From: Minisyncoccota bacterium | GTDB taxonomy: Bacteria > Patescibacteriota > Minisyncoccia > Phycocordibacterales > UBA9973 | Direction: 5' to 3' | Assembly: GCA_041661005.1 (NCBI GenBank) | Contig: JBAZVG010000001.1 | Coordinates: forward strand, 295,544 to 359,543 | DNA length: 64,000 nucleotides | Shown: positions 1 through 64,000 of the stretch, piece by piece | Layout of the letters: each line of letters starts with the position of its first letter | Numbering within the stretch: the first letter of the stretch is position 1 | The notes under the pieces: model-generated | The model's database searches: none | What the model was told of the DNA's origin: nothing | The model's input: only the letters and a program-made list of their open reading frames with translations | Program-made: the position numbers and the translations under genes

Positions 1-1
1 G

Positions 2-664
2 GAAATGTCTTCCCAGCAATTAGTGGACAGAATGCTTTCCGCTGAAAGCCGGGTAAATGCTTGGAATTTACGCACTGGCCGTTTATCTTCTGACAAAGAA
101 TTTTCCCAACTTCGAGACTCGCTGGACAAACTTGCAAAAGCTAAAATATTCATCGATGATCAACCGGGAAATTCAATCGTTAGAATGAAAGCTCTTTCCC
201 GTAGGTTAAAAGCAGAAAAAGGACTTGATCTGATCGTCGTCGACTATTTACAACTTATGTCAACTTCAAAGAGTTATGATTCGATGGTCAACCAAGTGAC
301 AGAAATCAGCAGATCACTAAAAAGCTTAGCAAAAGAATTGGATGTGCCAGTACTCGCGCTTTCTCAGCTTTCTCGAGCAGTGGAATCTCGTGGCGGAAAA
401 CCTAGACTTTCAGACCTTCGCGATTCAGGATCCATCGAACAAGATGCAGACGTTGTAATGTTCATACATAGAGACGACAAAGGAAAAGACGAATCAGAAA
501 AAACAAACATCGCTGAAATTTTGATTGAAAAACACCGAAATGGTCCGACGGGAAAAGTCGATCTTTATTTCGATGAAAAAACCACAACATTCCAAAATCT
601 GGAAAAAAGCAATCTAAGTGAATTCGCGCCAGCAAAAGTCAAGGGAGATTTGGATGAATTTTAA
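2..664 (+). CDS. dnaB: Replicative DNA helicase DnaB, C-terminal RecA-like domain. 5' end lies outside the window.
   Basis: Translation shows DnaB C-terminal motifs ('LIVVDYLQLM', 'ISRSLKSLAKELDVPVLALSQLSR', 'DLRDSGSIEQDADVV', ending '...GPTGKVDLYFDEKTTTF'). The ORF runs to the window edge. Confidence 0.7.
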   Translation, partial: EMSSQQLVDRMLSAESRVNAWNLRTGRLSSDKEFSQLRDSLDKLAKAKIFIDDQPGNSIVRMKALSRRLKAEKGLDLIVVDYLQLMSTSKSYDSMVNQVTEISRSLKSLAKELDVPVLALSQLSRAVESRGGKPRLSDLRDSGSIEQDADVVMFIHRDDKGKDESEKTNIAEILIEKHRNGPTGKVDLYFDEKTTTFQNLEKSNLSEFAPAKVKGDLDEF

Positions 665-666
665 AT

Positions 667-1278
667 ATGGACATTATAGATAAACTGACAGAAATTTTTA
701 AAGAATTCCCCGGAATCGGAGAACGCCAAGCCAGACGCTTTGTTTATTTTTTAATGTCCAAGAATTCCGCATATGCGGAAAACTTAAGTGTCCTAATTTC
801 AGACTTAAAAAAAGAAGTAGCACAATGTAGAGAATGTTTTAGATTCTTTATTTTAGATCAGAATAAAAGCAAGCTATGTGAGATATGTAGCAACACTAAC
901 ACTGACCCTTCTACCCTCATGATCGTAGAAAAAGATTCTGATTTAGAATCCGTAAAGAAAAGTAGAGCTTATCACGGAAAATATTTTGTTTTAGGTGGAC
1001 TTGTGCCTATCGTTGAAAAAACAACCAAAAGCAGAATTAGAATCGAAGAATTAAAAAACAAAATATCAAGCAGTAAAGAAATTAAAGAGATAATTTTAGC
1101 GTTCTCTTTGAATCCTCAGGGCGACCATACTGATTCTTACGTTCGCGAACAGCTCAAAGACACAGCAGAAAAACTCGGTATCAAAGTTTCCTCCCTCGGC
1201 CGAGGCCTTTCCACTGGCACCGAACTCGAATATTCCGACAACGACACCCTCAAAAATGCGTTAAAGAATAGACAATAA
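667..1278 (+). CDS. recR: Recombination protein RecR
   Basis: HhH N-terminus ('FPGIGERQARR'), C4 zinc finger (CRECFRF...CEICS), Toprim-like 'LMIVEKDSDLES'. ~200 aa. The start codon follows the dnaB stop by 3 nt. Confidence 0.85.
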   Translation: MDIIDKLTEIFKEFPGIGERQARRFVYFLMSKNSAYAENLSVLISDLKKEVAQCRECFRFFILDQNKSKLCEICSNTNTDPSTLMIVEKDSDLESVKKSRAYHGKYFVLGGLVPIVEKTTKSRIRIEELKNKISSSKEIKEIILAFSLNPQGDHTDSYVREQLKDTAEKLGIKVSSLGRGLSTGTELEYSDNDTLKNALKNRQ

Positions 1279-1308
1279 AAAAGCCGACTATGGTCGGCTT
1301 TTTTATTT
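1279..1308. terminator. Bidirectional rho-independent terminator between convergent recR and rplU
   Basis: Hairpin AAAAGCCGAC-TATG-GTCGGCTTTT flanked by A/T runs on both strands. Confidence 0.75.
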
Positions 1309-1620
1309 TATTGAAATAATTTTTACTTTAAAAAATGGTTGGCGGTGGCCGTTACGGCGTAAGTAACGGGATTTTTGTTTGTATTTTACTACGAGAATTT
1401 TTCTAGCACGGCCGATTTCCACTATTTCAGCATCTACCTTTGCGCCGGTGATGTATGGAGTACCGATAGTAGTATCCTTACCATCATCAACAAGTAAGAC
1501 TTTATCAAAAGAAACTTTATCCCCTTTTTTATATTCCCCTATTATTTTCTCAATAGAAACAAGGCTTCCTTTGGAGACCTTGTATTGTTTCCCGCCTGTT
1601 TGTATTACTGCAAATTCCAT
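1303..1620 (-). CDS. rplU: Ribosomal protein bL21
   Basis: 'MEFAVIQTGGKQYKV...' is the canonical L21 N-terminus. The longer ORF (to 1656) would overlap the neighbouring gene, so the start was placed at the internal Met. Confidence 0.8.
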   Translation of the reverse strand: MEFAVIQTGGKQYKVSKGSLVSIEKIIGEYKKGDKVSFDKVLLVDDGKDTTIGTPYITGAKVDAEIVEIGRARKILVVKYKQKSRYLRRNGHRQPFFKVKIISIK

Positions 1621-1676
1621 AAACTGTATACTATATGAAATTTCACAAAAAAGCAAGTCTTTGTTATACTATTCGT

Positions 1677-2702
1677 ATGATGCAAACAAAAATTATTGAG
1701 CGTTATTTTTTCTTTGGGTTATTATTAACAACCTTTATTTTCACATTCTTTATTTTTCGCCCTTTTTGGATCGTGCTCGTGCTTGGATTATCCTTTTCTA
1801 TAGTCCTCTACCCTATATACGAATGGCTTAAAAAAATAAAAATTCCTGATTGGTTAGCTTCTCTTTTTACTGTGACCTTTTTTACTGTCGTAGTCTGCGG
1901 TCCGCTTTTAGGTATTGGCGCTCTTGTGTTCAATCAAAGCCAAGACGTCTATCATACAGTTACAGATAGCGGAAGCGCCAAGCCCTTTTTGAAATCGATA
2001 GAAAATAAGATTAATAAAATATTACCCGGAAGCGTGCAATTTGATATTAATAAAAAAACAACTGAACTGGTTTCTTATTTATCAAATAATATAGAAAGCA
2101 TATTTACCACTACCGTTTCCGCTTTTTTCTCATTTGCCTTGATTCTCTTAATTATCTTTTATTTTTTAAAAGATGGAGCACAGTGGAGAAAAGCCATCAT
2201 CGTACTCAGCCCACTTGGGGATAAAGACGATGAAAAAATAATCACTAGGCTTGCGCAGGCCGTAACCGGAGTTATAAAGGGATCTCTTTTGATAGCCCTC
2301 ATTCAAGGTATCTTGATGGGTTTTGGATTTTGGTTATTTGGCATCCAAAACGCCGCCCTCTGGGGTGTCGTGGCCGCCATTACATCCCTTGTTCCAACCC
2401 TTGGGACTTCTTTGGTTTCGATTCCAGCAATACTTTTCCTTTTTCTCACAGGAGATACTACATCCGCCATTGGTCTTTTGATTTGGTCGGTCATTATGGT
2501 TGGAATGATCGATAATTTTTTAGGCCCGATCATTGTCGGCAAAAAGATGAAAATATCTTCCCTCCTGATCCTCTTTTCAGTCCTTGGTGGAATTTCACTT
2601 TTAGGGCCGGTCGGTATTTTAGTGGGACCTTTGACAGTAAGCTTACTTTATACTCTTATCTCTATCTACAGAAATGAATTTAAACAAAATACAACTTTAT
2701 AA
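1677..2702 (+). CDS. AI-2E family (PerM/YdiK-like) membrane transporter
   Basis: ~340 aa, 7-8 predicted TM helices, with the conserved C-terminal 'GLLIWSVIMVGMIDNFLGPIIVGKKMKISSLLILFSVLGG' region typical of AI-2E. Start taken at 'MMQTKII' to avoid overlap with the rplU start. Confidence 0.65.
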   Translation: MMQTKIIERYFFFGLLLTTFIFTFFIFRPFWIVLVLGLSFSIVLYPIYEWLKKIKIPDWLASLFTVTFFTVVVCGPLLGIGALVFNQSQDVYHTVTDSGSAKPFLKSIENKINKILPGSVQFDINKKTTELVSYLSNNIESIFTTTVSAFFSFALILLIIFYFLKDGAQWRKAIIVLSPLGDKDDEKIITRLAQAVTGVIKGSLLIALIQGILMGFGFWLFGIQNAALWGVVAAITSLVPTLGTSLVSIPAILFLFLTGDTTSAIGLLIWSVIMVGMIDNFLGPIIVGKKMKISSLLILFSVLGGISLLGPVGILVGPLTVSLLYTLISIYRNEFKQNTTL

Positions 2703-4107
2703 CACCTTAACACGAAAAAAAGAAAAATTTTCGCCGATTGAAAAGAATGAAGTCCGCATGTATACCTGTGGACCAACGGTTTACGACTATACCCATATAG
2801 GCAATCTGCGTTCCTATGTTTTCGCTGACATACTATGTCGCACCCTCAGATATGGTGGATTTAAAGTAAAACAAGTGATGAATATTACCGATATAGGACA
2901 TCTCTCTAGTGATGCAGACTCGGGCGAAGATAAAATGACAAAAGGACTTTTGCGCGAAGGCAAGGCTCTTACCCTCAAAAATATGAGAGAGCTTGCAGAA
3001 TTTTATACCGAAAAATTCAAGAAAGATTTAACAGAACTCAACATCCAAATGCCGGATGGCCTCTACTTTGCTAGTGATTATATAAAAGAAGATATAGAAC
3101 TGATACAAAAATTAGAAAAAAATAACTACACATACAAAACTAGCGACGGAATCTATTTCGATATTTCAAAAATGTCGGATTATGGCGTTCTGTGGGGCGG
3201 AAAAAGAAATTGGGATGAAGGTCATGCGAGAGTTACCGAAAATTCAGAAAAAAAGAACCCGGAAGATTTTGCGCTTTGGAAATTCAATTCAGAAATTGGT
3301 TTTGAATCTACGTGGGGAAAAGGCTTCCCGGGTTGGCACATTGAATGTTCAGCGATGGGCATAAAATTTTTAGGTGAACAGTTTGATATTCACACAGGAG
3401 GCATAGACCTTATTCCCACCCATCACACAAATGAAATAGCCCAATCAGAATCTGCAACCGGCAAAAAGCCTTTCGTTAAATTTTGGATGCATAGCGAATT
3501 TGTCGACACTGGAAATGAAAAAATGTCTAAATCAAAAGGCAATTTCTTGAGACTAGATAGCTTGAATGAAAAGAACATCAACCCCATAACTTATCGTTTT
3601 TGGCTCTTGATGGCTAGTTATCGCACAAAGGTAAACTTCGTCTGGGAAGCCCTAGAGGGCGCAGAAACGGCCTTAAAACGCCTTTATAACCTATATTTAG
3701 AACTTGACGAGGCTAAATCCGCCAAAGGCGGATCGCCCGACGCTTCTACTGAAGCGTTTAGGGGTAAGGTAAACAAAGAATATGAGAAAAAGTTCAAAGA
3801 GTTCCTAGAAGATGATCTAGATACCCCGAGAGCATTGACCGTCCTCTGGGATATATTAAAAGATGAAAATGTGACGAACGCCGATAAAAAAGCAACAGTT
3901 TTAGATTTTGACAAAGTATTGGGTCTAGGATTTGAAAATTTGAAAGAAGAAAAAATCCCAGAAGAAGTGATGAAGCTAGTAGAAGAGCGCGAACAAGCTC
4001 GTCAAAATAAAGATTTCAAAAAATCTGATGAACTAAGAAAAGAAATTAATTCGCTAGGCTATGAAGTGAAAGATACAGCCGAGGGGCAGAAGATTTCTAA
4101 GATTTAA
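2674..4107 (+). CDS. cysS: Cysteinyl-tRNA synthetase
   Basis: Class I HIGH ('YTHIGNLRSY') and KMSKS ('KMSKSKGN') motifs. 'CGPTVYDY' zinc-binding start. DALR-like C-terminus. 477 aa. Confidence 0.9.
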   Translation: MNLNKIQLYNTLTRKKEKFSPIEKNEVRMYTCGPTVYDYTHIGNLRSYVFADILCRTLRYGGFKVKQVMNITDIGHLSSDADSGEDKMTKGLLREGKALTLKNMRELAEFYTEKFKKDLTELNIQMPDGLYFASDYIKEDIELIQKLEKNNYTYKTSDGIYFDISKMSDYGVLWGGKRNWDEGHARVTENSEKKNPEDFALWKFNSEIGFESTWGKGFPGWHIECSAMGIKFLGEQFDIHTGGIDLIPTHHTNEIAQSESATGKKPFVKFWMHSEFVDTGNEKMSKSKGNFLRLDSLNEKNINPITYRFWLLMASYRTKVNFVWEALEGAETALKRLYNLYLELDEAKSAKGGSPDASTEAFRGKVNKEYEKKFKEFLEDDLDTPRALTVLWDILKDENVTNADKKATVLDFDKVLGLGFENLKEEKIPEEVMKLVEEREQARQNKDFKKSDELRKEINSLGYEVKDTAEGQKISKI

Positions 4108-4121
4108 TGTTGTTAATTTGT

Positions 4122-4166
4122 GCATATGCTAGTTTTCACAACATTATCTAAGATTTCTGCATATGC
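4122..4166. repeat. Left inverted-repeat arm (GCATATGC octamer x2 plus TTTTCACAACATT) flanking a small GC-rich ORF
   Basis: 4122-4146 reverse-complements to AATGTTGTGAAAACTAGCATATGC, matching 4665-4688 AATGTTGTGAATTTTCGCATATGC at 20 of 24 positions. The palindromic octamer GCATATGC occurs at 4122, 4159 and 4680. Confidence 0.5.
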
Positions 4167-4200
4167 GGATTTTTTAGATAGATGTAAAGATAAAACTGAA

Positions 4201-4242
4201 ATAGCCAGACACTTTTTCCTCCTTTCGGTGTGTACTGGCTAT
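4201..4242 (-). terminator. Hairpin terminator of the 4268-4588 gene; loop motif shared with 22806-22845
   Basis: ATAGCCAGACAC...GTGT(A)CTGGCTAT stem with loop 'TTTTTCCTCCTTTCGG', followed on the minus strand by a T-rich run. Confidence 0.4.
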
Positions 4243-4267
4243 TGAGAGTATTAGACTCCCGGCTTTT

Positions 4268-4588
4268 TTATGCAGAAACAGGATGTTCAAGTTCATCTTT
4301 CTCCATGGCCGCGATGAGCTCGTTCAGATTCACAAATATCGAACGGCCTTCGAAATCTCCTTCTTCAGAGACACCATCATTCACCTTGTATTGCAGATGC
4401 ACCTTTACCGATTCCTTCCCAACCCTGGCACTTGGAACACCGTGTTGTCGGTAAATTGAAGCATTCAGGTAAACAACCTCCATGACTTGATTGCCAATCC
4501 AAACTTCTCCAGGTAGCAACCTAGGATGTGTGAACATTTCAGGACACTTTTCCCGCATTTCTGCTTCTCGTTCTGCTTTACTCATCAT
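4268..4588 (-). CDS. Hypothetical protein (106 aa), GC-richer than its surroundings, bracketed by inverted repeats
   Basis: Clean ORF with no recognisable motifs. Local GC is clearly above the genome background. Confidence 0.4.
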   Translation of the reverse strand: MMSKAEREAEMREKCPEMFTHPRLLPGEVWIGNQVMEVVYLNASIYRQHGVPSARVGKESVKVHLQYKVNDGVSEEGDFEGRSIFVNLNELIAAMEKDELEHPVSA

Positions 4589-4665
4589 AACAAAGAGCTC
4601 CTTTCAAGCTCTAGGGTTTAAGAACGTATCACTTAAAAACTAATATATATATAGGCTTTTGTCAA

Positions 4666-4701
4666 TGTTGTGAATTTTCGCATATGCGAAAATTCACAAC
4701 A
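4666..4701. promoter_or_regulatory. Perfect 36-bp palindrome TGTTGTGAATTTTCGCATATGCGAAAATTCACAACA (operator-like; right IR arm)
   Basis: Verified base-by-base as its own reverse complement. Lies just upstream of the 4268-4588 (-) gene start region. Confidence 0.55.
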
Positions 4702-4713
4702 GGATTTTGATTC

Positions 4714-5292
4714 TTATGGTTTAAAAATTTTCTTGCGATAGATGATGATTATCTCAATAATATTGAAAGCTATTAAATAGAACCCGAAAGAATAGATGGT
4801 GAAAATCCAGTCTTTGATAATAAGAATTCCAATTATATTCACTATCGTTGTAGAAACATAGAGGAGACCTGATTCGGATTCTGGATTATTCCATGATTTT
4901 TTAAAAGTTGGAACAAAAGCTAAAGCATCAGCCAGTATCGCAAATAAAATAGAGACAGCTAGATTATGAGTGATGACATAAAGCACTAAAGATAGTAGAG
5001 CAAGGACTCCACACACTATGTCAAAAGCAGAAATATTCCAATGCCAATTTTTTTTCCAAATAGAAACAATAAAAACAACAAGCGGTCCGAATCCGGCCAT
5101 TAAAATTGGAATCACAGAAAGTTGAGCTCCAGCTTTAAGTTGAAAAAACACGCCGATAAATGGAGCCAACATCCAAATAAACCAGGAAACTAGATTGGGT
5201 CGAGTCTGCCCAAAAAACATATCTCGAAAATAGATATAATAACCAATTACATAGAATATGACCCCTAAATAAATAACATTTTCCGGGAACAT
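4714..5292 (-). CDS. Hypothetical polytopic membrane protein (192 aa)
   Basis: ORF with ~6 hydrophobic helices and a Trp/Phe-rich sequence. No motif recognised. Confidence 0.45.
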   Translation of the reverse strand: MFPENVIYLGVIFYVIGYYIYFRDMFFGQTRPNLVSWFIWMLAPFIGVFFQLKAGAQLSVIPILMAGFGPLVVFIVSIWKKNWHWNISAFDIVCGVLALLSLVLYVITHNLAVSILFAILADALAFVPTFKKSWNNPESESGLLYVSTTIVNIIGILIIKDWIFTIYSFGFYLIAFNIIEIIIIYRKKIFKP

Positions 5293-5296
5293 TGTG

Positions 5297-6400
5297 TTAT
5301 ATCCCCTCTTTCTTGAGCTCTTCGATGAGCGCGCGGGATGAGCGGGAAATTTTTGAAGGCATTTTTATATTGAGTTTGATTAAGAGATCGCCACGTTTAC
5401 TTTTTGAGATAGGCACACCTTTACCACGCACTCGCAGAATTTCATTTACAGATACGCCTTCCGGAATAGTGACTTTGATTTCTCCGTCGAGGGTCTCGAT
5501 CGAATGTTCTACACCTAAAAGTGCATCAGAAAGTTTCAAATTTAAATTCATCACTAAATCATTGCCATCGCGCTTGAATACTGTATGTGGCGCCACATTT
5601 ATTTTTATATAAAGATCTCCTGTTGTTCCTTTGGAAGCCGCTTCGCCATAACCCGTCATCCGAATCATTTCCCCATCTCGGATGCCAGCCGGAATCACAA
5701 TTGAAACTTCTTCTTCCCGACGAAGCACCCCTTTACCTTTACACATCTCACAAATTTCTTTCGGCACTTCACCTGTCCCCGAACAAACTTCGCAAATTTT
5801 AGTATTGGCAATGTTGCCAAAAATTGTTCTTTTTGATTCACGAATTTTTCCTTGACCGTTACAGGTCTTGCAAGTTTCTATTTTAGAACCCACCTTCGCG
5901 CCAGAGCCATGGCAGATGAGACAATTTGACATTTTAGTAATCAAAACTTTTCTATTGGTGCCAAAAATAGAATCAGAAAAAGAAATTTGAATTTCAGTGG
6001 AAATATCTCTACCGCGTTTTTGCTCTCTCCTGCCCCCGCCCATACCACCACCAAAGAAATCACTAAAAATGTCATTCAGATTACCAAAATCAAAATCTGC
6101 ATTTCCATTTTGAAAACCACTAAAATCAAATCCCTCAAACCCACCCTGCCTCGAACCGCCGTAACCTCCGGTGGAGGCGCTTCCCATATTTTCAAATTGA
6201 AATCCATACTGATCGTATTTTGAACGCTTGGTATCATCCGAAAGAACCTGATAAGCTTCGTTTACTTGCTTAAACTTTGTTTCATTGCCTTCTTTTTTGT
6301 CAGGATGATATTTGTGCGCCAACTTATAAAAAGCCTTTTTGATATCATCCTTGGACGCGCTCTTATTTACTCCTAATATTTCATAATAGTCTTTATTCAT
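5297..6400 (-). CDS. dnaJ: Chaperone DnaJ
   Basis: J-domain ('DYYEILGV...HPDK'), Gly/Phe-rich linker, four CxxCxGxG zinc-finger repeats, C-terminal substrate domain. Confidence 0.9.
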
Positions 6401-6415
6401 AACGTTATTCCCACA

Positions 6416-7945
6416 TTATATCATAGGCTCAGCTTCCTGTGAAGCTTTTGTTTTTGGCCTTTCTTCCTTAAACACTTCTTCTGAAGCGTCGGGTGATCCG
6501 CTTTCAGCGGATTCAGCCTCTTTTTCATTTTCTTTCCCTTTAGCTTTTCCTTCAATTATCGCCTTTTCCTCAGCGCTCCTGATGATCGTAGCTTCTTCTT
6601 CGGCGATTAGTTTGGCCGCGTCGTCCTTTGGTATTGAATATTTTCTGCGAGACGCTTCGATAATTTCTTGTCGATACGACGGATGCGTCGGAGGAAGAAC
6701 TCGCAGGGTCTCAGCCGAAAATGGATCATAAGATTCTCCATCAATGGTCATTTTTATATAAAATTCCGCTACTGCCAAATTGATCATATCTTTGACGTCA
6801 AAAATTGGCGCAAATTCTGGTTTTAATTTAACTGCATCTTCACCACCGACTCTGAAACAGATTATGCTTCCTGTGTTTCCAAGGACTGCGTGCTGAACCT
6901 GTGGAAGAAGCTGTCCGATATACTGGTGCGCCATAGTTAGATTGAGCGCATATTTTCTAGCTTCAGATAAAATATTTTCAAATGTTTGAGTGACGATATT
7001 GTGGAACTCATCGATGTATAAATAAAAATCCTTACGATCTTTTTCTGGAATGCTTGCTCGCTCCATTCCCGCTTGTTTTATTTTTGTCAGGAACATTGAA
7101 CCGAAGAAAGAAGAATTTTCTTCTCCGATACGACCTTTGGAAAGGTTAATAAAAATTATTTTCTCCTGATTCATGAGTTCACTAATATCTATTTTGTTTT
7201 GTTTTTGTCCAAAGATATTTCGGAGCAACGGATCCGAAAGAAATTGCCCGAGCTTGTTCACTAGCGGGATGATAGCGTCGGTGTCAAATTTCTCCGACCA
7301 ATCGGCAAATTCGATAGCGAAGAATCTCTTCACCATGTCGTCTGTGATGTATTCCACCACTTTCTGCCTGTAATTTCTATCGGTCAGCATTGAGATCATC
7401 CCACGCATGGTGGCATGTGGATAGTCGAGAAGCGCCAAACACGTAAATCGAAAGACGTGTTCTAGGCGGGGCGTCCAGTTGGCGCCGAATTGTTTATGTA
7501 AAACTTCAATCAAGCCTTGAGTCAATTGAAATTTAAAAAGCGGGTCCACATTAGCAAGCGGATTAAACGACGCCGGAAAATCAATATCAGCCGGGTCGAT
7601 AATGCAGACATCCTCGATACGCTCTTTGGGAATATAATCCAGCATCGCATCGATCACATCACCGTGCGGGTCAATGAGACACAAGCCATGATTGTATGTT
7701 ACGTCTTGGCGAATGAAAAGTTCGAGTAATTTCGTCTTACCGACACCCGACTTTCCAACGATGTAAAGATGCCTTCGGCGATCGACGCGCTTGATGCCGA
7801 AAATAAATTTTTTTTCTTCAAGCGAAGCTACATAATTAGTGCGTCCAATGAAAGAAACCTCTTCGGGTTTCACTTTGCCAAAAACGGGCAACTCTGGCGG
7901 TGGCGGTCCGTATTTGATTATTTGCACTCGATTAGGCTTGGGCAT
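6416..7945 (-). CDS. HerA/FtsK/VirB4-superfamily P-loop ATPase (DUF87-like), paralog 1
   Basis: Walker A 'GKSGVGKT' followed by 'IDPHGD' (HerA-like DPHGE/D). Walker B 'FYLYIDEFHNIV'. 509 aa with an acidic/lysine-rich C-tail. Paralogous to 12963-15098. Confidence 0.6.
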   Translation of the reverse strand: MPKPNRVQIIKYGPPPPELPVFGKVKPEEVSFIGRTNYVASLEEKKFIFGIKRVDRRRHLYIVGKSGVGKTKLLELFIRQDVTYNHGLCLIDPHGDVIDAMLDYIPKERIEDVCIIDPADIDFPASFNPLANVDPLFKFQLTQGLIEVLHKQFGANWTPRLEHVFRFTCLALLDYPHATMRGMISMLTDRNYRQKVVEYITDDMVKRFFAIEFADWSEKFDTDAIIPLVNKLGQFLSDPLLRNIFGQKQNKIDISELMNQEKIIFINLSKGRIGEENSSFFGSMFLTKIKQAGMERASIPEKDRKDFYLYIDEFHNIVTQTFENILSEARKYALNLTMAHQYIGQLLPQVQHAVLGNTGSIICFRVGGEDAVKLKPEFAPIFDVKDMINLAVAEFYIKMTIDGESYDPFSAETLRVLPPTHPSYRQEIIEASRRKYSIPKDDAAKLIAEEEATIIRSAEEKAIIEGKAKGKENEKEAESAESGSPDASEEVFKEERPKTKASQEAEPMI

Positions 7946-7946
7946 A

Positions 7947-8237
7947 TTATTTATACTTTAACATGAATTTGTAAGAAAAAGGTTCAGCATATTTTTCTAA
8001 AATAATTCTTTCATATGGATTCAATTTATCGTAACCGAGAATAAAATTTTTAACGACGCTCCACTCTTCGCGTCCAGCCGGAATAATTTCCCTAAAATTC
8101 AGGATTGTATCAACAATGCCCAAAGCCCGGTTTTTTGCGTTATTTGCAGCCTCTATTTTTCCAGAATCATAAAAAGAAAAAAGTCTGCCTATTTCAGGAT
8201 ATATGTTTGCCATATAAAAAAGTGAATTTTTCTCCAT
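7947..8237 (-). CDS. Hypothetical protein (96 aa)
   Basis: ORF tightly packed between the ATPase and the upstream small gene, with no motif. Confidence 0.4.
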   Translation of the reverse strand: MEKNSLFYMANIYPEIGRLFSFYDSGKIEAANNAKNRALGIVDTILNFREIIPAGREEWSVVKNFILGYDKLNPYERIILEKYAEPFSYKFMLKYK

Positions 8238-8240
8238 AAA

Positions 8241-8597
8241 TTATTTCAAGTCAATAAATTTATAAATAATACTGGTGGCTTTCTTGATAATTTCATTGTT
8301 GTTTATATTCCTGGAACGATTGCCAAAATTTGGTTTTATATTAACCATTGAATCAAATTCCAAAACTCCTTCTGGATTTTCCTCAAAACGAACATTAAAA
8401 CCCCAAATATCTTCAAATTTTGAACCCGTGCTAGTTAATAGTTCAGAGTCCTCAATATGATAATCACCACCCAAAGCCACTCGACCTCCTTCGATATCCA
8501 CCGCCCCCTTTATCATCGTTCCATACCAAAATTCTGCTAACTTCTTAAGATCTTCTACGCTGATTTTATGATCTAAAATAATAATTTTCGTGTCCAT
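8241..8597 (-). CDS. Hypothetical protein (118 aa)
   Basis: ORF spaced 3 nt from the downstream gene, suggesting an operon. No motif recognised. Confidence 0.4.
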   Translation of the reverse strand: MDTKIIILDHKISVEDLKKLAEFWYGTMIKGAVDIEGGRVALGGDYHIEDSELLTSTGSKFEDIWGFNVRFEENPEGVLEFDSMVNIKPNFGNRSRNINNNEIIKKATSIIYKFIDLK

Positions 8598-8634
8598 ATA
8601 CTAGAAATATATTAGCACAATTTTGGTCTATTTT

Positions 8635-10386
8635 CTAATAAACCTCGGCTTGGTAGCATTTCTCGCAGTAGACAATCTCTGGTCGATCAGGAGCGTATGA
8701 AGTTTCGAATTCTATTTCACACTTTCCTGCCCCGTGTATATGATTTTTCTTATCGCACATACAGGATCTATGCCAAAGCTTAAGCGGATTTCTTTGCTTT
8801 TGTCTAGTGTAATGTCTGCAATTTGGACACATATGCGGCAGTGGTAGATTCATTCTTTTATAAAACGAGAGTTCATCCTTTATTATTTTGAATGCTTCTG
8901 TGCACTGTTCGTTGCATTTTCCTTTATGTTCACACTCTATAACCTTACCAATAACATCTTCACTCACTTCTCCAATATCATTTGGAATATCTTCTGTTTT
9001 AATATTTATTTTAAAAGTTCGATTTTCGCCTTCTTTCCATCTGTAACCTTGCTTTAGAGTTTCTGTTTTTGTTAATGGAAAATATTCTTGAGCTATAGTC
9101 TCGTTATAAGCAAACGGCGACAGTTCTGCTGGAAAAAATTCCCCGTACTTATAAATTTTTCCTTCTTTATCTACATATGGCATATCGTTCATATGTTTAA
9201 TAATTTTAGGAACTAATTCTGAATATTCTTCTTTCGTATATTGTTTATTCAATATGCAATACTGTTTCTGACGAAGACCAATACATCCAAAAACATTTCC
9301 ACAACCATGGGAAGCATAACTATAATAAACATCATTCCCTCCCCAAACAAATATGGTAAAAAACAATCTTGCTCCATCTGCACCCGTGTCAACACCTTCG
9401 TAAAGTTGGCTTGCATTTCCTCCGAAACCATAACCATCATAAGAATCTTCCAATTGGACTCCGCCATTTATTGCAAATTTAGTGTCTCTGATCCCTCCTT
9501 TTAGATCAAAACAAAATTTACAGTTTGAAGCATTTGCTAGATTATCTCCGGTGCAATTTTGAGCATTGTAGAAAGTAGCAAACTTCCTTATGCTTTCTCT
9601 TCTTAAATTAATAAATTTCTCCTTTATCGCATTGAATCCTTTATAGTCATGCAAATTCATTTTTTTTACTTCCTTATCATAATCTTCCTTGGAATATTGT
9701 TTATTAAAAATGCAATAAGATTTACTGCGAAGATTTACACATCCGATGCAATCTGTGCAACCTTTGCATTCATAAAGAAAATAGCAAGATACGCAGTTTT
9801 CACAGTTTTCACAAAAAACAGAACCATACATTTTTTCACACGCTGTTAAATCATAGCTTAATTCCGTATTTGAACACGCAAGAAGATCCATAGAACCTTT
9901 AGATCGAAATGTTTTTGCGCTGAACAAAATATCTTCAACTTCCCAACTTGCAAAAGTTAAGTAAGAACTACGTATTTCTCCACAATGATTGCAATAAAAA
10001 CTATTACTAATTCTGCTATTAAAAAGTGACGGAAGAGGAGCGCGCATCAACAATTCTTTCCATTGAATAAAAAATGGTTTTGAAAAATCGTAATTTTGTC
10101 CTGATTCAAGCGGATCCCATTTATCTGACCACCAAATCTCTCTTTCATAAACCTTGCACGGATTGTCAGCAGAAAATGGAGTAATTATATCTTGATCGCT
10201 GAAATCGCATTTTCGTTTATACAAAGCTCGCTCATTTCTGAAAATCATTCTCCTAACTGCCCTACACTCCGGGCAAAAAGTAGGTGGCGGGACTTTGATT
10301 TTTTCGTAAAAATTAAAATCCTCCGATTCTATCGTAAAGTCTTGTTTGCAATTTTGACATATTGTATTTTGTGATTTATACTCCAT
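8635..10386 (-). CDS. Large cysteine-rich protein (583 aa) with N- and C-terminal zinc ribbons, paralog 1
   Basis: N-terminus 'CQNCKQDFTIESEDFNFYEKIKVPPPTFCPECR'. Internal CxxC clusters ('CENCENCVSCYFLYECKGCTDCIGCVNLR', 'GCGNVFGCIGLRQKQYCILNKQYTKEEY'). A second ribbon 'CNEQC...CPNCRHY'. C-terminus '...YAPDRPEIVYCEKCYQAEVY'. Paralog of 11268-12959. Confidence 0.55.
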   Translation of the reverse strand: MEYKSQNTICQNCKQDFTIESEDFNFYEKIKVPPPTFCPECRAVRRMIFRNERALYKRKCDFSDQDIITPFSADNPCKVYEREIWWSDKWDPLESGQNYDFSKPFFIQWKELLMRAPLPSLFNSRISNSFYCNHCGEIRSSYLTFASWEVEDILFSAKTFRSKGSMDLLACSNTELSYDLTACEKMYGSVFCENCENCVSCYFLYECKGCTDCIGCVNLRSKSYCIFNKQYSKEDYDKEVKKMNLHDYKGFNAIKEKFINLRRESIRKFATFYNAQNCTGDNLANASNCKFCFDLKGGIRDTKFAINGGVQLEDSYDGYGFGGNASQLYEGVDTGADGARLFFTIFVWGGNDVYYSYASHGCGNVFGCIGLRQKQYCILNKQYTKEEYSELVPKIIKHMNDMPYVDKEGKIYKYGEFFPAELSPFAYNETIAQEYFPLTKTETLKQGYRWKEGENRTFKINIKTEDIPNDIGEVSEDVIGKVIECEHKGKCNEQCTEAFKIIKDELSFYKRMNLPLPHMCPNCRHYTRQKQRNPLKLWHRSCMCDKKNHIHGAGKCEIEFETSYAPDRPEIVYCEKCYQAEVY

Positions 10387-10491
10387 ATCTTTTTTGCAAC
10401 CTGCCCCGTAGGAAGCTCTGCTTTCCTTCGGGGTTCTGGCATTGTCGAGTTTCGCTTTTCATTTTTACCTTAAAAGTGTATCATAAAAGAC

Positions 10492-11202
10492 ATGAAATTA
10501 CATCGATTCATTGGAGATTTTGACCTATCTCAAAAAGAAGTAGAAATCACAAATCCTGAAAATATCAAACAAATAAAGGATGTTTTGCGTCTCAGAAAAG
10601 ATGAAAAAATTATTCTCTCTGACGGCAAGGGCATGAATGCGGAAGTGATCTTAAACTTGGTATCAAAAAATAAAATTACCGGCGTAGTTGACAAGGTAGA
10701 CAAATCTGTTGATGTTGAAAGTTATGGGAGGAAAAGAAAAGTAAACTTATATCTGGCAATCTTGAAAAAAGAAAATTTCGAGTTCGCGGTGCAAAAATCC
10801 GTCGAAGCTGGAGTCCACAGGATCATTCCAATAATCACGGAACGAACGATAAAGACCGGACTAAATTTCCCGCGCTTGGAAAAAATAATGATTGAAGCCA
10901 GTGAACAATCGGGCAGAAGCATTATATCCGTCTTGTCCCCCATTATGAATTTCAAAGACGCGCTTGCCGATGGGATAAACAATGAAGAAAAAGTAATTTT
11001 CCATTTAAAAAATAAATTATACGAACCGAATAAAAATGCCGAAAGTATCGGCATTTTCGTCGGGCCAGAAGGAGGATTTACAGAAAAAGAAATTTCTCTA
11101 GCAAAAGAAGCTGGTTATATTCCAATGTCTTTAGGATCCCTCACTCTGCGTGCCGAAACAGCCGCCATCATCGCGACTTACAGAACAGCCAAGGGCATCT
11201 AG
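10492..11202 (+). CDS. rsmE: 16S rRNA (uracil1498-N3)-methyltransferase RsmE (SPOUT)
   Basis: 'MKLHRF...' N-terminal PUA-like region and C-terminal SPOUT motifs ('GPEGGFTEKEI', 'SLGSLTLRAETAAIIA'). 236 aa. Confidence 0.75.
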   Translation: MKLHRFIGDFDLSQKEVEITNPENIKQIKDVLRLRKDEKIILSDGKGMNAEVILNLVSKNKITGVVDKVDKSVDVESYGRKRKVNLYLAILKKENFEFAVQKSVEAGVHRIIPIITERTIKTGLNFPRLEKIMIEASEQSGRSIISVLSPIMNFKDALADGINNEEKVIFHLKNKLYEPNKNAESIGIFVGPEGGFTEKEISLAKEAGYIPMSLGSLTLRAETAAIIATYRTAKGI

Positions 11203-11267
11203 AATAAAATTACACGATCGTATTATTTTATACTTTTACATATTTACGCCATGGATGATATATGTAT

Positions 11268-12959
11268 TCAGTAAACTTCCTGCTGGTAGCATTTTTCGCA
11301 ATACACTATCTCTGGACGGCCCGCTTCGTCGGAGCTTGAGCGAGGCGAGTCAGGGGCATAATTTGTCGTAATTTCCTTCTGACATTTGGCGCAATTACGA
11401 TTCCAGAATTTATATGGACCACGGCGAATGATGCGGTCTTGATGCCGGCAATAAAAACATTTGCGAGGTGTAGGAATATTCATTTTTTTATAAAACAATA
11501 GCTCTTGATTTATAATTTTATAATTTCTGTTACAATCTATGCATCTTAAAATTTCACTAGTGATTGAATCCTGCACATCTTTTATGTGGTCGGGAATATC
11601 TTCTGGTTTCATAGTTTCCTTCCCTTCTGTCTTTTGAATATCGTCTTCCCAGCGAAAACCTTGCGCGATAGCTTCTTCCTTAGTAAGAGGCATATTGTCC
11701 TGCGCAATTGTTTCGTTATAGGCAAATGGCGCAAGTTCGGGTGGAAAATAAAGTCCATACAAATTTTTCTCTTTTAATTCGGAAATAATTCTAGTCCTAA
11801 TCGCTTCATACTCCTCTTTAGTATATCTTTTATTTAAAATTACATATTTTCCATTTCTGACACTATCACAACCAAAGCAATATTCAGAAGAACGTAGGGC
11901 AAAAGAATAATCTACGTCGTGCGATCCGGTACTCCACCATGAACCAATGACATTACTGGAAGTTCCAACAGCAACGCATTCTAATAATAATTCACTTCTT
12001 CTGCCATGACCGATCAAATCATAACAATTCTTGGTGCGTTTGTTTGAAAAAAGAAATTTAGAGTCCTCACAAAAAGATATTTCGTATGAATTATGGCAAT
12101 TCTTTGATTCAAAAATATAATCTCCAGAAACATTTATATTCCTCAGATTGCTGTTTTCTTTTCTAGGAAAACGCATTGAAAACTTTTTAAATTGAGTGCG
12201 AAATTCTTCCATATTTTTGTAACTTCCCATAATTTCTGATATTCTTTTTTGATATTCGTCTCTAGATAATGGTTCATTGAAAAAATGATGTGATTTGTGA
12301 CGCAAATTAACGCAACCAAAGCAATTTTGGCAATCTGAACAATTCAGAAGGAAAGCGGAATCTATACAGTTATCCGCATTTTGCGCCCATATAACTCCAG
12401 AACTTGTATTAACATTTATTGCCTCATAAATCTTTTCGTCTTTGTTTGCATAATACGAATCGAACGCTTCGCGACATGAGATCATCCCTCGAGAATAAGC
12501 GCATTCTTCATTATTAGGACCTGAATTAAAAATAAAATAGCAGTTCTTGTTTCCTCCCGCAAAATTTGTATACTCGCTATTTATATTTGGACCGACATCT
12601 TCGGAAGCAAAAATGCCTGCCTTTGGAACATGAATCATTAATTCTTTCATCTGATCAAAAAAAGGCTTTTGAGGATCATAATCTTCCCCATAAGAAAATG
12701 GGTCCCACTTTTCAGAAAGCCAACAGTCTTTACAATAAACGATATAAGGAGATTTTGGACCATACATTGAGATAGTAGACTTTCCGCACATTCCACAGAC
12801 GCGATTGTAAAGATTTATTTCATTCCTAAAGAGAGCGCGCCACTTAAATCTGCATTCCGGACAATTCACGGGCACTGGCACTTTCATTTTCTCGTAAAAA
12901 GAAAGGTCATCTTTTTCTAAAATGAATTTTTGTTTACATTTTTTACAATCTTGCATCAT
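11268..12959 (-). CDS. Large cysteine-rich protein (563 aa) with N- and C-terminal zinc ribbons, paralog 2
   Basis: N-terminus 'CKKCKQKFILEKDDLSFYEKMKVPVPVNCPECR'. The ribbon repeats near the C-terminus ('CIDCNRNYKIINQELLFYKKMNIPTPRKCFYCR'). Ends '...RPEIVYCEKCYQQEVY'. Start is 4 nt downstream of the ATPase-2 stop. Confidence 0.55.
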   Translation of the reverse strand: MMQDCKKCKQKFILEKDDLSFYEKMKVPVPVNCPECRFKWRALFRNEINLYNRVCGMCGKSTISMYGPKSPYIVYCKDCWLSEKWDPFSYGEDYDPQKPFFDQMKELMIHVPKAGIFASEDVGPNINSEYTNFAGGNKNCYFIFNSGPNNEECAYSRGMISCREAFDSYYANKDEKIYEAINVNTSSGVIWAQNADNCIDSAFLLNCSDCQNCFGCVNLRHKSHHFFNEPLSRDEYQKRISEIMGSYKNMEEFRTQFKKFSMRFPRKENSNLRNINVSGDYIFESKNCHNSYEISFCEDSKFLFSNKRTKNCYDLIGHGRRSELLLECVAVGTSSNVIGSWWSTGSHDVDYSFALRSSEYCFGCDSVRNGKYVILNKRYTKEEYEAIRTRIISELKEKNLYGLYFPPELAPFAYNETIAQDNMPLTKEEAIAQGFRWEDDIQKTEGKETMKPEDIPDHIKDVQDSITSEILRCIDCNRNYKIINQELLFYKKMNIPTPRKCFYCRHQDRIIRRGPYKFWNRNCAKCQKEITTNYAPDSPRSSSDEAGRPEIVYCEKCYQQEVY

Positions 12960-12962
12960 AGT

Positions 12963-15098
12963 TTATTCCAAAATCTTTCTTAGAACATCTTCCGGCACTT
13001 CCTTGGGTTTTTTGGGAACAGGAGTTGAAACAGGAGCAGGTGTAGGAATTTCAACTTGAGGTTTGGGAACTGGTGCAGGTGTTTGGACAGGTATTTTTTC
13101 TAAAATAAGATTCTTTAAATTATTCATGTCTTCCGAACTAGCAGCGCGATCCCCGCCTTGCCTAGTCGAGGCAGGTTTGGAAGTTACAGATTCCTTCATT
13201 TTATTTTTTAGGGAATCAAGCGATACTGGTGTTTCGACTGGAGCTTGATCAGCCTTAGGCTTACTCACTTGAGGCTCTTTTACCACCGCTTTTAGCGGGG
13301 TCCCTCCATCGGCGGTGATTTTATTTAAAATATCTCTCAAAGCAGTATTTTCTCGAATTCCTGAGGACGGAACGTGAACAGGTTTTACATTTACAGACTT
13401 TGCTGGGCGGTGAGGCACAGACAGAACTCTTTTGATACTTCCAAATATTCCAGGCTTCCCTGCTGGCACAGAAGATTTATCCATGGACTTTTCTATCCTT
13501 TCAGGATATCTCTCCTTTTCCTCACCCTTCGCTCTGTCTTTCTGCTGAAACTCTATACCCAAATCAGCCAATGGCTTGTAAAACGTGGACTCATCATGCC
13601 TGATCTGGTTCTCTGAACCCTTTTCTACTTTTACTTCGCCAGATTTTATTTTCGCTATGCAATCTTTGCAATATACCGCCCTGCCTGAATCAGGCTTGAA
13701 GGGAACCGTCGTTTCTTTTTTACAAAGCGAACAAATAACCGGAAATTTTTCTATATTTCCAGTTCCGCCATCATGATCATTGCCAAGCGACATTCCACTC
13801 CAATCGTTGATTTCTCTCTCCACAACTTCTTTGGATCTGCAATACAACGCGCGTGAAGATTTGATCACTTCTTCCTCTATTTTTTTATCACCAGACTTCA
13901 CCATGGGTGGCAAAGTCTTGGCAGAAAATGGACGGGACGTCACTCCATCAATCATTAATTTCAAATAAACTTTATAGTTAGGCAAATTCACAATGTCCTG
14001 CGGTGTAAATTCTGGATCAAATTCTGATTCAAGAAATTCTGCATCGTCAGAACCAACTCTAAAGACTATCATCGTGCCGACGTTACCGAAAACGGCATCA
14101 CGCACAGCTGAACTCTTTTCTACCACCAGTTGAGCGGTGTATTGGTGTGCCACTGTCAAATTCAATCTGTATTTTCTAGCTTCAGACAAAATGCCGGCAA
14201 AAGCATCTGTGACGAAATTTTGAAATTCATCCACATACAAATAAAAATCTCGGCGATTCTCTTCGGGAATACGCACACGCTCCATGGCAGCCAGCTGGAT
14301 TTTGGTAATAATCATTCCTCCGAGTAGGCCAGAGTTGTCTTCGCCAATGCGTCCTTTGGAAACGTTCACCAAGAAAATCTTGCCCTCATTCATCATGTCG
14401 AAAATATTTATCGTGCTTTTAGACTGACCGACGACATTGCGGATGATGGAAGTGGAAAGAAACTGCCCGACTTTATTTTGGATCGGCGCAATCGCTTCAT
14501 TTCGGAATTTATCTTGCCAAATTTCATATTCATGCACCCAGAAAGCCTTGATGACGGGATCTTTTAAATTAGAAATTATTTTCTGACGGTAATCTTTATC
14601 TACCAGCAGTCGGGGAATTCCGAGAAGCGTCGTGCCGGGGGTGTCGAGAAGCGCCAAAATCGCGTTGTTTAAAATATATTCCATTCGAGCACTCCAAGCA
14701 TTCGCCCAAATTTTAGTAAAAATACCCATGAGTCCCGAAGCCACCAAATGCTTGTATTGCGGATCAATCAATTCCAAAACATTGAATCCGATATGATGAT
14801 CGGCATCAGCTGGATTAAAATAGACAACATCTTTGATACGCTCTGGCGGAATAGCCGACAGAACCGCCTCAACATTTTCTCCATGCGGGTCAACCATGCA
14901 AACTCCGTCGCCATTTTTGATGTTCTGAATAATCATATTGAACATCAAGACCGATTTACCGGTACCGGACTTTCCGAGAATATAAACATGCTGACGCCTG
15001 TCTTTGCGCTTGATGCCAAAAAGCTGATTCTTGTCACGATAAGTTGAAAGACCAAGATATGTAATTTCTTTATTTATTGGTATTTCTGGAAAATCCAT
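12963..15098 (-). CDS. HerA/FtsK/VirB4-superfamily P-loop ATPase, paralog 2, with C-terminal zinc ribbon and Pro/Lys-rich tail
   Basis: Walker A 'GKSGTGKS' + 'VDPHGE'. Walker B 'FYLYVDEFQNFV'. C-terminal 'CSLCKKETTVPFKPDSGRAVYCKDCIAKI' ribbon (~13640-13745), then a low-complexity P/K/V-rich tail. 711 aa. Confidence 0.6.
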   Translation of the reverse strand: MDFPEIPINKEITYLGLSTYRDKNQLFGIKRKDRRQHVYILGKSGTGKSVLMFNMIIQNIKNGDGVCMVDPHGENVEAVLSAIPPERIKDVVYFNPADADHHIGFNVLELIDPQYKHLVASGLMGIFTKIWANAWSARMEYILNNAILALLDTPGTTLLGIPRLLVDKDYRQKIISNLKDPVIKAFWVHEYEIWQDKFRNEAIAPIQNKVGQFLSTSIIRNVVGQSKSTINIFDMMNEGKIFLVNVSKGRIGEDNSGLLGGMIITKIQLAAMERVRIPEENRRDFYLYVDEFQNFVTDAFAGILSEARKYRLNLTVAHQYTAQLVVEKSSAVRDAVFGNVGTMIVFRVGSDDAEFLESEFDPEFTPQDIVNLPNYKVYLKLMIDGVTSRPFSAKTLPPMVKSGDKKIEEEVIKSSRALYCRSKEVVEREINDWSGMSLGNDHDGGTGNIEKFPVICSLCKKETTVPFKPDSGRAVYCKDCIAKIKSGEVKVEKGSENQIRHDESTFYKPLADLGIEFQQKDRAKGEEKERYPERIEKSMDKSSVPAGKPGIFGSIKRVLSVPHRPAKSVNVKPVHVPSSGIRENTALRDILNKITADGGTPLKAVVKEPQVSKPKADQAPVETPVSLDSLKNKMKESVTSKPASTRQGGDRAASSEDMNNLKNLILEKIPVQTPAPVPKPQVEIPTPAPVSTPVPKKPKEVPEDVLRKILE

Positions 15099-15124
15099 AC
15101 GATACTATTTTACCCCTTTTTAGT

Positions 15125-15412
15125 TTATTTCTCCAGTTTTTTATACAAAGTTCCTGTGATTGTGAGAATTACTAGTCCGGCTACGAGTAAATACCAAGGA
15201 TTTAAGTCCAACAATCCAAAATCTTTCATTAATCCTTTCAATCCTTCGTGTACTGTCATTACGCCAAAAAGTATCAGAAGTCCGAAAGTGATAGGGTACT
15301 TGCTTAGAACTGCCTGGGTACGCGGAGCTACTGTTTGATTTATCTTATTGGATAAATCTTCAATATGTTTTAGCATATCCAAATTTATTCTTTTTTCTTC
15401 TTGTTCGTTCAT
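15125..15412 (-). CDS. Small membrane protein (95 aa, 2 TM)
   Basis: ORF with two hydrophobic helices. A perfect palindrome sits immediately upstream. Confidence 0.45.
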   Translation of the reverse strand: MNEQEEKRINLDMLKHIEDLSNKINQTVAPRTQAVLSKYPITFGLLILFGVMTVHEGLKGLMKDFGLLDLNPWYLLVAGLVILTITGTLYKKLEK

Positions 15413-15428
15413 ACGATAATAAATTTTT

Positions 15429-15466
15429 TAGTTACGTAATGTATTACGTAATACATTACGTAACTA
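15429..15466. promoter_or_regulatory. Perfect 38-bp palindrome carrying three TTACGTAA octamers (operator-like)
   Basis: T-AGTTACGTAATGTATTACGTAATACATTACGTAACT-A is exactly its own reverse complement. TTACGTAA centres are spaced 12 bp apart. It lies 17 bp upstream of the 15412 start of the membrane-protein gene. Confidence 0.55.
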
Positions 15467-15501
15467 TTTTACAATAAAATAGCAAAAACTAAAAGCCCAG
15501 A

Positions 15502-15942
15502 TTATCTATCATGATCAACCTTGTTCTTATTTATTATTCCGACTGCCCTCGAAATAATTTTATACTTTGCTTTCAGTTCTTCAAACTTTTCAGGAGAAAT
15601 ATTTGTTTCCTTTTTTAAAGCGTTCAGCTTCTCAACAATAGGAATAAGCGCAAGTCTTGCTGGTTCTCGTACGGGATGCTTCGGTGCGTCTGCTGGCGTT
15701 AGATCAATAATAGAATTTAATTCCGCAAGAGAAAATCTGGATTCAAATATACCTACTAAAAACTCAAAGTTAGTAACTTCTTGCGCACAGTCTCTTAAAT
15801 TTTCTGGAGAAATTACTGGCTCAGGATGTCTTGCTAAATAATCTGCCAATCGTTCAGCATCTTCCTTGCCCTGTCTTTCTTTTTCGAGCCGTTTTAGTTG
15901 TTCAGGGCTTGGAGACCCCCCGATATTCATTCCTTCGTTCAT
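15502..15942 (-). CDS. Hypothetical protein (146 aa)
   Basis: Hydrophilic ORF with no recognisable motif. Confidence 0.45.
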   Translation of the reverse strand: MNEGMNIGGSPSPEQLKRLEKERQGKEDAERLADYLARHPEPVISPENLRDCAQEVTNFEFLVGIFESRFSLAELNSIIDLTPADAPKHPVREPARLALIPIVEKLNALKKETNISPEKFEELKAKYKIISRAVGIINKNKVDHDR

Positions 15943-15986
15943 AATGAAATAATACCATGTTATAGATTTTTTGGTATAATGATCTT

Positions 15987-16271
15987 ATGGGTATAGATTC
16001 AAAAGGTTTTCCAACACCCGAACAAAGAGATCCAACCCCTCAAGACTTTCAGGATTTGGAAATTAAAGTAAGCGGCTTAGGTAGAGGTAATCTTGTTCAT
16101 GAAATTGATTTCCACATGGGCATGTTAAAAAGAGTGTTTGGACTGGAAGACTCTAAGAAAAATCCCTGGCCTGAATATTTACGCAAGGATTGGGATGAGC
16201 ATGTGAGAGAAATTAATATCGTTACCAATAAAATTAAAATGGAACAGGCTAAGGAGAAAGGTTTATTATAA
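15987..16271 (+). CDS. Hypothetical protein (94 aa)
   Basis: ORF followed by a terminator hairpin. Confidence 0.4.
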   Translation: MGIDSKGFPTPEQRDPTPQDFQDLEIKVSGLGRGNLVHEIDFHMGMLKRVFGLEDSKKNPWPEYLRKDWDEHVREINIVTNKIKMEQAKEKGLL

Positions 16272-16283
16272 ATTTCAACCATG

Positions 16284-16321
16284 AACTAGCAAGAACCGTT
16301 CTTACTAGTTTCCCCTAGTTT
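16284..16321 (+). terminator. Rho-independent terminator
   Basis: AACTAGCAAGAAC-CG-TTCTTACTAGTT hairpin, then 'TCCCCTAGTTTTTC'. Confidence 0.5.
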
Positions 16322-16391
16322 TTCAAGTATAAATTCTACTGTTTCTTTCTGTGTGGACATGGTTTTTAATTTTGATAGAAAGACTAAAAAT

Positions 16392-16976
16392 TTATTTATA
16401 CTTAATAAGTAATTTGCCACGATCAATTAAATATTGCATATATACATCTCCGACTTTATTATCTCTCTCATAAAATTCAATTCTGATATTGCGCATTTGT
16501 GTATCAAAATAAATAAAATCTGATTCAAGGGGCTGACCAACTTGCAAAGACCAACAAAATTTATATTGACTATCAGAAAGTTGTCTACACATAATGTCTA
16601 AATACGCTGGTTCATGCTGAGAAATATCTCTTGTTGTGGTATTCCAATGTGTCCAATTAAGTGGGACGGGTAAAAAATTAAGTTTACCCCCATCAGTATA
16701 TGTTAACATTGCTCGCACATCTTTTGCTGGAGCTTTTCCTATATTTTTTACAATTAACCTCTTGTAAATCAGAGCTTCTTCGTGATTTTCTTGCCAAGTT
16801 TCTATTATTTCTACACCACGAATTTTTGGTTTGAAAAAATACTTTTTAATTTGATCACCAAAAATGGCAAGAATGCCTAAAACTAATGTACCTACCACCC
16901 CCCAAAGCGTCCCAGAAATGCCCAAAAAACTATCAATTACTTTCGGGTCGCTGAATGAAAAATAATGAAATGGCAT
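16392..16976 (-). CDS. Hypothetical membrane-anchored protein (194 aa)
   Basis: N-terminal TM helix ('LWGVVGTLVLGILAIFG') followed by a soluble domain. Confidence 0.45.
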   Translation of the reverse strand: MPFHYFSFSDPKVIDSFLGISGTLWGVVGTLVLGILAIFGDQIKKYFFKPKIRGVEIIETWQENHEEALIYKRLIVKNIGKAPAKDVRAMLTYTDGGKLNFLPVPLNWTHWNTTTRDISQHEPAYLDIMCRQLSDSQYKFCWSLQVGQPLESDFIYFDTQMRNIRIEFYERDNKVGDVYMQYLIDRGKLLIKYK

Positions 16977-16990
16977 ATACGAATTAAAAA

Positions 16991-17614
16991 CTATATTTGT
17001 GCTAATTTTTTTCTTTGCGCAGAAATCTCGCGCAGTTTCTTTTGTTCTTCTTCTGATAACTTATGTCCACGGTTTGGGATGATATCGTTATCTATAAATG
17101 CTTTTGTTAAGTTATCAATTATATGGATCAAGGCCATAAAATCTACTTCTGTTTTTGGTGCATCTTCTATTTTTGTACCACAATGAGCAGGGTTGTGACG
17201 GAATGTCTTAAGTGTTGAATTCAAAGATTGGACATAGGTACGCAGTTCTTTTCGTTTTGAACTTTCGATTTCCAATTCAATAAACACGCTTTCTAGAAAC
17301 TCAGAGGATTTTTCATCATTTAGAAAAGGACTAAATTTACCATATTCAACTGCATCTCGAATTAAATTTTCAGGAACACCCAGAAACGGAGCAATAGATA
17401 TTAGCCATTTCTCAAGTGCTTTATAAGCAGGAGATACTAGAAAGGAATAGTCAGACATTGAAGTATCCGCCTTAAATTGATTTATCAACCTGTATGAATC
17501 CCAAAGCCAATCAAGAATATCTTGATGATTTTCAACTAAAAATGTCTTCGTCTCGTTAGAAATTCTTTGGTATATCGGGTGATCTGGCTTCCATGGAGAT
17601 GTCCATTTAGTCAT
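16991..17614 (-). CDS. Hypothetical protein (~207 aa) immediately downstream of dnaK
   Basis: The longest ORF (to 17683) overlaps the dnaK 3' end by 47 nt. The internal Met at 17614 removes the overlap. Not GrpE-like. Confidence 0.4.
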   Translation of the reverse strand: MTKWTSPWKPDHPIYQRISNETKTFLVENHQDILDWLWDSYRLINQFKADTSMSDYSFLVSPAYKALEKWLISIAPFLGVPENLIRDAVEYGKFSPFLNDEKSSEFLESVFIELEIESSKRKELRTYVQSLNSTLKTFRHNPAHCGTKIEDAPKTEVDFMALIHIIDNLTKAFIDNDIIPNRGHKLSEEEQKKLREISAQRKKLAQI

Positions 17615-17636
17615 TGTTGTTTTTATGGTAACTATT

Positions 17637-19568
17637 TTACTTCGCTTCGCTTTCAGGCTTCTCACCTTCTTTGAACTCCGCATCCCGCGCCTGCTCTGAG
17701 CTTGTCGAAGAGTCCTTTACTTCCGCATTTTGTTCTTCTGGAGTCTTTGGGGACTGTGGAGTGGCGCCAGCTTTTGCCATCGCCTCGCCTATTTTAGACA
17801 TTTCAGCGGAAAGCTCTTCAGTTGCCTTCTTGATCGCCTCGCCATCAGTGCCATCTTTGACCCCTCGGAGCGCGGTGATTTTCGCATTCACGCTATCTTT
17901 TAACCCAGCATCTATTTTGTCGCCATTATCTTTCAAAGCTTTTTCGGCGGTGTAAATAATCATCTCCGCAGTATTTTTTACATCCACAACTTCTTTTTTC
18001 TTTTTATCTTCTTCAGCATGAAGTTCCGCATCTTTTTGCATTTTCTTTATGTCTTCATCTTTGAGCCCGGAGCTAGCTTCTATTTTTATTGATTGAGTTT
18101 TGCCGGAAGCTTTGTCTTTTGCAGTCACATTTAAAATTCCATTAGCATCAATGTCAAAAGAAACTTCAACTTGAGGCATACCTCGAGGTGCTGGTGGAAC
18201 TCCGTCTAGAATAAATCGGCCCAAAGATTTGTTATCGGAAGCCATCGGACGCTCTCCTTGGACTATATGGATCTCAACACTAGTCTGATTATCTGCAGCT
18301 GTAGAAAAGACTTGAGATTTAGAAGATGGAATTGTTGTATTTCTTTCAATTAATTTTGTCGCTACTCCTCCCAAAGTTTCAATACCTAAAGAAAGTGGAA
18401 TAACATCAAGCAAGAGCACATCGCGCACATCTCCAGCGAGCACGCCGGCTTGCACCGCAGCGCCGAGTGCGACGACTTCGTCAGGATTGATGGACATATT
18501 TGGCTCTTTACCAAAAAGATTTTTTACCGCAGCCACGATAGCCGGCATTCTGGTCTGTCCACCCACCATGATGATTTCATTTATTTCATTCATCTTGAAT
18601 GGAGAGGCAGCGAGAGCTCGTTTAGTTATTTCAATAGAACGATCAATCAAATCTTTGGTGAGAGATTCCAAAGTAGCGCGAGACATTTTCATAAGCAGAT
18701 GCTTCGGGCCTCCGGCATCTGAAGTGATAAACGGTATATTTATTTCCGCCTCTATAGTAGTAGAAAGTTCATGTTTCGCTTTTTCAGCCGCTTCTCGGAG
18801 TCTCTGATGCGCTAGTGGATCTTTGGTTACATCAATACCAGATTCTTTCTTGTATTCTTCCGCGATCCACTTCACTATCTTTCGATCAATATCACCTCCA
18901 CCCATGTGACTGTCGCCATCGATAGACTTCACTTCTATCACATCCCCGCCTATCTCGAGTACCGACACGTCGAAAGTTCCTCCACCGAAATCATACACCA
19001 CCACTTTCTCATTTTTCTTTTTATCAAATCCATAAGCAAGCGCCGCCGCCGTAGGCTCGTTGATAATGCGTTTTACATCTAGCCCCGCGATAGCGCCAGC
19101 ATCTTTAGTCGCTTTTCTTTGCGCATCATTAAAATATGCAGGCACAGTGATGACAGCTTCGGTTATTTTTTCCCCCAGTTTTGCTTCAACATCCGCTTTT
19201 ATTTTTTGTAAAATCATCGCAGAAATTTCTTCCGGTCGATAAAATTTGTCCATCATTTTGACTTTCACTCCCCCGCCATCCCCTGTTTCAATTTTGAATG
19301 ACGTTGTAGCTTGGTCTTTTTGCACTTCTGGATCATCAAAACGATGCCCCATAAAACGCTTGATTTCCGCGATTGTATTTTCCGAATTGGTTATCGCCTG
19401 ACGTCTCGCGAGAAGTCCGACAATACGATCGCCATTTTTAGCAGTTGCGACCACCGAAGGTGTAGTGCGATTGCCTTCAATATTTTCAATTATCTTCGGC
19501 GCGCCACCTTCGATGATAGCTACCGCTGAATTTGTTGTACCCAAATCTATACCTATTATTTTTGACAT
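17637..19568 (-). CDS. dnaK: Chaperone DnaK (Hsp70)
   Basis: '[17 protein letters not shown]', '[10 protein letters not shown]', '[14 protein letters not shown]' and other Hsp70 signature segments. 643 aa. Confidence 0.92.
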
Positions 19569-19771
19569 AACTTTTTTATTTTTATTAATTAATAATTAAT
19601 TCCCCTCTTGAGGGGTGGCTTTAGCCGGGGTGGATAATTCTTCCACCTCCCCCTACGGGTACTCCTCAAGAGGAGAATCTAAATACATTATACAGATACC
19701 TAAATTTTTAGCAAGTTTTTCGTGAACGCGAAATACTTGTCAAAATCCAATATATATTATAGTATATAGTC

Positions 19772-20305
19772 ATGTCAAGGAAAGATGGCTATTCTAATAA
19801 AATATTGAAGATTTTGGGAGAAAAAACGGCTGTTTCCCTATCCGAAATTACAAAACAAATAAAAACAGAGGAGTGTTCCCAGAAACCAGAATATGCTATT
19901 ACACGTTCACTGAAAGGGTTGAAAGATGCTGGATTGATAGAGCAACTGGCTTCCCCGCAGAATGAATACGCGCGCCTTACTAAATTAGGAAGAAGAAAAA
20001 TACATAGTCTTCAATTAGATAGTAATACAACTCTCGTAAATACCACTTGGGATGGATTCTGGAGAATCATTTTACTCGACTTGCCGGAAGACAGAAAAAG
20101 TGAGCGTGAAAGTTTACGCTATCTTTTAAAAAAAGCCGGCTTCGTTTGTCTAAAAAATTCCGCTTGGATTTCCCCCTTCCCTTTTGAACACTTATTCACA
20201 AATATTAAAAAAGATTTGGGCCTTTCGACTGAAATGATAATACTAGTTACAGATAATATTGATGAGGGGTCAAGAAAAGTATTTTTGGAAAGCTTTAGTA
20301 AGTAG
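19772..20305 (+). CDS. Hypothetical protein with putative N-terminal winged-helix DNA-binding domain (177 aa)
   Basis: N-terminal ~80 aa has a wHTH-like pattern ('VSLSEITKQIK...AITRSLKGLKDAGLIEQ'). The C-terminal domain is unknown. Confidence 0.4.
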   Translation: MSRKDGYSNKILKILGEKTAVSLSEITKQIKTEECSQKPEYAITRSLKGLKDAGLIEQLASPQNEYARLTKLGRRKIHSLQLDSNTTLVNTTWDGFWRIILLDLPEDRKSERESLRYLLKKAGFVCLKNSAWISPFPFEHLFTNIKKDLGLSTEMIILVTDNIDEGSRKVFLESFSK

Positions 20306-20444
20306 ACCTGCCCCGTAGTGAACTCTGCTCTACTACTGGATGAAGAAACAAAAAAGTTTCTATTTGAAACTTTTGAAAAATAAAATTGTAAATATCGGCG
20401 TTAAATGCTATATTTTTTGGAAGAAAGTACATTAAGAATAAATT

Positions 20445-20516
20445 GGCTCTATCGTCTAATAGTTAGGACACAAGCTTCTCAAGTTTGGAATCTGGGTGCG
20501 ATTCCCAGTAGAGTCA
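20445..20516 (+). tRNA. tRNA-Glu (anticodon CUC). T-loop reads TGCGATT, i.e. G at the usually invariant U55 position.
   Basis: Hand-folded cloverleaf. Acceptor GGCTCTA/TAGAGTC (one G-T wobble); D-stem GTCT/GGAC; anticodon stem CAAGC/GTTTG with loop TTCTCAA; T-stem CTGGG/CCCAG; discriminator A. No CCA encoded. Confidence 0.7.
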
Positions 20517-20669
20517 CAAAGCACTTACATGAAAAAGAGCACACTGCTGTGCTCTTTTTCATGTAAGTGCTTTGTGAAGACGGAAGTATGTTTTTCCAGT
20601 AAGAAAAACAACTGAGTCCGGGGCTGGAAAATTTTCTTTTGACGAAAAGAAAATTATTGTGGCTCACAT
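20513..20669 (+). repeat. tRNA-Glu 3'-flanking repeat element, copy A (perfect 29-bp-stem hairpin + ~95 bp conserved tail)
   Basis: Begins inside the tRNA 3' end at 'GTCACAAAGCAC'. Hairpin CACAAAGCACTTACATGAAAAAGAGCACA-CTGC-TGTGCTCTTTTTCATGTAAGTGCTTTGTG. The following ~60 bp are near-identical to the reverse complement of 52081-52207. Confidence 0.75.
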
Positions 20670-20839
20670 AAACTTCGAATGCGAAGCATCCCTAAAACAA
20701 GCTAGATCCCAAATTGTTTTCCGACATCAACACATCATTGGCGATTTGGAACAGAAAAAGATATACTTCACAATGGACAACAGTACCACTCCGTAAGACT
20801 TGAGCGAAAGCCAAGCAGGAATCAACGAAAGGGATAGTT

Positions 20840-21397
20840 ATGGAACTGAAACCAGCACATAGAAAAGCATTCCGAGAGAACATCAGTACGGTCTGTACCA
20901 ATAGACTGTACAGGGAGGCACTGGAAAGTCTGAAAGTTGCCCCGCTTCCCACGATGTCTGTGTGGATCACTCGACAGATCTACAGAAAATGGAGTAGCAG
21001 TTGGGTCGACGAGAACAAGAGAACCTTGTGGCAGGTTCTCACTGGGGTCAGGAAGGAACCCAAAAAGTTCTACATGTCCCACCCGAAAGAGTGGGAACTG
21101 CCATACAGAGGTGGTTTTGGGAGAAAGGATCGGAATATGGTGGTAAGACTGCAGGTAAAGTGGAAAGTTGACGGAGAAGGCAAGGATGACTTCCTCTATC
21201 AGCACATTGAAGAAATTCCGATGTTTGGTGATGAGAAAAAGTTTCACTTCTTTACCACTGATATTGAAATCTTTCCACTTACGCCTCAACAAGCGGCATT
21301 CGTCGGAGCGATGCGCCTTACCTCATTTACTCCAAGTATATTCTGGGGAACTCGTGAAGACGTGATGGAGATTCAAAACAAGTTCCCCATCGTTTAG
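20840..21397 (+). CDS. Hypothetical protein (185 aa) in a GC-rich (~48%) island
   Basis: Clean ORF with composition clearly different from the AT-rich background. No recognisable motif. Confidence 0.4.
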   Translation: MELKPAHRKAFRENISTVCTNRLYREALESLKVAPLPTMSVWITRQIYRKWSSSWVDENKRTLWQVLTGVRKEPKKFYMSHPKEWELPYRGGFGRKDRNMVVRLQVKWKVDGEGKDDFLYQHIEEIPMFGDEKKFHFFTTDIEIFPLTPQQAAFVGAMRLTSFTPSIFWGTREDVMEIQNKFPIV

Positions 21398-21495
21398 GCA
21401 AGTTCGCAGTATCAAGCCGTGAGGAAGTCGCGATCCGTGACACTCGCGGCTTTCTCATTTAAATATAAGAAAATTCTTTATCTGATCGAATATCA

Positions 21496-21524
21496 GATTC
21501 CAATTCATGGTACAATGTGTCACA
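21496..21524 (+). promoter_or_regulatory. Promoter-like recurrent motif, copy F (diverged): GATTCCAATTCATGGTACAATGTGTCACAG
   Basis: Matches the GTTCCAATyTCGyAyAATTAGggTCACA family. Contains an extended -10 'TGgTACAAT'. Sits 6 nt upstream of the ATG at 21530. Confidence 0.4.
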
Positions 21525-21529
21525 GATTT

Positions 21530-22108
21530 ATGAAATCTTTTTTTAGAAAAATTCGTCACAAAACAATTACTCGAAAGTTAGTTATTCCGAAAAATGCTTC
21601 TATTCTCGACACTTCTTGCCAAGATGGTGGATTTTTATCCATACTCATGAAGAACAATGAAGGTAAGAATATTAATATTTTTGGTATTGATATAAGTTCT
21701 ACAGATGTGGAGGCAGCTAAAAAAATAATTCCAACTGGAATTTTTAAAATTACAGATAATAGTTCAATCCCATTCGGGGATAAGACATTCAATACTGTTG
21801 TAAGCTCTCTGACTCTCCACCACATGTCTCAACCCGTAAAATCATTTAATGAAATGAAGCGAGTACTAAAAGATGACGGCTCTATTTATTTAATCGATAT
21901 AATTTCAGAAAATACTGTTTTTAATTTTATCTTAAAACACATAAAGTGTCCTGAACCATATCATTTTGAGAAATTTTATTCCTTAAAAGATCTTAATGAA
22001 TTGTTGACAAAAACAAAATTAAAAATTTCCCAGAAAGTAAAAATACTAACTTTTCCGACCCCCAGTGTTGTTACACCAGTTTTATTAGTGGAATTAAAAA
22101 AGGATTGA
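21530..22108 (+). CDS. Class I SAM-dependent methyltransferase (Methyltransf_11-like)
   Basis: Motif I 'ILDTSCQDGGFLSIL', post-I acidic 'IFGIDIS', motif II/III region. The longest ORF starts at 21419, but a promoter-like motif lies inside that extension, so the 'MKSFFRK' start was preferred. Confidence 0.55.
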   Translation: MKSFFRKIRHKTITRKLVIPKNASILDTSCQDGGFLSILMKNNEGKNINIFGIDISSTDVEAAKKIIPTGIFKITDNSSIPFGDKTFNTVVSSLTLHHMSQPVKSFNEMKRVLKDDGSIYLIDIISENTVFNFILKHIKCPEPYHFEKFYSLKDLNELLTKTKLKISQKVKILTFPTPSVVTPVLLVELKKD

Positions 22109-22134
22109 AAAACTCTTTATCTGACTGAATAGCC

Positions 22135-22163
22135 GGTTCTGATCTCGCACAATTAGGGTCACA
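22135..22163 (+). promoter_or_regulatory. Promoter-like recurrent motif, copy A: GGTTCTGATCTCGCACAATTAGGGTCACA
   Basis: -10-like CACAAT; the ATG of the 22170 gene is 7 nt after the motif. Confidence 0.4.
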
Positions 22164-22169
22164 CGAAAA

Positions 22170-22736
22170 ATGCCAACCATAGATACTTTAGAAAAAATAA
22201 TTAATACATTAGACCCAGTTAATCCTTATGAGGATGATAGAATGTTGATCTTGTATTGCAGTTTATTTATTGAAGATTATGTAGAAAAAATATATTCACA
22301 AGTAAAAGGAAGCGTAAAATACAAGGATTGCAAATACTGCGGAAAAACCTCAAAACCAGGTTTTTTGAAAAAAGTAAAAGAACTAGCCGATGAAGGCTAT
22401 ATAAATAAAGAAGTTGGACATGATTTGATTATTGAAGAAATATGGAAACACCGAGGACCGGCAGTTCATGAAATAAATCTAGATGTTAGTAAAATCATTG
22501 AAACTGTTGAAAAATACACTAGAGATTCAAAAAGAGATGACCCTCATGGGTTATTAGAGAAATTGTTTAAAAATATAAGTTGGAGAAAAAAACTTCAAAT
22601 GCCTTCAATTGCGATAGTTTTTACTCTTAACCAAACACTGAGTAATATTTTAGGAACTTCCACAAATAAGAAATTAGAATTTGAGATTGATCCGAATTGT
22701 ACAAATATTCGCTCTAAAATTATTAGTTTGGATTAA
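22170..22736 (+). CDS. Hypothetical protein (188 aa)
   Basis: ORF flanked by motif copies A and B. Confidence 0.45.
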   Translation: MPTIDTLEKIINTLDPVNPYEDDRMLILYCSLFIEDYVEKIYSQVKGSVKYKDCKYCGKTSKPGFLKKVKELADEGYINKEVGHDLIIEEIWKHRGPAVHEINLDVSKIIETVEKYTRDSKRDDPHGLLEKLFKNISWRKKLQMPSIAIVFTLNQTLSNILGTSTNKKLEFEIDPNCTNIRSKIISLD

Positions 22737-22766
22737 AGGTAAATAGTTTTATTTGACTGAAAATCA

Positions 22767-22795
22767 AGTTCCAATTTCGTACAATTAGGGTCACA
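22767..22795 (+). promoter_or_regulatory. Promoter-like recurrent motif, copy B: AGTTCCAATTTCGTACAATTAGGGTCACA
   Basis: TTGACT at 22753 and TACAAT inside the motif. Oriented antisense to the following minus-strand gene. Confidence 0.4.
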
Positions 22796-22805
22796 AAAAT
22801 TAAAT

Positions 22806-22845
22806 TTAAAAAGCCAACAAACTTTTCTCCTTTCGGTGTGTTGTT
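22806..22845 (-). terminator. Hairpin terminator of the 22911-23270 gene; loop motif shared with 4201-4242
   Basis: GCCAACAA...TTGTTGGC stem with loop 'CTTTTCTCCTTTCGGTGTG', followed on the minus strand by a TTTTT run. Confidence 0.45.
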
Positions 22846-22910
22846 GGCTAGTATGAATTAATTAGTAACTCACAACTTGCTCGACATACGAGCGTGTTTT
22901 TGTAAAATTC

Positions 22911-23270
22911 TCATACGACAGTTGCATTTAGAATGTTTCCATCTTCTTTCAATGCAGTGACGGTAAGTCGAGCTCCGTCAAGTTCAAGCATCAAGGCGAA
23001 AGATCTTTCACTATTTTCTTCCACCTCAATATTCTCAACGTCGTACCCTAGCTGTCGGTAATACCCCGTGGTGAGCTCCTTTATGACATCCATAGGGGTT
23101 TCTTCTAAAAGACCTAGTCGAATGTGTTCAAAGTTTCCTGGATCAACATGATCGGCGAGTGTATTTCCGTCCGACATGTCGATTGCAGCCAAAGAAATCA
23201 TGTCTGCAACATCCAGCTCAGAACAGGCCAATTCCTGAACTAGAAACATCTTTAAGGTTAAATCTTGCAT
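22911..23270 (-). CDS. Hypothetical acidic protein (119 aa), GC-richer
   Basis: ORF between motif copies B and C. Confidence 0.4.
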   Translation of the reverse strand: MQDLTLKMFLVQELACSELDVADMISLAAIDMSDGNTLADHVDPGNFEHIRLGLLEETPMDVIKELTTGYYRQLGYDVENIEVEENSERSFALMLELDGARLTVTALKEDGNILNATVV

Positions 23271-23437
23271 ATTTTTGAAGACTAAGGGTTTATTTCAAAA
23301 GGATACTGCTAGGCATCCAGAACTGTTTAATTTAAAATATATATTATTTAGGTTATTGTCAAGTACGCCTAATTCTTGGCCTCGAGTATTAATTCCAAAA
23401 AATGAAGCATGGAAACCCTTTATATAATTCAGGATTA

Positions 23438-23465
23438 GGTTCCAATCTCGCATAATTAGTTCACA
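23438..23465 (+). promoter_or_regulatory. Promoter-like recurrent motif, copy C: GGTTCCAATCTCGCATAATTAGTTCACA
   Basis: -35-like TTCAGG, 17-bp spacer, -10 CATAAT. Abuts the stop of the 23471-24142 (-) gene. Confidence 0.4.
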
Positions 23466-23470
23466 AATCT

Positions 23471-24142
23471 TTATCTTAATTTTCCACCAATCTCAGAAGA
23501 AGGACTCTCATTTTTCTTGCCAAGATATTTAGTTTCATACCAAGCTTTTAATTCGGGTATCTCTTTAATTTGTCTTATGACTGAATCTCGATAACTTCCA
23601 GTTTCTCCAACTTCTTTATCAAGCAATTCCTGCATTAATGGCTGTTCGGCACTGATTGAAATTTTTTCAATCGGAATGTCATCAGTAAATATTACTTCAG
23701 GTAAAACAAATGGGTATCGCTCCGGATGCCGCAAGTATTCTGCAATAGGAACCTTGGAACCAATGTATTTTCCTTCTGCGATTTTCCTTTCATTATAAAT
23801 TTCTTTTCCGCCACCTTCAGAACCGATTTTATAAAGAAACTTTTCTATTTCTCCTCTATCAACAACAAAAACATTTTTATCACTTTCGTCTACTTGTATT
23901 TCAAGCAACATTCTTCCAATGTCTCTTGTGAGGTGAAACCATATATCAGGGAATTGAGTATTGTGTGTCCAATTTTTAGGCACCGGTTCCAAAAGAGCGA
24001 AAACAGCCCCAGTATCCAAAGCATCTTCATGAACTTGACCAACTCTACGAATTGCTCCCAACCCCGACTTATCACGAGATTTCCAAGAGCCCTTTTTAAT
24101 AAGAGCCCAGTTGTCTAATGAAGTATAGTGATAAACTTTCAT
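23471..24142 (-). CDS. Hypothetical protein (223 aa)
   Basis: ORF between motif copies C and D. Confidence 0.45.
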   Translation of the reverse strand: MKVYHYTSLDNWALIKKGSWKSRDKSGLGAIRRVGQVHEDALDTGAVFALLEPVPKNWTHNTQFPDIWFHLTRDIGRMLLEIQVDESDKNVFVVDRGEIEKFLYKIGSEGGGKEIYNERKIAEGKYIGSKVPIAEYLRHPERYPFVLPEVIFTDDIPIEKISISAEQPLMQELLDKEVGETGSYRDSVIRQIKEIPELKAWYETKYLGKKNESPSSEIGGKLR

Positions 24143-24200
24143 AATTCAATATTACAACTTTAATACAAAATTTCAAAACCCTTTATTCTACTAAAAATCT

Positions 24201-24228
24201 GTTTCCAATCTCGTATAATTAGATCACA
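24201..24228 (+). promoter_or_regulatory. Promoter-like recurrent motif, copy D: GTTTCCAATCTCGTATAATTAGATCACA
   Basis: Consensus -10 TATAAT. Lies 46 nt upstream of the 24274 ATG. Confidence 0.45.
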
Positions 24229-24273
24229 ATTCAGAAACTTGGCTTAAAAAATAATTAAAGCTATACTCTTACC

Positions 24274-24522
24274 ATGCAAAAAAAGATTAAAAAATTCATT
24301 GTTTTGACCATCGGAATTATTTTCATATTATTCGGACTGCTCGGATTAGTGTTACCTTTCTTGCAAGGAATTATTTTTTTAGTTATCGGCCTTATTCTCG
24401 TGTCTTTATGTTTTCCAAAAGCCCGAATGTGGGTAAATAAGCACACGCAACATCACCCTCGCTTGTTCCGCATAGCAAATAAAATAGAAATGTGGGCTGA
24501 AAAATTTATCGGAGAGATGTAA
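24274..24522 (+). CDS. Small membrane protein, DUF454/YbaN-like (82 aa)
   Basis: 'LLGLVLPFLQGIIFLVIGLILVSLCFPKARMW' resembles the YbaN 'LP.LP...F...A...F.R' pattern. Confidence 0.4.
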   Translation: MQKKIKKFIVLTIGIIFILFGLLGLVLPFLQGIIFLVIGLILVSLCFPKARMWVNKHTQHHPRLFRIANKIEMWAEKFIGEM

Positions 24523-24534
24523 TTTTTATATTTT

Positions 24535-25857
24535 TTATTTCTTCTTCTTCCATTCACTGTCCTGACGAACCAGCAACTTATTTTTATTTTCTTGGTCTAA
24601 AAGTATCGCCTCCGCTATTCGCTCCATGCGCATGCCTTGAGAGCCTTTGATGAGTATCAGATCTCGCTTTTGCACAAAAGTTTTTACAAATTCCCCCGCT
24701 TGGTATGAATTTAAAAATTCAAAAACATTTTCACCGCTCATTCCCGCTTCCAGAGCGCCAGACTTTATGGCTTGAGCTCTCGGACCTACTGTTATCAAAA
24801 CATCGTGATTTCCTTTCAAATTTTCTCCCGCAATCTTGCCAATATTTTTGTGAGCTTCTTCTGTATGTTTTCCGAGTTCCAGCATATCACCCAATATGGC
24901 GACCTTTCGACTTGATTTTTTTGATTTATTGCGCTTTATACCGCCCAGAGTATCGAGCGCAGACTCGCAGGCAAAAGGAGAAGAATTGTAGGTATCGTCA
25001 ATAATCATCGAATCATTTATGCCTTTCAATAATTTCATACGCCCCGGCGGAACGTCATAATTTTTAAGAACATCTATGGTATCTATAATATTTAATTTCA
25101 GCGCAAAAGATAAAGCGATAGATGCCAGAGACGCATAGACATGATTTCTGCCAAATACTCCGTTTATAACCACAGGCAAGCTATTTCCTTCCACATCTGC
25201 TCTAAAGACTACTCCCTCTGGTTCGCCTGAATCATTATAAAAAATACTGTCGGCAGAACCTCGGACGTCAGCCCCTTCTTTGAATCCATAAGTCACAGTA
25301 CGATGCTTGCTATTTGCCCTCATCTTCAACACATCCTCGTCGTCAGCATTCAATATAAAAGCTCCGTCTTGTTTTAAAGTTTTTATAAGCTTACTTTTTT
25401 CTTCGATCAGATTTTTGCGTGAATTGAAAAATTCAATATGCGCCGGAGTTTCCCCGATGGCCGTGATGATGACAATATCGCATTTCAACCATGAAGCAGT
25501 TTTATGCATATCTCCTTCCCTACCCACTCCCACTTCGAGAATAAGCCATTTAGGATATTTATGAGGAATCAAGAAAAGATACAAACCCTTAAAAATATTT
25601 TTCAACCATACAAAGGGGTTATTCCATCCATTCGGGATACCTAAAATAGTAAGAGGTAAACCTATCTCGCTGTTATAACTCTTCTCGCTTTTACGAACAT
25701 GGGAAACTTTAGACAGAACTGCAAAAACAGCGTCCTTGGTGGAAGTCTTGCCGACTGATCCAGTGATAGCAATAATTTGCGGTTTATATTTAGAAAGAAC
25801 TAAACGCGATTCTATCCGTAATATATGAGCTATTGTTTTTTTAAATATGGATTTCAT
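24535..25857 (-). CDS. murF: UDP-N-acetylmuramoyl-tripeptide--D-alanyl-D-alanine ligase MurF
   Basis: Mur ligase P-loop 'ITGSVGKTSTKD', central and C-terminal Mur domains. Position downstream of ftsI in the dcw cluster fits murF. Confidence 0.75.
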   Translation of the reverse strand: MKSIFKKTIAHILRIESRLVLSKYKPQIIAITGSVGKTSTKDAVFAVLSKVSHVRKSEKSYNSEIGLPLTILGIPNGWNNPFVWLKNIFKGLYLFLIPHKYPKWLILEVGVGREGDMHKTASWLKCDIVIITAIGETPAHIEFFNSRKNLIEEKSKLIKTLKQDGAFILNADDEDVLKMRANSKHRTVTYGFKEGADVRGSADSIFYNDSGEPEGVVFRADVEGNSLPVVINGVFGRNHVYASLASIALSFALKLNIIDTIDVLKNYDVPPGRMKLLKGINDSMIIDDTYNSSPFACESALDTLGGIKRNKSKKSSRKVAILGDMLELGKHTEEAHKNIGKIAGENLKGNHDVLITVGPRAQAIKSGALEAGMSGENVFEFLNSYQAGEFVKTFVQKRDLILIKGSQGMRMERIAEAILLDQENKNKLLVRQDSEWKKKK

Positions 25858-25859
25858 GG

Positions 25860-27587
25860 CTATCTATCAGGTGGAACTTCATAATAATTCAGCAAAAACT
25901 TCGTGATATCTAAAAATGGATCGGTCCAAGTCGTCGCCGCGTAAGGCACACCTTTTGGATTTACCGCATAAAGAAAGACAATAAACTTTGGATCATAAGC
26001 CGGAAAATAGCCTACAAAAGAATGCGTATGCCTATCTTCATAATATCCTCCAGTCGTATTGTCTGCAACTTGCGCTGTTCCCGTTTTTACGGCTACACTA
26101 AAATGATCCAATTTCGCCAAGCCCCCCTTGATCGCTTTATCCATGACCTCTACAAGCATTCGAGTTATTTCTTCCGAAGCCTGTTTAGTGATTTTGGCGG
26201 GCACAGTCGGATATAGCATTTCCTTGGATATCCCGTTGACATATTTTATCTCTTTGACGACATGGGGCACAACCAAGTTTCCTCCGTTTGCGAGCGTTGC
26301 GAGCGCCCGTATCAGCTCGACTGGGGTGAGAGCTATTCCCTGGCCGAAAGCGGCATTGGCATATTCAATCTCGCGGGGACTATTTAGATTTCCCACAAGT
26401 CCGCTGGTTTCATTTGGTAAATCAATTCCAGTCTTTTCTTTTATCCCATACGAAAGCAAATAATCGCGCAATCTTTCCTTGCCCAATTTCTGCGCGACAT
26501 ATACCATTCCAGTGTTCAGAGACTGATTTAAAACTTCTTGCATGCTTGTTCCCGGACCTCTGCCTTTCTTGTCAAAATTGAATATTTCTTTTTTCTCGAC
26601 AATGATGGACCCTTTATCATTGTATGCGGTATCTGCCGTAACAACTCCAGCATCTAGAGCTCCCGCCATCACCAAAGGTTTTACCACAGACCCGAATTCC
26701 AAGACATTTTCAACCAACGGATTAGAAAAAACAAAGTTACTTTTTTCTTTGGAAAATTCATTCGGATTAAAATCCGGTTTGACGCCCATGGCATAGATAG
26801 ATCCATCTTGCGGATTCATGATTATCCCGCCGATGGAATCCGTCTGATATTTTTCTCTGGTTTCAGTCAGTTTTTTTTCTAAAAAATTCTGCACCTCTGG
26901 CTCAATAGTCGTCACCACATCCCCCTCCACCTCTTCCTGCCTGAATAATGTTTTATTTATATTAGAAAAAACTTCGGCAAAAAAATTCACATAAGGTTTG
27001 TCATTTTTTCTGGAAAGTAAACTATCGTATTGTCTCTCGAGGCCGTAACGCCCGCCAAGCTCGGTGTCTTTATAGCCCACCAAGCCAAGCGCATGAGAAG
27101 CAAGGGTCTTGCCGGGATAAAAACGCCACTTTTGTTTAAAGATGTTCAGTCCGGAAATTTTTAGAGCAGACACGGCATCGGCTTGTTCTTTTGAAAGACG
27201 AATTGCTATCTCCTCATAGGGATCGCTTGTTTTAGAAGCTTTGTTTATGAAATCATCATAATCGAGAGTTATTATTTTCGATAGTTCCTGATAAACAAAT
27301 TCTTTGTCTGCAATTTTACCGGGATCGATAGCAACCTTGAATCCAGTGGTCTGCGTAGCAGCTGCGATCAGCTGTCCATCTTTGCCGTCTTTTCCCCTGC
27401 TTTGAAAAAAAATAGTCCCACGCTCAAAAATATCGCTTCCGGGTGTGGCATACTGGCGATCTGCAGATTCTGAATATGTGTCACCGTGCACGACTTGCAC
27501 TAAAAAAAGCTTTGCCATCAAAGTCAGACTAAAAACTATAATACAAAAAAGTGTAATTCTAGATCTGGATATAAAACTATAAGTCAT
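25860..27587 (-). CDS. ftsI: Peptidoglycan D,D-transpeptidase (PBP2/FtsI family)
   Basis: N-terminal TM anchor, dimerisation domain, transpeptidase domain ('SVVKP', 'SxN', 'KTGT' motif: 'AVKTGTAQV'). Confidence 0.85.
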   Translation of the reverse strand: MTYSFISRSRITLFCIIVFSLTLMAKLFLVQVVHGDTYSESADRQYATPGSDIFERGTIFFQSRGKDGKDGQLIAAATQTTGFKVAIDPGKIADKEFVYQELSKIITLDYDDFINKASKTSDPYEEIAIRLSKEQADAVSALKISGLNIFKQKWRFYPGKTLASHALGLVGYKDTELGGRYGLERQYDSLLSRKNDKPYVNFFAEVFSNINKTLFRQEEVEGDVVTTIEPEVQNFLEKKLTETREKYQTDSIGGIIMNPQDGSIYAMGVKPDFNPNEFSKEKSNFVFSNPLVENVLEFGSVVKPLVMAGALDAGVVTADTAYNDKGSIIVEKKEIFNFDKKGRGPGTSMQEVLNQSLNTGMVYVAQKLGKERLRDYLLSYGIKEKTGIDLPNETSGLVGNLNSPREIEYANAAFGQGIALTPVELIRALATLANGGNLVVPHVVKEIKYVNGISKEMLYPTVPAKITKQASEEITRMLVEVMDKAIKGGLAKLDHFSVAVKTGTAQVADNTTGGYYEDRHTHSFVGYFPAYDPKFIVFLYAVNPKGVPYAATTWTDPFLDITKFLLNYYEVPPDR

Positions 27588-27954
27588 TTTGCGATATTTT
27601 TACACTTCCAAAAGATTCACTTGCTGGTCGATAACCTAGAGTTTTACGGGTTGCAAATGTTGCTTTTGTTTCTTTGAATCCCAAAGAATACGAAAGAGTG
27701 AGATCTATGTCTTTAGACATAGAAAAATAGGACACTTCCAAATTTCGAACTTCGTTGGTAAGAGCGCGCACATTCGTTTCGAGACTTTGACGTTCTACAA
27801 TATTTTTAACCATATTGCCTAAAAGAAAGACGTAGAAAAATGCTAGTATCCCAAAAGAGCAAAAAATAATATTCAAAGAAAGCTTTTCGAGGCCGTAATT
27901 TATTACACCTACGCTTTTTGTATACATATTAAATTTTGAATTTATTTGTCCCAT
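27577..27954 (-). CDS. ftsL: FtsL-like cell-division protein (single-TM, coiled coil)
   Basis: 125 aa with one TM helix then a coiled-coil segment. Position between rsmH and ftsI. Confidence 0.4.
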   Translation of the reverse strand: MGQINSKFNMYTKSVGVINYGLEKLSLNIIFCSFGILAFFYVFLLGNMVKNIVERQSLETNVRALTNEVRNLEVSYFSMSKDIDLTLSYSLGFKETKATFATRKTLGYRPASESFGSVKISQNDL

Positions 27955-27957
27955 TTT

Positions 27958-28908
27958 TTATTTTACTTGCCCCGCCTTGGCGGTGGTTTTCTCTATGATT
28001 CTCAACTTAGCGCTTCTTGACCTCGGATTATTTTTTATTTCATCACCACTCGCTAAAATCACTTTTTTATTTATCAATTTTGCTTTTCCTTCCTCTACTT
28101 TCTCTTTATAAAATCTTTTTACTATCCTATCCTCTAAGCTATGAAAAGAAATCACTGACATCCTCCCGTTTGCTTTCAACAACTTGAAACCTTTATCTAA
28201 ACCTTCAGCGAGCGCTCCCAGTTCGTCATTGACCGCTATTCGTATTGCCTGAAAAGTTCTGGTGGCAAAATGCAGTCTTCCCCTCTTGTATACAGCTGGC
28301 ACCGCATCACTGATTATCTTTACTAAATCAAAAGTCGTTTCAATCTTCGCCTTTTGCCTGGCTTCCACTATCCCCTTGGCTATCCTTCTTGAAAACTTTT
28401 CTTCGCCATAGCCATAGATAATGTCAGTCAAGCTTTGCTCGCTCCAAGTATTTACGACGTCCTTCGCCGTAACATCTTCCGGGCGAGGATTTTCCTTCAT
28501 GGTCATGATGAGTGGCTCATCTTTCATAAAAGAAAATCCTCTTCCAGAAACATCAAGCTGATCAGAACTCAAACCCAAATCAAGAATAATACCGTCCACT
28601 TCCCCGACTCCCATTTGTCCCAAGACTTTGTCGATATTCCTAAAATTGTCATTTACGAAAGTTGTGTCGCAGTTCTTGAATCTATCTCTCTCTGCAAAAA
28701 CATTTTTATCCTGATCTAGGGCGACAATCTTCACATCGAGATATCTTTTGCAAATTTCCAAACTATGCCCTCCGCCACCGAATGTGCCGTCTATCACGAC
28801 CCCATTGGATTTTAAATTTAAACCATCTATTGTTTCTTTTAAAAGAACTGTCTTGTGCCTAGTGCCAACCATCTGCGCCTTTGTCATCCTATTTCCCCTC
28901 ATCTCCAA
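27958..28908 (-). CDS. rsmH: 16S rRNA (cytosine1402-N4)-methyltransferase RsmH (MraW)
   Basis: 'HKTVLLKETIDGLNLKSNGVVIDGTFGGGGHS', 'ALDQD' and other MraW motifs. Confidence 0.9.
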   Translation of the reverse strand: MEMRGNRMTKAQMVGTRHKTVLLKETIDGLNLKSNGVVIDGTFGGGGHSLEICKRYLDVKIVALDQDKNVFAERDRFKNCDTTFVNDNFRNIDKVLGQMGVGEVDGIILDLGLSSDQLDVSGRGFSFMKDEPLIMTMKENPRPEDVTAKDVVNTWSEQSLTDIIYGYGEEKFSRRIAKGIVEARQKAKIETTFDLVKIISDAVPAVYKRGRLHFATRTFQAIRIAVNDELGALAEGLDKGFKLLKANGRMSVISFHSLEDRIVKRFYKEKVEEGKAKLINKKVILASGDEIKNNPRSRSAKLRIIEKTTAKAGQVK

Positions 28909-29344
28909 GCTTCTCCGCCAATTGCTCCGCCTGCTTTTCGATGACTACCTTATTTTCCGACCATGCCTTTTCATTCCAAACTTCCACCCTGTCCTTGACT
29001 CCGATAATTGCCGCTGAATTTTTCAAACCGATTTTATCTTTAAGAAAATCCGGAATTAACATCCTGCCAATCGAATCGATCTCCACTTCTGCCGCCCGTC
29101 CGAACATGTATCGATTAAAACTTCTTTGATCCGCTTTCAAGAAAGATAAATCAGAATCCGAGTCAGAAAGTTTTTTGGAAACTTTTTCCCATTCTTTGAT
29201 TGTAAAAATGAAGAGGCATTGACCGAGTCCAGGTGTGATAATAATTTTCTTGCCAAGTTCGCTACGGAATTTTGCCGGCATAGAAACTCTGTTTTTTTCA
29301 TCTATTGTATGTATGTATTCGCCGATTAACATATGTTTTTTCAA
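28889..29344 (-). CDS. mraZ: Transcriptional regulator MraZ
   Basis: Tandem MraZ repeats ('GEYIHTIDEKNRVSMP', 'AAIIGVKDRVEVW'). Confidence 0.85.
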   Translation of the reverse strand: MKKHMLIGEYIHTIDEKNRVSMPAKFRSELGKKIIITPGLGQCLFIFTIKEWEKVSKKLSDSDSDLSFLKADQRSFNRYMFGRAAEVEIDSIGRMLIPDFLKDKIGLKNSAAIIGVKDRVEVWNEKAWSENKVVIEKQAEQLAEKLGDEGK

Positions 29345-29436
29345 AAATTACTATTTGCACCTTCTTTTTGTATTTCCCACTTTTTCCCACTTGATATACA
29401 TTGTATGCTACATATAAAATAACACCAAGCGCAAAC

Positions 29437-29679
29437 TGTGGATAACTTTTTGGACTTTGATTGTCGAAAGTTTTACAATATGGAGGTTGGTGATGGTTTC
29501 CTTCAGTTGGTTGTTTGCCTGCTGGGTGCCTCTCCGCTTCCGTGTGAGTGGGGAGGCACCCAAATTTCAATCTTCCGCATGGAAGATATCTGGCGCCTAA
29601 AAACGCCAAAAGATGTCCTCGAGAATCTGATTCCCGGGGCATTTTCATTTTTAGGAGACAATCTCTATTCTAGATTCTT
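29437..29679 (+). ncRNA. Structured element copy 1 (~243 nt). Conserved 5' (DnaA box TGTGGATAA + TTGGAC-N17-TACAAT) and 3' ends; variable central hairpins.
   Basis: The 5' 52 nt and 3' ~55 nt are near-identical to 31164-31394. Central hairpins GGGTGCCTCTCC...GGGGAGGCACCC, TCTTCCGCATGGAAGA and TGGCGCC..GGCGCCA occupy the same positions as different-sequence hairpins in copy 2. Strand unassigned. Confidence 0.4.
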
Positions 29680-29718
29680 AGTTTTCTGCACGCTTAAGGA
29701 CGTTTATGAAATCGTGTC

Positions 29719-30030
29719 TCATAATTTTCCCAATGCTTTCCATATATCATCTTCAGAAATACCATTATTTTTTCCATATCTCAAAATATTTTTAAAAATA
29801 GTTTTATTTGCCTCCTTATATAAATTTGGCATTACTGTCGAAATCAAACTTTTAGAGTCATTAGGATTAGTATTTTTCGGATCTCTCAATGAGAGATAAT
29901 GAGATGTTCCGCTCTTGCTTCTTGATATAGTCAAATTAAGTTTGTCTGCTGTTCGTATCCAATCCAACTGGCTAATATTTTTTAATCCATTAGCAAACAA
30001 ATCTTTTCTAAGAATATCGTCGTTAGCCAT
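29719..30030 (-). CDS. HicA-like (YcfA family) putative toxin
   Basis: 'SKSGTSHYLSLRDP...' resembles the HicA 'G(S)H...P' core. Sits immediately downstream of the HicB-like gene with a 4-nt gap. Confidence 0.4.
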   Translation of the reverse strand: MANDDILRKDLFANGLKNISQLDWIRTADKLNLTISRSKSGTSHYLSLRDPKNTNPNDSKSLISTVMPNLYKEANKTIFKNILRYGKNNGISEDDIWKALGKL

Positions 30031-30034
30031 ATAT

Positions 30035-30346
30035 TTAACATAGACTGTATTCTATTTTTATTGGACTTTTGATGTTTTCGAATTTAACATTGAAAGCAGA
30101 ATAAATAGCTTCACGGAGTTCAGAGTCAATCTCTAACTGAGAAGGATTAGGATTAGTATTACCGGCTATTAAGCCTTCCACTTCTAGACAAGTAGCAACC
30201 CACCCATCTTCATGTCTTTGCACACTAAAAGTCAGGCTACCAATTTTTTGTATTTGAGAAATTACCCTATTCCTTTCTTCTAGGGAAACATTGGGATTAT
30301 TCCCAAAAACATCAGCATATTTTTTTTCTTTATCCATAGTATTCAT
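30035..30346 (-). CDS. HicB-like (UPF0150) putative antitoxin
   Basis: 'FSVQRHEDGWVATCLEVEGLIAGNTNPNPSQLEIDSELREAIYSAF' matches the HicB/UPF0150 RNase H-like fold pattern (DGW-VA-C.E..GL...G.T..EA...L.EAI). Confidence 0.5.
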   Translation of the reverse strand: MNTMDKEKKYADVFGNNPNVSLEERNRVISQIQKIGSLTFSVQRHEDGWVATCLEVEGLIAGNTNPNPSQLEIDSELREAIYSAFNVKFENIKSPIKIEYSLC

Positions 30347-30420
30347 TATAACACAGCACGATATAAAATCGTGTTACACATCTATATTCCTTATACTACT
30401 TATTTTTCACTTATTGTCAA

Positions 30421-30630
30421 TTAAAGACCGTTACGGTGTAAACAGCTTTCATATTTATCTTTATTAAAATTAATACCAGGAGAGTATCTTTCTAAGGCAG
30501 ATAATCCCGTTAGATTTCCTCCTGCACATTCTTTTCTGATATTATTTGGTCTGTATTCATACCAATAAAAGAGGAATCCTGCTATCACTACAAGAACAGA
30601 AATTATTAAAATAATATAATTTTTTTTCAT
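30421..30630 (-). CDS. Small membrane protein (69 aa)
   Basis: N-terminal TM helix. Confidence 0.35.
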   Translation of the reverse strand: MKKNYIILIISVLVVIAGFLFYWYEYRPNNIRKECAGGNLTGLSALERYSPGINFNKDKYESCLHRNGL

Positions 30631-30656
30631 ATATTTTATATAATATTATAATGTTA

Positions 30657-31127
30657 TTAAAAACCTAAAAGCTCCCATATAAACTTAGCAATTGTAGTTA
30701 AAACCACACCTATAATAAATGGATAAAACCATGGGGTGTCTTCATAAGCATAAGTAATAAAATAGACCCATCTGTTTATAAAACTACCATTTACTAATTT
30801 TCTACCTCTAAGTCCAAGGCGCAACACATCTTGTTTGTAGCCAAAAACATCAACTATTGCGGTTTCTAAGTAATCATCTTTTTTGGCATCTTTTATCTCG
30901 TCAAAAAGCTTAATTTCACTATCACTGGCAAAACTTTTTTGCTGTTGAAGATACTTTACAAACTCTTTCTGTTCTCCATTTAAGATACCCAGACGAAGCC
31001 CTTGATGACTTTCCCTTTGATAAGCATCTAAAGATCTAGTCTCAATATATCTATTAAGATAACAACATATTTTAGTTATTCTTATCATTTGCTTTATTTT
31101 ATCATATATTTTTGTTTTCATAGTCAT
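30657..31127 (-). CDS. Hypothetical protein (156 aa) with C-terminal TM segment
   Basis: ORF that is first in the 4-gene minus-strand cassette. Confidence 0.4.
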   Translation of the reverse strand: MTMKTKIYDKIKQMIRITKICCYLNRYIETRSLDAYQRESHQGLRLGILNGEQKEFVKYLQQQKSFASDSEIKLFDEIKDAKKDDYLETAIVDVFGYKQDVLRLGLRGRKLVNGSFINRWVYFITYAYEDTPWFYPFIIGVVLTTIAKFIWELLGF

Positions 31128-31163
31128 TTTCGTTAATTTTTAATTATGTTATGAGGGGTTAGG

Positions 31164-31394
31164 TGTGGATAACTTTTGGACTTTGGTTGTCGAAAGTTTT
31201 ACAATATGGAGGTTCCCTTCCGGGTAGTGGTTGTGTTCCCCGAGGAGGCCCCCTCGCACCACCGAGCGCACGGTGCGAGGGGGCGAAGTAGTAGCTCTTT
31301 TGTGTCTATACACATCGGTGTCGGAAGACACCAAAAAGCGGTCCCAGAATCTTTGATTCCGGGGCCTTTGCATTTTTAGGAGACAATCTCTATT
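31164..31394 (+). ncRNA. Structured element copy 2 (~231 nt)
   Basis: Same conserved ends as copy 1. Central hairpins CCCCCTCGCACC...GGTGCGAGGGGG and GTGTCT..AGACAC replace those of copy 1 at equivalent positions (structure conserved, sequence not). Confidence 0.4.
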
Positions 31395-32862
31395 CTAGAT
31401 TCTTTGGTTTCATAGTCGGGAAAAATATAATTTCTTTTATATTTTGCGTATCAGTCAAGAACATCACGAGACGGTCAATCCCTATGCCGACTCCCCCCGC
31501 CGGAGGCATGCCATATTCCATCGCTTCTAGAAAATCTTCGTCTTTCCTCTGAGCATCTGTCTCGCCACTTTTTTTATTTTCTTCCTGTTCTTCAAAACGC
31601 GCCCGTTGATCGAGCGGATCATTTAATTCAGAAAACGCTTTGACTAACTCCACACCGCCGACGACTAGCTGAAAGGCTTCAACAAATTTAGGATTTTTTA
31701 TTTTTCGTTTTGCTAAAGGCAAATATTCCGCTGGATAATCGATAATGAAAGTTGGATTAATCAATTTCGGACGGCAAAGCTTTTTATAAATTCCATCTAA
31801 AAGTTTGGGCACAGAATCTTCTTTGTTTACAACTATGCCACATTTTTCCGCCTGAATTTTTAAATCTTCTTTAGAAATAGATTCCGCGTCAATACCGCCA
31901 TATTCTTTCAATAAATCAAAGTAGGAAAATACGGAGAATTTTTTGGAAAAATCTATATTTTGATTATTATAAGTTATTGAATCGCTTTGCTTTATTTTTT
32001 TAACTAAAATCTTAAAAATTTTCTCCACAAAAGCCATCTGTTTGTCTGCATCACTGAAACTTTCATAAAATTCAATCATGGTGAATTCAGGATTGTGGGT
32101 CATATCAATTCCCTCATTTCTAAAGTCTCGAGCAATTTCATAAATTTTCGGAAAACCAGCGACAAGCATTCGTTTTAAATAAAGTTCATCGGAAATTCTC
32201 AGATACATTTTCATATTGAGCGCCTTATGTTCTGTGACAAATGGTTCTGCCGTAGCCCCGCCATACAGAGGCTGAAGAGCTGGAGTCTCAACTTCCAAAT
32301 ATCCGTTTTCATCAAAGATTCTTCGCAATTCAGTGATGATTTTAGAACGAGTGAAAAATCTTTCTTTGACTTCGGCAGACATCAGAGCATCTAAATATCT
32401 TTTTCGAAATCTTTCTTCCACGTCCACTAGGCCATGCCACTTTTCCGGCAATGGTCGGAGACTTTTGGAAAGCATCCGCCAATCTTTCGCTTCCAACGTC
32501 TTCTCTCCCCTTTTGGTGGTAAAAAAAGCGCCTTGGATTTCTATAAAATCTCCTATGTCCACCACTTCGCTAAAGAAATTAAATTTCTCATCGGCCAAGA
32601 CATCTCTTTTGAGTAAACCCTGAAAAGTCCCAGTGCCATCATCTAACGTTATGAAGACAATAGCCCCCTGCCCGCGGATCGACATTACTCTTCCGGCGAT
32701 CCATTTAGTCTTTTTTTCTTTTGATAAATTATCAAAATCCTCCGTCGCGTCTTTTAGAGTTAGTTCTCTTTCTGAATTTGCCGGATACGGGTTCACACCC
32801 TTTTCCTCTAAGAGTTTAAGTTTTTTTAACCTAGCATCTCTAATTTCATCAATTGAAGACAT
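31390..32862 (-). CDS. lysS: Lysyl-tRNA synthetase (class II)
   Basis: N-terminal OB anticodon-binding domain. Class II motifs 1-3 ('FRNEG', 'GGVGIGIDRLVM'). Confidence 0.9.
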   Translation of the reverse strand: MSSIDEIRDARLKKLKLLEEKGVNPYPANSERELTLKDATEDFDNLSKEKKTKWIAGRVMSIRGQGAIVFITLDDGTGTFQGLLKRDVLADEKFNFFSEVVDIGDFIEIQGAFFTTKRGEKTLEAKDWRMLSKSLRPLPEKWHGLVDVEERFRKRYLDALMSAEVKERFFTRSKIITELRRIFDENGYLEVETPALQPLYGGATAEPFVTEHKALNMKMYLRISDELYLKRMLVAGFPKIYEIARDFRNEGIDMTHNPEFTMIEFYESFSDADKQMAFVEKIFKILVKKIKQSDSITYNNQNIDFSKKFSVFSYFDLLKEYGGIDAESISKEDLKIQAEKCGIVVNKEDSVPKLLDGIYKKLCRPKLINPTFIIDYPAEYLPLAKRKIKNPKFVEAFQLVVGGVELVKAFSELNDPLDQRARFEEQEENKKSGETDAQRKDEDFLEAMEYGMPPAGGVGIGIDRLVMFLTDTQNIKEIIFFPTMKPKNLE

Positions 32863-32882
32863 TTTTAATTTTTAGACACCGA

Positions 32883-33350
32883 CTAAGACACGCTAATTAT
32901 TTTGTAATTAACTGATCCGCTTGGAATTTTGAACGACACATCCTCGTCTTTTTTCTTACCCAAGAGCGCCTCGCCAAAAGGCGATTTATTGGAGATCTTA
33001 CCTTTTGCCATATCCGCTTCTTCAGATCCGACTATGGTATAGATTATATTTTCTTTCTTGCCTTCTTTTTGCACAACTACTTTTGAGCCGACTTCAACTA
33101 CGTCCCCTCCGTGCCTAGAAAAGGTTTCCGAGGATTGCAAAATTTGTTCTATCTTTGCAATACGTTCCTCGAGCTTGCCCTGATCCTCGCGAGTCTGATG
33201 GTATTCTGCATTCTCAGACAAATCGCCTAATGATTTTGCATACTCCAAAGAAGCCAAAATCTCTTTCCTTTTTGGCCCCCTTAAATTCTCCAATTCCTTT
33301 TTCAATTCCTTCCTTTTTTCTTCAGTTATATAATTGGTCGCTTGATTCAT
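32883..33350 (-). CDS. greA: Transcription elongation factor GreA
   Basis: N-terminal coiled coil ('YITEEKRKELKKELENL') and C-terminal FKBP-like domain ('VVEVGSKVVV...SPFGEALLGKK'). The ORF extends to 33497, but the canonical start is the internal 'MNQATNY'. Confidence 0.8.
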   Translation of the reverse strand: MNQATNYITEEKRKELKKELENLRGPKRKEILASLEYAKSLGDLSENAEYHQTREDQGKLEERIAKIEQILQSSETFSRHGGDVVEVGSKVVVQKEGKKENIIYTIVGSEEADMAKGKISNKSPFGEALLGKKKDEDVSFKIPSGSVNYKIISVS

Positions 33351-33826
33351 AGTTTTTATCTTATATTTTTTTAACAAAAGAGTCAATTTAAAAACCAGCG
33401 GGGACCTCTCGGTGCCCGCTGGTTCTGTAAGATGAGATTGAGGACTCAACTCAATGTCCTCCTTGAACAAGACATGTTTTTGGAACAGGAAGGGCATGAA
33501 TGAAAGCCCCTCTCGTCCTCACACCCATTGGGAGCATGGTACGCCTCCCATGCAACCCAGACGAGACCACAGACACCACAGACACAACAGACGACCACAA
33601 AGGTAGTAATAATCATAGTGTTGTTTCGGGTTGCTACAGTGACGGAAGTGTCACCATAGTTTTTAATTTACAAAAATTTATTTTATAAACTAAAAACTAT
33701 GGTGAACACTCAATCAAGCAAATACACGTCAAACCATAAAAAGAACCATACCCATATATTATACGCCTAATGGATATCCTCGTCAATACCGTAAAATTTT
33801 GCTAAAAATCTTTTTTATGATAGTCT

Positions 33827-34066
33827 GTGACTATGGCTAAAACAGTAATAGAAATAAAGAAAAATCCAAATGAAAACAATTCGAGCATCTTGCGTCGCTT
33901 TTCGCGCAGAGTCCAAGAATCAGGCATAATTCGAAAAGTAAAAGGCGCCCGATATAACGTGCGAAAAGAATCAAAACTTAAAATAAAAAAGAGCGCGCTG
34001 AAGAGGATGGCCCGCAGGATAGAAATAGAGCATTTGAAAAAACTCGGCAAAATGGTGACTAAATAA
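33827..34066 (+). CDS. rpsU: Ribosomal protein bS21
   Basis: 'SILRRFSRRVQESGIIRKVKGARYNVRKESKLKIKKSALKR' has the S21-like basic pattern. Confidence 0.75.
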   Translation: MTMAKTVIEIKKNPNENNSSILRRFSRRVQESGIIRKVKGARYNVRKESKLKIKKSALKRMARRIEIEHLKKLGKMVTK

Positions 34067-34068
34067 AC

Positions 34069-34422
34069 ATGCGTTTCGAAAGTAAAATAAAACACCTAAA
34101 AAAAGATATTTTAGGTAAAAAATACTCCTTATCGATAGCCTACGTAACCCCAAAAAAATCTAGAGAACTAAATAAACAATACAGAAAAAAAGACAAAGCG
34201 ACGAATGTGCTTTCTTTTTCTTTGCGTAAAAATGAGGGCGAACTCGTATTGTGTAAAACTGTAATAAAAAAGGAGGCAAGAAATTCTGATCGAACTTTCG
34301 AAGAATGGCTCGAATTCTTAGTTATCCACGGAATGCTCCATTTGAAAGGCTTTGAACATGGTAAAAAGATGGAGAAAATGGAAAAAAAATACTTGTCCCA
34401 TACTAAATTTTTTATTAAGTGA
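34069..34422 (+). CDS. ybeY: rRNA maturation endoribonuclease YbeY
   Basis: Zinc-binding 'HGMLHLKGFEH' (H..H.....H) motif. Confidence 0.8.
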   Translation: MRFESKIKHLKKDILGKKYSLSIAYVTPKKSRELNKQYRKKDKATNVLSFSLRKNEGELVLCKTVIKKEARNSDRTFEEWLEFLVIHGMLHLKGFEHGKKMEKMEKKYLSHTKFFIK

Positions 34423-34461
34423 TATAATATAGATATTAAAAATTAAAATTTTAGTATCTGG

Positions 34462-35625
34462 ATGATAAGAAATATTTCAGTCGGCATAGACGTAGGGTCC
34501 TTGATGACGAGGATCGTAGTGGGAGAATTCTTCAAAGGAGAAAAAAATCCTAAAATTATTGGCGTGGGTGAAAGCGAAACATTCGGCGTGAAGCACGGAT
34601 ACATCGTCGACCCTGCCCAAGCAATAATTTCAGTAAAAAATGCAGTAGAGATGGCTGAAAAAACTGCCAACATAAAAATAAAACGCGCATTTATTTCAGT
34701 CGGCGGTGTAAGCCTGCGTGGAGAATGGAGCTCTGGCTCGACTATCATATCCAAGGCCGATGGCGAAGTGACAAATTTGGATATAAATAAAGCATTGCAA
34801 GACTGCGAAGATAATCTGAATTTAAACAACAAGAAAATCATCCAATTGTTCCATATTTCTTCTAGACTGGATGGAAAAGAAGTATTGGGACGTTTGGAGG
34901 GCATGCGCGGAACAAAGCTTGAAGTAAAAGCCTTTTTTGTAACTTATTCAATGCAACATTTGGAAGATTTGATAGAAGTCATGGCGCAAGCCGGGGTGGA
35001 AACCATAGACGTCATCGCCTCGCCTATAGCTATCGGGCAGATTGCTCTGTCGGAAAAACAAAAAATTGCGGGGGTTGGTCTGGTGAATATAGGTCATCAG
35101 ACGACATCGCTTTCTGTTTTTGAAAATGGATTGCCAGTTGCAATTCACACTTTCTCCATTGGTTCGACAGACATCACGAATGACATTGCGCTCGGATTCA
35201 GGATTCCCCTCGAGACAGCCGAACTTTTTAAACAAGGAAACATCGAGGAAAACTTTTCAAGAAAAAAATTAGATGAAATTATCGAAGCGCGCCTCTCGGA
35301 TATTTTTGAATTGATAGAAAATCATTTAAAAAAAATCAAACGCAACGGACTCCTGCCAGCAGGCATAATATTTGTGGGAGGAGGAGGAAATACGCCCGGA
35401 CTTCTCGAACTTTCGAAATCCATATTGAAACTCCCCGCAAGTCTTGGAGCAACCGATATTTTTGGAAATTTAAAGACCAAACTCCGCGATTCAACATGGT
35501 TTACAGTCCTCGGCTTGATAATTTCCGGTAGAGACAACAATGGTTACTCTGAAGGTTCATTCAAAAATTTGTTAAAAGATCTTAAAAACACAGTAAAATC
35601 AAGCATAAAACAACTAATGCCATAA
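34462..35625 (+). CDS. ftsA: Cell division protein FtsA
   Basis: Actin-like ATPase 'SVGIDVGSLMTRIVVGE' start and 'GIIFVGGGGNTPGL'. Position upstream of ftsZ. Confidence 0.85.
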   Translation: MIRNISVGIDVGSLMTRIVVGEFFKGEKNPKIIGVGESETFGVKHGYIVDPAQAIISVKNAVEMAEKTANIKIKRAFISVGGVSLRGEWSSGSTIISKADGEVTNLDINKALQDCEDNLNLNNKKIIQLFHISSRLDGKEVLGRLEGMRGTKLEVKAFFVTYSMQHLEDLIEVMAQAGVETIDVIASPIAIGQIALSEKQKIAGVGLVNIGHQTTSLSVFENGLPVAIHTFSIGSTDITNDIALGFRIPLETAELFKQGNIEENFSRKKLDEIIEARLSDIFELIENHLKKIKRNGLLPAGIIFVGGGGNTPGLLELSKSILKLPASLGATDIFGNLKTKLRDSTWFTVLGLIISGRDNNGYSEGSFKNLLKDLKNTVKSSIKQLMP

Positions 35626-35752
35626 AGAATTAGGTGCTAGGTGCTAGTGACTAGAAACTAGAACCTAAATTACTAGAACCTAATTATTTGCTTTTTTCTG
35701 TTTCGGTGGTAGTATGTTTTTATACAAGTTAAATTATCAATAAGCTAAAATT

Positions 35753-36982
35753 ATGCCAAAAATAAATCAAGCAATAGAGAGTTTCGCTCGCATCATGGTT
35801 ATCGGAGTAGGAGGATCTGGGAAAAATGCCATCAACCACATGATAACTTCCAAAGTAAAAGGAGTCTCTTTCATTTGCATGAATACTGACACACAGGACT
35901 TGCATCATTCTTTGGCAGAGAAGAAAATCCACATAGGAAAAAATCTTACCAAAGGTCTCGGCGCTGGAATGGATCCGGAGGTTGGAAGAAAGGCCGCTGA
36001 AGAAACAAAATCAGAAATCCAAGACGTAATCAAAGGCGCAGACATGATCTTCATCGCCTGCGGAATGGGCGGAGGCACTGGCACTGGCGCCGCTCCTACC
36101 GTCGCTCGCGCAGCCAAGGAACAAGGCATACTCACTGTGGCTGTTGTCACCAAACCTTTCTTTTTTGAAGGCAATCACAGGATGAAAATAGCTGAAAAAG
36201 GAATAGAAGAATTATCTAAAGAAGTAGACGCAATTATTATAATTCCAAACGACAAATTACTTCAATTATCCGATAAAAACACCAATTTTAAAGACGCTTT
36301 CAGTAGTTGCGACAATGTCTTACGTCAAGCCGTAGAAGGCATATCAGACCTTATCACCACTCCCGGCATCATCAATGTCGACTTTGCAGATATAAAAGCC
36401 GTTATGAGAGATGCTGGTAGCGCTTTGATGGGCATCGGCACTTCGTCAGGTGAAAAGCGCGCTGAAAAAGCCGCCTTGGCAGCAATCAACTCCCCACTTC
36501 TCGAGGTTTCGATTCATGGCGCCAAAGGGGTACTCTTTGCAATTTCCGGCGGAGACGATTTGACTATTCATGAAATCCAAGAAGCAGCTAAAATAATCAC
36601 GGAGTCAATCGACAAAGATGCGAAAGTTATCTTCGGCACGATTCGCGATGAAAATCTAAAAAAAGGAGAATTGAAAGTTACAGTTATTGCAACCAACTTC
36701 CCTGCCGATATGCCTCGCAAGAATCTCTTTAGCGGAACTGGAGCAGCCAGCCAGACAGCGGGCCAAACATTGCTTAAGGAAGAAAATGTTGCCTTAGCAA
36801 AAAAAGAAATAAGCAGTAGCATAAATAGCATGAAAAGCGGAAACATAAACAACACCATTGGCAGTAATGATTTCATAAAAAAGACAGAAATCAAAAAAAC
36901 AGAACCTATAAAAGATATAATTATAGAAGACGACACAGATGACTGGAGCGCTGTGCCAGCATTTCTAAGACGCAAGAAATAA
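35753..36982 (+). CDS. ftsZ: Cell division GTPase FtsZ
   Basis: Tubulin signature 'GGGTGTGAAP', 'VIGVGGSGKNAINHM'. 409 aa. Confidence 0.92.
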   Translation: MPKINQAIESFARIMVIGVGGSGKNAINHMITSKVKGVSFICMNTDTQDLHHSLAEKKIHIGKNLTKGLGAGMDPEVGRKAAEETKSEIQDVIKGADMIFIACGMGGGTGTGAAPTVARAAKEQGILTVAVVTKPFFFEGNHRMKIAEKGIEELSKEVDAIIIIPNDKLLQLSDKNTNFKDAFSSCDNVLRQAVEGISDLITTPGIINVDFADIKAVMRDAGSALMGIGTSSGEKRAEKAALAAINSPLLEVSIHGAKGVLFAISGGDDLTIHEIQEAAKIITESIDKDAKVIFGTIRDENLKKGELKVTVIATNFPADMPRKNLFSGTGAASQTAGQTLLKEENVALAKKEISSSINSMKSGNINNTIGSNDFIKKTEIKKTEPIKDIIIEDDTDDWSAVPAFLRRKK

Positions 36983-36998
36983 ATATAAAAAAGAAAGA

Positions 36999-37025
36999 CC
37001 TCGTGAGAAGCAAGCTTCCACGAGG
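36999..37025 (+). terminator. Hairpin downstream of ftsZ
   Basis: CCTCGTG-AGAAGCAAGCTTC-CACGAGG; no clear U-tract. Confidence 0.35.
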
Positions 37026-37126
37026 TCGACGAACCTCGTGGTTCGCACTTGCCTGCTAGGCAAGATTTGATTTGTTATCAGCCCTCCCCTCCGCGCCCGG
37101 AATGGCGCGGAGGGGTCGAGACCCTC

Positions 37127-37504
37127 TCAGTCGGCATGCAGCGGAAGATGTCGATGACCGTCATCTGTAGTTTCTGGTGGAAGCGAGGGTAGAAAACCCT
37201 CATAATAATGACAGTCATCCAGAAAGAGATGTGCGGGCACCACCACCTCACCGGGCGAACCGATGAAAGGATGCACCGCCAACGCTTCCTCTTCGAGAGG
37301 GATACCCCTGCTGGCGAAGTTCGCCAAAACCGTGCAGTAATCTTCCTCTTGTTTCATCCTCTCAAAAACCCTCTTGGCATTCCTGCCGAGGGCAGTGATG
37401 AATCGCATGAACGCTTCCTGGGATCCTTCTGGTATTTCCGTGGCCTTGTGTGCCATATATTGATTGCCTTTCCGACTACTAACTGACGTTGTTTTTCTGG
37501 GCAT
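37127..37504 (-). CDS. Hypothetical protein (125 aa) in a GC-rich island
   Basis: ORF in a ~50% GC segment. Could be a foreign gene or a non-coding artefact. Confidence 0.3.
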   Translation of the reverse strand: MPRKTTSVSSRKGNQYMAHKATEIPEGSQEAFMRFITALGRNAKRVFERMKQEEDYCTVLANFASRGIPLEEEALAVHPFIGSPGEVVVPAHLFLDDCHYYEGFLPSLPPETTDDGHRHLPLHAD

Positions 37505-37732
37505 ACGATCCCAAGTAATTTACGTCTCAACTCTAAAAAGAGACGAGCCCATTATTTCCAAAGTGGCTCAAAATTTACCTATCAAAACTTTAGCTACAGT
37601 GGGCTCGTCTCTTTTAAAATTTTTTGGATGACTCTTTATCGAAGAACTTTAAAAATAACTCCTTCATACTATAAAAAATAAACAAGTTCCTGTCAAGGTA
37701 AAAAGCTTGACGTCTAGTGTACAATATAAGCT

Positions 37733-38686
37733 ATGATTTACGATTTAATAATTATCGGGGGCGGGCCTGCTGGCGCGGCGGCGGCTGTGTATGCCTCTCG
37801 TAAAAGACTGCAGACGCTTTTTATAACTGCCGAATGGGGTGGGCAGTCTGTTGTGTCTGAAAAAATTTATAACTGGATAGGAACAACATCCCTTTCAGGC
37901 AATGAGCTTGCAGAAAATTTTAAAAAACATGTGCTCGCTAATTCAGGATCAAATCAAACTCTAGAAACGAAAGAGGGTGAAAAAGTAACTGCTATATTAA
38001 AAAACGAAGACCCACGCCAAGGCGGGGTAAATCTTTTTGAAATCAAAACTGAGTCAAATGAAACTTTTTTAACTAAAACAATTTTGATAACTAGCGGTAG
38101 TGGCAGAAGAAAACTTGTTGCAAAAAATGCAGACAGGCTCGAACACAAGGGATTGACATATTGCGCCTCTTGCGACGGACCGCTCTTTGAAGGGCTTGAT
38201 GTTGTTGTCATCGGCGGAGGCAATGCTGGTTTTGAAAGCGCCGCGCAACTCCTCGCTTATTGCAAATCTGTAACACTTCTACACCGCAGTGAGAATTTCC
38301 GCGCAGACGAAGTTACAGTCGAAAAAGTTTTAGCAAATCCGAAAATGAAAGCAGTTAAAAATGTAGATATTTTAGAAGTAAAAGGCGACAAGTTTGTAGA
38401 AGGCATAGTTTATAAAGATAAAATTACCGGCAAATTAACAGAGCTTGCAACTTCTGGAATCTTTATTGAAATAGGTCAGATTCCCAACACTGATTTTGCA
38501 AAGGAATTGGTGCCTTTAGACGAGATAGGCAGAATAAAAATCGACGCCTGGACACAAAAAACAGAAATTCCCGGCATTTGGGCCGCCGGAGATTGCACAA
38601 ATGTCCTATACCATCAAAACAATATCGCGGCTGGCGACGCTGTCCGCGCGCTTGAAGACATTTATCTTCACTTGCATACAAAATAG
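37733..38686 (+). CDS. trxB: Thioredoxin-disulfide reductase family flavoprotein
   Basis: FAD motif 'IIIGGGPAGAAAAVYA', redox-active 'CASCDG', NADPH motif 'VVVIGGGNAG'. Confidence 0.8.
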   Translation: MIYDLIIIGGGPAGAAAAVYASRKRLQTLFITAEWGGQSVVSEKIYNWIGTTSLSGNELAENFKKHVLANSGSNQTLETKEGEKVTAILKNEDPRQGGVNLFEIKTESNETFLTKTILITSGSGRRKLVAKNADRLEHKGLTYCASCDGPLFEGLDVVVIGGGNAGFESAAQLLAYCKSVTLLHRSENFRADEVTVEKVLANPKMKAVKNVDILEVKGDKFVEGIVYKDKITGKLTELATSGIFIEIGQIPNTDFAKELVPLDEIGRIKIDAWTQKTEIPGIWAAGDCTNVLYHQNNIAAGDAVRALEDIYLHLHTK

Positions 38687-38709
38687 AATAATTTTTACTA
38701 CTAGTTAGC

Positions 38710-38741
38710 ACCATAATAGCAACGGCCGTTGCTATTATGGT
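38710..38741 (+). terminator. Perfect palindromic hairpin after trxB
   Basis: ACCATAATAGCAACGGC/GCCGTTGCTATTATGGT. Confidence 0.4.
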
Positions 38742-38768
38742 ATCTCGAGTTATCCACTTTAAAAATAC

Positions 38769-38998
38769 TTGCACGCTTTTTAAAAGAGAATATAATTTTA
38801 ATACTGTTATATGTTGGAAATGAGGTTACCTGCCCGAAATGCTACGCACATGCGTTGCAGGCGGGGATTCCTCTACTGTGCCGCAACGGTAATATCTCAA
38901 CTGAGATTAGTCCGGTCTTCATCTAACAGAGCTTCCGAGCAGGAGAAACCCCCGTTTAAAAGGGTTCCCAAAATTCTGCCGGCAGGCAGGATTTTTTT
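38769..38998 (+). promoter_or_regulatory. Candidate cobalamin riboswitch: promoter TTGCAC-N16-TATAAT, structured leader, intrinsic terminator
   Basis: Leader contains 'GCCGCAACGGTAA' and 'AGTCCGG' (B12-box-like), 'GGAAATGAGGTTACCTGCC'. Terminator CTGCC-GGCA-GGCAG + T7 at 38976-38998, directly upstream of a DUF4430 gene. Confidence 0.5.
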
Positions 38999-39076
38999 GT
39001 TTTTACCTGTCCCGTACTAAATTTTTGATTACGGGAAAAAATCGTTATTAATAAATTTTAAAATTTTAGTACTGGG

Positions 39077-39589
39077 ATGAAAAAACATAATAAAAAAATA
39101 TACACTGGGATTTTTATTGTTATAATCATTTTTCTGCTTTCTATATTTTTTACAATTACTTCTTTTGGAAAAAAAGAAAATATAGTCACCACCCCCAACC
39201 CCCTCCTCCACAAGGAGGGGGTACAAGCCACCTCTGATAAACCCAAAGCACAGAACCCTCCCCTCCTTAATCAAGGAGGGGCTAGGGGTGGTAATTCTTC
39301 CTCACCACAAAACAGTCAATCAGTCACCGTTTTGGCTGGAGATACAACGATATATCTACAACCCGGCATAATTTTTTATGACGCGCTGATTCAAGCAAAA
39401 AATACAGGCAAAATAACATTTTCTGGGAAAAATTATCCCGGACTCGGATTTTTTGTTACGGACATCGGGACACTTCACATGGGAAATGGTAAAAATCTGC
39501 TTTATTATGTAAACGGGAAAGAGGCAAATGTCGGCGTCTCTTCCTACACACTCAAAGAGGGCGACGTCATTGAGTGGAAATTAGAATAA
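39077..39589 (+). CDS. DUF4430 (transcobalamin-like C-terminal domain) lipoprotein/secreted protein
   Basis: N-terminal TM/signal sequence, low-complexity linker, C-terminal ~70 aa 'GKNYPGLGFFVTDIGTLHMGNGKNLLYYVNGKEANVGVSSYTLKEGDVIEWKL' typical of DUF4430. Confidence 0.55.
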   Translation: MKKHNKKIYTGIFIVIIIFLLSIFFTITSFGKKENIVTTPNPLLHKEGVQATSDKPKAQNPPLLNQGGARGGNSSSPQNSQSVTVLAGDTTIYLQPGIIFYDALIQAKNTGKITFSGKNYPGLGFFVTDIGTLHMGNGKNLLYYVNGKEANVGVSSYTLKEGDVIEWKLE

Positions 39590-39640
39590 ATATATGACCC
39601 TTCAATAAAAATTCAGGGTCATGGTGAGTAAAATCGAACC

Positions 39641-41947
39641 ATGAAGAAAATATTTAGCTTTGTTTTTATTTTGAGTTTTGTGTTAGTTGCATTTTCGGGA
39701 ACTTTTTTTACAACTAAATTGGCACTAGCGCAAGATGGCGTACCAATTATTACTTATACTTTAAACGGAGAATCGTCCAATGTTATAGTCAATCCTTTAA
39801 CCAATCCAGTACAATTGAACTTTGTATCGGATGAAAATATAGAAAATTGGGTTTCTGTTCGAATAGAAAATCAGGAAGATCCAAGTATCTATAAAATTTT
39901 TCTTCCAAAATCTCAGTGTGACAATACTTCCCAATGTAATGAAACATGGGACGGTGATATTTCCCCAAGTGATAAAACGTTAATTGATGGAATCTATTCA
40001 GTTATTGTCAAAATAGAAAATAAGACAGAACCAATTTTTAATCTTACGCTTACCTCTCCATACACCATACAAGTTGATACATCCATCCCAGAGCCAGAAC
40101 TAACCTCTACATTTATAATCAGAAATAGCGATTTGGAATTATACAACGGTTCAGTAACACTTCCTGAGGCAGAAAGCGATAGAAATGTACTTGCTGTCCT
40201 CAAAACGATCGATGAGAGTAGTGGGGCATTTGCTATTTCAAATATACAAGAATTTTCTTTTGGTTCATATTTGAAATGTATTTTGCCACAAGACGGAACA
40301 GAATTGTGCGACAATTGGCAATACGCTGTCGGTAATTTAACGCCATCTACAAGCATTGATACAACCCCACTTGTTGGCGGAGAAACAGTAGGAATATATT
40401 TTGGAACATCTCATCAATTAATTCTCGATACAAACATCATCACTGCTGGTGGATCGGTGAATGTCACAGCGCAAAAATATGATTATGAAAATAATATTTG
40501 GAATCCACTAACCGGCGTTTCGGTGGGCGTGACACTGCCAAATCCTGAAGATCAATGGAATCCAATAATTGTTGCCACTTATCCAGTTGATAATTTAGGA
40601 GTAGCTAACATTACAATCTCAGATGCAAATACATATACGCTCGGAATTGCTGAAGACTTTTATTTTCCTTCTTACACCGTTACTGTTTCAACGTCAAGCG
40701 GTGGCGGAGGAGGTGGAACTCAACCACCGATTTTTGATGCCGAAAAAGCACTAGCTTATTTAAAAAGTGTCCAGAGCGGAGACGGATCATTTGGCGACTC
40801 TCTTCTATACACAGACTGGGCAGGAATCGCGCTAGGAGCTATGGATGAAACCGGCAGTTCTCGCGATTCCCTTCTCGCATATTTCAACTCCAACAATAAC
40901 CTCAGTCCGCTTGTGACTGACAACGAACGGCACACCATGGCGCTTCTCGCGCTCGGACAAAATCCATACTCATTTGGTGACGTAAATTATATCAAACCGA
41001 TTATCGAAAGTTTTGACGGCACACAATTGGGCGACATTCATCTCGACAATGATGATATTTTTGGATTAATTGTACTTTCAAAAGTTGGTTATACAAAAAA
41101 TGATGAAATAATTATAAAAGATGTTGCTTTTGTAGTCTCAGCGCAAAATGCTGACGGCTCTTGGGATAATAGCCCAGATATGACCTCAGCCGCGATCCAA
41201 GCTCTCAAATCTTTTGATTCAATTACTGATGTCACAGAATCCCTTACAAAAGCTACGAACTATCTTGAATCTAAACAAGAAAGTGACGGCGGATGGGGAA
41301 ATATTTCTTCGACAAGCTGGGCGATGCAGGCAGAAAAAGTACTTCCCGCATCGTGGAGTAAAAATGGCAAAACTGGACTTGATTATTTAGGCACGCAACA
41401 AGCTACAGATGGCGCAGTACTCCCCGCCTCCGAGACTTTGCAAAATCGCATCTGGGCAACAAGCTATGCAATCCCAGCCGGACTCGGCAAGCCATGGAGT
41501 GAAATCATGCAATCGGTTTCAAAACCCGAAACAGAAGATCGGGGCAGTTCAAACGGTTCGAGAACAAGCGCGTCAGAAAATAATAGTGATACACAGATGC
41601 CGACTGGTCCTGTGTCCTGTCCTAAAGGAGACTTATTTAGCGTAAAAACTGGACAGGCTTGCACTGTGATAGATGAAAAACCACAGATCACCCAAGCTCC
41701 TGTTTTGGTTCGAAACACAAATGATTCTTCTGCGCAGAAAAAAACCTCTGTAATTTCAGAAATTCAAGAACCCGCAGATTCACTACCTCAAACAACAGAA
41801 ATAATTCCCAACACTCTGACTGCGGCAGCAATCGATGCCCTGACTACGCAGGAACAAACTACTCCCAGCAACACAGTCCCCATTGCCCTTGGAGCTTTAT
41901 CTGGAATTTTTCTTCTTTATCTAAGCTTTAGATTTTTTATTAAATAG
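39641..41947 (+). CDS. Large cell-surface protein (768 aa) with squalene-cyclase/prenyltransferase-like alpha-alpha toroid repeats and a C-terminal TM anchor
   Basis: Signal peptide. Repeats with 'DGSWD', 'DGGWGNISSTSWAMQA' (QW-like). Ser/Thr/Pro-rich stalk. C-terminal hydrophobic anchor. Confidence 0.5.
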   Translation: MKKIFSFVFILSFVLVAFSGTFFTTKLALAQDGVPIITYTLNGESSNVIVNPLTNPVQLNFVSDENIENWVSVRIENQEDPSIYKIFLPKSQCDNTSQCNETWDGDISPSDKTLIDGIYSVIVKIENKTEPIFNLTLTSPYTIQVDTSIPEPELTSTFIIRNSDLELYNGSVTLPEAESDRNVLAVLKTIDESSGAFAISNIQEFSFGSYLKCILPQDGTELCDNWQYAVGNLTPSTSIDTTPLVGGETVGIYFGTSHQLILDTNIITAGGSVNVTAQKYDYENNIWNPLTGVSVGVTLPNPEDQWNPIIVATYPVDNLGVANITISDANTYTLGIAEDFYFPSYTVTVSTSSGGGGGGTQPPIFDAEKALAYLKSVQSGDGSFGDSLLYTDWAGIALGAMDETGSSRDSLLAYFNSNNNLSPLVTDNERHTMALLALGQNPYSFGDVNYIKPIIESFDGTQLGDIHLDNDDIFGLIVLSKVGYTKNDEIIIKDVAFVVSAQNADGSWDNSPDMTSAAIQALKSFDSITDVTESLTKATNYLESKQESDGGWGNISSTSWAMQAEKVLPASWSKNGKTGLDYLGTQQATDGAVLPASETLQNRIWATSYAIPAGLGKPWSEIMQSVSKPETEDRGSSNGSRTSASENNSDTQMPTGPVSCPKGDLFSVKTGQACTVIDEKPQITQAPVLVRNTNDSSAQKKTSVISEIQEPADSLPQTTEIIPNTLTAAAIDALTTQEQTTPSNTVPIALGALSGIFLLYLSFRFFIK

Positions 41948-41989
41948 AATCAGAAATTGTGTAGATCTTTCTGTCTCCCCTCATAAAAG

Positions 41990-42076
41990 CGGAGATGGTG
42001 AGATTTGAACTCACGATCGAGTTGCCCCGATGCCGGTTTTCGAAACCGGTGCCTTCAACCACTCAGCCACATCTCC
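41990..42076 (-). tRNA. tRNA-Ser (anticodon CGA), type II with long variable arm
   Basis: Hand-folded. Acceptor GGAGATG/CATCTCC, anticodon stem CCGGT/ACCGG with loop TTCGAAA, 18-nt variable arm, T-stem GTGAG/CTCAC with loop TTCAAAT, discriminator G. Confidence 0.8.
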
Positions 42077-42251
42077 TTGCTATGCTCGTCATTGTGTCTT
42101 CGTGCCCTCTTGGGCTCTTCCCTATGTCTTTATGCTAAAGCATATTAGACATTTCTGTAAAAGCAGAATCAGATGAAATATGAAGCAGTTCATATTTCAT
42201 AGCCACATCTCCTTATGTTCAATCTACCATTTTTTTGTATTCTGTCTAGAT

Positions 42252-42710
42252 TTATCTGATTCCACTATCAAACAAAATATCCAATCTAGTTGTTTTTTTT
42301 GAATCAAAAGTGATCGGCCCACGTGTCTTTAAAATAGGATAGCTTTCCGTGGTTATTTCACCTGGATTTGGAGGAATACTATGATTGGTGATTGTGTATG
42401 TATCTGCAGAAAGTCTAACTTCATATATGCCTTTTCTATTAGAAGTTGCAGATTTTCTTAGCTGGCCATCTGACGAAACAAAATAGATAGTTGTTTCAAA
42501 TGGTTTATCCGCGCATGATTCTGTCGTAGGGTAAGTGACTACAGAACAAACTGGACCTAAATAAATTGAACCCGTAACGATAACTTTATCTATTTCTTTA
42601 CTAGTTTTTTCTTTTGCTTGTAAGACAGAAATACCTATAACTAAGGTTGTGAACATAACAGTAATGATAAGAAAAAATTTTACCCTTGCTGATTTTGTAT
42701 TTTGAGTCAT
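42252..42710 (-). CDS. Hypothetical secreted protein (152 aa)
   Basis: N-terminal signal/TM ('FFLIITVMFTTLVIGISVLQA'). Confidence 0.4.
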   Translation of the reverse strand: MTQNTKSARVKFFLIITVMFTTLVIGISVLQAKEKTSKEIDKVIVTGSIYLGPVCSVVTYPTTESCADKPFETTIYFVSSDGQLRKSATSNRKGIYEVRLSADTYTITNHSIPPNPGEITTESYPILKTRGPITFDSKKTTRLDILFDSGIR

Positions 42711-42734
42711 ATATTATTAAATTTAATTATTAAT

Positions 42735-43115
42735 TTATACACAAAGAAAGTATATCATATTGTTAACTAAGGGAGCAGTTTCTTTCTTTTCGCCGATAAC
42801 CTTACCAACATAACAATAGGAAGTTTGGATTCTATTAAATTCGGTACGATACTCAATTATTATTCCGAGTTCTGAAATTACTTCCACATCAAAACCAACT
42901 TCTTCTAAACATTCTCTGCGAAAAGCAGTTATCTTATCTTCTCCATCCTCAATACCTCCACCTGGTAATTTATAGTATTCATGTTTTGAAACTGGAAGAA
43001 CAGCTACATTATTATTTAAATCAAACACAACACCTCTTGCTGCCAAACGAGGCTCAAGCTTTTTTCCTTCTTCTTCAGTAATATTTGCTGGGTTTATAAT
43101 TCTAAGTATTTTCAT
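42735..43115 (-). CDS. NUDIX hydrolase
   Basis: Nudix box 'GGIEDGEDKITAFRRECLEEVGFDV' (Gx5Ex7REuxEExGu). Confidence 0.75.
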   Translation of the reverse strand: MKILRIINPANITEEEGKKLEPRLAARGVVFDLNNNVAVLPVSKHEYYKLPGGGIEDGEDKITAFRRECLEEVGFDVEVISELGIIIEYRTEFNRIQTSYCYVGKVIGEKKETAPLVNNMIYFLCV

Positions 43116-43122
43116 GTTTATA

Positions 43123-43518
43123 TTATAGCAAAATACTTATGATAAATATTCCAAAACCAATAGCAATAAGATTATGTGTATTTTCAAAAAATTTACCTTC
43201 TGAATCTTTTTGACCAGAAGACTTCCATTCTTTAGGATATAAAGAGTCTTCTAAGTTATTAAAATGTGATTTCTTATAGAAACCTAGGGAATCCTCAATC
43301 TTGGCCAATATTCTCCTTTGACCATTAAAACCTTTTTCTAAGTCAGAAAAATAAAATTTTTTTAGTACGAACCAAATTATCAAAGAAAAAATACTTAAAG
43401 TAATTTTTTGTTTATCACTAAAACAGATCTCTGATTGAAAAAGCCACCCAGATGCCGCCAAAAGTAATCCAAGTATCCACAGTGCAACTGTTTGTACTCT
43501 TTCTCGTATTGTATGCAC
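43123..43518 (-). CDS. Small 2-3 TM protein, SLATT-like candidate effector (131 aa)
   Basis: Two N-terminal TM helices plus a C-terminal TM. 8 nt downstream of the NTase gene. Assignment rests on architecture and context only. Confidence 0.35.
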   Translation of the reverse strand: MHTIRERVQTVALWILGLLLAASGWLFQSEICFSDKQKITLSIFSLIIWFVLKKFYFSDLEKGFNGQRRILAKIEDSLGFYKKSHFNNLEDSLYPKEWKSSGQKDSEGKFFENTHNLIAIGFGIFIISILL

Positions 43519-43587
43519 AGATGTATATCTTTCTTGAAGTGCAATTAAAAGGGTATCGATTTTTGTTGTTCATTCATTTCCATATAT

Positions 43588-44466
43588 TTAGTTAATTAAA
43601 GTATAAACTTTTTCTAAGAATGTTTTAGCCTGTTCGTTTGTTCTTGCACTTTGACCTTTAAATAACCAGAGCAAGTCACTAACTTCAGCATATTCATGAG
43701 CTGTTTCAACAACAGACATATCTGCATATAGCTTTTTAAGGACATCATTCACTTTTTCTTTATGAGTATAGTTTTTAAAATGAGGATGCGGAACATTCCA
43801 GACCAAGCACTCCAAGAAAAATGATGGCATTGCTTTATCGTCAATGTGGTTATTATCAATCAGATGATTTCTACAATTTTTAATTGTTCTTACTATTGAT
43901 TTATAAATTTGATCCGTATTTTTGTTTTTCTCAACACCGTTTTCATAATGTTGTTTTGGAAAACTCCTTACTCTATTACCGTCATCTGAAACAAGCTCAA
44001 TGCCTTCAACTGAAACTGTTGTAGCACTACTAAATCTTTTATGAACAAAACATGCTATCACATCGGCATTAACGCGATAGGAATTTTTATTCACTCTTAT
44101 ACATTTATTTTTTCTTTCTACAGAACTAGAGAAGTTATTCTTAAGCACTTGCTCAACATCATTTTTAAATTGTGAAAATTTATATTCACTAGTACTATAA
44201 TAAGCCTTATGTAAAGCCTTATCTTGAGGTGAGAGACTTGATATTTCTGGGAAAAACGCATCTTGGTAGCAAACAACTATATCAACATCACTATCTTGTC
44301 TTACATTGGTACTGTTTTTATATGAACCTTGTAGAAAAATATCAACTTTTGATCCAAATTTCTCTTTTAATACTTTTGTTATGGAAGCAACAGTTGCGGA
44401 ACACCTTGCGTTTTCAGTTTCACTAAGTGGTTTAGACCAGTTTTGAAGTTGTTGTTCTGTAATCAT
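43588..44466 (-). CDS. Pol-beta superfamily nucleotidyltransferase, SMODS/CD-NTase-like
   Basis: Core 'LQGSYKNSTNVRQDSDVDIVV' (GS...[h]DxD NTase motif) and a downstream acidic residue. Confidence 0.55.
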   Translation of the reverse strand: MITEQQLQNWSKPLSETENARCSATVASITKVLKEKFGSKVDIFLQGSYKNSTNVRQDSDVDIVVCYQDAFFPEISSLSPQDKALHKAYYSTSEYKFSQFKNDVEQVLKNNFSSSVERKNKCIRVNKNSYRVNADVIACFVHKRFSSATTVSVEGIELVSDDGNRVRSFPKQHYENGVEKNKNTDQIYKSIVRTIKNCRNHLIDNNHIDDKAMPSFFLECLVWNVPHPHFKNYTHKEKVNDVLKKLYADMSVVETAHEYAEVSDLLWLFKGQSARTNEQAKTFLEKVYTLIN

Positions 44467-44526
44467 ATGTAAAGTGTGGATAACTACTACTTGTATACAT
44501 TCTAATTATTTTCTATAATACTATAC

Positions 44527-46392
44527 ATGCTCACAAAAAAGCAAGTGGATATCTTAAAGTTTATAAAAACTTATAGGGAGAAAAATGGCTATGCCCCCTC
44601 TCTTGAGGAAATAAAGAAAAAGTTTAAAATGGCATCGGTCTCAACAGCTCACTACTATATTAGCAAGTTGCAAGATGCTGGTTTTTTAAATAAAGAACAC
44701 AATCAACCTCGCGGTGTTTCCACAAAAGAAGCAAAACAAACTGTTGAAATTCCTATACTTGGCGCAATCGCCGCAGGACAGCCGATTGAGGCAATAGAAA
44801 TTCCAGACGAAACAATAACAATTACGAAAGATGAAATAGGACAGCAAGGGAAACATTATGCTTTACGCGTTCAAGGTAGCAGTATGATTGACGAAGGTAT
44901 TTTTGACGGTGACATTGTGGTTATAAGAAAACAAGAAGTCGCGGAAAATGGACAAACTGTTGTAGCTGTAATTGACGACAATGAAGCAACGCTAAAAAAA
45001 CTTTATCGCGAGAAAGGAAGATTCAGACTTCAACCCGCAAATCCGACCTTGTTTCCAATTTATAGAGACGAAGTAGAAGTCAGAGGCGTAGTTGTTAAAA
45101 TAATTCGCAACCTTGAATCACAACTTGACCAAGGGCAATCGAGAAAAGAAAAATATGTTCGTAAAATAGATTACTCATGGGATTATAGGGGGGAGAAAAC
45201 AAAATCATACACACACGGAATACATACTTATCCTGCTATGTTTATTCCCCAAGTCGGGCGGAGATTACTAGAAACTTATAGCAAGGAAGGCGACACTGTT
45301 TGTGATATTTTTTGTGGCTCTGGGACTGCTCTTGTAGAAAGTAGATTGCTGGGAAGAAATGCTTATGGTATTGATCTGAATCCGCTTGCCATTTTTCTTG
45401 CACATGCAAAGACAACACCAATTAATCCTCAAAAACTAACAAAGGAATACATAACATTATTAGACCGAATAGAAAAAATAAAAGACAACCAAATAAAAAG
45501 ACCTGAATTTAATAATATAGATTTTTGGTTTAAAGACAAAGTTATAGTTAAACTTGCCAAACTGAAAAAAGCTATTAAAGAAATAAAAGACCAGTCAATC
45601 CAGAATTTCTTAATGGTTGCCTTTAGTGAAACTGTTCGCTACTCATCAAATTGTAAAAATGGTGAGTTCAAATTGGTGCGTGTTAAAAGGGAAAAACTTG
45701 AAAAACATGATCCTGATGTTCTGGGAATTTTTCGTAAACATGCAGAAAAAAATATAGTTGGAATGACTCAATTTTTCAAAGATGCAAAAAAGGATTCATG
45801 GACAAAAATTATATATGGAGATTCATCAAAAGATAATGGTATAAAAGAAAAATCCATTGACTGCATTATTACTTCTCCTCCATACGGAGATAGTCGGACA
45901 ACAGTTGCTTATGGTCAATTTTCTCGTTTATCTGCTCAATGGATTGATATATTTGATGATCCAAATGACGCTTCGGGCGTAGACAACGCTTTGCTTGGTG
46001 GTAAAGCTACAAAAAACTTAATCCATCTATTGCCATCAGATTATTTAAAAGAATCATTAGAAAAAATTGCCAAACAAGACGAGGTAAGAGCAAGAGATGT
46101 ATTGAGTTTTTATATCGGATTAAGTGACTGCTTGAAACAAGCATATAAAATTCTAAAATCTAAAAAGTATTTCTGTTTAGTAATTGGTAATAGATTAGTT
46201 AAACAAGTTAGAATTCCTACAGATTTTATAATTGCTGAATTAGCCGAGAAAATAGGATTTACTTGCGAGGATATCATAGTCCGAAATATTCCAGGCAAAA
46301 GAATGCCGATCAAAAACTCCCCGACCAACATTGTCGGCGCTTTAGAAGAAACAATGAATAAAGAAAGTATTGTTGTGTTAAGGAAAAACTAG
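44527..46392 (+). CDS. Fusion protein: complete LexA-like repressor (wHTH + S24 peptidase) joined to an amino-methyltransferase (N4-C/N6-A; SPPY type)
   Basis: aa 1-~200: LexA N-terminal HTH, Ala-Gly cleavage site ('GAIAAGQP'), 'VQGSSMIDEGIFDGDIVVI' (Ser nucleophile), 'ATLKKLY' (Lys). aa ~230-621: MTase motif I 'DIFCGSGT' and motif IV 'IITSPPYGD'. Single continuous 621-aa ORF. Confidence 0.7.
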   Translation: MLTKKQVDILKFIKTYREKNGYAPSLEEIKKKFKMASVSTAHYYISKLQDAGFLNKEHNQPRGVSTKEAKQTVEIPILGAIAAGQPIEAIEIPDETITITKDEIGQQGKHYALRVQGSSMIDEGIFDGDIVVIRKQEVAENGQTVVAVIDDNEATLKKLYREKGRFRLQPANPTLFPIYRDEVEVRGVVVKIIRNLESQLDQGQSRKEKYVRKIDYSWDYRGEKTKSYTHGIHTYPAMFIPQVGRRLLETYSKEGDTVCDIFCGSGTALVESRLLGRNAYGIDLNPLAIFLAHAKTTPINPQKLTKEYITLLDRIEKIKDNQIKRPEFNNIDFWFKDKVIVKLAKLKKAIKEIKDQSIQNFLMVAFSETVRYSSNCKNGEFKLVRVKREKLEKHDPDVLGIFRKHAEKNIVGMTQFFKDAKKDSWTKIIYGDSSKDNGIKEKSIDCIITSPPYGDSRTTVAYGQFSRLSAQWIDIFDDPNDASGVDNALLGGKATKNLIHLLPSDYLKESLEKIAKQDEVRARDVLSFYIGLSDCLKQAYKILKSKKYFCLVIGNRLVKQVRIPTDFIIAELAEKIGFTCEDIIVRNIPGKRMPIKNSPTNIVGALEETMNKESIVVLRKN

Positions 46393-47135
46393 ACCAGTTC
46401 AACTTTAGTATCAAAACATTTATACAACTGATTCGGCTTTACACGAAAGGCAGTACCGTGGTTTCGCACAGATCCGCTTGGCCGATAGTACATGCGTAGA
46501 TCCACGACGACAGCATCTTTCTTCACCATCGCCTTGAAGTGCGCGAAATCGAAGCCTTCAAGAAAATATGCTTGGTTGAAATAGAAATGTTCGGTTCCGC
46601 GTATTTCCTTGGATTCGGCAAGCACATAAACAAGGGCTGGCAATTTAGCTTCGAATTTCCGTTGGAGATCTGTCATGTCCCAATAAATATTTAGCTTCCT
46701 TCCCTTACCAACGATCCGAACCTTATCTTTCTCCACCTTAAGTTTCAGACCTTGATTGTTGTAGCGTTTACAGGAAAGCATGACGTGGAGTTCTTTCGGT
46801 CGCCCATTGTCTCTTTTTGAGTAGCCGAAGCTATCCAGTAGCATTCGATCACGATCTCCACCTGCTGGACGGGGTTCCAGTGTAAAGAACGTCAATGGCG
46901 CGACGGCGCTTTTACGATATGCTTTGAGTTCTGCTATTTCACCAATGTCAGGAAGTGGGATGTTATTTTCTTTTATACCTAGTAAATCCTCAAGAGTTTT
47001 ACCTATTCCAGTATCACCTTTTCTGTGGGTTTTAACGAAACCAAGAACCTTGATTGCTTTGAGTTTTCTTTTGAGTTCCGGAAGTGTCATATTATTTAAT
47101 AAAAAATGACACATCCTTTTTATAAATGACCGCAA
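46389..47135 (-). CDS. Putative type II restriction endonuclease (PD-ExK)
   Basis: 'LPDIGEIAELKAYRK' fits PD...(D/E)xK. 248 aa. Convergent with the MTase (4-nt overlap). Start overlapped by the upstream HTH controller gene. Confidence 0.5.
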   Translation of the reverse strand: MRSFIKRMCHFLLNNMTLPELKRKLKAIKVLGFVKTHRKGDTGIGKTLEDLLGIKENNIPLPDIGEIAELKAYRKSAVAPLTFFTLEPRPAGGDRDRMLLDSFGYSKRDNGRPKELHVMLSCKRYNNQGLKLKVEKDKVRIVGKGRKLNIYWDMTDLQRKFEAKLPALVYVLAESKEIRGTEHFYFNQAYFLEGFDFAHFKAMVKKDAVVVDLRMYYRPSGSVRNHGTAFRVKPNQLYKCFDTKVELV

Positions 47136-47313
47136 ACTTCTTTATCTCTGCTACATCAAGTCTTCTTTCCCCAGATTCAATTTTTGAAATATAGGATTGT
47201 GGCTTACCGAGCTTATCAGCCACGGCTTGCTGTGTAAGTCCGGCTTCAATACGCCCTTTTTTCAAGCGTTCAATGATTGATTTATATTCTTTTGTATAAA
47301 CTGACTTATTCAT
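47092..47313 (-). CDS. XRE-family HTH protein, probable R-M controller (C protein)
   Basis: 'GLTQQAVADKLGKPQSYISKIESGERRLDVAEIKKFA' is a classic Cro/C1 HTH. 73 aa. Its stop overlaps the REase start. Confidence 0.7.
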   Translation of the reverse strand: MNKSVYTKEYKSIIERLKKGRIEAGLTQQAVADKLGKPQSYISKIESGERRLDVAEIKKFAVIYKKDVSFFIK

Positions 47314-47925
47314 AGGTATGGTAATAATATATCCCTTTATGGTATAATCCCAAAATAGGATTATTCAGTATTCTTACCCCTCATCCGCCATCCATTCGCG
47401 CACAAAACCGCCGTGAAAACTATAAGACGGCGACGAGCTCCCTTAATTTTTTTCATACATTGACAAATCAGCCAGACGTGCTATGGTGATGTTGGATAGT
47501 CAACCAAGGGAATAAATGAGCACTATAATCAAGTCAGGGTATCTCAAGCTTCACAAAGGTGGCATCATGGCCACAATCATGTTCAGCAATGGACACGAAT
47601 CACAAGTCCTCGCCACCAAGCGCTAAGCGCTGGAAATCGGTGAGGCTCTGCTCGGCCTAAGCATCACTGAAGAAGAGTGGAAAATCATCCGCCAGCAAGT
47701 TCATGCTAGCAGGCTCATCGACCGGAACGCCGAACTCGAAGCCATGGTCAGCACCATGGAAGGTAAACTCGAGGAACTGCGCCGAGAGATCGAAAAGGTG
47801 ATGCGTGAACAGGCGCAACAAGATGGCGAGGGTGAAGAGTGGAAGTCGTGAACATCAATCAACAGGGGTTGGCCAATGAAAGTTGACCAACCCCAAACTG
47901 TTTATATAATTAAAATTTTAAATAT

Positions 47926-48225
47926 TTAGATTCTAAAATACGAAACCATATGTCCAGTTTTTCCATTCTGTTTTATTTTTCCTTCTTTTTCGAGTTGTGA
48001 AAGATATCGGGTCGCTGTTGCGTCAGATACATGAAGAAATTTCTCGACTTCGTCATTTGTAATTTTAGATTGTTTTAGAAACAAAGACATCACTTTATCT
48101 AATTTCTTTCGCTTTCGGAATTGAATTGCGTTTCGAGCTGTGATTAGAAGTTCGCGAACAAAAGACTTTTTAGTGGTTGAGTAAGGACTACCCTTGCTCA
48201 ATGTTTTATGAGTGAGTTTGTTCAC
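47926..48225 (-). CDS. Hypothetical protein with C-terminal winged-helix (99 aa)
   Basis: 'VSDATATRYLSQLEKEGKIKQ' wHTH-like. The N-terminus overlaps the repeat hairpin 48199-48220. Promoter-like motif copy E lies upstream. Confidence 0.4.
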   Translation of the reverse strand: MNKLTHKTLSKGSPYSTTKKSFVRELLITARNAIQFRKRKKLDKVMSLFLKQSKITNDEVEKFLHVSDATATRYLSQLEKEGKIKQNGKTGHMVSYFRI

Positions 48226-48270
48226 ATTTGTTGGAGTTTCCGTGTGTCGTATAAAAAGTATTTCATATCT

Positions 48271-48298
48271 TTGACCCTAATTATACGAAATTGGAACC
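48271..48298 (-). promoter_or_regulatory. Promoter-like recurrent motif, copy E (reverse orientation): GGTTCCAATTTCGTATAATTAGGGTCAA
   Basis: -35 TTGAAT, 17-bp spacer, -10 TATAAT. ~45 nt upstream of the 48225 start. Confidence 0.45.
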
Positions 48299-48332
48299 TT
48301 GTATTCAATCAGACAAAAATTTTCAAATTGTT

Positions 48333-48602
48333 TTAACGATGAGGACAGCCAGCCCAACAACAAGGCCGTCTCATTCCACCCCTAAGTTTTGATAATCCCA
48401 CATTAATTCGGCGACTTCGTGTTTCCAACTGCTTCGCAGAGGTAACCCAGCAGATCCACTCATTACGCGCGAGTGGTGTAATGTCCTTCCATGTTGCACG
48501 CGCCTTAGGATTAGCAACAAGGGCTTTCTGCAAATCTACAGGCATTTTGTGCACCACACCAGTTGTAATTTTTTTGTTGGTCATGAATTTATTATATACC
48601 AA
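48333..48602 (-). CDS. YdeI/OmpD-associated family-like protein (89 aa)
   Basis: 'WKDITPLARNEWICWVTSAKQLETRSRRI' resembles the YdeI-family C-terminal pattern. Confidence 0.4.
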   Translation of the reverse strand: MVYNKFMTNKKITTGVVHKMPVDLQKALVANPKARATWKDITPLARNEWICWVTSAKQLETRSRRINVGLSKLRGGMRRPCCWAGCPHR

Positions 48603-48611
48603 TACTTGTGT

Positions 48612-48678
48612 GAGTAAGGACTACCCTTGCTTAAGGTACACTTCGCGTGCAACATATGACGTGAGCCACAATAAAATT
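48612..48678 (+). repeat. Module-X repeat (hairpin GAGTAAGGACTACCCTTGCTT + AAGGTACACTTCGCGTGCAACATATGACGTGAGCCACAATAA)
   Basis: Near-identical to 52008-52070. The hairpin alone is also present at 48199-48220. Confidence 0.65.
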
Positions 48679-48908
48679 CTACAGGGACCGTGAGTACACT
48701 TATCGATCCTTACAGGATCAGTACACCTTTTCGAATAGTTCAAAATAAATTTTTCACTATTAACGAAAAGCTTTTCGCTTCCCTGACGCGAGTAAATCAA
48801 TTTACTCGCTTAGGGTCATCGCACAAAAAAGGCAGAAGCTGATGCTGCTATAAAAGAGTATATGGAATCGTGTAGAAAATGTGAAGATTGTGGCAAAATA
48901 AAAAGTAA

Positions 48909-49907
48909 TTAATTTGTACTATTTGCCTTTGGATTTAACTTATCATAAGTATAAAGAAACTCTGTAGTTTTTTTAAGTTCAATAAGTAAATCTCTATTCT
49001 TATGAAAACCAAAGTTGAGAGACCTCATTAAGTTATATGTATTTATGGTGTGAATTGCTCCTTTATTATTAGTTATATCTTTTCTATTTACTTTCTTGCC
49101 TGATTCTTTGTGTGGATATCGTGCAACGATTACAACTCTTGGACTAAGAATAAAGGTTTGTTCTCTAGATAAAAAATCGTTGCCATAAAACTTTTTACTT
49201 AAAGCAATATCTTGATAGGGCGTGTCTGTGGTAATAAAATCTCCTTTTCTTGAAATATATATTTTCCAATATTTTGCTGTTAATAAATTAGAGAAGCCTT
49301 GTATTTCTTTCATAATTTCCATGTGGTGAGTGTTCCCCATATCAACTGTGTATTCTTCTTTATCGGCATATTCTATCATTTGTTCTTTTGTGATTCCAAG
49401 TTCTTCCATCTCCTTTTTTGACTTATCACTCCTTCCCATATTTCTAGCAATATGTTTATTAATTTGTTTTATTAAGTGATCTGTCATTTTCTTAGACTCT
49501 TCTCTGTATTTTTTACCCTTGAAATGCAAAAACAACATACATGAAGATAAGTTGAATTTATCGCCTTCTGTTATTTGTTCATTGTCTAAAATTTTCTTTT
49601 CTATTTTAGGAAGTTCAGTAGAAAAAACACCTTCAATTTCTGCAAATTTTTCTTCTACTTTCTGGCTGATCTCATCTTCTTTTCCTGTGTGTTGGGCATA
49701 AAAGAAGTTCTCATAGCAAAACCTGCTTGGATTTGACTTTGCCTCAAATATTTTAAGTATTGGAGGTTCTTTCCCTTCTATTTTAATAGGGTAAAAACCA
49801 TTATCTTCATCACACCATTGGCGGAGGTAAAATTGGGGAACATAGTGTTGTTTTCTAGTCCTTCTTTTTATTTGATTTGGTAATAGTTGATTTTGTTCCA
49901 TCTTCAA
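48909..49907 (-). CDS. DUF4238 family protein (332 aa)
   Basis: Hallmark N-terminal 'HYVPQFYLRQW'. Confidence 0.55.
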   Translation of the reverse strand: MKMEQNQLLPNQIKRRTRKQHYVPQFYLRQWCDEDNGFYPIKIEGKEPPILKIFEAKSNPSRFCYENFFYAQHTGKEDEISQKVEEKFAEIEGVFSTELPKIEKKILDNEQITEGDKFNLSSCMLFLHFKGKKYREESKKMTDHLIKQINKHIARNMGRSDKSKKEMEELGITKEQMIEYADKEEYTVDMGNTHHMEIMKEIQGFSNLLTAKYWKIYISRKGDFITTDTPYQDIALSKKFYGNDFLSREQTFILSPRVVIVARYPHKESGKKVNRKDITNNKGAIHTINTYNLMRSLNFGFHKNRDLLIELKKTTEFLYTYDKLNPKANSTN

Positions 49908-50412
49908 AAGTTCCTTCTAGACTTAGAAAAACATCGGAGGGGTGTAAATCTTTCTGGTCAAAAGCAAGTCTTCTTATTTCTGGTTCAACAAATATCTGAG
50001 TTTTGTCTTTTTTGCCTTTTTCTCCAGCGTAAACAACCAATCTTTGTCCCACCTTGGATTCAGTAAGTATTGCTCTAACAAAATACTTATCATCTTTTGA
50101 ATCAGCCCTATCTTCTGCAATAGGGATAGCTTCATCATCAAGATTAAGAAATTTCATTTTCTTGAATTCCTTGGAATTCAATTTATCAATAATGTAGCTT
50201 TTTTGAATATTGTATTCTCTGGGGAGAGTATAATTTTCATTACACTCTTGGCATTTTAACCAGCAAGCGTGTGGATTGTTTAATACCAAAGAAAGCGTCA
50301 GGTGATGCTTAGGGCAAAGAGGTTTTGTATATTCAGCAGACAAGTATTGAACATGCCATTTGATACCGTCAAGAGTTATATATTGTTCATCCATAGTTTT
50401 TAGTAATCCCAA
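49855..50412 (-). CDS. Hypothetical protein with CxxC...CxxC zinc ribbon (185 aa)
   Basis: 'CPKHH...C..KCQEC'. Overlaps the downstream gene by ~50 nt. Confidence 0.4.
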   Translation of the reverse strand: MGLLKTMDEQYITLDGIKWHVQYLSAEYTKPLCPKHHLTLSLVLNNPHACWLKCQECNENYTLPREYNIQKSYIIDKLNSKEFKKMKFLNLDDEAIPIAEDRADSKDDKYFVRAILTESKVGQRLVVYAGEKGKKDKTQIFVEPEIRRLAFDQKDLHPSDVFLSLEGTFEDGTKSTITKSNKKKD

Positions 50413-50600
50413 CCATTATTGCCAAAGTTATAATAACTGCTTACCTGTATACTCTTAACCAGAGTTCCTTTATTTCTACAATCGGGGCATTCCTGTTCTT
50501 CAAGTTTAGCTCCCTTTGGAACATCAAAGCCTTTTTTTGAGAAATTGCAGTTAGTGCATTCAACATTTAGTTTATAGAATTCTGGGATTTTATCATTCAT
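50400..50600 (-). CDS. Small zinc-ribbon protein (66 aa)
   Basis: 'CTNCNF...CPDCRNKG'. Confidence 0.35.
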   Translation of the reverse strand: MNDKIPEFYKLNVECTNCNFSKKGFDVPKGAKLEEQECPDCRNKGTLVKSIQVSSYYNFGNNGWDY

Positions 50601-50768
50601 GAGCGGATTATAGCAAATTCTTAATAAAATACAAAAAATATCTTGATAAACTTGGTATATTTATCACTTTGGAGACCAAAAATCATTTTGATAAATTTGA
50701 TATAATTACCAGTTTTAGAGCCTAAAAAAGATTTTGTCTAATTTGCATAACTAGAATGGAACACCCTT

Positions 50769-51116
50769 TTATGTTATATGATTATCTTTGGCTTGTTGTT
50801 TTGCTAAGACTGACACTTGCTCTCTATCTACCCCAATACCAGTATTATAATATTTACTCCTAGAATTTCTTTTGAATATCAGCTCATCATTAGTGTGCAC
50901 TATTCCAGTTGCACTTTTTTCAGAAGAATTATCATATTTAATAATTAACTCCCAACCTTTTGCACCAAGTTCTGTTAGCATCAGTTCAAAGTAGTATTTC
51001 CACCACTTCATAGTTTTATACTCTTCATCGTCATAGTCGTATTTTTCCATGTCTTTAATACTAGGATGCCTTATATCCTGTACTAAGTATTCAAACTCTT
51101 CACTAAAGAATTTCAT
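50769..51116 (-). CDS. Hypothetical protein (115 aa)
   Basis: ORF within the co-directional block. Confidence 0.4.
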   Translation of the reverse strand: MKFFSEEFEYLVQDIRHPSIKDMEKYDYDDEEYKTMKWWKYYFELMLTELGAKGWELIIKYDNSSEKSATGIVHTNDELIFKRNSRSKYYNTGIGVDREQVSVLAKQQAKDNHIT

Positions 51117-51127
51117 ATTATTTTTTA

Positions 51128-51310
51128 TTAATTCTTAATTTTCTCTGGTAAATAGTAAATTATAACTGCACCTATAATAAGAATTACTCCTATTATTTTC
51201 CCTGCATCGGAATCTTGTGATGCTTCAAAGAGAATACCATTCCATGTTGGGAATAAATAACTAAAAGCACCTGCTAAACCAAGAACATAAGCCCATGTTT
51301 TTTTATTCAT
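51128..51310 (-). CDS. Small membrane protein (60 aa)
   Basis: Two TM helices. Confidence 0.3.
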   Translation of the reverse strand: MNKKTWAYVLGLAGAFSYLFPTWNGILFEASQDSDAGKIIGVILIIGAVIIYYLPEKIKN

Positions 51311-51664
51311 TTACTTTTTATGATTACCTTTTAAATACCCAATAATTATTGCGATTTTCATAATTGCTTTAGGAGAAAAAAGTGGAAGAACTAGTAAAAT
51401 AAGTAACCAACCTGAGTTTCCTGCCATTGCTCCAGATATTCCAATAATCAGTATCACCAGCATTATTAACCTTCTTCCCATATCTCTAGGTAGCCAATGG
51501 TTCATCATTGAAACAGCTAATATTGTTTTGCGTTCCTCAAGAACAGATTTAAATTCAGGGTGTTTTTGCAGAGTATCTTCATGTTCTTTTAAAACATCAT
51601 CAACTTTATTAAATTGTTCTTGTAGCTCCTCGTGATTTAATTCTTTTTCCATATATTTATTCAA
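51311..51664 (-). CDS. Membrane protein (117 aa)
   Basis: C-terminal TM pair. Abuts the neighbouring genes. Confidence 0.35.
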   Translation of the reverse strand: MNKYMEKELNHEELQEQFNKVDDVLKEHEDTLQKHPEFKSVLEERKTILAVSMMNHWLPRDMGRRLIMLVILIIGISGAMAGNSGWLLILLVLPLFSPKAIMKIAIIIGYLKGNHKK

Positions 51665-52013
51665 TTGAAGGTCTATTGTCTTTTACAAACTCCTGATCTT
51701 CTTCCTCATTAAAATAATAATCAAGCAAAATATTTATTTTCTTTTTTTGGTCTGCAATTGCTTTATGTGTGCTGTCATTAACAAGATAATCACGTACACT
51801 ATCATCACCAGAATCTATTATAAATTGGTTTAATTTATGGATTTGCTTCCACAATCTTTTTACTTGAGCTTTAGGAGAATACACAAAGTAGAAGGCTAAT
51901 TCTCCGCCAACATAAGCTCCAACCAAAAATATAATTATTGATTTTATCATAATTAAGTCGTGTTTCCATTTTACCCTTTTTTTAATACTATTGAAAGACA
52001 ACTGGTTGAGCAA
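51657..52013 (-). CDS. Membrane-anchored hypothetical protein (118 aa)
   Basis: N-terminal TM helix. First gene of the block, next to the tRNA-flanking repeat. Confidence 0.35.
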   Translation of the reverse strand: MLNQLSFNSIKKRVKWKHDLIMIKSIIIFLVGAYVGGELAFYFVYSPKAQVKRLWKQIHKLNQFIIDSGDDSVRDYLVNDSTHKAIADQKKKINILLDYYFNEEEDQEFVKDNRPSIE

Positions 52014-52207
52014 GGACTACCCTTGCTCAAGGTACACTTCGCGTGCAACATATGATGTGAGCCACAATAATTTGCTCGTCGTCACTCGCAAATTTTCCAG
52101 CCCCGGACTCAGTTGTTTTTCCTACTGGAAAAACATACTTCCGTCTTCACAAAGCACTAGAAAAAGAGCACAGCAGTGTGCTCTTTTTCTAGTGAGTGCT
52201 TTGTGAC
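52008..52207 (-). repeat. tRNA-Glu 3'-flanking repeat element, copy B (module X + conserved tail + 25-bp-stem hairpin with a 4-nt bulge)
   Basis: The reverse complement of 52081-52207 aligns to 20513-20640 with few substitutions. 52008-52070 matches 48612-48678. Confidence 0.75.
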
Positions 52208-52275
52208 CCCACAGAGAATCGAACTCTGATTACCGGATTGAAAACCCGATGTCCTAACCGTTAGACGATGGGGCC
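52204..52275 (-). tRNA. tRNA-Glu (anticodon UUC)
   Basis: Hand-folded. Acceptor GGCCCCA/TGGGGTC; D-stem GTCT/GGAC; anticodon stem TCGGG/TCCGG with loop TTTTCAA; T-stem CAGAG/CTCTG with loop TTCGATT; discriminator A. Confidence 0.8.
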
Positions 52276-52853
52276 AAAATATTTAATCAGCCAAAATATA
52301 ATAACATTTTTATATCTAATTGCAAAAACAAAAGTACGGCCCGCCAGGAAAACCCAGCGAGCCGCACGCGACCAAAATCACAACACGAGGGAAAACTATG
52401 CCCTTCTTTGGATCAAACCAGGAGAACTGGCGCTCCTGATAGCGTCCAAGTGACCATTCCAGGCCGACAGACTCCCGAAATACAAAAATTCCCCTGGGCG
52501 AACGTCAACCTTACGGAAGACTGGCCCTGGATGGGTCCTCTTCCCGGTGATCCGCATGAGATCTTCCGTGGTCGTAATGTCGGGAATGATGGTTGGGGTT
52601 TCTGCGATTGTCGGTATTCCCGACGATGCTGATCTTGCACTCATTTTACTTATTGTTTGTGGAACATTCTTACCAGCTACTACTTTTTTTCATCTTCCAG
52701 AGACTCGTTTGCTCTCAGAAAGACTGTCTCAACGCTGGATTGAGACAAAAATCTAATTTCACTAAAATAATACCTCGCATTTCATACTTTGTCCAGACTG
52801 CATGTGCATAACCTCCCTGTCATTGATAACACGCCTCCAATTACATATAATCT

Positions 52854-53468
52854 TTGAATATGGACGAGAAACTAGACATGGCGCAAGAACTGAAAAATAT
52901 CCATGAGAAATGGAAAAAAGAATGTCAATGCGAGCTCAAAAAGACTGCCACGCAAGCAGTGCCTGGAGATGGCAGTCCCGATGCAAATATTGTCTTTATC
53001 GGTGAAGCGCCGGGACGTTCGGAAGACAAACTCGGTCGTCCATTTGTCGGATCCGCGGGGAAATTTTTAGATGAGATGTTGGGGGTCATAGATTTAAAAA
53101 GAGAAGAAATATACATCACCAACATAGTGAAATATCGCCCGCCAAACAATCGCGATCCCCTGCCAGAAGAAAAGTCCGCCTGTCGAGAGTGGCTACTCGA
53201 AGAACTGAAAATAATTAAACCCAAACTTGTAATATTCTTGGGTCGACATGCGATGAATAATTTTTTTCCTGATTTACAGATATCCAAAGCTCATGGAAAA
53301 ATGCTAGTGAAACCTTTCAAGGGCATATCCACAAAATATTTCTTCCCCCTTTATCATCCGGCGGCGGCTCTCTACGACGGTTCGATGCGTGAAATTTTAA
53401 TAGAAGATTTCAAAAAAATTCCAAAGGTTTTAAAAGAAATTGAAAAACGTGAAAAAAATAACTCTTAG
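52854..53468 (+). CDS. Uracil-DNA glycosylase, family 4
   Basis: 'GEAPGRSEDKLGRPFVGSAGKFLDEML' (GEAPG...E....G.PFVG.AG) and a C-terminal H-motif region. Confidence 0.8.
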   Translation: MNMDEKLDMAQELKNIHEKWKKECQCELKKTATQAVPGDGSPDANIVFIGEAPGRSEDKLGRPFVGSAGKFLDEMLGVIDLKREEIYITNIVKYRPPNNRDPLPEEKSACREWLLEELKIIKPKLVIFLGRHAMNNFFPDLQISKAHGKMLVKPFKGISTKYFFPLYHPAAALYDGSMREILIEDFKKIPKVLKEIEKREKNNS

Positions 53469-54235
53469 TGTATACTAGAAAATATATGGATAAAGATGAG
53501 GAAATTAGAATAGTAATCCTGGCTGCGGGCAAGGGCACTAGAATGAAAAGCGAACTACCAAAAGCGCTGGTAAAACTACGAGGAAAGCACATGATAAGAC
53601 ATTTGCTTGAATCGATTGATAAGATATCTCTAAATTCAAAACCTATTGTGGTAGTCGGACACGAGAAAGAGCTGGTAATGAAAGAGCTGGGTAATAAATA
53701 TGAATACGTAATACAAGAAGAACAGCTGGGCACCGGACATGCTGTTATGGTAACAGAAAATGCCTGCAAAAATGCAAAAAATATAATTGTAATATCTGGA
53801 GATCAACCATTTTTGAAAAGTGAGACCATAAAAAAATTATTTGAAAAACATAAAAATTCCAACGCTACTATTACCATAACCACGACAATACTTCCAGATT
53901 ATGAAGATTGGAGAAAAGCATTTTTAACTTATGGCAGAATAATAAGAACAAATGGAAAAATAATAGATAAAGAAATAAAGGATTGCACGGAAGAAGAATT
54001 AAAAATTAAGGAAGTTAATGTTTCCTGTTATGCATTTAAAACAGACTGGCTTTGGGATAAACTAAAAAAATTAGATAGAAATTCAAACTCACAAAGAGAA
54101 TATCAGTTAACAGATTTATGGCAGATAGCCGGAAATGAAGGAGAAAAAATTGAAAGTATACAAGTAGACGCCAAAGAAACACTTGGAGTAAATTCTAAGG
54201 AAGAACTGGAAACACTGGAGAAATTAATAGCATAG
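53468..54235 (+). CDS. Nucleotidyltransferase (GlmU N-terminal-like / NTP_transferase domain)
   Basis: 'IVILAAGKGTRMKSELPKALVKLRGKHMI' (G.G.R signature) and 'GTGHAV'. 255 aa with no acetyltransferase hexapeptide domain. Confidence 0.6.
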   Translation: MYTRKYMDKDEEIRIVILAAGKGTRMKSELPKALVKLRGKHMIRHLLESIDKISLNSKPIVVVGHEKELVMKELGNKYEYVIQEEQLGTGHAVMVTENACKNAKNIIVISGDQPFLKSETIKKLFEKHKNSNATITITTTILPDYEDWRKAFLTYGRIIRTNGKIIDKEIKDCTEEELKIKEVNVSCYAFKTDWLWDKLKKLDRNSNSQREYQLTDLWQIAGNEGEKIESIQVDAKETLGVNSKEELETLEKLIA

Positions 54236-54325
54236 CTTTATCTAAGCACTTCTTGGAATCAAAGATGAAAATGTAAATTTGGCAAATATCTTGCTTATTC
54301 GTACCATTGATATTATAATAGAGGA

Positions 54326-55018
54326 ATGATATCAAAGTGGTTCGAATTAAAATCAAAAGCTATGTATTTAAGAAAACAAGGAAAATCAATCCGAGATATT
54401 GAAACATCTTTGGGTATTCCCCGTTCCACCCTTAGCGGATGGTTCAAAAATGTAAAACTAACTACTTCACAATACAGATCACTGAAAAATAAAAACAGAA
54501 AAGCTTTAATAGAAGCAAGAAAAAAAGCTATCGTTTGGCATAACCAACAAAAAACAAAAAGATTAGAATTAGCAGAAAAAGAAGCTGGAAAAACTTTATC
54601 GAAAATAAAGACTAATCAAGAAATTATCGAATTGGGACTTGCTCTTTTATATCTCGGTGAGGGATCTAAGAAATCCACGACAACTGGTATGGGAAATTCC
54701 GATCCATTAATACTAAAATTCTTCTTGAAAGTAATGACAGACATTTACAAAATAGATATAGAAAAAATTAGATTTGATATACATATTCGTGCTGATCAAA
54801 ATCCAGAACTAATAAAAAATTACTGGTCTAGGGGATTAAATGCTCCTTTAATTAGATTTAAAACTGTATCTATAGATAAAAGAACCATTGGAAAACCTAC
54901 TTACCCAGACTATAAAGGAGTATGCGTAATTGTTTGTGGCAACATTGCTGTGCAAAGAAAATTAGTATATATTGGTAGAAAGTTTTGCGAAAAAGTATTG
55001 GAAAATCTGGGCGGTTAG
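54326..55018 (+). CDS. Hypothetical protein with N-terminal HTH; possible degenerate LAGLIDADG-like segment
   Basis: 'RKQGKSIRDIETSLGIPRSTLSGWFKN' HTH. 'LLYLGEGSK' weakly resembles LAGLIDADG. Its stop overlaps the tRNA-Val start. Confidence 0.35.
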   Translation: MISKWFELKSKAMYLRKQGKSIRDIETSLGIPRSTLSGWFKNVKLTTSQYRSLKNKNRKALIEARKKAIVWHNQQKTKRLELAEKEAGKTLSKIKTNQEIIELGLALLYLGEGSKKSTTTGMGNSDPLILKFFLKVMTDIYKIDIEKIRFDIHIRADQNPELIKNYWSRGLNAPLIRFKTVSIDKRTIGKPTYPDYKGVCVIVCGNIAVQRKLVYIGRKFCEKVLENLGG

Positions 55019-55082
55019 CTCATTTGGCTAGAGCGTGTCGTTGACGTCGACAAGGTAACAAGTTCGAGTCTTGTACCGCCCA
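55009..55082 (+). tRNA. tRNA-Val (anticodon GAC)
   Basis: Hand-folded. Acceptor GGGCGGT/ACCGCCC; D-stem GCTC/GAGC; anticodon stem TGTCG/CGACA with loop TTGACGT; T-stem ACAAG/CTTGT with loop TTCGAGT; discriminator A. Confidence 0.85.
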
Positions 55083-55118
55083 CCTTAAGCAAAATTATTC
55101 CTGACCACAATATAATTT

Positions 55119-56213
55119 ATGAAAATACTTTCGATCGAAACATCCTGCGACGATACATGCATAAGCATATTTGAAGTAAAGAGAGGAGTGAAAAATGCTA
55201 CCTTCAAAGTTTTAGCAAACAATTCAAATTCGCAAATACAAATTCATATCCCCTATGGCGGTGTTTATCCGGTGCTTGCCAAAAGAGAGCACGCAAAAAA
55301 TCTGCCCATTATATTAGAAGCCAGCCTAAAACAAGCAAAGTTGAATAAAGAAAAAAAGCCAGTCGATGCTATAGCCGTCACTTATGGTCCGGGCCTCGAG
55401 ATGTGCCTTTGGGAAGGAATCATTTTTGCGAAAAATCTGGCAGAAAAATGGAATGTGCCTTTAATACCGACAAACCATATGGAAGGACATGTGCTTTCGG
55501 TTTTTGGGAAAAATAAAGGAAAATTCTCAATTCCCCAAGTCAAAACTCCGATACTTTCCCTGCTGGTTTCCGGTGGACACACTCAACTAGTGCTTTGTAA
55601 AAAACCAGCCTCGACTAGGCCAAATCTAGACGGGTGGATGCAATATGAAATAATCGGCGAAACTTTGGATGATGCCGTCGGTGAAGCCTTTGATAAAGTG
55701 GCGAGAATGCTGGACCTGCCTTACCCCGGCGGACCACAGATTTCCAAACTAGCAGAAGGACTCAGAACAAAAAAACATATTTCAAAAATAAAATTTCCCA
55801 GACCGATGTTCCATAGTAAAAATCTAGATTTCTCATTCTCAGGTTTGAAGACTTCAGTATTATATTTTATTCAAAAAAATAAATCTTTTAAAAAAGCAGA
55901 AGTAGCACTTGAATTTGAAAACGCCGTAGTGGAAACTTTGATTCATAAAACAAAAAAAGCGATAGAAAAATATAAAATCAAAACAATTATAGTCGCCGGA
56001 GGAGTGGCTTGCAATAAACATTTACAAAGAGAAATGAAAAAATTGTCCAGTGGACAATCAAAACAAAAAATAAAATTTCTCTTTCCTAAAGAAGGTCTCG
56101 CAGGAGACAATTCCATAATGATCGGCATTGCCGGATATTTGAACTACATAAAAAACAAAAAGAAGGTCCCCAAACCAAACAGCATCAAAGCAATCGGCAA
56201 TTTAAGACTCTAA
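55119..56213 (+). CDS. tsaD: tRNA N6-adenosine threonylcarbamoyltransferase TsaD (Kae1/YgjD)
   Basis: 'ILSIETSCDDTCISI', His pair 'HMEGHVL', 'LLVSGGHTQLV'. Confidence 0.85.
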   Translation: MKILSIETSCDDTCISIFEVKRGVKNATFKVLANNSNSQIQIHIPYGGVYPVLAKREHAKNLPIILEASLKQAKLNKEKKPVDAIAVTYGPGLEMCLWEGIIFAKNLAEKWNVPLIPTNHMEGHVLSVFGKNKGKFSIPQVKTPILSLLVSGGHTQLVLCKKPASTRPNLDGWMQYEIIGETLDDAVGEAFDKVARMLDLPYPGGPQISKLAEGLRTKKHISKIKFPRPMFHSKNLDFSFSGLKTSVLYFIQKNKSFKKAEVALEFENAVVETLIHKTKKAIEKYKIKTIIVAGGVACNKHLQREMKKLSSGQSKQKIKFLFPKEGLAGDNSIMIGIAGYLNYIKNKKKVPKPNSIKAIGNLRL

Positions 56214-56245
56214 CCTCGCCAAAAGACGGACAGGTGTGATATTAT

Positions 56246-58450
56246 TTGAATATGGACGACAAACTGCGAGAAAAACTGCTCAAGCCTTATGACCCTAAAG
56301 AAACCGAAGAAAGAATCTACAAGCTATGGGAGGATAGCGGTTTTTTTAACCCAGATGTCTGTATCGAAAAAGGAATAACTGAAGCTAATGCTAAGCCTTT
56401 TACTATAATAATGCCTCCACCAAATGCAAATGGAAGATTGCACGCAGGTCATGCCCTGTTTGTGACCCTTGAAGACATAATGACAAGATACCATCGTATG
56501 AAGGGTGACCGCACTTTGTGGGTTCCCGGAGCTGACCATGCTGGTTTTGAAACTCAAATTGTTTATGAGAGAAAACTAGAAAAAGAAGGGCGCTCAAGAT
56601 TTGAAATGACACCAGAAGATTTATATAAAGAAATTTATGACTTTACAATTACAAATAAAAAATTCATGGAAGATGATATTCGTAGACTAGGAGCATCTTG
56701 TGATTGGTCTAGGGAAAAATTTACATTAGACCCAGACATTGTAAAAACAGTTCAAAATACTTTTGATAAAATGTTTAACGACGGATTAATTTATCGTGGT
56801 GATCGTATTGTAAACTGGTGTGCAAAACATCAAACTTCCCTCTCTGAAGTTGAGACAGAATTTGAAGAACGCACAGAACCATTTTATTATCTTCAATATG
56901 GCCCATTTGTAATAAGCACTTCTAGGCCAGAAACAAAATTTGGAGATAAATATGTCGTAATGCATCCAAAAGATGAAAGATACAAGGAATACAAAGATGG
57001 ACAAAAAATTGATTTGGAATGGATCAACGGTCCCATTACCGCAACGGTGATCAAAGATGAAAGTATAGATATGGAATTTGGAACAGGAGTTATGACCATT
57101 ACCCCATGGCACGATCAAGTCGATTTTGAAATTTCAGAAAGGCATAATTTAGAAAAAGAACAGATTATAGATTGGAAAGGTAAGCTTTTACCTATCGCTG
57201 GGGAATTTACTGGTATTCATATTTCAAAAGCACGCACAAAAATCATTGAAAAATTAAAAGAAAAAGGGCTTTTGGTCAAAATTGATGAATCATACAAACA
57301 CAATGTGAAAGTATGTTTTAAGTGTAATACTGTTATTGAACCACAGATTAAAGACCAATGGTTTATTAAAATGCGTCCACTGGCAGATAAAGCACTAGAA
57401 GCAGTTGAAAGTGGAAAAATAAAATTCTACCCAGAAAATTATAAGAAAATTTTTCAATACTGGATGACCAATACCATTGATTGGAACATTTCAAGACAAA
57501 TCGTCTGGGGTATTCCTATCCCAGCCAAGATTTGTATTACTTGCAAAAAAGGATATTCAGACTTAAAAGATGAATTAAAGAAATGCACTTGTGGTAGCGA
57601 ACTAATAAAAGATACAGATACTTTTGATACATGGTTCTCTTCTGGTCAATGGACACTTCTTGCTCTTGGATATCCAGACACCAAAGAATTAGATATTTAT
57701 CATCCAACAGATGTTATGGAAACTGGACGCGATCTAATTTTTAAATGGATTCCTAGAATGGTTATTTTTGCTCTTTATCTTCGCAACGAAGTGGCTTTTA
57801 GAAATGTTTATTTACATGGATTAGTGAATGATGAAAAAGGAGAAAAAATGAGCAAGTCAAAAGGAAATGTTGTGAATCCAATTGAATTAGTAGATATTTT
57901 CGGAACAGATGCCTTAAGAATGGCATTAGTAGTCGGAAATACTCCAGGCACAGATTTATCACTCTCTAGAGATAGAGTTAAAGGCTATAAAAACTTTGCA
58001 AATAAAATTTGGAATGCAACACGTTTTGTTTTGGATAATACAAAAAACTTTACTGTCTCAGAAACTCCAAAATACGACGAAGAAGATAATAAGTCAGATG
58101 AAGAATTAAAAACTTTGATGGAAGAAATCACCAAAGAAATGGATGAGTATAAATTCTATATTGTATCTGAAAAACTTTATCATTATTTCTGGCACACTTT
58201 CGCAGACATTATCATCGAACGATCCAAAAAAAAGATTTTGGCCTCGCCCGTAGGCTCTGGTCCGAGGGAGAACAAAAACGCCGACTCGGCAAAGACGCTC
58301 CTATACACGCAACTGAATATGCTATTAAAAGCTCTACACCCCTTCACGCCTTTTGTTACGGAAGAAATCTGGTCTATGATGCCCGCTACCAATAAAAATC
58401 TTTTAATGGTTGAAAAATGGCCTGCCCCATCGGCAGATAAAACATGTTAA
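56246..58450 (+). CDS. valS: Valyl-tRNA synthetase (short form, 734 aa, no long C-terminal coiled coil)
   Basis: 'PPPNANGRLHAGHAL' (ValRS-type PPPN..G.LH.GHA), 'KMSKSKGN', CP1 editing region. tRNA-Val lies immediately upstream. Confidence 0.75.
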   Translation: MNMDDKLREKLLKPYDPKETEERIYKLWEDSGFFNPDVCIEKGITEANAKPFTIIMPPPNANGRLHAGHALFVTLEDIMTRYHRMKGDRTLWVPGADHAGFETQIVYERKLEKEGRSRFEMTPEDLYKEIYDFTITNKKFMEDDIRRLGASCDWSREKFTLDPDIVKTVQNTFDKMFNDGLIYRGDRIVNWCAKHQTSLSEVETEFEERTEPFYYLQYGPFVISTSRPETKFGDKYVVMHPKDERYKEYKDGQKIDLEWINGPITATVIKDESIDMEFGTGVMTITPWHDQVDFEISERHNLEKEQIIDWKGKLLPIAGEFTGIHISKARTKIIEKLKEKGLLVKIDESYKHNVKVCFKCNTVIEPQIKDQWFIKMRPLADKALEAVESGKIKFYPENYKKIFQYWMTNTIDWNISRQIVWGIPIPAKICITCKKGYSDLKDELKKCTCGSELIKDTDTFDTWFSSGQWTLLALGYPDTKELDIYHPTDVMETGRDLIFKWIPRMVIFALYLRNEVAFRNVYLHGLVNDEKGEKMSKSKGNVVNPIELVDIFGTDALRMALVVGNTPGTDLSLSRDRVKGYKNFANKIWNATRFVLDNTKNFTVSETPKYDEEDNKSDEELKTLMEEITKEMDEYKFYIVSEKLYHYFWHTFADIIIERSKKKILASPVGSGPRENKNADSAKTLLYTQLNMLLKALHPFTPFVTEEIWSMMPATNKNLLMVEKWPAPSADKTC

Positions 58451-59160
58451 CAGGCGATCCTAAAATTTTAAGCATAGCGTTTCTAGGTGGAATTATTCCA
58501 TCTCTTCTGTGGCTGTGGTTCTGGGTTAAGAAAGAAGAAAAAGAACCCGAGCCAAAAATAATCCTTTTGATGATTTTCCTTATGGGAATGGTAGCGGTCG
58601 TTTTTGTCCTGCCAATCCAAAAATTCATACAAGAGAACATTGGCTCGCGCGAATTTCAGATTATCCTGTGGGCGGGCGCAGAAGAAATGATTAAATATCT
58701 TGCCGTTATGATCATCCTTTTTAAAGCAACTCGCGTCCATGAACCCATAGATTGGCCTATCTACATGATCACCGCAGCCTTAGGCTTCGCAGCGCTGGAA
58801 AATGCCCTATTTTTGAAGCAATCGCTCTCTTTGGACCAGACTACGGTCGGGCTATTTACTGCCGCGTCGATAGGCCAGCTTCGATTTCTTGGATCAACTC
58901 TTCTTCATGCTGTCTCAAGTGGAATTCTCGGCATCGGATTAGGAATTTCGATCTACATGACAAAATTTAAGAGAAAATTATATATCTTTATCGGTTTAGT
59001 TTTGGCTATTGCCTTGCATAGTGTCTTTAATTTTTTTATAATGAAGATAAGATTAGATGATGGAAATGGTTTTTTGGAAATATTGAAAGTGTTTGCTTTC
59101 TTGTGGGTCGTCACTATCATTGTAATGTTACTTTTTGAAAAAATAAGAAGAATGAATTAA
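58444..59160 (+). CDS. PrsW-family intramembrane metalloprotease
   Basis: Multi-TM with 'AGAEEMIKYLAV' (EExxK), 'FAALENALF' (FxxxE), 'LLHAVSSG' (H) motifs. Confidence 0.55.
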   Translation: MLTGDPKILSIAFLGGIIPSLLWLWFWVKKEEKEPEPKIILLMIFLMGMVAVVFVLPIQKFIQENIGSREFQIILWAGAEEMIKYLAVMIILFKATRVHEPIDWPIYMITAALGFAALENALFLKQSLSLDQTTVGLFTAASIGQLRFLGSTLLHAVSSGILGIGLGISIYMTKFKRKLYIFIGLVLAIALHSVFNFFIMKIRLDDGNGFLEILKVFAFLWVVTIIVMLLFEKIRRMN

Positions 59161-59184
59161 GATTATCAACTAAATAAAATTTTT

Positions 59185-59664
59185 ATGGATAAAAAAAGAA
59201 GTTTTTGGGAGAGATTGACTGGAAGCGTTAATGTCGAGGAGAAATACGAAGAACCAAAGAAAAATTCAATGGCAGGCAGTAATGGAGGCAGGAAAGACAA
59301 GAAGAACGGCAACTGGATCGAAGAAGAAAACGAAGAAGCAGAATTGGCGGTAGATGTTTACCAGTCTGGAACAAATATAATCGTGGAAACCATGGTTGCT
59401 GGAGTTAAACCAGAAGACTTGGAGCTGTCAATCGCCCGCGACATGGTCACCATCGTCGGCAAACGTGAAGAACATCGAAATATAGACGAAGAAAATTATT
59501 TTACAAAAGAACTCTATTGGGGGAAATTTTCCCGCACCATATCTCTTCCTCAAGAGATAGAACCGGAAGAAGTCGAGGCGACGGAACGCCATGGCCTTCT
59601 CACCATTCGCCTGCAGAAAGTGGATAAAGATAAGAAAAACAATATAAAAGTAAGGTCAATCTAG
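59185..59664 (+). CDS. Hsp20/alpha-crystallin small heat-shock protein
   Basis: ACD core 'VDVYQSGTNIIVETMVAGVKPEDLELSI...FSRTISLPQEIEPEEVEATERHGLLTIRL'. Confidence 0.8.
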   Translation: MDKKRSFWERLTGSVNVEEKYEEPKKNSMAGSNGGRKDKKNGNWIEEENEEAELAVDVYQSGTNIIVETMVAGVKPEDLELSIARDMVTIVGKREEHRNIDEENYFTKELYWGKFSRTISLPQEIEPEEVEATERHGLLTIRLQKVDKDKKNNIKVRSI

Positions 59665-59699
59665 TAAATATTTTTTGTGGTGTGTCTTTTAAACTCGGC

Positions 59700-60360
59700 T
59701 AGAACTTATTTCATTAAAAATTCGGCGGAAACCCGAAATGTAAACAAGGTCTCGGTTTTGCTAAAGCGATTCTTGGGGAAATGATTTAGCAAAACCTCGG
59801 CTAATATTTTCTTAAATTCGGCGAGATTCCGAATTCTGCCCGCAGGGGGTTTGGGGGAATGCGGGAAACTCAAAATTCAAAATGCTCGGTGCCTTCGTTC
59901 ATCATATCATATTGTGTTTGGTCTAAAGGAATACACCCGAGGCATCCGCCTCGGGAATTTCCGCTAGGGCTACGAGCGCCAGTTCTAGGAGCGGATTTTG
60001 CCGAACGGCTCAAATACCAGGAAATGAGCCGTTCAAGCAAAAACCCGCAACTGGTTGGGGAGAGGATTCTCCTCTCCCCAGTGCGTTGCCTCGGTTCGTG
60101 CTCGTTTCACTCGCATCCCGCAGAGCGGGACAGGGCTCACCCCACCCGGCCGCACAAACCCCTCTCAGGTTTTTCATGTCCGTGTTTAGTGTGTCGCTTT
60201 CGCTACGATACTTTGTATTGCATATCACTCAGGCGCTCGTCTTTAGCCCAGACACCCTAGCGGAAATTCCCGAAGGCGCAATGCACTCGTGCTTGCCCCG
60301 AGTTTGCGGTTACGCAAACTCACCCCACCCGTGCGTGCACGCGGGAACTCACTCCCTTAT
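59700..60360. other. GC-rich (~52%) hairpin-dense non-coding region; candidate large structured RNA or foreign DNA remnant
   Basis: Many perfect hairpins (GGTTTTGCTAAA..TTTAGCAAAACC; GGGGAGAGGA-TT-CTCCTCTCCCC; GAACGGCTCA..TGAGCCGTTC; CCCGAGGC-ATCC-GCCTCGGG; AATTCGG..CCGAATT). Internal repeat 'CTCACCCCACCCG'. Only short overlapping ORFs on both strands. Confidence 0.3.
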
Positions 60361-60369
60361 TTTATTAAT

Positions 60370-60560
60370 TAATTTGCATTCATCTTGGCTTTAGTCTTCG
60401 GACCAATCAGTCCATCTGGAACTAAACCAAGATGTAGTTTGTCATTCAAGAATCTCTGAAGTTCCTTGACAACTCCACCCAAACTCCAGAGTCGGAGGGT
60501 GACGGTTCCGAGGTTGTAAGTATTAGTAGTAGTTGCTGTAGACAATTGTTGACAACACTA
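60370..60560 (-). pseudogene. Remnant of a peptidoglycan-binding (PG_binding_1-like) domain, duplicated from the 3' end of the 61230-63938 gene
   Basis: Minus-strand translation gives '...TYNLGTVTLRLWSLGGVVKELQRFLNDKLHLGLVPDGLIGPKTKAKMNAN*'. This parallels the C-terminus 'NYNLGTVTLRLWSRGEAVKELQRFLNDKLNLGLVLDG...GPKTKAMMNAQ', with an internal deletion and no start codon. Confidence 0.5.
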
Positions 60561-60615
60561 CTCTTTTTACTAAAATAGTCAGATGAAAAAATTACAAACT
60601 TTTTCTTTTTCAAAA

Positions 60616-61212
60616 TCAGTAGTGGCCCCAACATTCAGCCCCAGGCGTATAAATAGACCAAGCTGTAACATTACTGCCATCTCCCGAACCACTGCAACTT
60701 CCTGAAAAAGGTTGGTTACCTCCTACATTCTTTGGTCCACCGTCATATACTGGGTCAGCATGATTTTTAAGAAGGTCGGGATTCTCAGGATTCAAAAACA
60801 GAAGTTTAAAATCTGTTCCATCGCTCGCATAAAGATATTTTCTAGTTACTGGTACACCATAGCATGTTTTCGAAGGATCGTTGGGTACATCTTTCATATA
60901 CGGTTCCATCGCAGTTTTAAATGGAAGAGACCAATCATTACTACTCACACAACTATAATCTCTTTTACAATGAGAAACCCCAGCTAAATCATGACATCCA
61001 GTAGTAATAGGTATATAATAACCACCACCATGATCCGCGGCATAAAGTTCTACGGCAATATGCATCTGTTCTAAATCATTTATTCTTACAGCATCTCTAG
61101 TTTTAGCTCTAGCACTATTAAGTGAGCTCAAAACTATACTCGACAAAAGACCTATTATTGAGACTACTACAAGAAGTTCTATCAGTGTAAATCCTTTCGT
61201 GTTTAATTTCAT
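60616..61212 (-). CDS. Type IV pilin / pseudopilin
   Basis: Class III signal peptide 'MKLNTKGFTLIELLVVVSIIGLL' (G^FTLIE prepilin cleavage/methylation site), then a Cys-containing globular domain. Confidence 0.75.
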   Translation of the reverse strand: MKLNTKGFTLIELLVVVSIIGLLSSIVLSSLNSARAKTRDAVRINDLEQMHIAVELYAADHGGGYYIPITTGCHDLAGVSHCKRDYSCVSSNDWSLPFKTAMEPYMKDVPNDPSKTCYGVPVTRKYLYASDGTDFKLLFLNPENPDLLKNHADPVYDGGPKNVGGNQPFSGSCSGSGDGSNVTAWSIYTPGAECWGHY

Positions 61213-61229
61213 AAAATATTTTCATTTTC

Positions 61230-63938
61230 TTATTGCGCATTCATCATCGCCTTCGTCTTCGGACCAACTAGTCCATCGGATACTAGATTGTGATCAGTTT
61301 GCCATTTCTTGATAACTGCAATTGTCTTAGGGCCGAGAATTCCATCCAGAACTAGACCAAGATTTAGTTTGTCATTCAAGAATCTCTGAAGTTCTTTGAC
61401 GGCTTCACCTCGGCTCCAGAGTCTTAGAGTGACCGTGCCGAGATTGTAATTTGAAGCGCTGGTTGGAACATTTCCAATACAGGAAACTCCAGTGGTTGAA
61501 GAGAAGCCAGATGTTCTGTTGCCACAGCCTGGGATGGTGGAAGGGGTGGTAGGAGGAGCAACCACGATTGGTGTTTTTGATACTGAAGCATTCATCATGG
61601 CTTTGGTTTTAGCTCCAATTAATCCGTCTGGTACTAGACCATGATCGAGTTGCCATTTCTTGATGACGATAATTGTTTGTACGCCTAGTTTACCATCTAC
61701 TACTAGACCTAGATTCATTGTGGCATTCAAGAATCTCTGTAGTTCCTTGACTGCTTCACCAACACTACCTTCCTTGAGAGTGACATTACCGAAGTTGTAG
61801 GTACCAGAGGATGAAGAATTTAGAGCACATGATTGACCAGTAGTTTTACTGAAGCCAACTGTTCCATTGTCACATCCTGCAATTGTATTGAGTGGACTAT
61901 TTCCGCCTAATGTATCTGAAGGAGGATTATTGACATTACCTCCTCCTCCCCCAGGAGAAGGTTGAGTGACAGATGGAATGACGGTAAAAGTAGCAATGAC
62001 AGTTGAATCTTGAGTAGGGACAAAGGAACATGAGTTTACTCCAGAGCAGTATCCACCACTCCAACCGGTGAAGGTGGAACCAGATGATGGAGTTGCGGTG
62101 AGAGTGATTGCACTACCTGTAGTGTGACTACAGTCTGTGCCACAATTAATGCCTGTGGCTGTGACAGTACCGCTACCAGACCCAGATTTGTTGACAGTAA
62201 CAGTATGAGTAGAAGGAGTAGGATCAGTGCCTTCGATTACTGTATAAGTGGAAAAGCCAGAGACAGTGAAGACAAGAGTCTTTCCTTGACCTGCGACTGT
62301 AGAGTAAGAAGGAGTGCCACAAGTGGTACATAATACTCCATCTTTTAATATTTTTACTGTATTAAAGGAGAGGTTGTAGAGAGTGATGGTAGCAGGACGG
62401 TTTAACTCAGGAAGTGAAGTAGAATTGAGAGTGACTAAGGCTTGTCCAATAGTGAGATGAGAGTCGATGTCAAGCGCATCACCATTACTCTTGATTAACG
62501 GAGCGTTGGTGAAGGAAACTTTGCCATATGCAGTACCCAAGTCGAAAGAAGATGAATTGAGATCACCGCTTAGTGTAGGTTTGATTGTGAAATGGGTGAG
62601 TTTAGGCAAAGGACAGCCAAGGGTGTTAACTGTTACCCCAAGCGGAGTGCTACCACATTTATCATTAATATTTAAGACTCCATCGTTGTCCAAGTCATTA
62701 GAAGGAGGAGTCGGGAGAGTTGAGAAAGTTCCATCACCGGATGTAGTAGGATTCCCAGCTGCATCAGTTGAGATTATTCGGTAGTGGTAGATGCTGTTAG
62801 GAGTGAGAGAAATTAATGTCATTGTTCCAGAAGAAGTGGAAGCACTGCTATTGCCATATCCAACTGTCGCTCCATATTGAATGATGGTGGTAGTAGGTTC
62901 ATTGTTAGACCAAGAAATGGTGGCACTGGTTGTGGTTAAGTTAGAAGCATTGATACCGGTGATGGAAGGAGCAGTGGTGTCGGCAGGGATGGAAGAAATT
63001 GAAATAGAACAAGATGCTGTGGTTCCTCCGTTTGAACCTAGACATGACCAGAGGTAGTTGGTACTGGTGTCAGTGATGTCGGAGAAGGTGCCGGTGGTGC
63101 ATTGATTGAGGGTGGTGGAGCAGAGGCCGTTCTCAGGAGTTTGGGTACTGCCACCAGAATATTCATAGGCACCTATGTCCCAAGAGGATCCACGGGTAAT
63201 TCCTGACCTATCTTTAAGAATAAATGAGTCGGATCCAGATAAATTTAGATTGGGTAGCGAAGACAGATTTCTTCCTTTATTGATTACATTTGTCGAATTT
63301 GATGTCGGAGCAAGATTTGCACTGAGTTGCGGGTTTTGAGTTTCGCTCATATCAGTCGTGTATCGCTGTGGCAAAAATACATTGGCTGAATTTTGACTTT
63401 TAAATGTTGCGTACGGCATGGTAAATTCCACATTAAATGTACCCATGTCTTTCATGTTGACTTGAACTTTTGTGCTTGCACCTGCTGGACCGGGGGCATA
63501 AATATTATTATCAAAGACAACATTGTTATTGGTCGAGCCTCCCCACCCAGTGATGCCCCATTTTGGATTTAGGTCTCGTCCAAATCCTATGCCGGTAGAA
63601 TTGGTCATTGAATTATCGTAGAAAATATTATTGAGAACGTAGAAATTGGAAATAGTAGGGTCATAGGGAATCGGATTGTTGCCATCAGACTGGCCACCTT
63701 GTCCGGCAGAGGCATAGAGATGGAGTCCTGAACCGCTTCCGGTAAAGCCGACCATGGTGTTATTTGCAATTACTACATCAGATATCGAAGCCCACGAACC
63801 ACCGCTTGGAGCTTGAGGCGAGAATGTGATACCGAGACTCCCGGTTTGAGCGCTTGCATTGGTGTAGCCACTGCCGACATTGTTTATCATTCTGATACAA
63901 CATAAATTAGCATCATTGACTTCAGGAAGTGGGTTCAT
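61230..63938 (-). CDS. Large surface protein (>=902 aa): beta-helix-like N-region, FN3/Ig-like middle, two C-terminal peptidoglycan-binding repeats. 5' end may extend beyond the window.
   Basis: The ORF reaches the window edge without an obvious signal peptide at the first Met. The C-terminal 'GEAVKELQRFLN...LVxDGxxGxKT' segment is duplicated. Ser/Thr/Gly-rich low-complexity regions. Confidence 0.55.
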   Translation of the reverse strand: MNPLPEVNDANLCCIRMINNVGSGYTNASAQTGSLGITFSPQAPSGGSWASISDVVIANNTMVGFTGSGSGLHLYASAGQGGQSDGNNPIPYDPTISNFYVLNNIFYDNSMTNSTGIGFGRDLNPKWGITGWGGSTNNNVVFDNNIYAPGPAGASTKVQVNMKDMGTFNVEFTMPYATFKSQNSANVFLPQRYTTDMSETQNPQLSANLAPTSNSTNVINKGRNLSSLPNLNLSGSDSFILKDRSGITRGSSWDIGAYEYSGGSTQTPENGLCSTTLNQCTTGTFSDITDTSTNYLWSCLGSNGGTTASCSISISSIPADTTAPSITGINASNLTTTSATISWSNNEPTTTIIQYGATVGYGNSSASTSSGTMTLISLTPNSIYHYRIISTDAAGNPTTSGDGTFSTLPTPPSNDLDNDGVLNINDKCGSTPLGVTVNTLGCPLPKLTHFTIKPTLSGDLNSSSFDLGTAYGKVSFTNAPLIKSNGDALDIDSHLTIGQALVTLNSTSLPELNRPATITLYNLSFNTVKILKDGVLCTTCGTPSYSTVAGQGKTLVFTVSGFSTYTVIEGTDPTPSTHTVTVNKSGSGSGTVTATGINCGTDCSHTTGSAITLTATPSSGSTFTGWSGGYCSGVNSCSFVPTQDSTVIATFTVIPSVTQPSPGGGGGNVNNPPSDTLGGNSPLNTIAGCDNGTVGFSKTTGQSCALNSSSSGTYNFGNVTLKEGSVGEAVKELQRFLNATMNLGLVVDGKLGVQTIIVIKKWQLDHGLVPDGLIGAKTKAMMNASVSKTPIVVAPPTTPSTIPGCGNRTSGFSSTTGVSCIGNVPTSASNYNLGTVTLRLWSRGEAVKELQRFLNDKLNLGLVLDGILGPKTIAVIKKWQTDHNLVSDGLVGPKTKAMMNAQ

Positions 63939-64000
63939 ATAGAATCCCTGACTCGTGCGATCGTATTCGCCAAAGTCGTAAAAATAATTACTCCATACTC

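Follow-up and report, generated by a model that had tools for sequence, protein, structure and literature searches.

The interval between lysS and mraZ in this genome raises a simple question, namely what the two direct repeats are that flank a small gene cassette there, and whether they encode RNA. We analyzed the locus within a stretch of 64,000 nucleotides (hereafter the window), and compared it with the mraZ upstream regions of related Paceibacteria. Taken as a whole, the two copies are probably paralogous sRNA genes of a clade-wide family, duplicated around a TA-like cassette. The features discussed below are as follows.

29376..29390, minus strand: MraZ-binding repeats GTGGG-N5-GTGGG (CCCAC...CCCAC on the plus strand), read from the sequence
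29400..29428, minus strand: predicted mraZ promoter, -35 TTGGTG at 29423-29428, 17-nt spacer, -10 TACAAT at 29400-29405, by consensus
29437..29446, plus strand: DnaA-box-like site TGTGGATAAC of copy 1, by motif search
29450..29479, plus strand: predicted sRNA promoter of copy 1, TTGGAC / TGGACT, 17-18 nt spacer, TACAAT, by promoter scan
29486..29652, plus strand: predicted sRNA-1 transcript of about 165 nt, from folds and with inferred ends; P1 at 29524-29561, small hairpin at 29570-29587, P2 at 29592-29607, terminator stem at 29617-29639, T-rich tail at 29640-29652
29653..29679, no strand: repeated 3' flank AGGAGACAATCTCTATTCTAGATTCTT, a duplicate of the lysS-proximal flank with a copy of the lysS tail (KNLE, stop)
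29680..29718, no strand: conserved block at the cassette 3' end (...TTTTCTGCACGCTTAAGGACGTTTATGAAATCGTGTCTCA), including the half-operator GACACGATTT, from alignment with L139, L213, L217 and L188
29719..30030, minus strand: ORF1, 103 aa, downstream module gene with the invariant motif SGTSHY..RDP
30035..30346, minus strand: ORF2, 103 aa, upstream module gene with a weak HicB-like fold signal
30347..30420, minus strand: predicted module promoter (TTGACA, 16-17 nt spacer, TAGTAT / TATAAG) and palindromic operator ACACGATTTTATATCGTG
30421..30630, minus strand: ORF3, 69 aa, hydrophobic, membrane-anchor-like N-terminus, found only in the window
30657..31127, minus strand: ORF4, 156 aa, no family match, found only in the window
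31164..31173, plus strand: DnaA-box-like site TGTGGATAAC of copy 2, by motif search
31176..31205, plus strand: predicted sRNA promoter of copy 2, TTGGAC / TGGACT, 17-18 nt spacer, TACAAT, by promoter scan
31212..31377, plus strand: predicted sRNA-2 transcript of about 165 nt, inferred from folds; P1 at 31248-31284, small hairpin at 31301-31314, P2 with a GGAA loop at 31317-31332, terminator stem at 31340-31366, T-rich tail at 31367-31377
31378..31404, no strand: native flank from the sRNA terminator to lysS, holding the stop codon of lysS (31390-31392) and its last four codons

Block search and self-BLAST confirmed two direct copies with near-identical ends, at 29437-29679 and 31164-31404. A 27-nt 5' block (29461-29487 / 31187-31213) and a 34-nt 3' block (29646-29679 / 31371-31404) each occur exactly twice in the 64 kb, with zero occurrences expected by chance. 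In the self-BLAST of the region, 29437-29488 aligns with 31164-31214 (52 nt, 96%) and 29608-29686 with 31334-31411 (81 nt, 86%). An earlier reading of this DNA from its letters (here the sequence-only reading) had placed copy 2 at 31164-31394; its start holds, but the end moves to about 31404, because the 3' block and the BLAST homology extend there. As that reading had also noticed, copy 2 overlaps the lysS stop, and the centres are divergent yet carry equivalent hairpins, with helices that match between the copies on folding. The overlap also takes in the last four lysS codons. The centres (119 nt each, 54% and 61% GC versus 38% for the window) can barely be aligned, and their likeness is only marginally above that of shuffled sequence, 15 of 500 shuffles scoring as high. 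Against shuffles the two copies fold with z of -5.3 and -4.5, and they share a GC hairpin of 12-13 bp, a small hairpin, P2 and the hairpin of the terminator.

The conserved ends can be read as signals rather than as parts of an RNA. The 5' block appears to be a DnaA-box-like site plus a sigma70-type promoter and almost wholly non-transcribed, with about 3 nt downstream of the predicted start, while the 3' block appears to be a bidirectional intrinsic terminator and a flank with the lysS tail. This block anatomy argues not for the 240-nt RNA with conserved ends that had been proposed, but for an sRNA gene of about 165 nt; a functional RNA on the plus strand, with helices kept through compensatory changes in homologues, remains the best reading. 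The promoter and terminator are common to two paralogues whose bodies differ, so the objection that a promoter region had been duplicated rather than an RNA is half true: these are the parts kept identical.

Transcription of the sRNA, with the start and end of the transcript, is predicted from consensus. A promoter is present at both copies, 3-5 nt past the DnaA-box-like site, although the 17-nt spacing given earlier fits TGGACT-N17-TACAAT, while the TTGGAC reading gives an 18-nt spacer. Homologues show a -35 of (T/A)TGACT 14-16 nt after the box start, then a conserved AAGTTT and a TAtAaT -10, that is, an own promoter at a conserved position, as expected by consensus of an independent sRNA gene. 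A general promoter scan of this AT-rich region found 12 sites versus 9.7 expected, which is not above chance. The T-runs in the window are interrupted (CATTTTCATTTTT, TTTGCATTTTT) and the plus-strand terminators went unscored by a simple scan, which scored the copy 2 hairpin on the minus strand as the lysS terminator. In all hits of our covariance model (CM), a T-rich tail comes directly after a covarying hairpin of 9-11 bp, as in an intrinsic terminator; the CM matches copy 1 at 29586-29652 (69.5 bits, E 1e-18) and copy 2 at 31312-31377 (72.1 bits, E 1.5e-19). Each copy would thus be a complete, independently transcribed small-RNA gene on the plus strand, in the order DnaA-box-like site, sigma70-type promoter, body of about 165 nt and intrinsic terminator. 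The body would comprise a long irregular GC-rich hairpin, a small hairpin and the conserved P2 (AUC-GGCGYC...GRCGCC-AAAA), and the terminator would also end the converging gene on the opposite strand.

We then considered how far the structure is conserved. The CM was built from a hand-given structure on 11 sequences; covariation was counted in an alignment fitted to this model, which biases the counts towards the structure modelled. In that alignment of P2 plus terminator (36 distinct sequences), 92% of cells are paired, versus 73% in shuffles and 30-53% with slid partners, and all 15 pairs show changes on both sides, which is the compensatory change expected of a conserved structure. MAFFT with RNAalifold on 19 3' modules recovered P2 alone, because the terminator was misaligned. 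The AAAA before the terminator is conserved because lysS terminates there on the minus strand. In the 37 copies, folding of the 95 nt that precede P2 gives a median z of -4.7 and a median longest helix of 12 bp, and the long GC-rich hairpin keeps its shape while its sequence is unconserved. As for the strand, G-U versus A-C counts in the model alignment (61 versus 39) were uninformative, being inflated by loop-edge columns, and whole-body fold energies were used instead. The plus strand is more stable than the minus strand in 28 of the 37 copies (p 0.003), and the minus strand also folds well. The body is enriched in GGAGG and in the pyrimidine-rich words CCUCC/UCCCC. The long hairpin was also considered as a decoy MraZ operator (GTGGG-N5-GTGGG) and rejected: GTGGG/CCCAC is enriched (z about 4.4) but below GGAGG/CCTCC, and a regex scan limited to the 110 nt ahead of each 3' module detected no GTGGG pair with N5 spacing in any copy. 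One such pair was seen by eye in L001, outside the 110-nt scan range.

The unit belongs to a previously undescribed family of predicted sRNA genes, widespread in Paceibacteria/Nomurabacteria and always located between lysS and mraZ. The pattern TTCCCACTTNTTCCCACYTGATA recovered 95 metagenome stretches, of which 80 were listed as loci, and we compared 79 distinct mraZ upstream regions, where the order greA-lysS-gap-mraZ is conserved. One to three copies are carried by 37 of the 79, and in the 64-kb window only the two copies match the CM. All matches with E<0.01 point away from mraZ, 125-1950 nt from the MraZ-repeat pattern. In the other 42 relatives no copy was found with this model, so the RNA seems dispensable. 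Two relatives with closely similar genes, L001 (LysS 85% identical) and L081 (MraZ 91% identical), have one copy each and no cassette. L131, L188 and L102 have units in tandem, every one of them carrying a degenerate box and a promoter of its own, and the CM finds multiple 3' modules in L137 and L192. A LysS-based genome scan gave L001 as the sole close relative, the others coming from unrelated phyla; a strict two-anchor DNA pattern gave nothing in metagenome contigs, nor did two patterns searched in viral contigs.

A perfect DnaA box (TGTGGATAA) does stand at the start of each copy, at 29437 and 31164. The perfect 9-mer TTATCCACA occurs in the window at 29437, 31164 and 44475, versus 0.57 expected by chance; the box at 44475 lies just upstream of a promoter-like site preceding lexA. 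In the relatives, the box is present in 76 of the 79 mraZ upstream regions, at a distance of 51-74 nt from where the MraZ-repeat pattern starts (for 75 regions, 61-74 nt), and TGTGGATAAC is kept in mraZ promoter regions with or without the RNA. By position and conservation, the box is thus a fixed element of the mraZ promoter region and not part of the RNA. The secondary boxes of tandem units have 1-2 mismatches (TGTTGATAAC, TGCTGATAAC, TGTGGACAAC). The predicted mraZ promoter is conserved at the same place in relatives. Its -35 is 8 nt from the copy 1 box, which in turn is 3-4 nt from the predicted sRNA -35, and since the unit is always directed away from mraZ, the box would lie between two back-to-back -35 elements. 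The repeats downstream of this promoter agree with the known MraZ operator, GTGG repeats with a 10-nt period (bioRxiv 10.1101/2022.02.09.479790). An exact look-up of the 151-aa MraZ reading gave no match, the recorded gene start being 4 codons later. The copies indeed sit adjacent upstream of mraZ and of the cassette, as described before, but they are not leader-type upstream regions, because mraZ and ORF2-ORF1 have their own promoters and operators, which intervene. We rejected the element as an mraZ leader or promoter region on the same ground, as the mraZ promoter and operator sit between it and the gene.

The cassette had been called HicAB-like, a label that found no support in profile searches: neither HicA nor HicB turned up in Pfam or NCBIfam, even at E<=5. 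The folds expected are dsRBD-like for HicA and RNase-H-like for HicB. The AF2 model of ORF1 (pLDDT 85) has no PDB match with E below 0.6, whereas the ORF2 model (pLDDT 65) gave a weak HicB-like signal in Foldseek, to 3k6q (probability 0.54) and 1wv8 (0.44), both at E about 0.2. Family profiles of ORF1 and ORF2 against PDB sequences returned nothing relevant, and the precomputed Pfam field is empty in all 26 of 26 homologues. The genes of the pair are 4 nt apart or overlapping, the module promoter and palindrome ACACGATTTTATATCGTG are kept in the window and L209, and the pair occurs in three different contexts. With small adjacent genes, an own promoter, a palindromic operator and varied contexts, ORF2-ORF1 thus appears to be a generic type II-like TA module. 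The 16 nt past the ORF1 stop were considered as an sRNA target and rejected, as they are a half-site of the module's palindromic operator. The pair is also found between RNA units in L131/L217 and L188, and without repeats in L213, L209 and L220. An unrelated gene pair lies between the RNA units of L139; its homology to ORF1/ORF2 was rejected (hhalign probabilities 0.2% and 1%), as was its reading as HicAB, for which Pfam finds nothing.

In the window, the TA-like ORF2-ORF1 module and two further ORFs would have been inserted between two paralogous units, most likely through homologous recombination: either a circular DNA that carried a unit and the cassette entered the resident unit by Campbell-style integration, or tandem units underwent unequal exchange. 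By either route both copies would be complete; the promoter and terminator blocks would be near-identical while the bodies differ, and the lysS tail would be duplicated at copy 1. The junction matching the 29653-29679 flank adjoins lysS in the cassette-free L081, and in L131 the unit adjoining ORF1 also has the duplicated lysS-proximal flank. Neither a circular form nor a strain of this species lacking the cassette was seen. It seems very unlikely that the repeats are instead recombination sites of a mobile cassette (attC-like, att or MITE-like ends), with the conserved ends as recombinase core sites and the variable centre as a spacer hairpin. End-conserved, hairpin-centred direct repeats do flank TA-like cassettes in the window, L131/L217, L188 and L139, a 1-kb insert in L174 is bordered by a 24-nt direct repeat that ends in TGTGGATAACT, and the conserved block of the cassette 3' end is independent of the accompanying genes. 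But no integrase, transposase or Xer-type gene lies in or beside the cassette (ORFs located between 27 and 34 kb of the window), the homology ends differ between the window and L131, and the ORF1-ORF2 pair also exists without repeats. For integron sites, neither R''/R' core sites nor a linked IntI were found, and the ends TGTGGATAAC and AGATTCTT do not fit the attC core RYYYAAC / GTTRRRY. For MITE or IS-derived repeats, TIR scores equal those of shuffles, the flanks differ without a target-site duplication, and copies are not dispersed, most genomes having one at one fixed locus, where the window has its two. The 3' flank was rejected as a dif/Xer site, as only CTAGAATA fits the B. subtilis dif and the remainder does not.

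Granted that sRNA genes duplicated by recombination are our preferred reading, three other explanations concern the transcript itself. In one of them, which we hold to be unlikely though still of some weight, the unit is an intergenic insulator or terminator module: the GC-rich hairpins would be a bidirectional terminator and 3'-end stabilisers for the co-directional mRNA (lysS or ORF1), the opposing promoter would only block read-through into the regulated mraZ or cassette promoter, and the RNA would be a by-product. Every unit does lie between the end of a minus-strand gene and the next gene start, the terminator is bidirectional and recognised by the scan in its minus-strand version, and relatives without the unit, such as L107 and L116, keep a plain bidirectional terminator at that place. 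Beyond pairing, the body sequence is almost unconstrained, as expected of a mere hairpin or terminator element. Against this, P2 retains, even in distant members, the unpaired (A/U)AUC on its 5' side, a loop rich in A and a stem that covaries, none of which would be required of a terminator. Both sequence and spacing of the promoter are conserved, the plus strand folds significantly better, which implies G-U pairs on that strand, and tandem copies without a gene between them (L131 a-b, L188 a-b, L102) would add nothing to insulation. A highly divergent housekeeping RNA (6S, SRP, RNase P, tmRNA or riboswitch) missed by the Rfam models is highly improbable. CPR RNAs are often divergent, 150-240 nt is within the 6S range, and the gene is single-copy and syntenic in many genomes; but absence from about half of the relatives and multiple copies in others are unlike an essential RNA, and the order 5' hairpin, P2 and terminator, in which the 5' end does not pair with the 3' end, differs from the rod of 6S RNA. 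The earlier failure to recognise a known RNA was borne out, as Rfam 15 covariance models give no family match to the copies. At the gathering threshold the window yields only 4 tRNAs and nine relatives none; in region 29300-31500 at E<=10 only spurious snoRNA/miRNA matches outside the copies appear, a search of ten loci (about 20 copies) at E<=1 returned a single spurious match, and ARAGORN found no tmRNA. That the unit encodes a small protein is hardly conceivable. An ATG right after the -10 opens frames through both copies (153 aa, 29438-29899; 67 aa, 31176-31379), but transcription is expected to start downstream of this ATG, and the two translations match nowhere but in stretches of identical DNA. 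In homologues the ATG or a conserved frame is missing, and variation preserves helices, not codons. A small ORF within the element was accordingly rejected, no conserved frame with synonymous-biased substitutions being seen among homologues.

For the sRNA genes favoured here, our best guess is a regulatory role under joint control with the dcw operon, whose transcription would be coupled to that of the sRNA via the shared box. As a secondary effect in cis, termination and opposing transcription may insulate the downstream promoter from read-through. A bolder idea, which we offer as a long shot, is that the box-sRNA unit serves as a replication-status sensor of CPR, in which DnaA at the shared box balances the dcw/mraZ promoter against the divergent sRNA, and also as portable homology for recombinase-free, integron-like exchange of TA cassettes. 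The portable homology would arise because the promoter and terminator blocks are near-identical between paralogues; TA-like cassettes might then be captured, excised and exchanged at the locus through homologous recombination. CPR/Patescibacteria have tiny genomes with few recognisable regulators, and within the literature searched we found no described sRNA for them. Here a conserved, syntenic sRNA gene and the master promoter of the cell-division/cell-wall cluster would stand back-to-back, and this placement together with the shared DnaA-like site makes the family a concrete candidate for replication-division coupling. The recurrent RNA-gene copies around TA-like modules would offer a simple case for the movement of small cassettes in genomes poor in mobile enzymes. 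If the RNA proves to be a terminator or insulator only, the finding would be an unusually elaborate intergenic module.

Several known systems resemble parts of this locus. Stand-alone bacterial sRNA genes of the RsaE/RoxS type in Firmicutes have a sigma70 promoter, GC-rich hairpins and a Rho-independent terminator, and our unit is likewise an independent promoter-to-terminator unit of 150-240 nt with helices kept by compensatory change. It differs in having no Rfam similarity, in its fixed position divergent from mraZ with an upstream box shared with mraZ, and in a body that evolves so fast that paralogues of the same genome barely align. Antisense RNAs of type I TA systems (B. subtilis RatA/txpA, SR4/bsrG) run towards the toxin mRNA, whose 3' end they overlap. 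Similarly, sRNA-1 converges on ORF1 and a bidirectional terminator is common to both, so the transcript 3' ends would be complementary; here the overlap would be the terminator hairpin only, the RNA family is mostly in cassette-free genomes, and ORF2-ORF1 looks protein-protein (type II-like) with its own operator. Islands integrating into tRNA/tmRNA genes, which they regenerate, also have an RNA gene at the insert boundary and repeated RNA-gene sequence on both sides, whereas here both copies are complete, the bodies differ, no integrase is present, and the homology is the promoter and terminator, not the RNA's 3' part. Integron attC sites, and the chromosomal cassette arrays in which TA cassettes occur, are alike in their end-conserved, variable-centred structured repeats around promoter-bearing TA-like cassettes in several genomes. 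In contrast, our locus has no IntI and no R''/R' sites, its junctions are unfixed, each repeat has a promoter and a terminator, and a single copy with no cassette is the rule in most genomes. Finally, the mraZ (yllB)-ftsL operon of B. subtilis, which is under DnaA control, has, like the present locus, a DnaA-type box in the mra promoter region, and it is in B. subtilis only that a DnaA precedent for yllB/ftsL is known (PMC2533591). Compared with it, the putative DnaA-binding site described here is a single perfect box, conserved in the CPR clade, which lies between divergent -35 elements and fronts an sRNA promoter.

A conserved unit of fixed orientation, made up of promoter-like, structured and terminator segments, occurs twice in the window, on either side of a cassette of four small ORFs in the gap between lysS and mraZ. 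Every gene of this neighbourhood is on the minus strand, and the units read on the plus strand.

28889-29344, minus strand: mraZ, followed by rsmH, an ftsL-like gene and a PBP gene
29376-29390: MraZ operator repeats, GTGGG-N5-GTGGG
29400-29428, minus strand: mraZ promoter, TTGGTG, 17 nt, TACAAT
29437-29679, plus strand: copy 1 of the unit
29719-31127, minus strand: four small ORFs (ORF1-ORF4)
31164-31404, plus strand: copy 2 of the unit
31390-32862, minus strand: lysS

The sequence-only reading had described duplicated 5' and 3' blocks, differing centres with equivalent hairpins and a DnaA-type box at the start of each copy, and these observations were all reproduced. Both the 27-nt 5' core and the 34-nt 3' core have just two occurrences in the 64 kb, where the chance expectation is none. 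By self-BLAST the 5' homology covers 29437-29488 and 31164-31214 (52 nt, 96%) and the 3' homology covers 29608-29686 and 31334-31411 (81 nt, 86%). The 119-nt centres of the two copies resemble each other little more than shuffled sequences do, their score being reached by 15 of 500 shuffles, and their GC content is 54% and 61% in a window of 38%. Promoter-to-terminator transcripts of both copies fold into the same layout and far better than shuffles, and in both the plus strand folds better than the minus strand. The box TGTGGATAA is present three times in the window, twice opening the copies.

Other repeats were also found in the window. A 31-64-nt repeat (TGAGYAAGGACTACCCTTGCTYAAGGTACACTTCGCGTGCAACATATGA...; 87-95% identity) lies at 48174-48204, 48607-48674 and 52003-52070, one copy being near a tRNA-Glu gene (52203-52275). 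The two tRNA-Glu genes, on opposite strands, are each adjoined by a 47-nt sequence (20531-20577 and 52160-52206, 85% identical), both on the plus strand and containing a hairpin and T-run, GAAAAAGAGCACA...TGTGCTCTTTTTC; for the plus-strand and the minus-strand gene alike, this sequence lies immediately past the 3' end. Moreover, a 48-nt segment recurs five times at 21477-24229, 632-763 nt apart and with 60-81% identity to the reference copy, which probably represents a run of paralogous genes.

The 5' block comprises the box TGTGGATAAC, then TTGGAC/TGGACT 3-4 nt on, a spacer of 17-18 nt and TACAAT. The predicted transcription start is expected near 29486 in copy 1 and 31212 in copy 2, so hardly any of the 5' block would be transcribed. 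Both copies fold in the order 5' region, P1 (a GC hairpin of 12-13 bp), small hairpin, P2, AAAA and terminator, P2 reading GGCG/CGCC in the first copy and GGUGUC-GGAA-GACACC in the second. The 3' block starts within a hairpin, with the stem CCUCG-A-GAAU / AUUC-C-CGGGG in copy 1 and GGUCCC-A-GAAUC / GAUUC-C-GGGGCC in copy 2. Since a T-rich tail follows this hairpin and an A-run precedes it, it has the form of a bidirectional intrinsic terminator, and a simple scan picked out its minus-strand form as the terminator of lysS. A 27-nt flank lies beyond; in copy 2 it contains the lysS stop and last four codons, which bears out the reported overlap with the end of this gene. The ends of the element are thus conserved as had been claimed, but they are not RNA ends, since the 5' end is box plus promoter and the 3' end terminator plus flank.

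As mraZ has its own promoter and operator, the GTGGG-type repeats being a known kind of MraZ operator (bioRxiv 10.1101/2022.02.09.479790), the possibility that the unit is an mraZ leader was ruled out. The mraZ start (AUG UUA AUC GGC GAA; 29329-29335, codons 2-4) contains AUCGGCG, the same 7-mer as the P2 5' flank and 5' strand in many sRNA copies; this coincidence may simply come from the conserved M-L-I-G-E residues of MraZ.

We collected related Paceibacteria loci (L-numbers) via LysS and MraZ homologues and the MraZ-operator DNA pattern, and obtained 79 distinct mraZ upstream regions, window included. The gene order greA-lysS-gap-mraZ-rsmH is conserved among relatives, and the near relatives L001 and L081 have a single copy of the unit and no cassette. 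Most relatives having a structured gap carry the unit there, on the opposite strand to mraZ. Its homologues have a -35 of (T/A)TGACT 14-16 nt past the box start, a conserved AAGTTT before the -10, a GC-rich body of unconserved sequence, then (A/U)AUC-P2-AAAA and a terminator that is often CCCGAGAAUC-NNN-GAUUCCGGGG.

A covariance model of the 3' module (P2 and terminator) was built from 11 sequences and searched in the window and 141 loci. Its only matches in the window are the two copies (72.1 and 69.5 bits), and 37 of the 79 regions carry one to three copies (30 single, 4 double and 3 triple). All significant matches (E below 0.01) have one orientation relative to mraZ and lie 125-1950 nt from the MraZ-repeat pattern. 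The compensatory change expected of a functional RNA was found in the homologues, with 15 of 15 pairs altered on both sides among 36 distinct sequences, counted on an alignment fitted to the covariance model; 92% of cells in P2 and terminator are paired, a share that falls to 73% on shuffling and to 30-53% when the partners are slid. For the 95-nt stretch preceding P2, folded in 37 copies, z has a median of -4.7 and is below -2 in 33 of them, the longest helix has a median of 12 bp, and 28 of the 37 are stabler on the plus strand than on the minus (binomial p 0.003). The unit, which the sequence-only reading could not assign to RNase P, tmRNA, SRP or 6S, is outside every Rfam family: neither the window and nine relatives, searched at gathering score, nor the region and ten loci (about 20 copies), searched at permissive E-values, gave a match, and ARAGORN found no tmRNA.

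Several further features were observed among these loci. The most strongly enriched 5-mers in the variable bodies (47 copies) are GGAGG and CCTCC/TCCCC, words that are Shine-Dalgarno-like and anti-Shine-Dalgarno-like, and CCUCC is in the P1 apical loop in some copies (L084, L088). In L094/L095, L190 and L195, the sRNA position after the box is occupied by a much longer stretch (over 400 nt), rich in GC and in hairpins, with its own TTGACT-N17-TATAGT promoter and common motifs, e.g. AATTTGTTCTTTGCAGATGC; it has no Rfam match in L094 and could represent a related or fused RNA of larger size. Moreover, the gene in the greA-mraZ gap of L094-L100 is a class I lysyl-tRNA synthetase (PF01921) as against class II in the window and most relatives, so two non-homologous enzymes are exchanged at one syntenic slot.

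The box is more widespread than the RNA. Measured from where the MraZ-repeat pattern begins, a perfect TGTGGATAA(C), or TTATCCACA on the mraZ strand (29437-29446 in the window), is 51-74 nt away in 76 of 79 regions and 61-74 nt away in 75 of these, which places it some 8-10 nt upstream of the mraZ -35. It is kept ahead of the sRNA, ahead of a lone plain terminator (L107, L116, L193, L208) and ahead of small plus-strand protein genes (L119, L123, L133, L199 and others), so it is an element of mraZ promoter regions across the clade, shared by the sRNA promoter. Secondary sRNA copies have degenerate boxes, TGTTGATAAC, TGCTGATAAC and TGTGGACAAC. The third box of the window is elsewhere.

43588-44466, minus strand: SMODS/nucleotidyltransferase-like gene
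44475-44484, plus strand: third box, TGTGGATAAC, directly upstream of promoter-like TTGTAT-N17-TATAAT
44527-46392, plus strand: 621-aa ORF (lexA gene) with LexA DNA-binding, Peptidase_S24 and DNA-methylase domains

Insertions near the box were also seen. In L174, a 24-nt direct repeat, CCAAGCTCC(C)ACCTGTGGATAACT, at 62-85 and 1076-1098 (segment coordinates from the MraZ-repeat pattern) spans the mraZ -35 side and box and brackets a 1-kb plus-strand gene inserted right at the box. Past the sRNA in L186, the hairpin GCCAAAGCCTTGCTTTGGCAA occurs three times around inserted genes, and a second TGTGGATAAC is followed by an HTH (XRE-like) gene.

The cassette, at 30% GC, is poorer in GC than the window (38%). 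No profile of Pfam or NCBIfam matches ORF1 or ORF2 even at E<=5, and their homologues are few and unannotated (11 and 15 clusters, respectively). Profiles of both families were negative against PDB sequences, and the confident ORF1 model (pLDDT 85) matched nothing in PDB. The weaker ORF2 model gave marginal matches to two HicB-like antitoxins. The structural evidence being weak, the earlier HicAB-like label is unproven. ORF2-ORF1 has a toxin-antitoxin-like layout, namely two small adjacent genes with their own promoter, together with a palindromic operator (ACACGATTTTATATCGTG) kept in L209 and an operator half-site after the ORF1 stop. The pair is present in several contexts (lysS-mraZ gap, coaD-like and uvrC-ddl neighbourhoods), and ORF3 and ORF4 are confined to the window among the loci compared.

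Units recur around gene pairs in other loci, in the following orders.

L131 and L217: mraZ, box-sRNA a, box'-sRNA b, ORF1, ORF2, box''-sRNA c, lysS
L188: the same order, with another right-hand neighbour

In L131, the flank that unit c has on its lysS side recurs at unit b, a duplication also seen at window copy 1, and units a and c have near-identical P2-terminator modules. L139 has another gene pair between two 3' modules, with a repeated flank after each; this pair was rejected as ORF1/ORF2 homologues (hhalign probability 1% or less). In L131, L188 and L102 there are also units in tandem without intervening genes, and in L137 (two) and L192 (three) closely set 3' modules. L213 has the ORF1-ORF2 pair in the same gap without sRNA. 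A non-coding block of about 85 nt, CAAAGAGAG.TTCTCTT..TAGTC.GTA.TTTATTGCA.GCTTAAGGA.., lies at the 3' end of the two-gene modules (window 29653-29718, L139 1480-1575, L213, L217 and L188). It is conserved irrespective of the accompanying genes, including the unrelated L139 pair, and its first part is similar to the native sRNA-lysS flank. Common descent or a 3'-UTR function, the sole explanations we offer, may account for it.

Several observations speak against a site-specific or transposable element as the origin of the two copies: no recombinase gene is present at the cassette and no terminal inverted repeats or target duplication around the copies, the homology endpoints differ between the window and L131, and the units are restricted to a single locus. 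A circle carrying unit and cassette could have undergone a single crossover with the resident unit in the common 3' block, which would leave two complete copies, common promoter and terminator-flank blocks and the lysS tail on copy 1. Unequal exchange among tandem units would also lead to this state, and the repeats would also permit excision of the cassette. That a DnaA-responsive sRNA module doubles as portable homology for cassette capture appears quite unlikely to us.

From these sequence features, the unit would be transcribed into an RNA of about 165 nt, sharing its regulation with the mraZ promoter via the box. It would also end the transcript of the upstream gene and counter read-through. 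The main rival to a regulatory sRNA is that the unit is an insulator; the unconstrained body sequence and an RNA dispensable in half of the relatives favour a modest or structural role, while the conserved AUC flank and covarying P2 favour specific recognition. A regulatory sRNA coupled to control of the dcw (cell-division/cell-wall) operon is predicted as the most likely reading.

No description of the unit was found in the literature searched. In its predicted working it resembles any ordinary stand-alone sRNA gene, and its likeness to attC-flanked cassette arrays and to RNA-gene-targeted islands is only superficial. In B. subtilis, repression of yllB (mraZ)/ftsL through DnaA at its promoter has been reported (PMC2533591), which provides a precedent for a DnaA site here. 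The similar presence of a DnaA-type box in the mraZ promoter region of 76 of 79 Paceibacteria regions suggests, by analogy, that the dcw operon is under DnaA control across the clade.

Follow-up and report, generated by a model that had tools for sequence, protein, structure and literature searches.

An apparently mosaic defence and accessory island in a flexible two-tRNA hotspot of a Nomurabacteria-like CPR bacterium

Introduction

Defence islands and tRNA-linked genomic-island hotspots have been described for the pan-genomes of E. coli and Pseudomonas, while the CPR/Patescibacteria, with their tiny genomes, are usually described as defence-poor beyond restriction-modification (R-M). Methylases with N-terminal autoregulatory HTH domains are also known and are exemplified by the SsoII/EcoRII/MspI type. 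A precedent for defence islands comes from the P2/P4 hotspots, including the P2-hotspot DUF4238 family, which blocks T7 in E. coli as a single gene (Rousset et al., 2022, PMC9122126). The transmembrane effectors reviewed for type I CBASS with CdnE include Cap15, and Cap16, which combines a TM and a NUDIX part (PMC10419184), and DNA-damage-responsive control of CBASS has been described for CapH/CapP (bioRxiv 10.1101/2022.04.27.489752).

Here we analyse a window of 64,000 nucleotides from a Nomurabacteria-like CPR bacterium, in which a first-pass annotation had proposed a ~10-kb defence/accessory island between two tRNA genes. The kind of island is ordinary and well known, some of its parts are unusual, and its LexA is an interesting regulatory lead. 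As in the known tRNA and defence hotspots, variable cargo lies amid conserved core genes beside a tRNA 3' end, unrelated defence systems are packed together, the composition is mosaic and the cargo varies among related genomes. The locus differs from those hotspots in its CPR host, which has a genome of ~0.8 Mb, in that the integrase and att sites are gone, and in that the cargo of its relatives consists mostly of non-defence accessory genes.

Results

The hotspot is bounded by two tRNA genes, which ARAGORN and Rfam both call at the positions first claimed.

41989..42076, minus strand: tRNA-Ser(CGA), the left anchor
52203..52275, minus strand: tRNA-Glu(UUC), the right anchor, with the island on its 3' side

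Compared with its counterparts in 17 related loci, the tRNA-Ser shows 85-95% identity. The same backbone is found in 17 Nomurabacteria relatives, where the same two tRNAs are flanked by ftsZ and a trxB-like gene to one side and by udg/tsaD/valS to the other; these relatives are other species, with flank proteins 72-90% identical, and the comparison is one between species. The Ser-Glu gap is 10126 bp here and ranges from 17 bp to 5.2 kb (5190 bp) in the relatives, where it measures 17, 36, 61, 83, 112, 162, 199, 290 and 482 bp in the shorter cases and 779, 884, 976, 1199, 1229, 1285, 1701 and 5190 bp in the longer ones. None of the island proteins lies within 10 kb of udg in the 80 related loci searched, and in no relative was the same gene order found as a conserved core. 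Because the relatives share the backbone with a short gap and lack the island genes, the island is real as an insertion. In the simplest relatives the two tRNAs are nearly adjacent and probably form one Glu-Ser transcript. The cargo of the relatives at this hotspot amounts to 0-5 kb of unrelated, chiefly metabolic or uncharacterised genes, among which a defence gene (a retron-type RT, a DpnII REase or PemK) turns up only occasionally; since it is mostly metabolic or unassigned, the hotspot is not dedicated to defence. The downstream flank is udg/tsaD/valS as first annotated, whereas upstream there is no clear B12 uptake system, the genes there being ftsA, ftsZ, the trxB-like gene, DUF4430 and a gene for a 768-aa secreted protein.

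Within the island, Pfam and PADLOC profile searches found a CBASS trio, a LexA-methyltransferase (MTase) R-M system with a C protein, a winged-helix (wHTH) protein, an OmdA protein, a DUF4238 protein and small ORFs, essentially the gene content first listed; six small ORFs, and about half of all island ORFs, are without family. These 10 kb contain three recognised defence systems (CBASS, type II R-M and DUF4238), whereas the rest of the window (54 kb, 45 proteins) yields one PADLOC family at E<=1e-10, and this enrichment, with the indel comparison above, supports the island as originally proposed. The contrast in composition with the flanks is present, though modest and patchy: GC is 34.6% in the island (30.6%-49.8% by module) against 38.7% in the remaining window, and GC3 of the CBASS genes is 0.19-0.21 against 0.3-0.4 in the flanks. 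Searches of the window with Pfam and by homologue gave no recombinase, integrase or transposase domain, in agreement with the initial statement that no integrase is present.

The left part of the island contains the CBASS genes and the gene next to them.

42252..42710, minus strand: 152-aa signal-anchored protein, matched by none of the family searches
42735..43115, minus strand: NUDIX hydrolase gene of the CBASS operon (Pfam NUDIX 3.1e-10, profile positions 4-98 of 134)
43123..43583, minus strand: candidate 2TM CBASS effector, conserved beside CdnE elsewhere
43588..44466, minus strand: CD-NTase of clade E, CdnE (PADLOC Cyclase 1.7e-93)

The CD-NTase matches the CdnE homologue PDB 6E0M at 2.1e-88, and the active-site GS...DxD motif can be read from its translation. 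The 2TM gene adjoins CdnE in five other contigs (L092, L093, L095, L096 and L101), although the 2TM protein has no Cap-family or effector profile match in Pfam or PADLOC. As in type I CBASS, the clade-E CD-NTase precedes a small protein with two membrane helices and a NUDIX protein, and none of the ancillary genes Cap2/Cap3 or HORMA/TRIP13 was found in the island with Pfam. It differs from Cap16 in that 2TM and NUDIX are two genes, both here and in L083, rather than one Cap16-like protein. The trio annotated as SMODS-2TM-NUDIX is present, but, unlike type I CBASS, with a truncated NUDIX, a frameshifted candidate effector and a 2TM protein that lacks a Cap profile match. Specifically, NUDIX has lost its 3' end (126 aa versus 168 aa in L092), and the alignment with L092 breaks at 42774, a junction at which the 5' region of the 152-aa protein gene replaces the NUDIX 3' end. 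In the 2TM gene, an A-run near 43564, close to the 5' end, has lost 1 nt, which breaks the full-length frame that starts at 43583, and an internal GTG at 43518 opens a 131-aa ORF. This CBASS copy is partly decayed and, judging from these lesions, may be non-functional. The 152-aa protein has no match in Pfam, PADLOC or PHROG and is missing from the 80 related loci.

The R-M system lies on the other side of a divergent promoter region.

44467..44526, no strand: divergent promoter region with the TGTGGATAAC motif and TATAAT 7 nt before the LexA-MTase ATG
44527..46392, plus strand: LexA-N4-cytosine-type DNA MTase fusion, 621 aa (Pfam LexA_DNA_bind, Peptidase_S24 and N6_N4_Mtase)
46389..47090, minus strand, true start ~47090: MvaI/BcnI-family type II REase (Pfam PF15515 1.3e-48)
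47092..47364, minus strand: C (controller) protein gene with upstream palindrome (HTH_3 8.9e-15, PADLOC Control_protein)

The type II set is complete, with the REase, an MTase of the N6_N4_Mtase type and an HTH controller preceded by the palindrome ATAATCC-N7-GGATTAT, and the LexA-MTase R-M system recognised at first reading is confirmed by the fusion, MvaI_BcnI and HTH_3 matches. Its layout is that of C-controlled MvaI/BcnI R-M systems, with M and C-R convergent and a palindromic C-box upstream of C. The MTase part has the TSPPY motif and matches PADLOC MTase_II at 3.8e-134. The LexA part is complete (wHTH and S24) and matches the LexA structure PDB 3k2z at 2.5e-32 over residues 2-196; its AAG, Ser and Lys align with A84-G85, S119 and K156 of E. 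coli LexA, and this part of the fusion is apparently cleavable. The fusion resembles methylases of the SsoII/EcoRII/MspI type in that it brings a DNA-binding domain of its own, next to a divergent promoter. Unlike in those methylases, this domain is an entire LexA that retains the self-cleavage site and the Ser/Lys dyad. In contrast to the fusion, L093-L096 encode LexA separately, ahead of unrelated C5 methylases. No LexA-methylase fusion was found among 72,556 plasmid and 50,697 phage records. The divergent promoter region is conserved in L083 and L084, and in seven contexts the TGTGGATAAC motif again precedes the divergent gene.

The modules recur elsewhere in different combinations. The R-M module, 44475-47364, is common to L084-L089 at 78.5% nucleotide identity, and its right end is set at 47364, where DNA homology to these contigs stops; the REase is 83% identical, over its full length, to that of L084, and L083 has only the MTase gene of this module in common (90% nucleotide identity). 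By comparison, L093, L095 and L096 share the CdnE and 2TM block (43125-44497) and the C gene (47085-47367), but have R and M genes that differ from those here. Copies of the R-M module that occupy unrelated loci in distant Parcubacteria are 88-97% identical to the one here, and more than 120 clusters from Nomura-, Vogel- and Yonathbacteria have a LexA-MTase of at least 87% identity; for core genes the identity is at most 85% for udg and 43-69% for valS. Such identities indicate that the R-M module is highly mobile. L084 carries the same module within a 7.7-kb element that also encodes a large serine recombinase and has a 20-bp repeat of the tRNA-Asn 3' end on either side, and elsewhere related cargo adjoins tRNA-Glu(ctc), tRNA-Asn and tRNA-Lys at their 3' ends. 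A LexA gene is repeatedly found with an R-M system on one side and, on the other, CBASS or a further defence-like gene.

Three small genes occupy the middle of the island.

47516..47851, plus strand: small gene of ~111 codons, 50% GC, of an uncharacterised family
47926..48225, minus strand: predicted small winged-helix DNA-binding protein (HTH_24 3.9e-5)
48333..48602, minus strand: OmdA/YdeI-domain protein (Pfam PF13376 4.2e-19)

The first had been called a GC-rich disrupted ORF fragment; it is GC-rich and disrupted, but it is a full-length small gene with one nonsense codon (CAA>TAA at 47624) across which homologues of ~102-115 aa align. A hairpin at 47865-47894 lies 3' of it. The profile matches of the other two bear out the small HTH/YdeI-like pair of the earlier description. 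A promoter scan placed a sigma-70-like promoter for the winged-helix gene at 48280-48308, and in L093, L095 and L096 a homologue 46% identical to its product is encoded close to the CBASS/R-M pair.

The right part of the island contains the DUF4238 gene and a series of smaller ORFs.

48909..49907, minus strand: DUF4238 protein, candidate single-gene anti-phage system (PF14022 1.8e-32)
49855..50600, minus strand: 185-aa Cys-rich and 66-aa zinc-ribbon proteins, without family, upstream of DUF4238 in the same unit
50631..50737, no strand: intergenic tandem repeats with ~44-nt units, GGYCTCTAAAACTG...ATCAA
50769..52013, minus strand: four small ORFs of 115, 60, 117 and 118 aa

What had been described as a DUF4238-led block of seven genes contains those genes, but arranged in at least two units and with DUF4238 as the last gene rather than the first. 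The PF14022 domain is full length (residues 19-293), and the AlphaFold model of the protein (pLDDT 86) gave no significant fold match in the PDB. Like DUF4238 of the P2 hotspot, this is a full-length PF14022 protein within a defence hotspot; it differs in being a distant CPR homologue, last in a unit with two small zinc-finger-like ORFs. Homologues occur in other defence contexts beside tRNA-Glu(ctc) in L090 and L091, that of L091 in a related element carrying a serine recombinase. The 185-aa and 66-aa genes are unlinked to DUF4238 in both contigs, and its differing neighbours there fit an autonomous action of the protein. L090 and the island have nothing in common beyond the DUF4238 gene and the repeat region upstream of it: the repeats are 78% identical to L090 4678-4786, upstream of a DUF4365-DUF4238 unit, and are likely to be the regulatory region of the DUF4238 unit. 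Hydrophobic stretches in the translations predict membrane helices in three of the four small ORFs, none of which has a Pfam, PADLOC or PHROG family.

The initial description hinted that repeats at both tRNAs mark the island ends. Both repeats exist, but they belong to the following tRNA-associated features, and their role as end marks is not supported.

42077..42251, minus strand: tRNA-Ser leader and promoter, backbone rather than island, homologous to the region upstream of tRNA-Ser in L016 and L009
48611..48832, minus strand: truncated trailer X, without a tRNA, with copy 1 of a 64-nt repeat
52003..52202, minus strand: tRNA-Glu trailer Y, with an 18-bp perfect hairpin, a ~100-nt structured region and copy 2 of the 64-nt repeat

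The 14-bp repeat (42065-42078 and 42202-42215) was not supported as an end mark, being a feature of the tRNA-Ser leader: the copy at 42202-42215 duplicates the tRNA-Ser 5' end, and the duplicate recurs in L016, which lacks the island, co-varying with L016's own tRNA-Ser 5' end. Likewise not supported was the ~200-bp element at tRNA-Glu, a structured trailer that follows tRNA-Glu or tRNA-Phe genes in several genomes. Trailer Y is 92% identical to the trailer of the tRNA-Glu(ctc) at 20566-20669, copies follow tRNA-Phe and tRNA-Glu genes in L008, L009, L083, L002 and L034, and compensatory changes are seen in 14 of 21 predicted pairs. Trailer X retains only the 3' half of the long hairpin and matches sequence directly after tRNA-Glu in L025 and L026; it is likely a relic of an earlier tRNA-Glu 3' flank, and its presence within the island, truncated and without a tRNA, is consistent with insertions at tRNA-Glu one after another. 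No tRNA-derived att repeat and no copy of the tRNA-Glu 3' end was found in the window.

Discussion

We regard this locus as, in all probability, a mosaic defence/accessory island in a flexible two-tRNA hotspot, built by several acquisitions 3' of tRNA-Glu. Separate acquisitions would have entered on the 3' side of tRNA-Glu, and no mobility gene remains today. With neither an integrase or transposase nor a tRNA-derived att repeat in the window, the mechanism of insertion, like the order of insertion, is one that we infer, here from other genomes. The modules differ in their nearest relatives and in their neighbours elsewhere, and the island is for this reason read as a mosaic of modules with separate histories and not as a single element. 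This difference from module to module also makes it unlikely that all 10 kb entered once at tRNA-Glu, as one integrative element (or as what is left of a prophage or satellite) that later lost its integrase. The position of the cargo 3' of tRNA-Glu is that of classical tRNA-targeting elements, and serine-recombinase elements elsewhere hold the same R-M module (L084) or DUF4238 (L091), but a single entry is at odds with a module GC spread of 31%-50%, with an internal truncated trailer that splits the island, with PHROG matches limited to a generic wHTH and with the missing att repeat.

It is very unlikely that the region is ancestral and was deleted in the relatives, by differential loss rather than gain, since independent losses would be needed in 17 of 17 relatives, the identity of the R-M module at unrelated loci in distant Parcubacteria far exceeds that of core genes, and the island composition is unlike that of the flanks; deletions are nevertheless common in the strongly reduced CPR genomes, and the hotspot of the relatives has unrelated cargo. 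That faulty assembly or binning of this metagenome-assembled genome created the junctions is scarcely credible because, although independent Logan contigs from the same sample break in tRNA-Ser or its leader (L001 ends at 42018, L082 starts at 42177), which could reflect strain heterogeneity there, L082 runs at 100% identity from the leader (42177-42251, with homologues in L016 and L009) into the island, the right side has a normal tRNA-Glu, trailer and promoter, and the source contig is 813 kb.

For the mosaic island we put forward a hypothetical scheme of action, in which the activities are predicted from the protein families. CdnE would make a cyclic dinucleotide upon infection, as in type I CBASS, and the two-helix membrane effector, damaged in this copy, would then kill the cell. 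The C protein would switch on the MvaI/BcnI-family nuclease, and the DUF4238 protein may, like its family, give single-gene protection against T7. We propose that LexA most likely acts as a repressor of its own leaderless promoter, possibly also of the divergent CBASS promoter, and that RecA-stimulated self-cleavage of LexA after DNA damage would free the repressed promoter or promoters. As in CapH/CapP, the gene of a presumably cleavable repressor is divergent from the CD-NTase, suggesting induction of CBASS by DNA damage. The repressor differs, however, in being an S24 self-cleaving LexA and not an HTH and metalloprotease pair, and in forming the first part of the methylase gene or operon.

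A wider reading, which we offer tentatively and hold to be somewhat less probable than not, joins a mobile LexA damage switch, a frame for swappable R and M genes, spread at tRNA 3' ends and the trailer as an RNA family or target. Specifically, LexA, as part of the methylase or as a separate gene immediately before it, would be a DNA-damage switch shared between R-M and a second defence module, which is CBASS, an AAA_15 ATPase, or RT and radical-SAM genes. The methylase would be raised when self-restriction or phage attack triggers RecA, and the divergent partner may be co-induced. The R and M genes can, on this proposal, be swapped within a conserved frame that runs from the C gene to the LexA promoter and CdnE, and the composite unit would spread among Parcubacteria by insertion beside tRNA 3' ends. 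As for the trailer of tRNA-Glu and tRNA-Phe, it may represent a new RNA family, or a recombination target of module spread.

The locus demonstrates that CPR bacteria keep flexible tRNA-linked hotspots that collect CBASS, R-M and DUF4238 modules, and that defence modules pass between CPR lineages at high identity. The tRNA trailer could represent a structured RNA not described before, and the recurrence of LexA between R-M and a second defence gene suggests that restriction, methylation and abortive infection might be SOS-coordinated.

A variable site between two tRNA genes

The gene inventory that the first-pass annotation had placed between the two tRNAs was recovered by family scans of the intervening ORFs, as listed here; the functions of all island genes are predictions.

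Features of the island and its bounding tRNA genes
41989-42076, minus strand: tRNA-Ser(cga) (ARAGORN and Rfam)
Island: signal-anchored protein, 152 aa (family scan)
Island: NUDIX protein (family scan)
Island: two-helix membrane protein, 2TM (family scan)
Island: CD-NTase (PADLOC Cyclase, 1.7e-93)
Island: LexA_DNA_bind, Peptidase_S24 and N6_N4_Mtase fusion, 621 aa, LexA-MTase (PADLOC MTase_II, 3.8e-134)
Island: MvaI/BcnI nuclease (1.3e-48)
Island: HTH_3 controller, C protein (family scan)
Island: wHTH protein (family scan)
Island: OmdA/YdeI protein (family scan)
Island: DUF4238 protein (1.8e-32)
Island: six small ORFs without any family, four of which form module (f); membrane helices are predicted in three of these four
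52203-52275, minus strand: tRNA-Glu(ttc) (ARAGORN and Rfam)

Both flanks consist of housekeeping genes, with ftsA, ftsZ, a trxB-like gene, DUF4430 and a 768-aa secreted protein upstream and udg, a nucleotidyltransferase, tRNA-Val, tsaD, valS and PrsW downstream. Exact-protein look-ups returned no record for udg or the LexA-MTase, and for the 768-aa protein and CdnE they matched only short contigs from the same sample. Scanning species-representative genomes with the udg product gave 80 loci, mostly from Ca. Nomurabacteria or Paceibacterota and all from species other than that of the window genome, with udg identity reaching 85%. A common backbone of ftsZ, trxB-like gene, tRNA-Ser(cga), tRNA-Glu(ttc), udg, NTP-transferase, tRNA-Val, tsaD and valS is present in at least 15 of these, and the two tRNAs are neighbours in 17, separated by 17, 36, 61, 83, 112, 162, 199, 290, 482, 779, 884, 976, 1199, 1229, 1285, 1701 and 5190 bp, against 10126 bp in the window. 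No real homologue of an island protein lies within 10 kb of udg in the 80 loci, where the search gave three weak domain-level matches only. The earlier suggestion that the segment is an indel relative to a tRNA-Ser...tRNA-Glu backbone is thus borne out by 17 short-gap loci devoid of island proteins, and the site between the two tRNAs is an insertion hotspot. The cargo of this hotspot in the relatives is mixed, comprising GH130, PGI, MFS, PMSR, glycosyltransferase, HD, NUDIX and cupredoxin genes and, occasionally, defence genes (retron-type RT, DpnII nuclease, PemK), and the site is therefore a general flexible hotspot, here filled mainly with defence genes. As a separate observation, tRNA-Glu(ttc) is inverted with respect to udg in 7 of the 17 relatives and tRNA-Ser in 3 (genomes L008, L012, L022, L024, L025, L034 and L036), which suggests that local inversions have happened repeatedly at the hotspot.

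The defence enrichment claimed for the island is real, as it holds three defence modules of known families, whereas PADLOC matched only one family (E<=1e-10) among 45 proteins encoded elsewhere in the window (54 kb). PADLOC and PHROGs profiles gave no match to the small ORFs of the island. The GC content is 34.6%, compared with 38.7% in the rest of the window, and ranges by module from 30.6% to 49.8%; the proposed contrast in composition is present, but it is modest and patchy. Integrase, recombinase and transposase domains were absent from the island ORFs in family scans, and the serine recombinases of L084 (a contig with a homologous module) and related elements found no match in the window, in agreement with the first-pass annotation that had seen no integrase.

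The tRNA ends and their trailers

Two repeats had been considered as island ends. The 14-bp direct repeat at tRNA-Ser exists, and the order there is promoter (TAGATT), a copy of tRNA nt 1-12, an insert of ~125 nt, and the tRNA. The same layout occurs in L016, a related udg locus with only 199 bp between its two tRNAs, and the duplicate there has the sequence of L016's own tRNA variant (GGAGGCGTGGCT), which rules out an att site. The repeat belongs to tRNA-Ser and marks no island end, and the island therefore begins at ~42252. The leader insert (window 42077-42215; L016 about 8820-8969; duplicate of 12-14 nt right after the promoter) may be either a small insertion with target duplication or a processed leader; the related locus L009 shares its tRNA-proximal ~95 nt without the duplicate. 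Breaks within the tRNA-Ser region are seen in independent contigs of the source sample, one of which, L082, nonetheless joins the leader to the island.

The ~200-bp element reported at tRNA-Glu also exists, and is a structured tRNA trailer that follows other tRNAs as well. Directly 3' of tRNA-Glu(ttc) come an 18-bp perfect hairpin and a structured region of ~100 nt; this region and the tRNA-Glu(ctc) trailer (20566-20669) share 92% identity. The trailer also lies 3' of tRNA-Phe or tRNA-Glu in the comparison contigs L008, L009, L002, L034 and L083. In an alignment of 12 sequences, compensatory changes were found in 14 of 21 predicted pairs. Rfam searches at gathering and at E-value thresholds returned tRNAs only, leaving the trailer unmatched, and a search of viral contigs with the trailer motif gave no match. 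In Nomurabacteria, where it is found behind tRNA-Glu and tRNA-Phe genes, the element spans ~130-200 nt. Its long hairpin is perfectly paired, compensatory changes occur in two short hairpins, and the element further contains GAGTCCGGGGCTGGAAA, a GNRA-type hairpin and, at its end, a TTATTGTGGCTCACRT motif. Copies were located at 20518-20711, 52003-52202 and 48611-48832 in the window, and at L008 18384-18545 and 9057-9151, L009 9590-9757, L083 12963-13090, L002 7256-7396, L034 17288-17372 and L026 315-473.

The copy at 48611-48832 is a second, truncated trailer without a tRNA inside the island; it matches sequence directly 3' of tRNA-Glu in the related loci L025 and L026 and, of the long hairpin, retains just the 3' half. 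A 64-nt direct repeat (95% identical, 48611-48674 and 52007-52070) brackets 48675-52006; it represents the 3' end that these two paralogous tRNA-trailer elements share. Its role as att sites of the DUF4238 block is accordingly not supported, but the repeat could still allow recombination. No copy of the tRNA-Glu 3' end was found inside the island. The simplest reading is that newer DNA was inserted between tRNA-Glu and the old trailer, which would represent successive accretion on the 3' side of the tRNA.

A partly decayed CBASS

The CD-NTase of the window is a clade-E enzyme (PDB 6E0M match, 2.1e-88), and other contigs contain CdnE and 2TM as a recurrent block, 73-99% identical. Among CBASS like that of the window, Cap16 is known as an effector that combines TM and NUDIX (PMC10419184), although in the window and in L083 (a contig with homologous modules) NUDIX is a separate gene. 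The L083 CBASS is nevertheless not the same unit, the two CD-NTases being only 30% identical. Read against L092 (98.6% nt), the NUDIX gene of the window breaks off at 42774, the start of the 152-aa gene, and lacks the final ~55 codons. The effector gene has lost 1 nt from an A-run near 43564, and what remains is an internal 131-aa ORF that starts at a GTG; the CBASS is therefore partly decayed. Defence-gene decay outside the window is seen in L095/L096 (3163-4184), where CdnE is split by a frameshift.

The LexA-methylase R-M module

The DNA homologous to L084-L089 (78.5%) extends exactly from 44475 to 47364 and spans the promoter, LexA-MTase, nuclease, C gene and palindromic C-box of the C gene. 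Residues 1-196 of the LexA-MTase are a full LexA (PDB 3k2z, 2.5e-32) that retains the Ala-Gly cleavage site and the catalytic Ser and Lys, and the translated methylase part contains an SPPY motif, as is typical of N4-cytosine enzymes. In public databases the protein already carries the annotation 'LexA' or 'PspGI methylase'; a literature search for a paper describing LexA-methylase fusions found nothing relevant, and none of the plasmid or phage records in the collections searched encodes such a fusion.

More than 120 database clusters, labelled Nomura-, Vogel-, Yonathbacteria and other Parcubacteria, match the LexA-MTase at 87-100% identity over its full length, and the core proteins of the nearest species show far greater divergence. 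The contexts of the module vary between genomes. In L083 it lies beside a different CBASS (CD-NTase, Cap15, NUDIX) adjoining tRNA-Glu(ctc) and its trailers, with a methylase 97% identical to that of the window and a nuclease only 36% identical. In L084-L089 it accompanies an AAA_15 ATPase and a large serine recombinase, in L110/L111 it lies beside RT and radical-SAM genes and adjoins tsaD/valS, and in L112-L114 it adjoins tRNA-Lys and the nuclease is decayed (8039-8407, cut to 122 aa, with the LexA-MTase intact). L084 6114-13861 is a complete 7.7-kb integrative element between 20-bp repeats of the tRNA-Asn 3' end, carrying an AAA_15/AAA_21 ATPase, LexA-MTase, MvaI/BcnI nuclease, C protein and a 500-aa serine recombinase. 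In L093-L096 and L094, CdnE genes 73-89% identical to that of the window diverge from a stand-alone LexA that leads unrelated C5-methylase operons, whose nucleases are HindVP or Eco47II, while the C gene and the CdnE-proximal promoter are still homologous to the window.

In each of the seven contexts examined, the start of the divergent gene is preceded at 8-25 nt by a TGTGGATAAC motif. The conserved GTGTGGATAACT motif (window 44474-44485), immediately before the gene that diverges from LexA, is the reverse complement of the consensus DnaA box (TTATCCACA); it also occurs in intergenic regions of L083, L084, L093, L094, L096 and L097, with a second window copy at 31163-31174 upstream of an unrelated gene at ~31.17 kb.

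The DUF4238 gene and small genes

The GC-rich disrupted ORF fragment of the first-pass annotation is indeed GC-rich (50%) and disrupted, and is a nonsense-mutated small gene at 47516-47851, with TAA in place of the Q of TKRQALEIGE in homologues of ~110 aa. A DUF4238 family member gives strong single-gene resistance to T7 (PMC9122126); the confident AlphaFold model of the island protein had no fold match in the PDB. Only the DUF4238 gene (48940-49854) and a tandem-repeat region (50631-50737) are common to the window and L090, and L090 and L091 have different partner genes, one carrying DUF4365 and the other Mrr with a serine recombinase. The DUF4238-led seven-gene block is therefore not a single block but at least two units.

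Other features of the window

A promoter-like repeat of 48-64 nt (TTGAAT-17-TATAAT ... AATTAGGGTCA) precedes a small-gene series downstream of tRNA-Glu(ctc) (21477-24229, five copies) and the wHTH gene of the island (48260-48323); 20.8-24.2 kb may represent another variable locus that lies behind a tRNA-Glu. Between tRNA-Glu and udg lies a GC-rich unit of ~430 nt (52334-52765, minus strand) with a promoter-like site, a strong terminator (15 bp, 10 GC), a fold z-score of -3.6 and an 82-aa ORF without family; it has no Rfam match, is absent from the relatives, and is either an ncRNA or an orphan gene. Two upstream regions, 29448-29686 and 31174-31411, lie 1.7 kb apart, share 92-98% identity over 41-53 nt and resemble a duplicated pair of regulatory regions. 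At 60394-61800 there are direct repeats of 126-173 nt, 67-81% identical to one another, which lie partly in a 902-aa ORF (61230-63938), a repeat-containing protein gene.

Proposed function and significance

We propose that the LexA part autorepresses the methylase promoter and that RecA-stimulated self-cleavage would lift this repression, so that methylation would be raised by DNA damage, while the nuclease would be timed by the C protein. By analogy with CapH/CapP, the divergent CBASS may be co-regulated by LexA, and CdnE with 2TM would act by abortive infection if the effector is still made. DUF4238 would act alone.

The island is mosaic in origin and of a kind already well known, as seen in its presence/absence, clustering and composition; the integrase and att sites of tRNA-hotspot islands are lacking here. 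Three features are out of the ordinary: the LexA-methylase fusion, which recurs at positions between an R-M system and another defence-like gene; the exchange of R and M genes within a frame that stays conserved; and the tRNA trailer element.

Follow-up and report, generated by a model that had tools for sequence, protein, structure and literature searches.

Does the GC-rich region between the hsp20 gene and a pilin-like gene encode a large structured RNA, or is it a degraded foreign insert? Both possibilities were raised in the initial annotation of the window, which is the whole stretch of 64,000 nucleotides that was analysed in this work. Large and intricately folded RNAs are rare in bacteria and consist of the ribosomal RNAs, RNase P, tmRNA, group I/II introns, OLE, ROOL, GOLLD, and a small number of others. 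New biology has emerged from each class of large RNA that was added.

Composition and coding potential of the region

The region was initially described as GC-rich (~52% against ~35%), hairpin-dense, and ORF-free. The GC content at 59680-60380 is 0.50 compared to 0.38 for the main contig. The 200-nt windows over 59800-60399 exhibit a GC content of 0.485-0.58 and their flanks 0.25-0.44. The described composition is therefore borne out, and the same goes for the location of the region between the hsp20 gene (plus strand) and the pilin-like gene (minus strand), the coordinates of which are given in Table 1. The hairpin density was recovered as 18 inverted-repeat pairs within 59600-60450. These pairs include 59754-59772/59778-59796 (19-nt arms, 84% match), 60047-60066/60070-60089 (20-nt arms, 80% match), and three pairs with 100% match, which are 60003-60012/60025-60034 (10-nt arms), 60300-60308/60313-60321 (9-nt arms), and 59936-59943/59948-59955 (8-nt arms). 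Two perfect long-range pairings that were absent from the initial annotation were also identified, namely 59951-59969 with 60255-60273 (19 nt) and 59972-59980 with 60232-60240 (9 nt). The folding energy of the region beats that of shuffled sequences on both strands (z = -6.3 for plus and -6.0 for minus), and 0 of 20 shuffles equal it. An internal repeat had been placed at 60145 and 60325. The repeat exists as the 13-mer CTCACCCCACCCG, but its copies are located at 60136-60148 and 60319-60331.

The description of the region as ORF-free is nearly right, the longest ORFs being 133 aa and 102 aa on the plus strand and 72 aa on the minus strand. None of the five region ORFs that were tested has a Pfam match at E <= 1. 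The stop-free stretches of 38 homologues have a median of 102.5 aa compared to 89 aa in shuffled sequences, where the 95th percentile is 138 aa. The indels between close copies are multiples of three in 4 of 21 cases and frame-breaking in the other 17. The region 59680-60380 is non-protein-coding.

Architecture of the RNA gene

The comparative evidence shows a predicted ncRNA gene of ~675 nt that is highly structured, located on the minus strand, and part of a family without Rfam counterpart. Its ends were inferred from the conserved GGGAGU motif (5' end) and from the end of the conserved block together with the repeat homology (3' end). GGGAG or GGGGA is present at the expected place in ~34 of the 38 homologues, and 4 rows are anchored on an internal or atypical match. 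The 5' motif is probably the transcript start or a processing site. The features of the RNA gene and its surroundings are listed in Table 1.

Table 1. Positions of the predicted RNA gene, its parts, and the neighbouring features in the window.
Feature	Position	Strand	Evidence or remark
Structured ncRNA gene, ~675 nt	59682..60356	minus	Family alignment, covariation, G-U versus A-C counts
5' motif GGGAGUGAG	60348..60356	minus	AT-rich stretch with -10-like TAAAAT before the motif
5' domain, G-rich conserved strands GUGCACGCACGGGUGGGG ... GGGGCAAGCAC	60289..60340	minus	Alignment
Helix P2, 5' strand	60255..60277	minus	Pairs with 59948-59969; 19-nt perfect inverted repeat
Helix P2, 3' strand	59948..59969	minus	In the block (GUAGCCCUAGCGGAAAU..CCCGAGGCGGAUGCC) with the highest conservation in the family
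Hairpin P3	60251-60254 with 60238-60241	minus	10 U-G and 17 G-U cells
Helix P4	60232-60236 with 59976-59980	minus	CG to UA exchange in 7/38 sequences
Small conserved hairpin, GAAA tetraloop (GGAA in relatives)	60195..60204	minus	Near-invariant AGCGAAAGCGACAC block
Conserved hairpin P7 (GGGGAGAGG ... CCUCUCCCC)	60057..60079	minus	9 pairs, 5 with compensatory changes
Hairpin P8 (GAACGGCUCA..UGAGCCGUUC)	60003..60034	minus	10-bp perfect stem, 12-nt loop
Small hairpin P10, directly past the conserved block	59928..59938	minus	3 pairs, 2 with compensatory changes
3' domain, one arm of a long inverted repeat	59679..59865	minus	95.3% identity over 191 nt to the partner arm
3'-domain C-rich-loop hairpin	59839-59865	minus	
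3'-domain long hairpin	59754-59796	minus	
3'-domain terminator-like hairpin	59721-59737	minus	
3'-domain T-loop-like block AAGUUCUAGCC..	59682-59707	minus	
Part of the island inside the window	59679..64000	.	Empty site in relatives; repeats
Peptidoglycan-binding fragment ORF, 58 aa	60369-60545	minus	Between the pilin-like gene and the RNA
Pilin-like gene	60616-61212	minus	N_methyl, E 1.4e-7
hsp20, chromosomal flank of the island	59185..59664	plus	PF00011, E 1.2e-17; tRNA-Phe directly next in relatives

The family exhibits a conserved core of ~430 nt that is followed by a 3' domain of ~190-340 nt. Within the core are a G-rich 5' domain, several hairpins, a block of 33 nt that is near-invariant, and a long-range helix of 21 bp by which a three-way junction is closed. 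The 5' domain surrounds a variable hairpin (60300-60321) and is closed by a GUGC/GCAC helix. The 4-bp helix of this domain exhibits a UA to CG exchange in 10/38 sequences, in an alignment where the W-type rows are misaligned within the domain. The three-way junction is formed by P2, P3, and P4. P2 consists of 21 pairs of which 5 have compensatory changes, and 98% of its cells are paired. The GUAGCCCUAGCGGAAAU..CCCGAGGCGGAUGCC block to which its 3' strand belongs was used as the exact pattern in the searches for copies in the genome, viral contigs, and metagenome contigs. The U-G and G-U cells of P3 are standard pairs on the minus strand only. The arms of the 3'-domain hairpins co-vary, with 8 different arm sequences and 221 of 228 cells being Watson-Crick. 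The RNA has a tRNA-like 3' end, where a GUUCNNGC block is located 22-28 nt before the end of homology, which terminates in ..CACC.

The copy in the window departs from the family at 2 of 98 near-invariant columns. A 2-nt change that is private to this copy affects a block that is otherwise invariant, and two 3'-domain blocks that are present in most members are missing from it. Two further pairings were rejected. A closing helix of 5' GGGAGU and 3' ACUCCC fits 3 sequences by eye but not the window copy, and a pseudoknot of GGGGUUUG with the C-rich loop is inconsistent between subtypes.

Covariation and strand of the RNA

RNAalifold predicted 39 pairs from the 38-sequence alignment, 17 of them with compensatory changes. 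In the 45-pair model, 94.3% of the cells are paired compared to 41-52% in the slid-partner controls, and double changes are found in 15 pairs compared to 3-6 in those controls. When the same model was compared with 500 shuffles, 0 of them reach four of the five measures and 2 reach the fifth. G-U and A-C cells number 142 to 45 on the minus strand and 74 to 76 on the plus strand. The curated model gives 88 to 44 on the minus strand, or 65 to 15 without the misaligned P7. An excess of G-U over A-C on one strand only is a signature of an RNA, here on the minus strand. The count for the 3' domain is 2 to 0, which does not settle the strand there. The 3' domain also doubles as a DNA repeat, so its conservation could stem from recombination rather than RNA function. 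Metatranscriptome contigs from four runs of four studies hold the sequences of relatives, although such libraries can contain DNA. The covariation, the G-U asymmetry, and the wide conservation that is described below all argue for the large structured RNA that the initial annotation had suggested.

Novelty and taxonomic distribution of the family

The Rfam search that the initial annotation had proposed was carried out. Rfam 15 cmscan of the whole window at gathering thresholds identified 4 tRNAs only, with no match to RNaseP_bact_a/b, tmRNA, OLE, ROOL, GOLLD, HEARO, or group I/II introns. At E <= 10, five matches were found in 59500-60700 with 11.5-24.8 bits against cut-offs of 46.7-200, all of them to families other than those just named, and no Rfam model reaches E = 0.01 within the RNA itself. 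For six homologous loci, the search returned only tRNAs and, outside the RNA, a single ar14 match below threshold. No description of such an RNA was found in a literature search. RNase P, tmRNA, and group II signatures had not been found by eye, which agrees with the Rfam result. RNase P RNA (C1:99448-99747, 100.6 bits) and tmRNA (C1:24695-25095, 115.9 bits) are located elsewhere in the genome, both above cut-offs. The identity as SRP RNA was rejected; the SRP RNA models have no match anywhere in this genome, and 30 relatives also gave no SRP RNA match, whether or not they carry the large RNA. A TIGR array was rejected as well, with no tandem periodicity and no Tas gene. The test for a group I/II intron is negative, the RNA gene being located between genes without an interrupted host gene. 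In 16 loci it is preceded by a stop codon, and its downstream neighbours are hsp20 (convergent), tRNA genes, or other genes.

The genome carries 4 diverged full copies of the RNA core. The RNA is present in 19 of 60 relatives, 15 of 36 genomes of the genus, and 60 of 400 genomes of the order. It is also present in 9 genomes of other orders (301 genomes of the class were searched) and in at least 120 metagenome contigs. The exact-pattern search of viral contigs gave 0 matches. A lack of conservation and the presence of protein homology had been named as evidence against an RNA; the sequence is kept in other genomes and no protein homology was found. The contigs that match a 1-nt-longer variant of the pattern have titles of Patescibacteria, Paceibacterota, and Minisyncoccia, and a few short contigs are labelled otherwise.

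Probable winged-helix gene and the P8 palindrome

One subtype of the family exhibits a winged-helix gene directly upstream of the RNA, which begins 2-18 nt past the stop codon of that gene, and a co-varying 32-bp palindrome that is common to the gene region and the RNA hairpin. Of the 17 copies with the P8 hairpin type, 16 have the gene upstream of them on the same strand, compared to 0 of 21 others. In an independent set, the gene was identified in 27 of 88 copies and in 0 of 30 with the other hairpin type. P8 is the subtype-specific palindrome, and its second copy is in or beside the winged-helix gene at other loci. The palindromes co-vary by lineage and are found in both orientations. The window copy is without an upstream winged-helix gene. 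The winged-helix fold (HTH_24/DeoR-like) is the likely fold of the protein. HTH_24 is a near miss (18.6-20.9 bits against a cut-off of 21.9), and the call is supported by PHROGs and NCBIfam matches of the same stretch and by Atlas neighbours with HTH_24 and HTH_DeoR. A "kissing" interaction between P8 and the winged-helix mRNA was rejected as the conserved function, given that same-orientation pairs exist.

Integrative island, inverted repeats, and recombinase

The window flanks exhibit no common context with the homologous loci in tblastx, and the empty site was located via hsp20. The spacing between hsp20 and tRNA-Phe is 5-725 nt in 6 of 7 relatives (none was found in L108) and 15.4 kb here. 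The 15.4 kb are an island that has been inserted between hsp20 and the 3' end of tRNA-Phe and that extends to C1:370620 (~75077 in window numbering). Its repeat arm terminates 4-5 nt inside the tRNA-Phe 3' end. The island genes in the window, which include the start of a 2136-aa surface-protein ORF, are all on the minus strand and read towards the RNA. Both suggestions of the initial annotation, the structured RNA and the foreign insert, thus hold in a more precise form: the DNA around the RNA is foreign, as part of a recombinase island. The RNA copy itself, which departs at so few near-invariant columns, is not degraded.

The island consists of two adjacent modules, and each of these is bounded by a separate set of long inverted repeats. 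The first module is a cargo operon of 11.6 kb that is read into the RNA, with the RNA 3' domain and an orphan inverted copy as its repeats. This partner arm (C1:366987-367177) is located outside the window, 11.6 kb off, beside a large serine recombinase gene. The repeat search recovered 171 nt of this inverted pair at 98%. The second module contains the large serine recombinase gene, the 3' end of which is in the second repeat, and the second repeat abuts the tRNA. At three loci of the genome, the inverted repeats measure 171-229 nt (98-100%) and 117-160 nt (93-100%). Each of the four full RNA copies is located in such an island at a different tRNA gene, and the recombinase end of the island directly adjoins the tRNA gene at 4 of 4 loci. 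The recombinases have a length of 516-538 aa and contain the domains Resolvase, Recombinase, and Zn_ribbon_recom, by which they are identified as large serine recombinases. The genome has ~10 recombinase paralogues, of which 6 are without an RNA 3' domain nearby. Annotation of three islands revealed neither capsid nor terminase genes.

A second 3' domain is present in the fetched DNA of 21 of 84 public copies and is inverted in 21 of 21. Among 24 loci, 2 have the recombinase on the RNA side and 6 on the partner side. Two symmetric contigs exhibit it on both sides, 3 loci have it inside the repeat-bounded stretch, and the fetched DNA of the other 11 gave no recombinase. Among public contigs of different samples, the module with the core occurs in either orientation with respect to the recombinase. 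Eight contigs terminate at a repeat and two contigs are symmetric. The near-identical repeats, the contigs that end at repeats, and the two arrangements in different samples suggest that the cargo-plus-RNA module may invert.

Preferred reading and alternative explanations

The joint reading that we favour, with a probability of roughly 0.72, is that of a new-family structured RNA of ~675 nt which forms the outermost element of the 15.4-kb tRNA-Phe island. Its last ~190 nt are a long inverted-repeat arm beside the recombinase cassette, and the P8 palindrome resembles a double-stranded DNA site, with a loop that is found in either orientation and co-varies with the second copy. Both properties would be expected if the region were island machinery at the DNA level (terminal repeats, recombinase sub-sites, and operators) where the palindromes are dimer sites and there is no RNA gene. 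This explanation is nevertheless improbable. The core helices join strands 285 nt apart and keep their pairing through compensatory changes, unlike dimer-binding sites, and the G-U excess is confined to one strand. The hairpin arms vary freely (8 variants) yet stay complementary, the core is outside any repeat, and relatives are present in metatranscriptome contigs. We hold it just as improbable that the RNA is a cis-acting 3' extension of the winged-helix mRNA, which would be transcribed together with that gene and would regulate it via pairing of P8 with a complementary hairpin in the coding region. The loops are complementary in most pairs (8 of 12 in the independent set and most of 16), and the RNA starts directly after the winged-helix stop codon. 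However, the two palindrome copies have the same orientation in G107, G261, and 4 of 12 strong independent matches, where the loops cannot pair. Moreover, 21 of 38 family members and the window copy are without the upstream gene, and the second palindrome of G261 and G188 is past the stop codon, at the RNA start.

The new-family reading has also been weighed against a diverged form of an RNA class that is already known (RNase P RNA, tmRNA, SRP RNA, group I/II intron, OLE, ROOL, GOLLD, or HEARO), which we consider very improbable. A resemblance to those classes in size and GC contrast, and the failure of SRP RNA models to match this genome, are set against the Rfam results within the RNA, the separate RNase P RNA and tmRNA genes, and the relatives where SRP RNA is likewise undetected. 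Four diverged copies and a presence in fewer than half of the genus genomes are ill-suited to a housekeeping RNA, and no gene is interrupted, unlike for an intron. Least credible of all is a decayed protein-coding gene of foreign, GC-richer origin. It would account for the 133-aa plus-strand ORF and for the location inside an inserted island, but not for ORFs without Pfam match, open stretches no longer than those of shuffles, mostly frame-breaking indels, and an order-wide nucleotide conservation that is patterned as paired columns.

Comparison with known systems

We rate the RNA as a putative new class, the context of which is most like that of ROOL and GOLLD. It is similar to both in the size class of ~600-800 nt, an elaborate conserved secondary structure, and no obligatory protein partner known. 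With ~675 nt and 45 modelled pairs, 15 of them compensatory, it falls among the large ornate RNAs (>500 nt, covariation-backed structure). ROOL and GOLLD are found in mobile DNA, often beside tRNA genes, and all four copies here are in tRNA-linked islands. In 4 of 26 loci, and in 4 of 58 of a second set, the RNA is followed by a same-strand tRNA-Thr(CGU) gene. Unlike ROOL and GOLLD, the RNA has no Rfam model match, its hosts are Patescibacteria, and exact-pattern matches in viral contigs number 0. Its 3' domain is an inverted repeat beside a large serine recombinase, and one subtype is tied to a winged-helix gene.

The phage Mu G segment (gin) and phage P1 C segment (cin) are invertible segments with an adjacent serine invertase gene. 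P1 has long repeats (~0.6 kb) with crossover sites at their outer ends. The constant end of the gene is in or outside the repeat in both phages, so the product is complete in both orientations. The island is similar in having a multi-kb segment within inverted repeats and a serine recombinase gene just outside one repeat. The differences are a large serine recombinase of 516-538 aa in place of an invertase of ~190 aa, a repeat that completes an ncRNA and not a tail-fibre protein, a recombinase gene within a second repeat-bounded module, and an inversion that is inferred here.

The genomic islands of tRNA genes are likewise inserted exactly at the 3' end of the tRNA gene, where relatives have an empty site, and they have a recombinase gene beside the tRNA and variable cargo. 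They usually have a tyrosine recombinase and short direct repeats, whereas the island here has a serine recombinase, long inverted repeats at its ends, and a large structured RNA as its tRNA-distal end. The bridge RNA of the IS110 family is ~180 nt. It and other ncRNAs tied to recombinases or transposons are similarly structured RNAs at a mobile-element end, with a sequence that partly coincides with the recombination end. The RNA here is far larger at ~675 nt, its recombinase belongs to a different family, and no evidence was found in it for guide loops matching target and donor. The resemblance to the bridge RNA may serve as a lead only.

Proposed roles and significance

The RNA would be a stable trans-acting RNA of the island and not part of the host core machinery. 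Its tRNA-like 3' end may mark the recombination or target site of the island recombinase, and the repeats would permit inversion of the cargo-plus-RNA module. In the GAACGGCUCA-hairpin subtype, the winged-helix protein would bind the matching 32-bp palindromes as double-stranded DNA and would control its own gene as well as that of the RNA. In the window, the winged-helix gene would have been lost. Our best guess is that the folded core may serve the element as a scaffold or structural RNA, a role that is also suspected for ROOL and GOLLD. It is rather unlikely that the RNA assists the large serine recombinase as a recombination guide, scaffold, or directionality factor, or that its core is a self-assembling RNA-only cage. 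As part of the recombination machinery, the RNA would be read outward through the island end and would carry that end (a tRNA-like terminus equal to both repeat arms) as RNA, and the system would then be the first in which a large serine recombinase depends on RNA. As a cage, the ~430-nt core would self-assemble like ROOL and GOLLD in bacteria with sub-megabase genomes.

The predicted RNA is widespread in one order of Patescibacteria with sub-megabase genomes, where this genome keeps four copies of ~700 nt. The four copies and their islands make up several percent of the genome. The system would offer genetic handles that ROOL and GOLLD lack, namely a putative dedicated DNA-binding protein and the palindromes that match it, a large serine recombinase, long inverted repeats in two nested sets, and tRNA-gene integration. 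The findings in this work also describe a family of integrative islands in a group with poorly known mobile elements. The island cargo includes surface proteins, defence-like ATPases, a helicase-nuclease, and XRE and ImmA-like regulators. The pilin, surface-protein, and defence-like cargo is relevant to the episymbiotic lifestyle attributed to Patescibacteria.

Composition and coding potential of the region

The region between hsp20 and the pilin gene carries a new, widely conserved and highly structured RNA gene. This RNA forms the tRNA-distal end of a serine-recombinase island, and its 3' domain (the last ~190 nt, 59679-59865) is a long inverted repeat of that island. The initial annotation had described the region as GC-rich and free of protein-coding genes, and both descriptions hold. 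GC content in 200-nt windows is 0.485-0.58 across 59800-60399 and 0.25-0.44 in the flanks, and 59680-60380 is 50% GC compared with 38% for the contig. The repeat search found 18 inverted-repeat pairs in the region, among them the dense local hairpins already noted. Two perfect long-range pairings, absent from that annotation, were also found: one of 19 nt (59951-59969 with 60255-60273) and one of 9 nt (59972-59980 with 60232-60240). The internal repeat is present as a 13-mer, with its positions corrected by a few bases to 60136 and 60319. The folding energy of both strands beats 20 of 20 shuffles (z ~ -6). The region does not encode protein: Pfam gives no match at E <= 1 for any of five ORFs (55-133 aa), stop-free stretches in 38 homologues are not longer than in shuffles, and of the 21 indels that separate close copies, 17 have a length not divisible by three.

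Structure, strand and ends of the RNA

The alignment of 38 sequences covers the 5' two-thirds of the RNA, and its 5' part is misaligned for one subtype. RNAalifold predicted 39 pairs from this alignment, 17 with compensatory changes. The curated model consists of 45 pairs in 7 helices. Standard pairs make up 94.3% of its cells, compared with 41-52% when partners are slid by 1-3 columns, and both-sided changes occur at 15 pairs compared with 3-6 in the slid controls. Column shuffles reached the observed value in 0/500 cases on four of five measures and in 2/500 on the fifth. This covariation, which the initial annotation had proposed to examine, bears out its suggestion of a large structured RNA. 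The central helix is the closing stem of a three-way junction, whose other arms are a small hairpin (60238-60254) and the second long-range helix. The coordinates of both helices and of two neighbouring ORFs are listed in the table.

Coordinates of the long-range RNA helices and neighbouring ORFs in the window
Feature	Position	Strand	Basis or remark
Central 21-bp helix	60255-60277 with 59948-59969	minus	covariation model
Second long-range helix	60232-60236 with 59976-59980	minus	covariation model
58-aa ORF	60369-60545	minus	near-copy of the peptidoglycan-binding C-terminal repeat of the adjoining giant surface protein
2136-aa ORF with repeated surface-protein-like segments	61230 to beyond 64000 (2274-8684 of L238, the fetched island locus)	minus	

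The RNA was assigned to the minus strand because G-U cells exceed A-C cells on that strand (142 vs 45) and not on the plus strand (74 vs 76). The curated model exhibits 88 G-U vs 44 A-C cells, or 65 vs 15 without one partly misaligned hairpin, and the consensus energy is -201 for the minus and -187 for the plus strand. The motif GGGAGU after AT-rich sequence marks the 5' end in about 34 of the 38 members, and a conserved block (AAGUUCUAGCC..GACAC) lies near the 3' end at 59682-59707; therefore, the gene would span about 60356 to 59682. The window copy deviates at 2 of 98 near-invariant columns, and its core is intact. In the 3' domain, an anchored search identified the tested hairpin form in 19/113 regions compared with 1/113 shuffled regions. 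Four metatranscriptome runs, each from a different study, contain contigs with relatives of the RNA, which indicates presence in RNA libraries only; for example, one 700-nt contig covers 59856-60281.

Comparison with known RNAs

The Rfam search that had been suggested identifies the region as neither RNase P RNA nor tmRNA, both of which are located elsewhere in the genome above their cut-offs. No Rfam 15 family matches the region at gathering thresholds, and only chance-level matches appear at E <= 10. The search of six homologous loci also yielded no family for the RNA. No description of the RNA or of its islands was found in the literature searched at the level of listings and abstracts, and we rate it as a new RNA class. 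The RNAs closest in kind are ROOL and GOLLD, which PMC12286853 describes as large and ornate, without a known function, and encoded on mobile DNA close to tRNA genes. The RNA reported here differs from them in that it matches no Rfam model and in its host group and genetic context.

A sub-threshold match to Rfam ar14 (47.4 bits, cut-off 58.8) lies at 2335-2440 of one fetched locus (L043), where tRNA-Thr precedes it and a release-factor-2-like gene follows; it is probably unrelated to the RNA. For SRP RNA, this genome exhibits no match to RF00169 even at E <= 10 and none to RF01854 at the default E <= 0.001. RF00169 also has no match in 30 relatives and was detected in the control genomes. In this lineage, SRP RNA is either absent or has diverged strongly.

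Copies and taxonomic distribution

The 0.93-Mb genome has four full copies with the invariant core block, which are just 70-85% alike. The conservation in related genomes that the initial annotation had proposed to check extends to the genus, order, class and metagenomes. All genome samples are draws, and the counts denote those found among the genomes searched. BLAST identified the element in 19 of 60 relatives (15/36 of the genus and 4/24 from other families), in at least 60 of the 400 genomes sampled from the order, a lower bound since only two candidates were scored per genome, and, among 301 genomes of the class, in 9 that belong to other orders. In a phylum-wide sample of 400 other genomes, one carried the exact core pattern; the pattern was also found in at least 120 metagenome contigs and in none of the contigs of a viral collection. 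Record titles of the public matches denote Patescibacteria, Paceibacterota, and Minisyncoccia bacteria.

The linked winged-helix gene and its palindromes

The three other full copies (B, C, and D) have a gene for a ~225-aa protein directly upstream on the strand of the RNA. The N-terminal half of this protein is disordered and Pro/Glu-rich, and the C-terminal domain is conserved and winged-helix-like. Its HTH_24 match falls slightly under the cut-off, PHROGs and NCBIfam matches overlie the same C-terminal stretch, and its Atlas neighbours are Minisyncoccota hypothetical proteins with HTH_24. The stop codon lies 2-18 nt ahead of GGGAG. This gene is the sole recurrent neighbour among the 38 RNA loci (16 loci, all upstream on the same strand), and it is specific to one subtype. 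It accompanies 16 of 17 copies whose P8 hairpin is of the GAACGGCUCA, loop, UGAGCCGUUC form (window 60003-60034), the window copy being the sole exception, and 0 of 21 copies with a different P8. Of the 88 public copies in an independent set, 27 have the gene, and none of the 30 with the other P8 type does.

The cognate 32-bp palindrome occurs a second time in each winged-helix gene or in the spacer behind it. Stem and loop of the two palindromes vary together from lineage to lineage (loop cores ACCAGU, ACACCA, GGGCGG, and UUCCACC). A palindrome match of at least 24/30 was found in 12 of 27 gene-linked copies of the independent set vs 2 of 61 others. The loops cannot always pair as RNA because the palindromes occur in both orientations (8 inverted and 4 direct among the 12); they are therefore read as double-stranded DNA sites, putatively for the winged-helix protein. 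The protein would use them as two candidate operators flanking the RNA start, and one palindrome lies right at that start in two genomes (G261 and G188).

A fragment at about 47932-48126 on the minus strand (C1:343475-343669 on the main contig), 11.5 kb away from the RNA, consists of the C-terminal 65 winged-helix residues only and is 86% identical to the protein of copy B. Of 117 public copies of the RNA, four (L102, L177, L185, and L147) have a reverse-transcriptase-like gene next to them, and in two of these contigs it lies directly upstream, at the place of the winged-helix gene. This genome has one homologue, at C1:614558-615565, distant from all RNA copies.

Architecture and cargo of the islands

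The 3' domain of the window copy recurs inverted at C1:366987-367177, 11.6 kb off (95.3% over 191 nt, or 98% over 171 nt). Copy B has a partner arm 6.8 kb distant (100% over 213 nt), copy D has one 11.5 kb distant (99.6% over 229 nt), and copy C has a diverged arm only. All genes between the arms read toward the RNA, like a single operon with the RNA as its end. A second inverted-repeat pair (117-160 nt, 93-100%) starts directly beside each partner arm and flanks a large serine recombinase gene (Resolvase, Recombinase, and Zn_ribbon_recom domains), whose 3' end lies inside the outer arm. The outer arm adjoins a tRNA 3' end in all four loci (Phe-GAA, Thr-UGU, Ile-UAU, and Thr-GGU). An empty site was identified in 6 of 7 same-genus genomes examined, where tRNA-Phe(GAA) lies 5-725 nt behind hsp20 in convergent orientation; no tRNA was found in the seventh (L108). 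Here, 15.4 kb separate hsp20 from tRNA-Phe, an interval made up exactly of the two repeat-bounded modules.

The cargo varies from island to island. The window island carries the pilin-like gene, DUF5018 and peptidoglycan-binding surface proteins, and the 2136-aa ORF, upstream of which lie DUF5018-like proteins of 213 and 875 aa. The 58-aa ORF stops 12 nt short of GGGAG and resembles a gene fragment produced by rearrangement. The other islands carry SF1 helicase-nuclease, AAA_13, DUF2130, S49 peptidase, and TPR proteins. XRE, ImmA-like, and DUF4411 genes are found near the recombinase.

Possible inversion of the module and role of the RNA

Among 84 public copies with enough flank, a second 3' domain is present in the fetched DNA of 21, inverted in every case (89-100% identity). 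It is on the upstream side in 18, which therefore places the RNA core within a bounded segment, and eight public contigs terminate exactly at the partner arm. Recombinase placement was surveyed in 24 loci with the repeat pair. The gene lies just outside the RNA end in 2 loci and just outside the partner end in 6 (three of them in this genome), directed away from the segment in all 8. It is on both sides in 2 symmetric contigs, inside the repeat-bounded stretch in 3 loci, and was not found within the fetched DNA of 11.

At the clean repeat ends (6 loci), homology ceases 22-28 nt past the GTTCNNGC motif, which is the distance from the T-loop to the 3' end of a tRNA. Both the RNA 3' domain and tRNA-Phe finish ..CACC at the junction with the second repeat. 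The recombination sites would sit at these tRNA-like ends, and the cargo-plus-RNA module may be able to invert. The layout of repeats and recombinase resembles that of the Mu G/gin and P1 C/cin segments; in the island, however, the recombinase is of the large serine type, and what the repeat completes is an RNA. Ranked from the most to the least confident, our inferences are that the RNA would be a stable trans-acting product of the island, that the winged-helix protein would regulate it through the paired DNA sites, that its 3' end would coincide with the site of the recombinase, and that the folded core would serve the element as a scaffold-like RNA, as is suspected for ROOL and GOLLD.

Other island fragments in the genome

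The island of copy C (L241, C1:4000-17000) lies between tRNA-Thr(GGU) and tRNA-Thr(CGU), which lie immediately next to each other in a related genome (L029 524-672); this looks like a second pair of filled and empty sites. The genome has about ten large serine recombinase paralogues. Four adjoin a copy of the RNA 3' domain, and four are on small separate contigs (C2, C3, C4, and C8) that could represent unplaced parts of islands. A short inverted copy of the RNA 5' leader (GGGAGU ... GGGUGGGGCAAGUG) with AT-rich sequence upstream is found at L238 12849-12892 on the minus strand. It reads into the second repeat arm (12675-12834), tail to tail with the orphan 3' domain, and could represent either another, small RNA or a promoter module. 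Behind the orphan fragment at C1:8392-8572, the sequence is arranged similarly.
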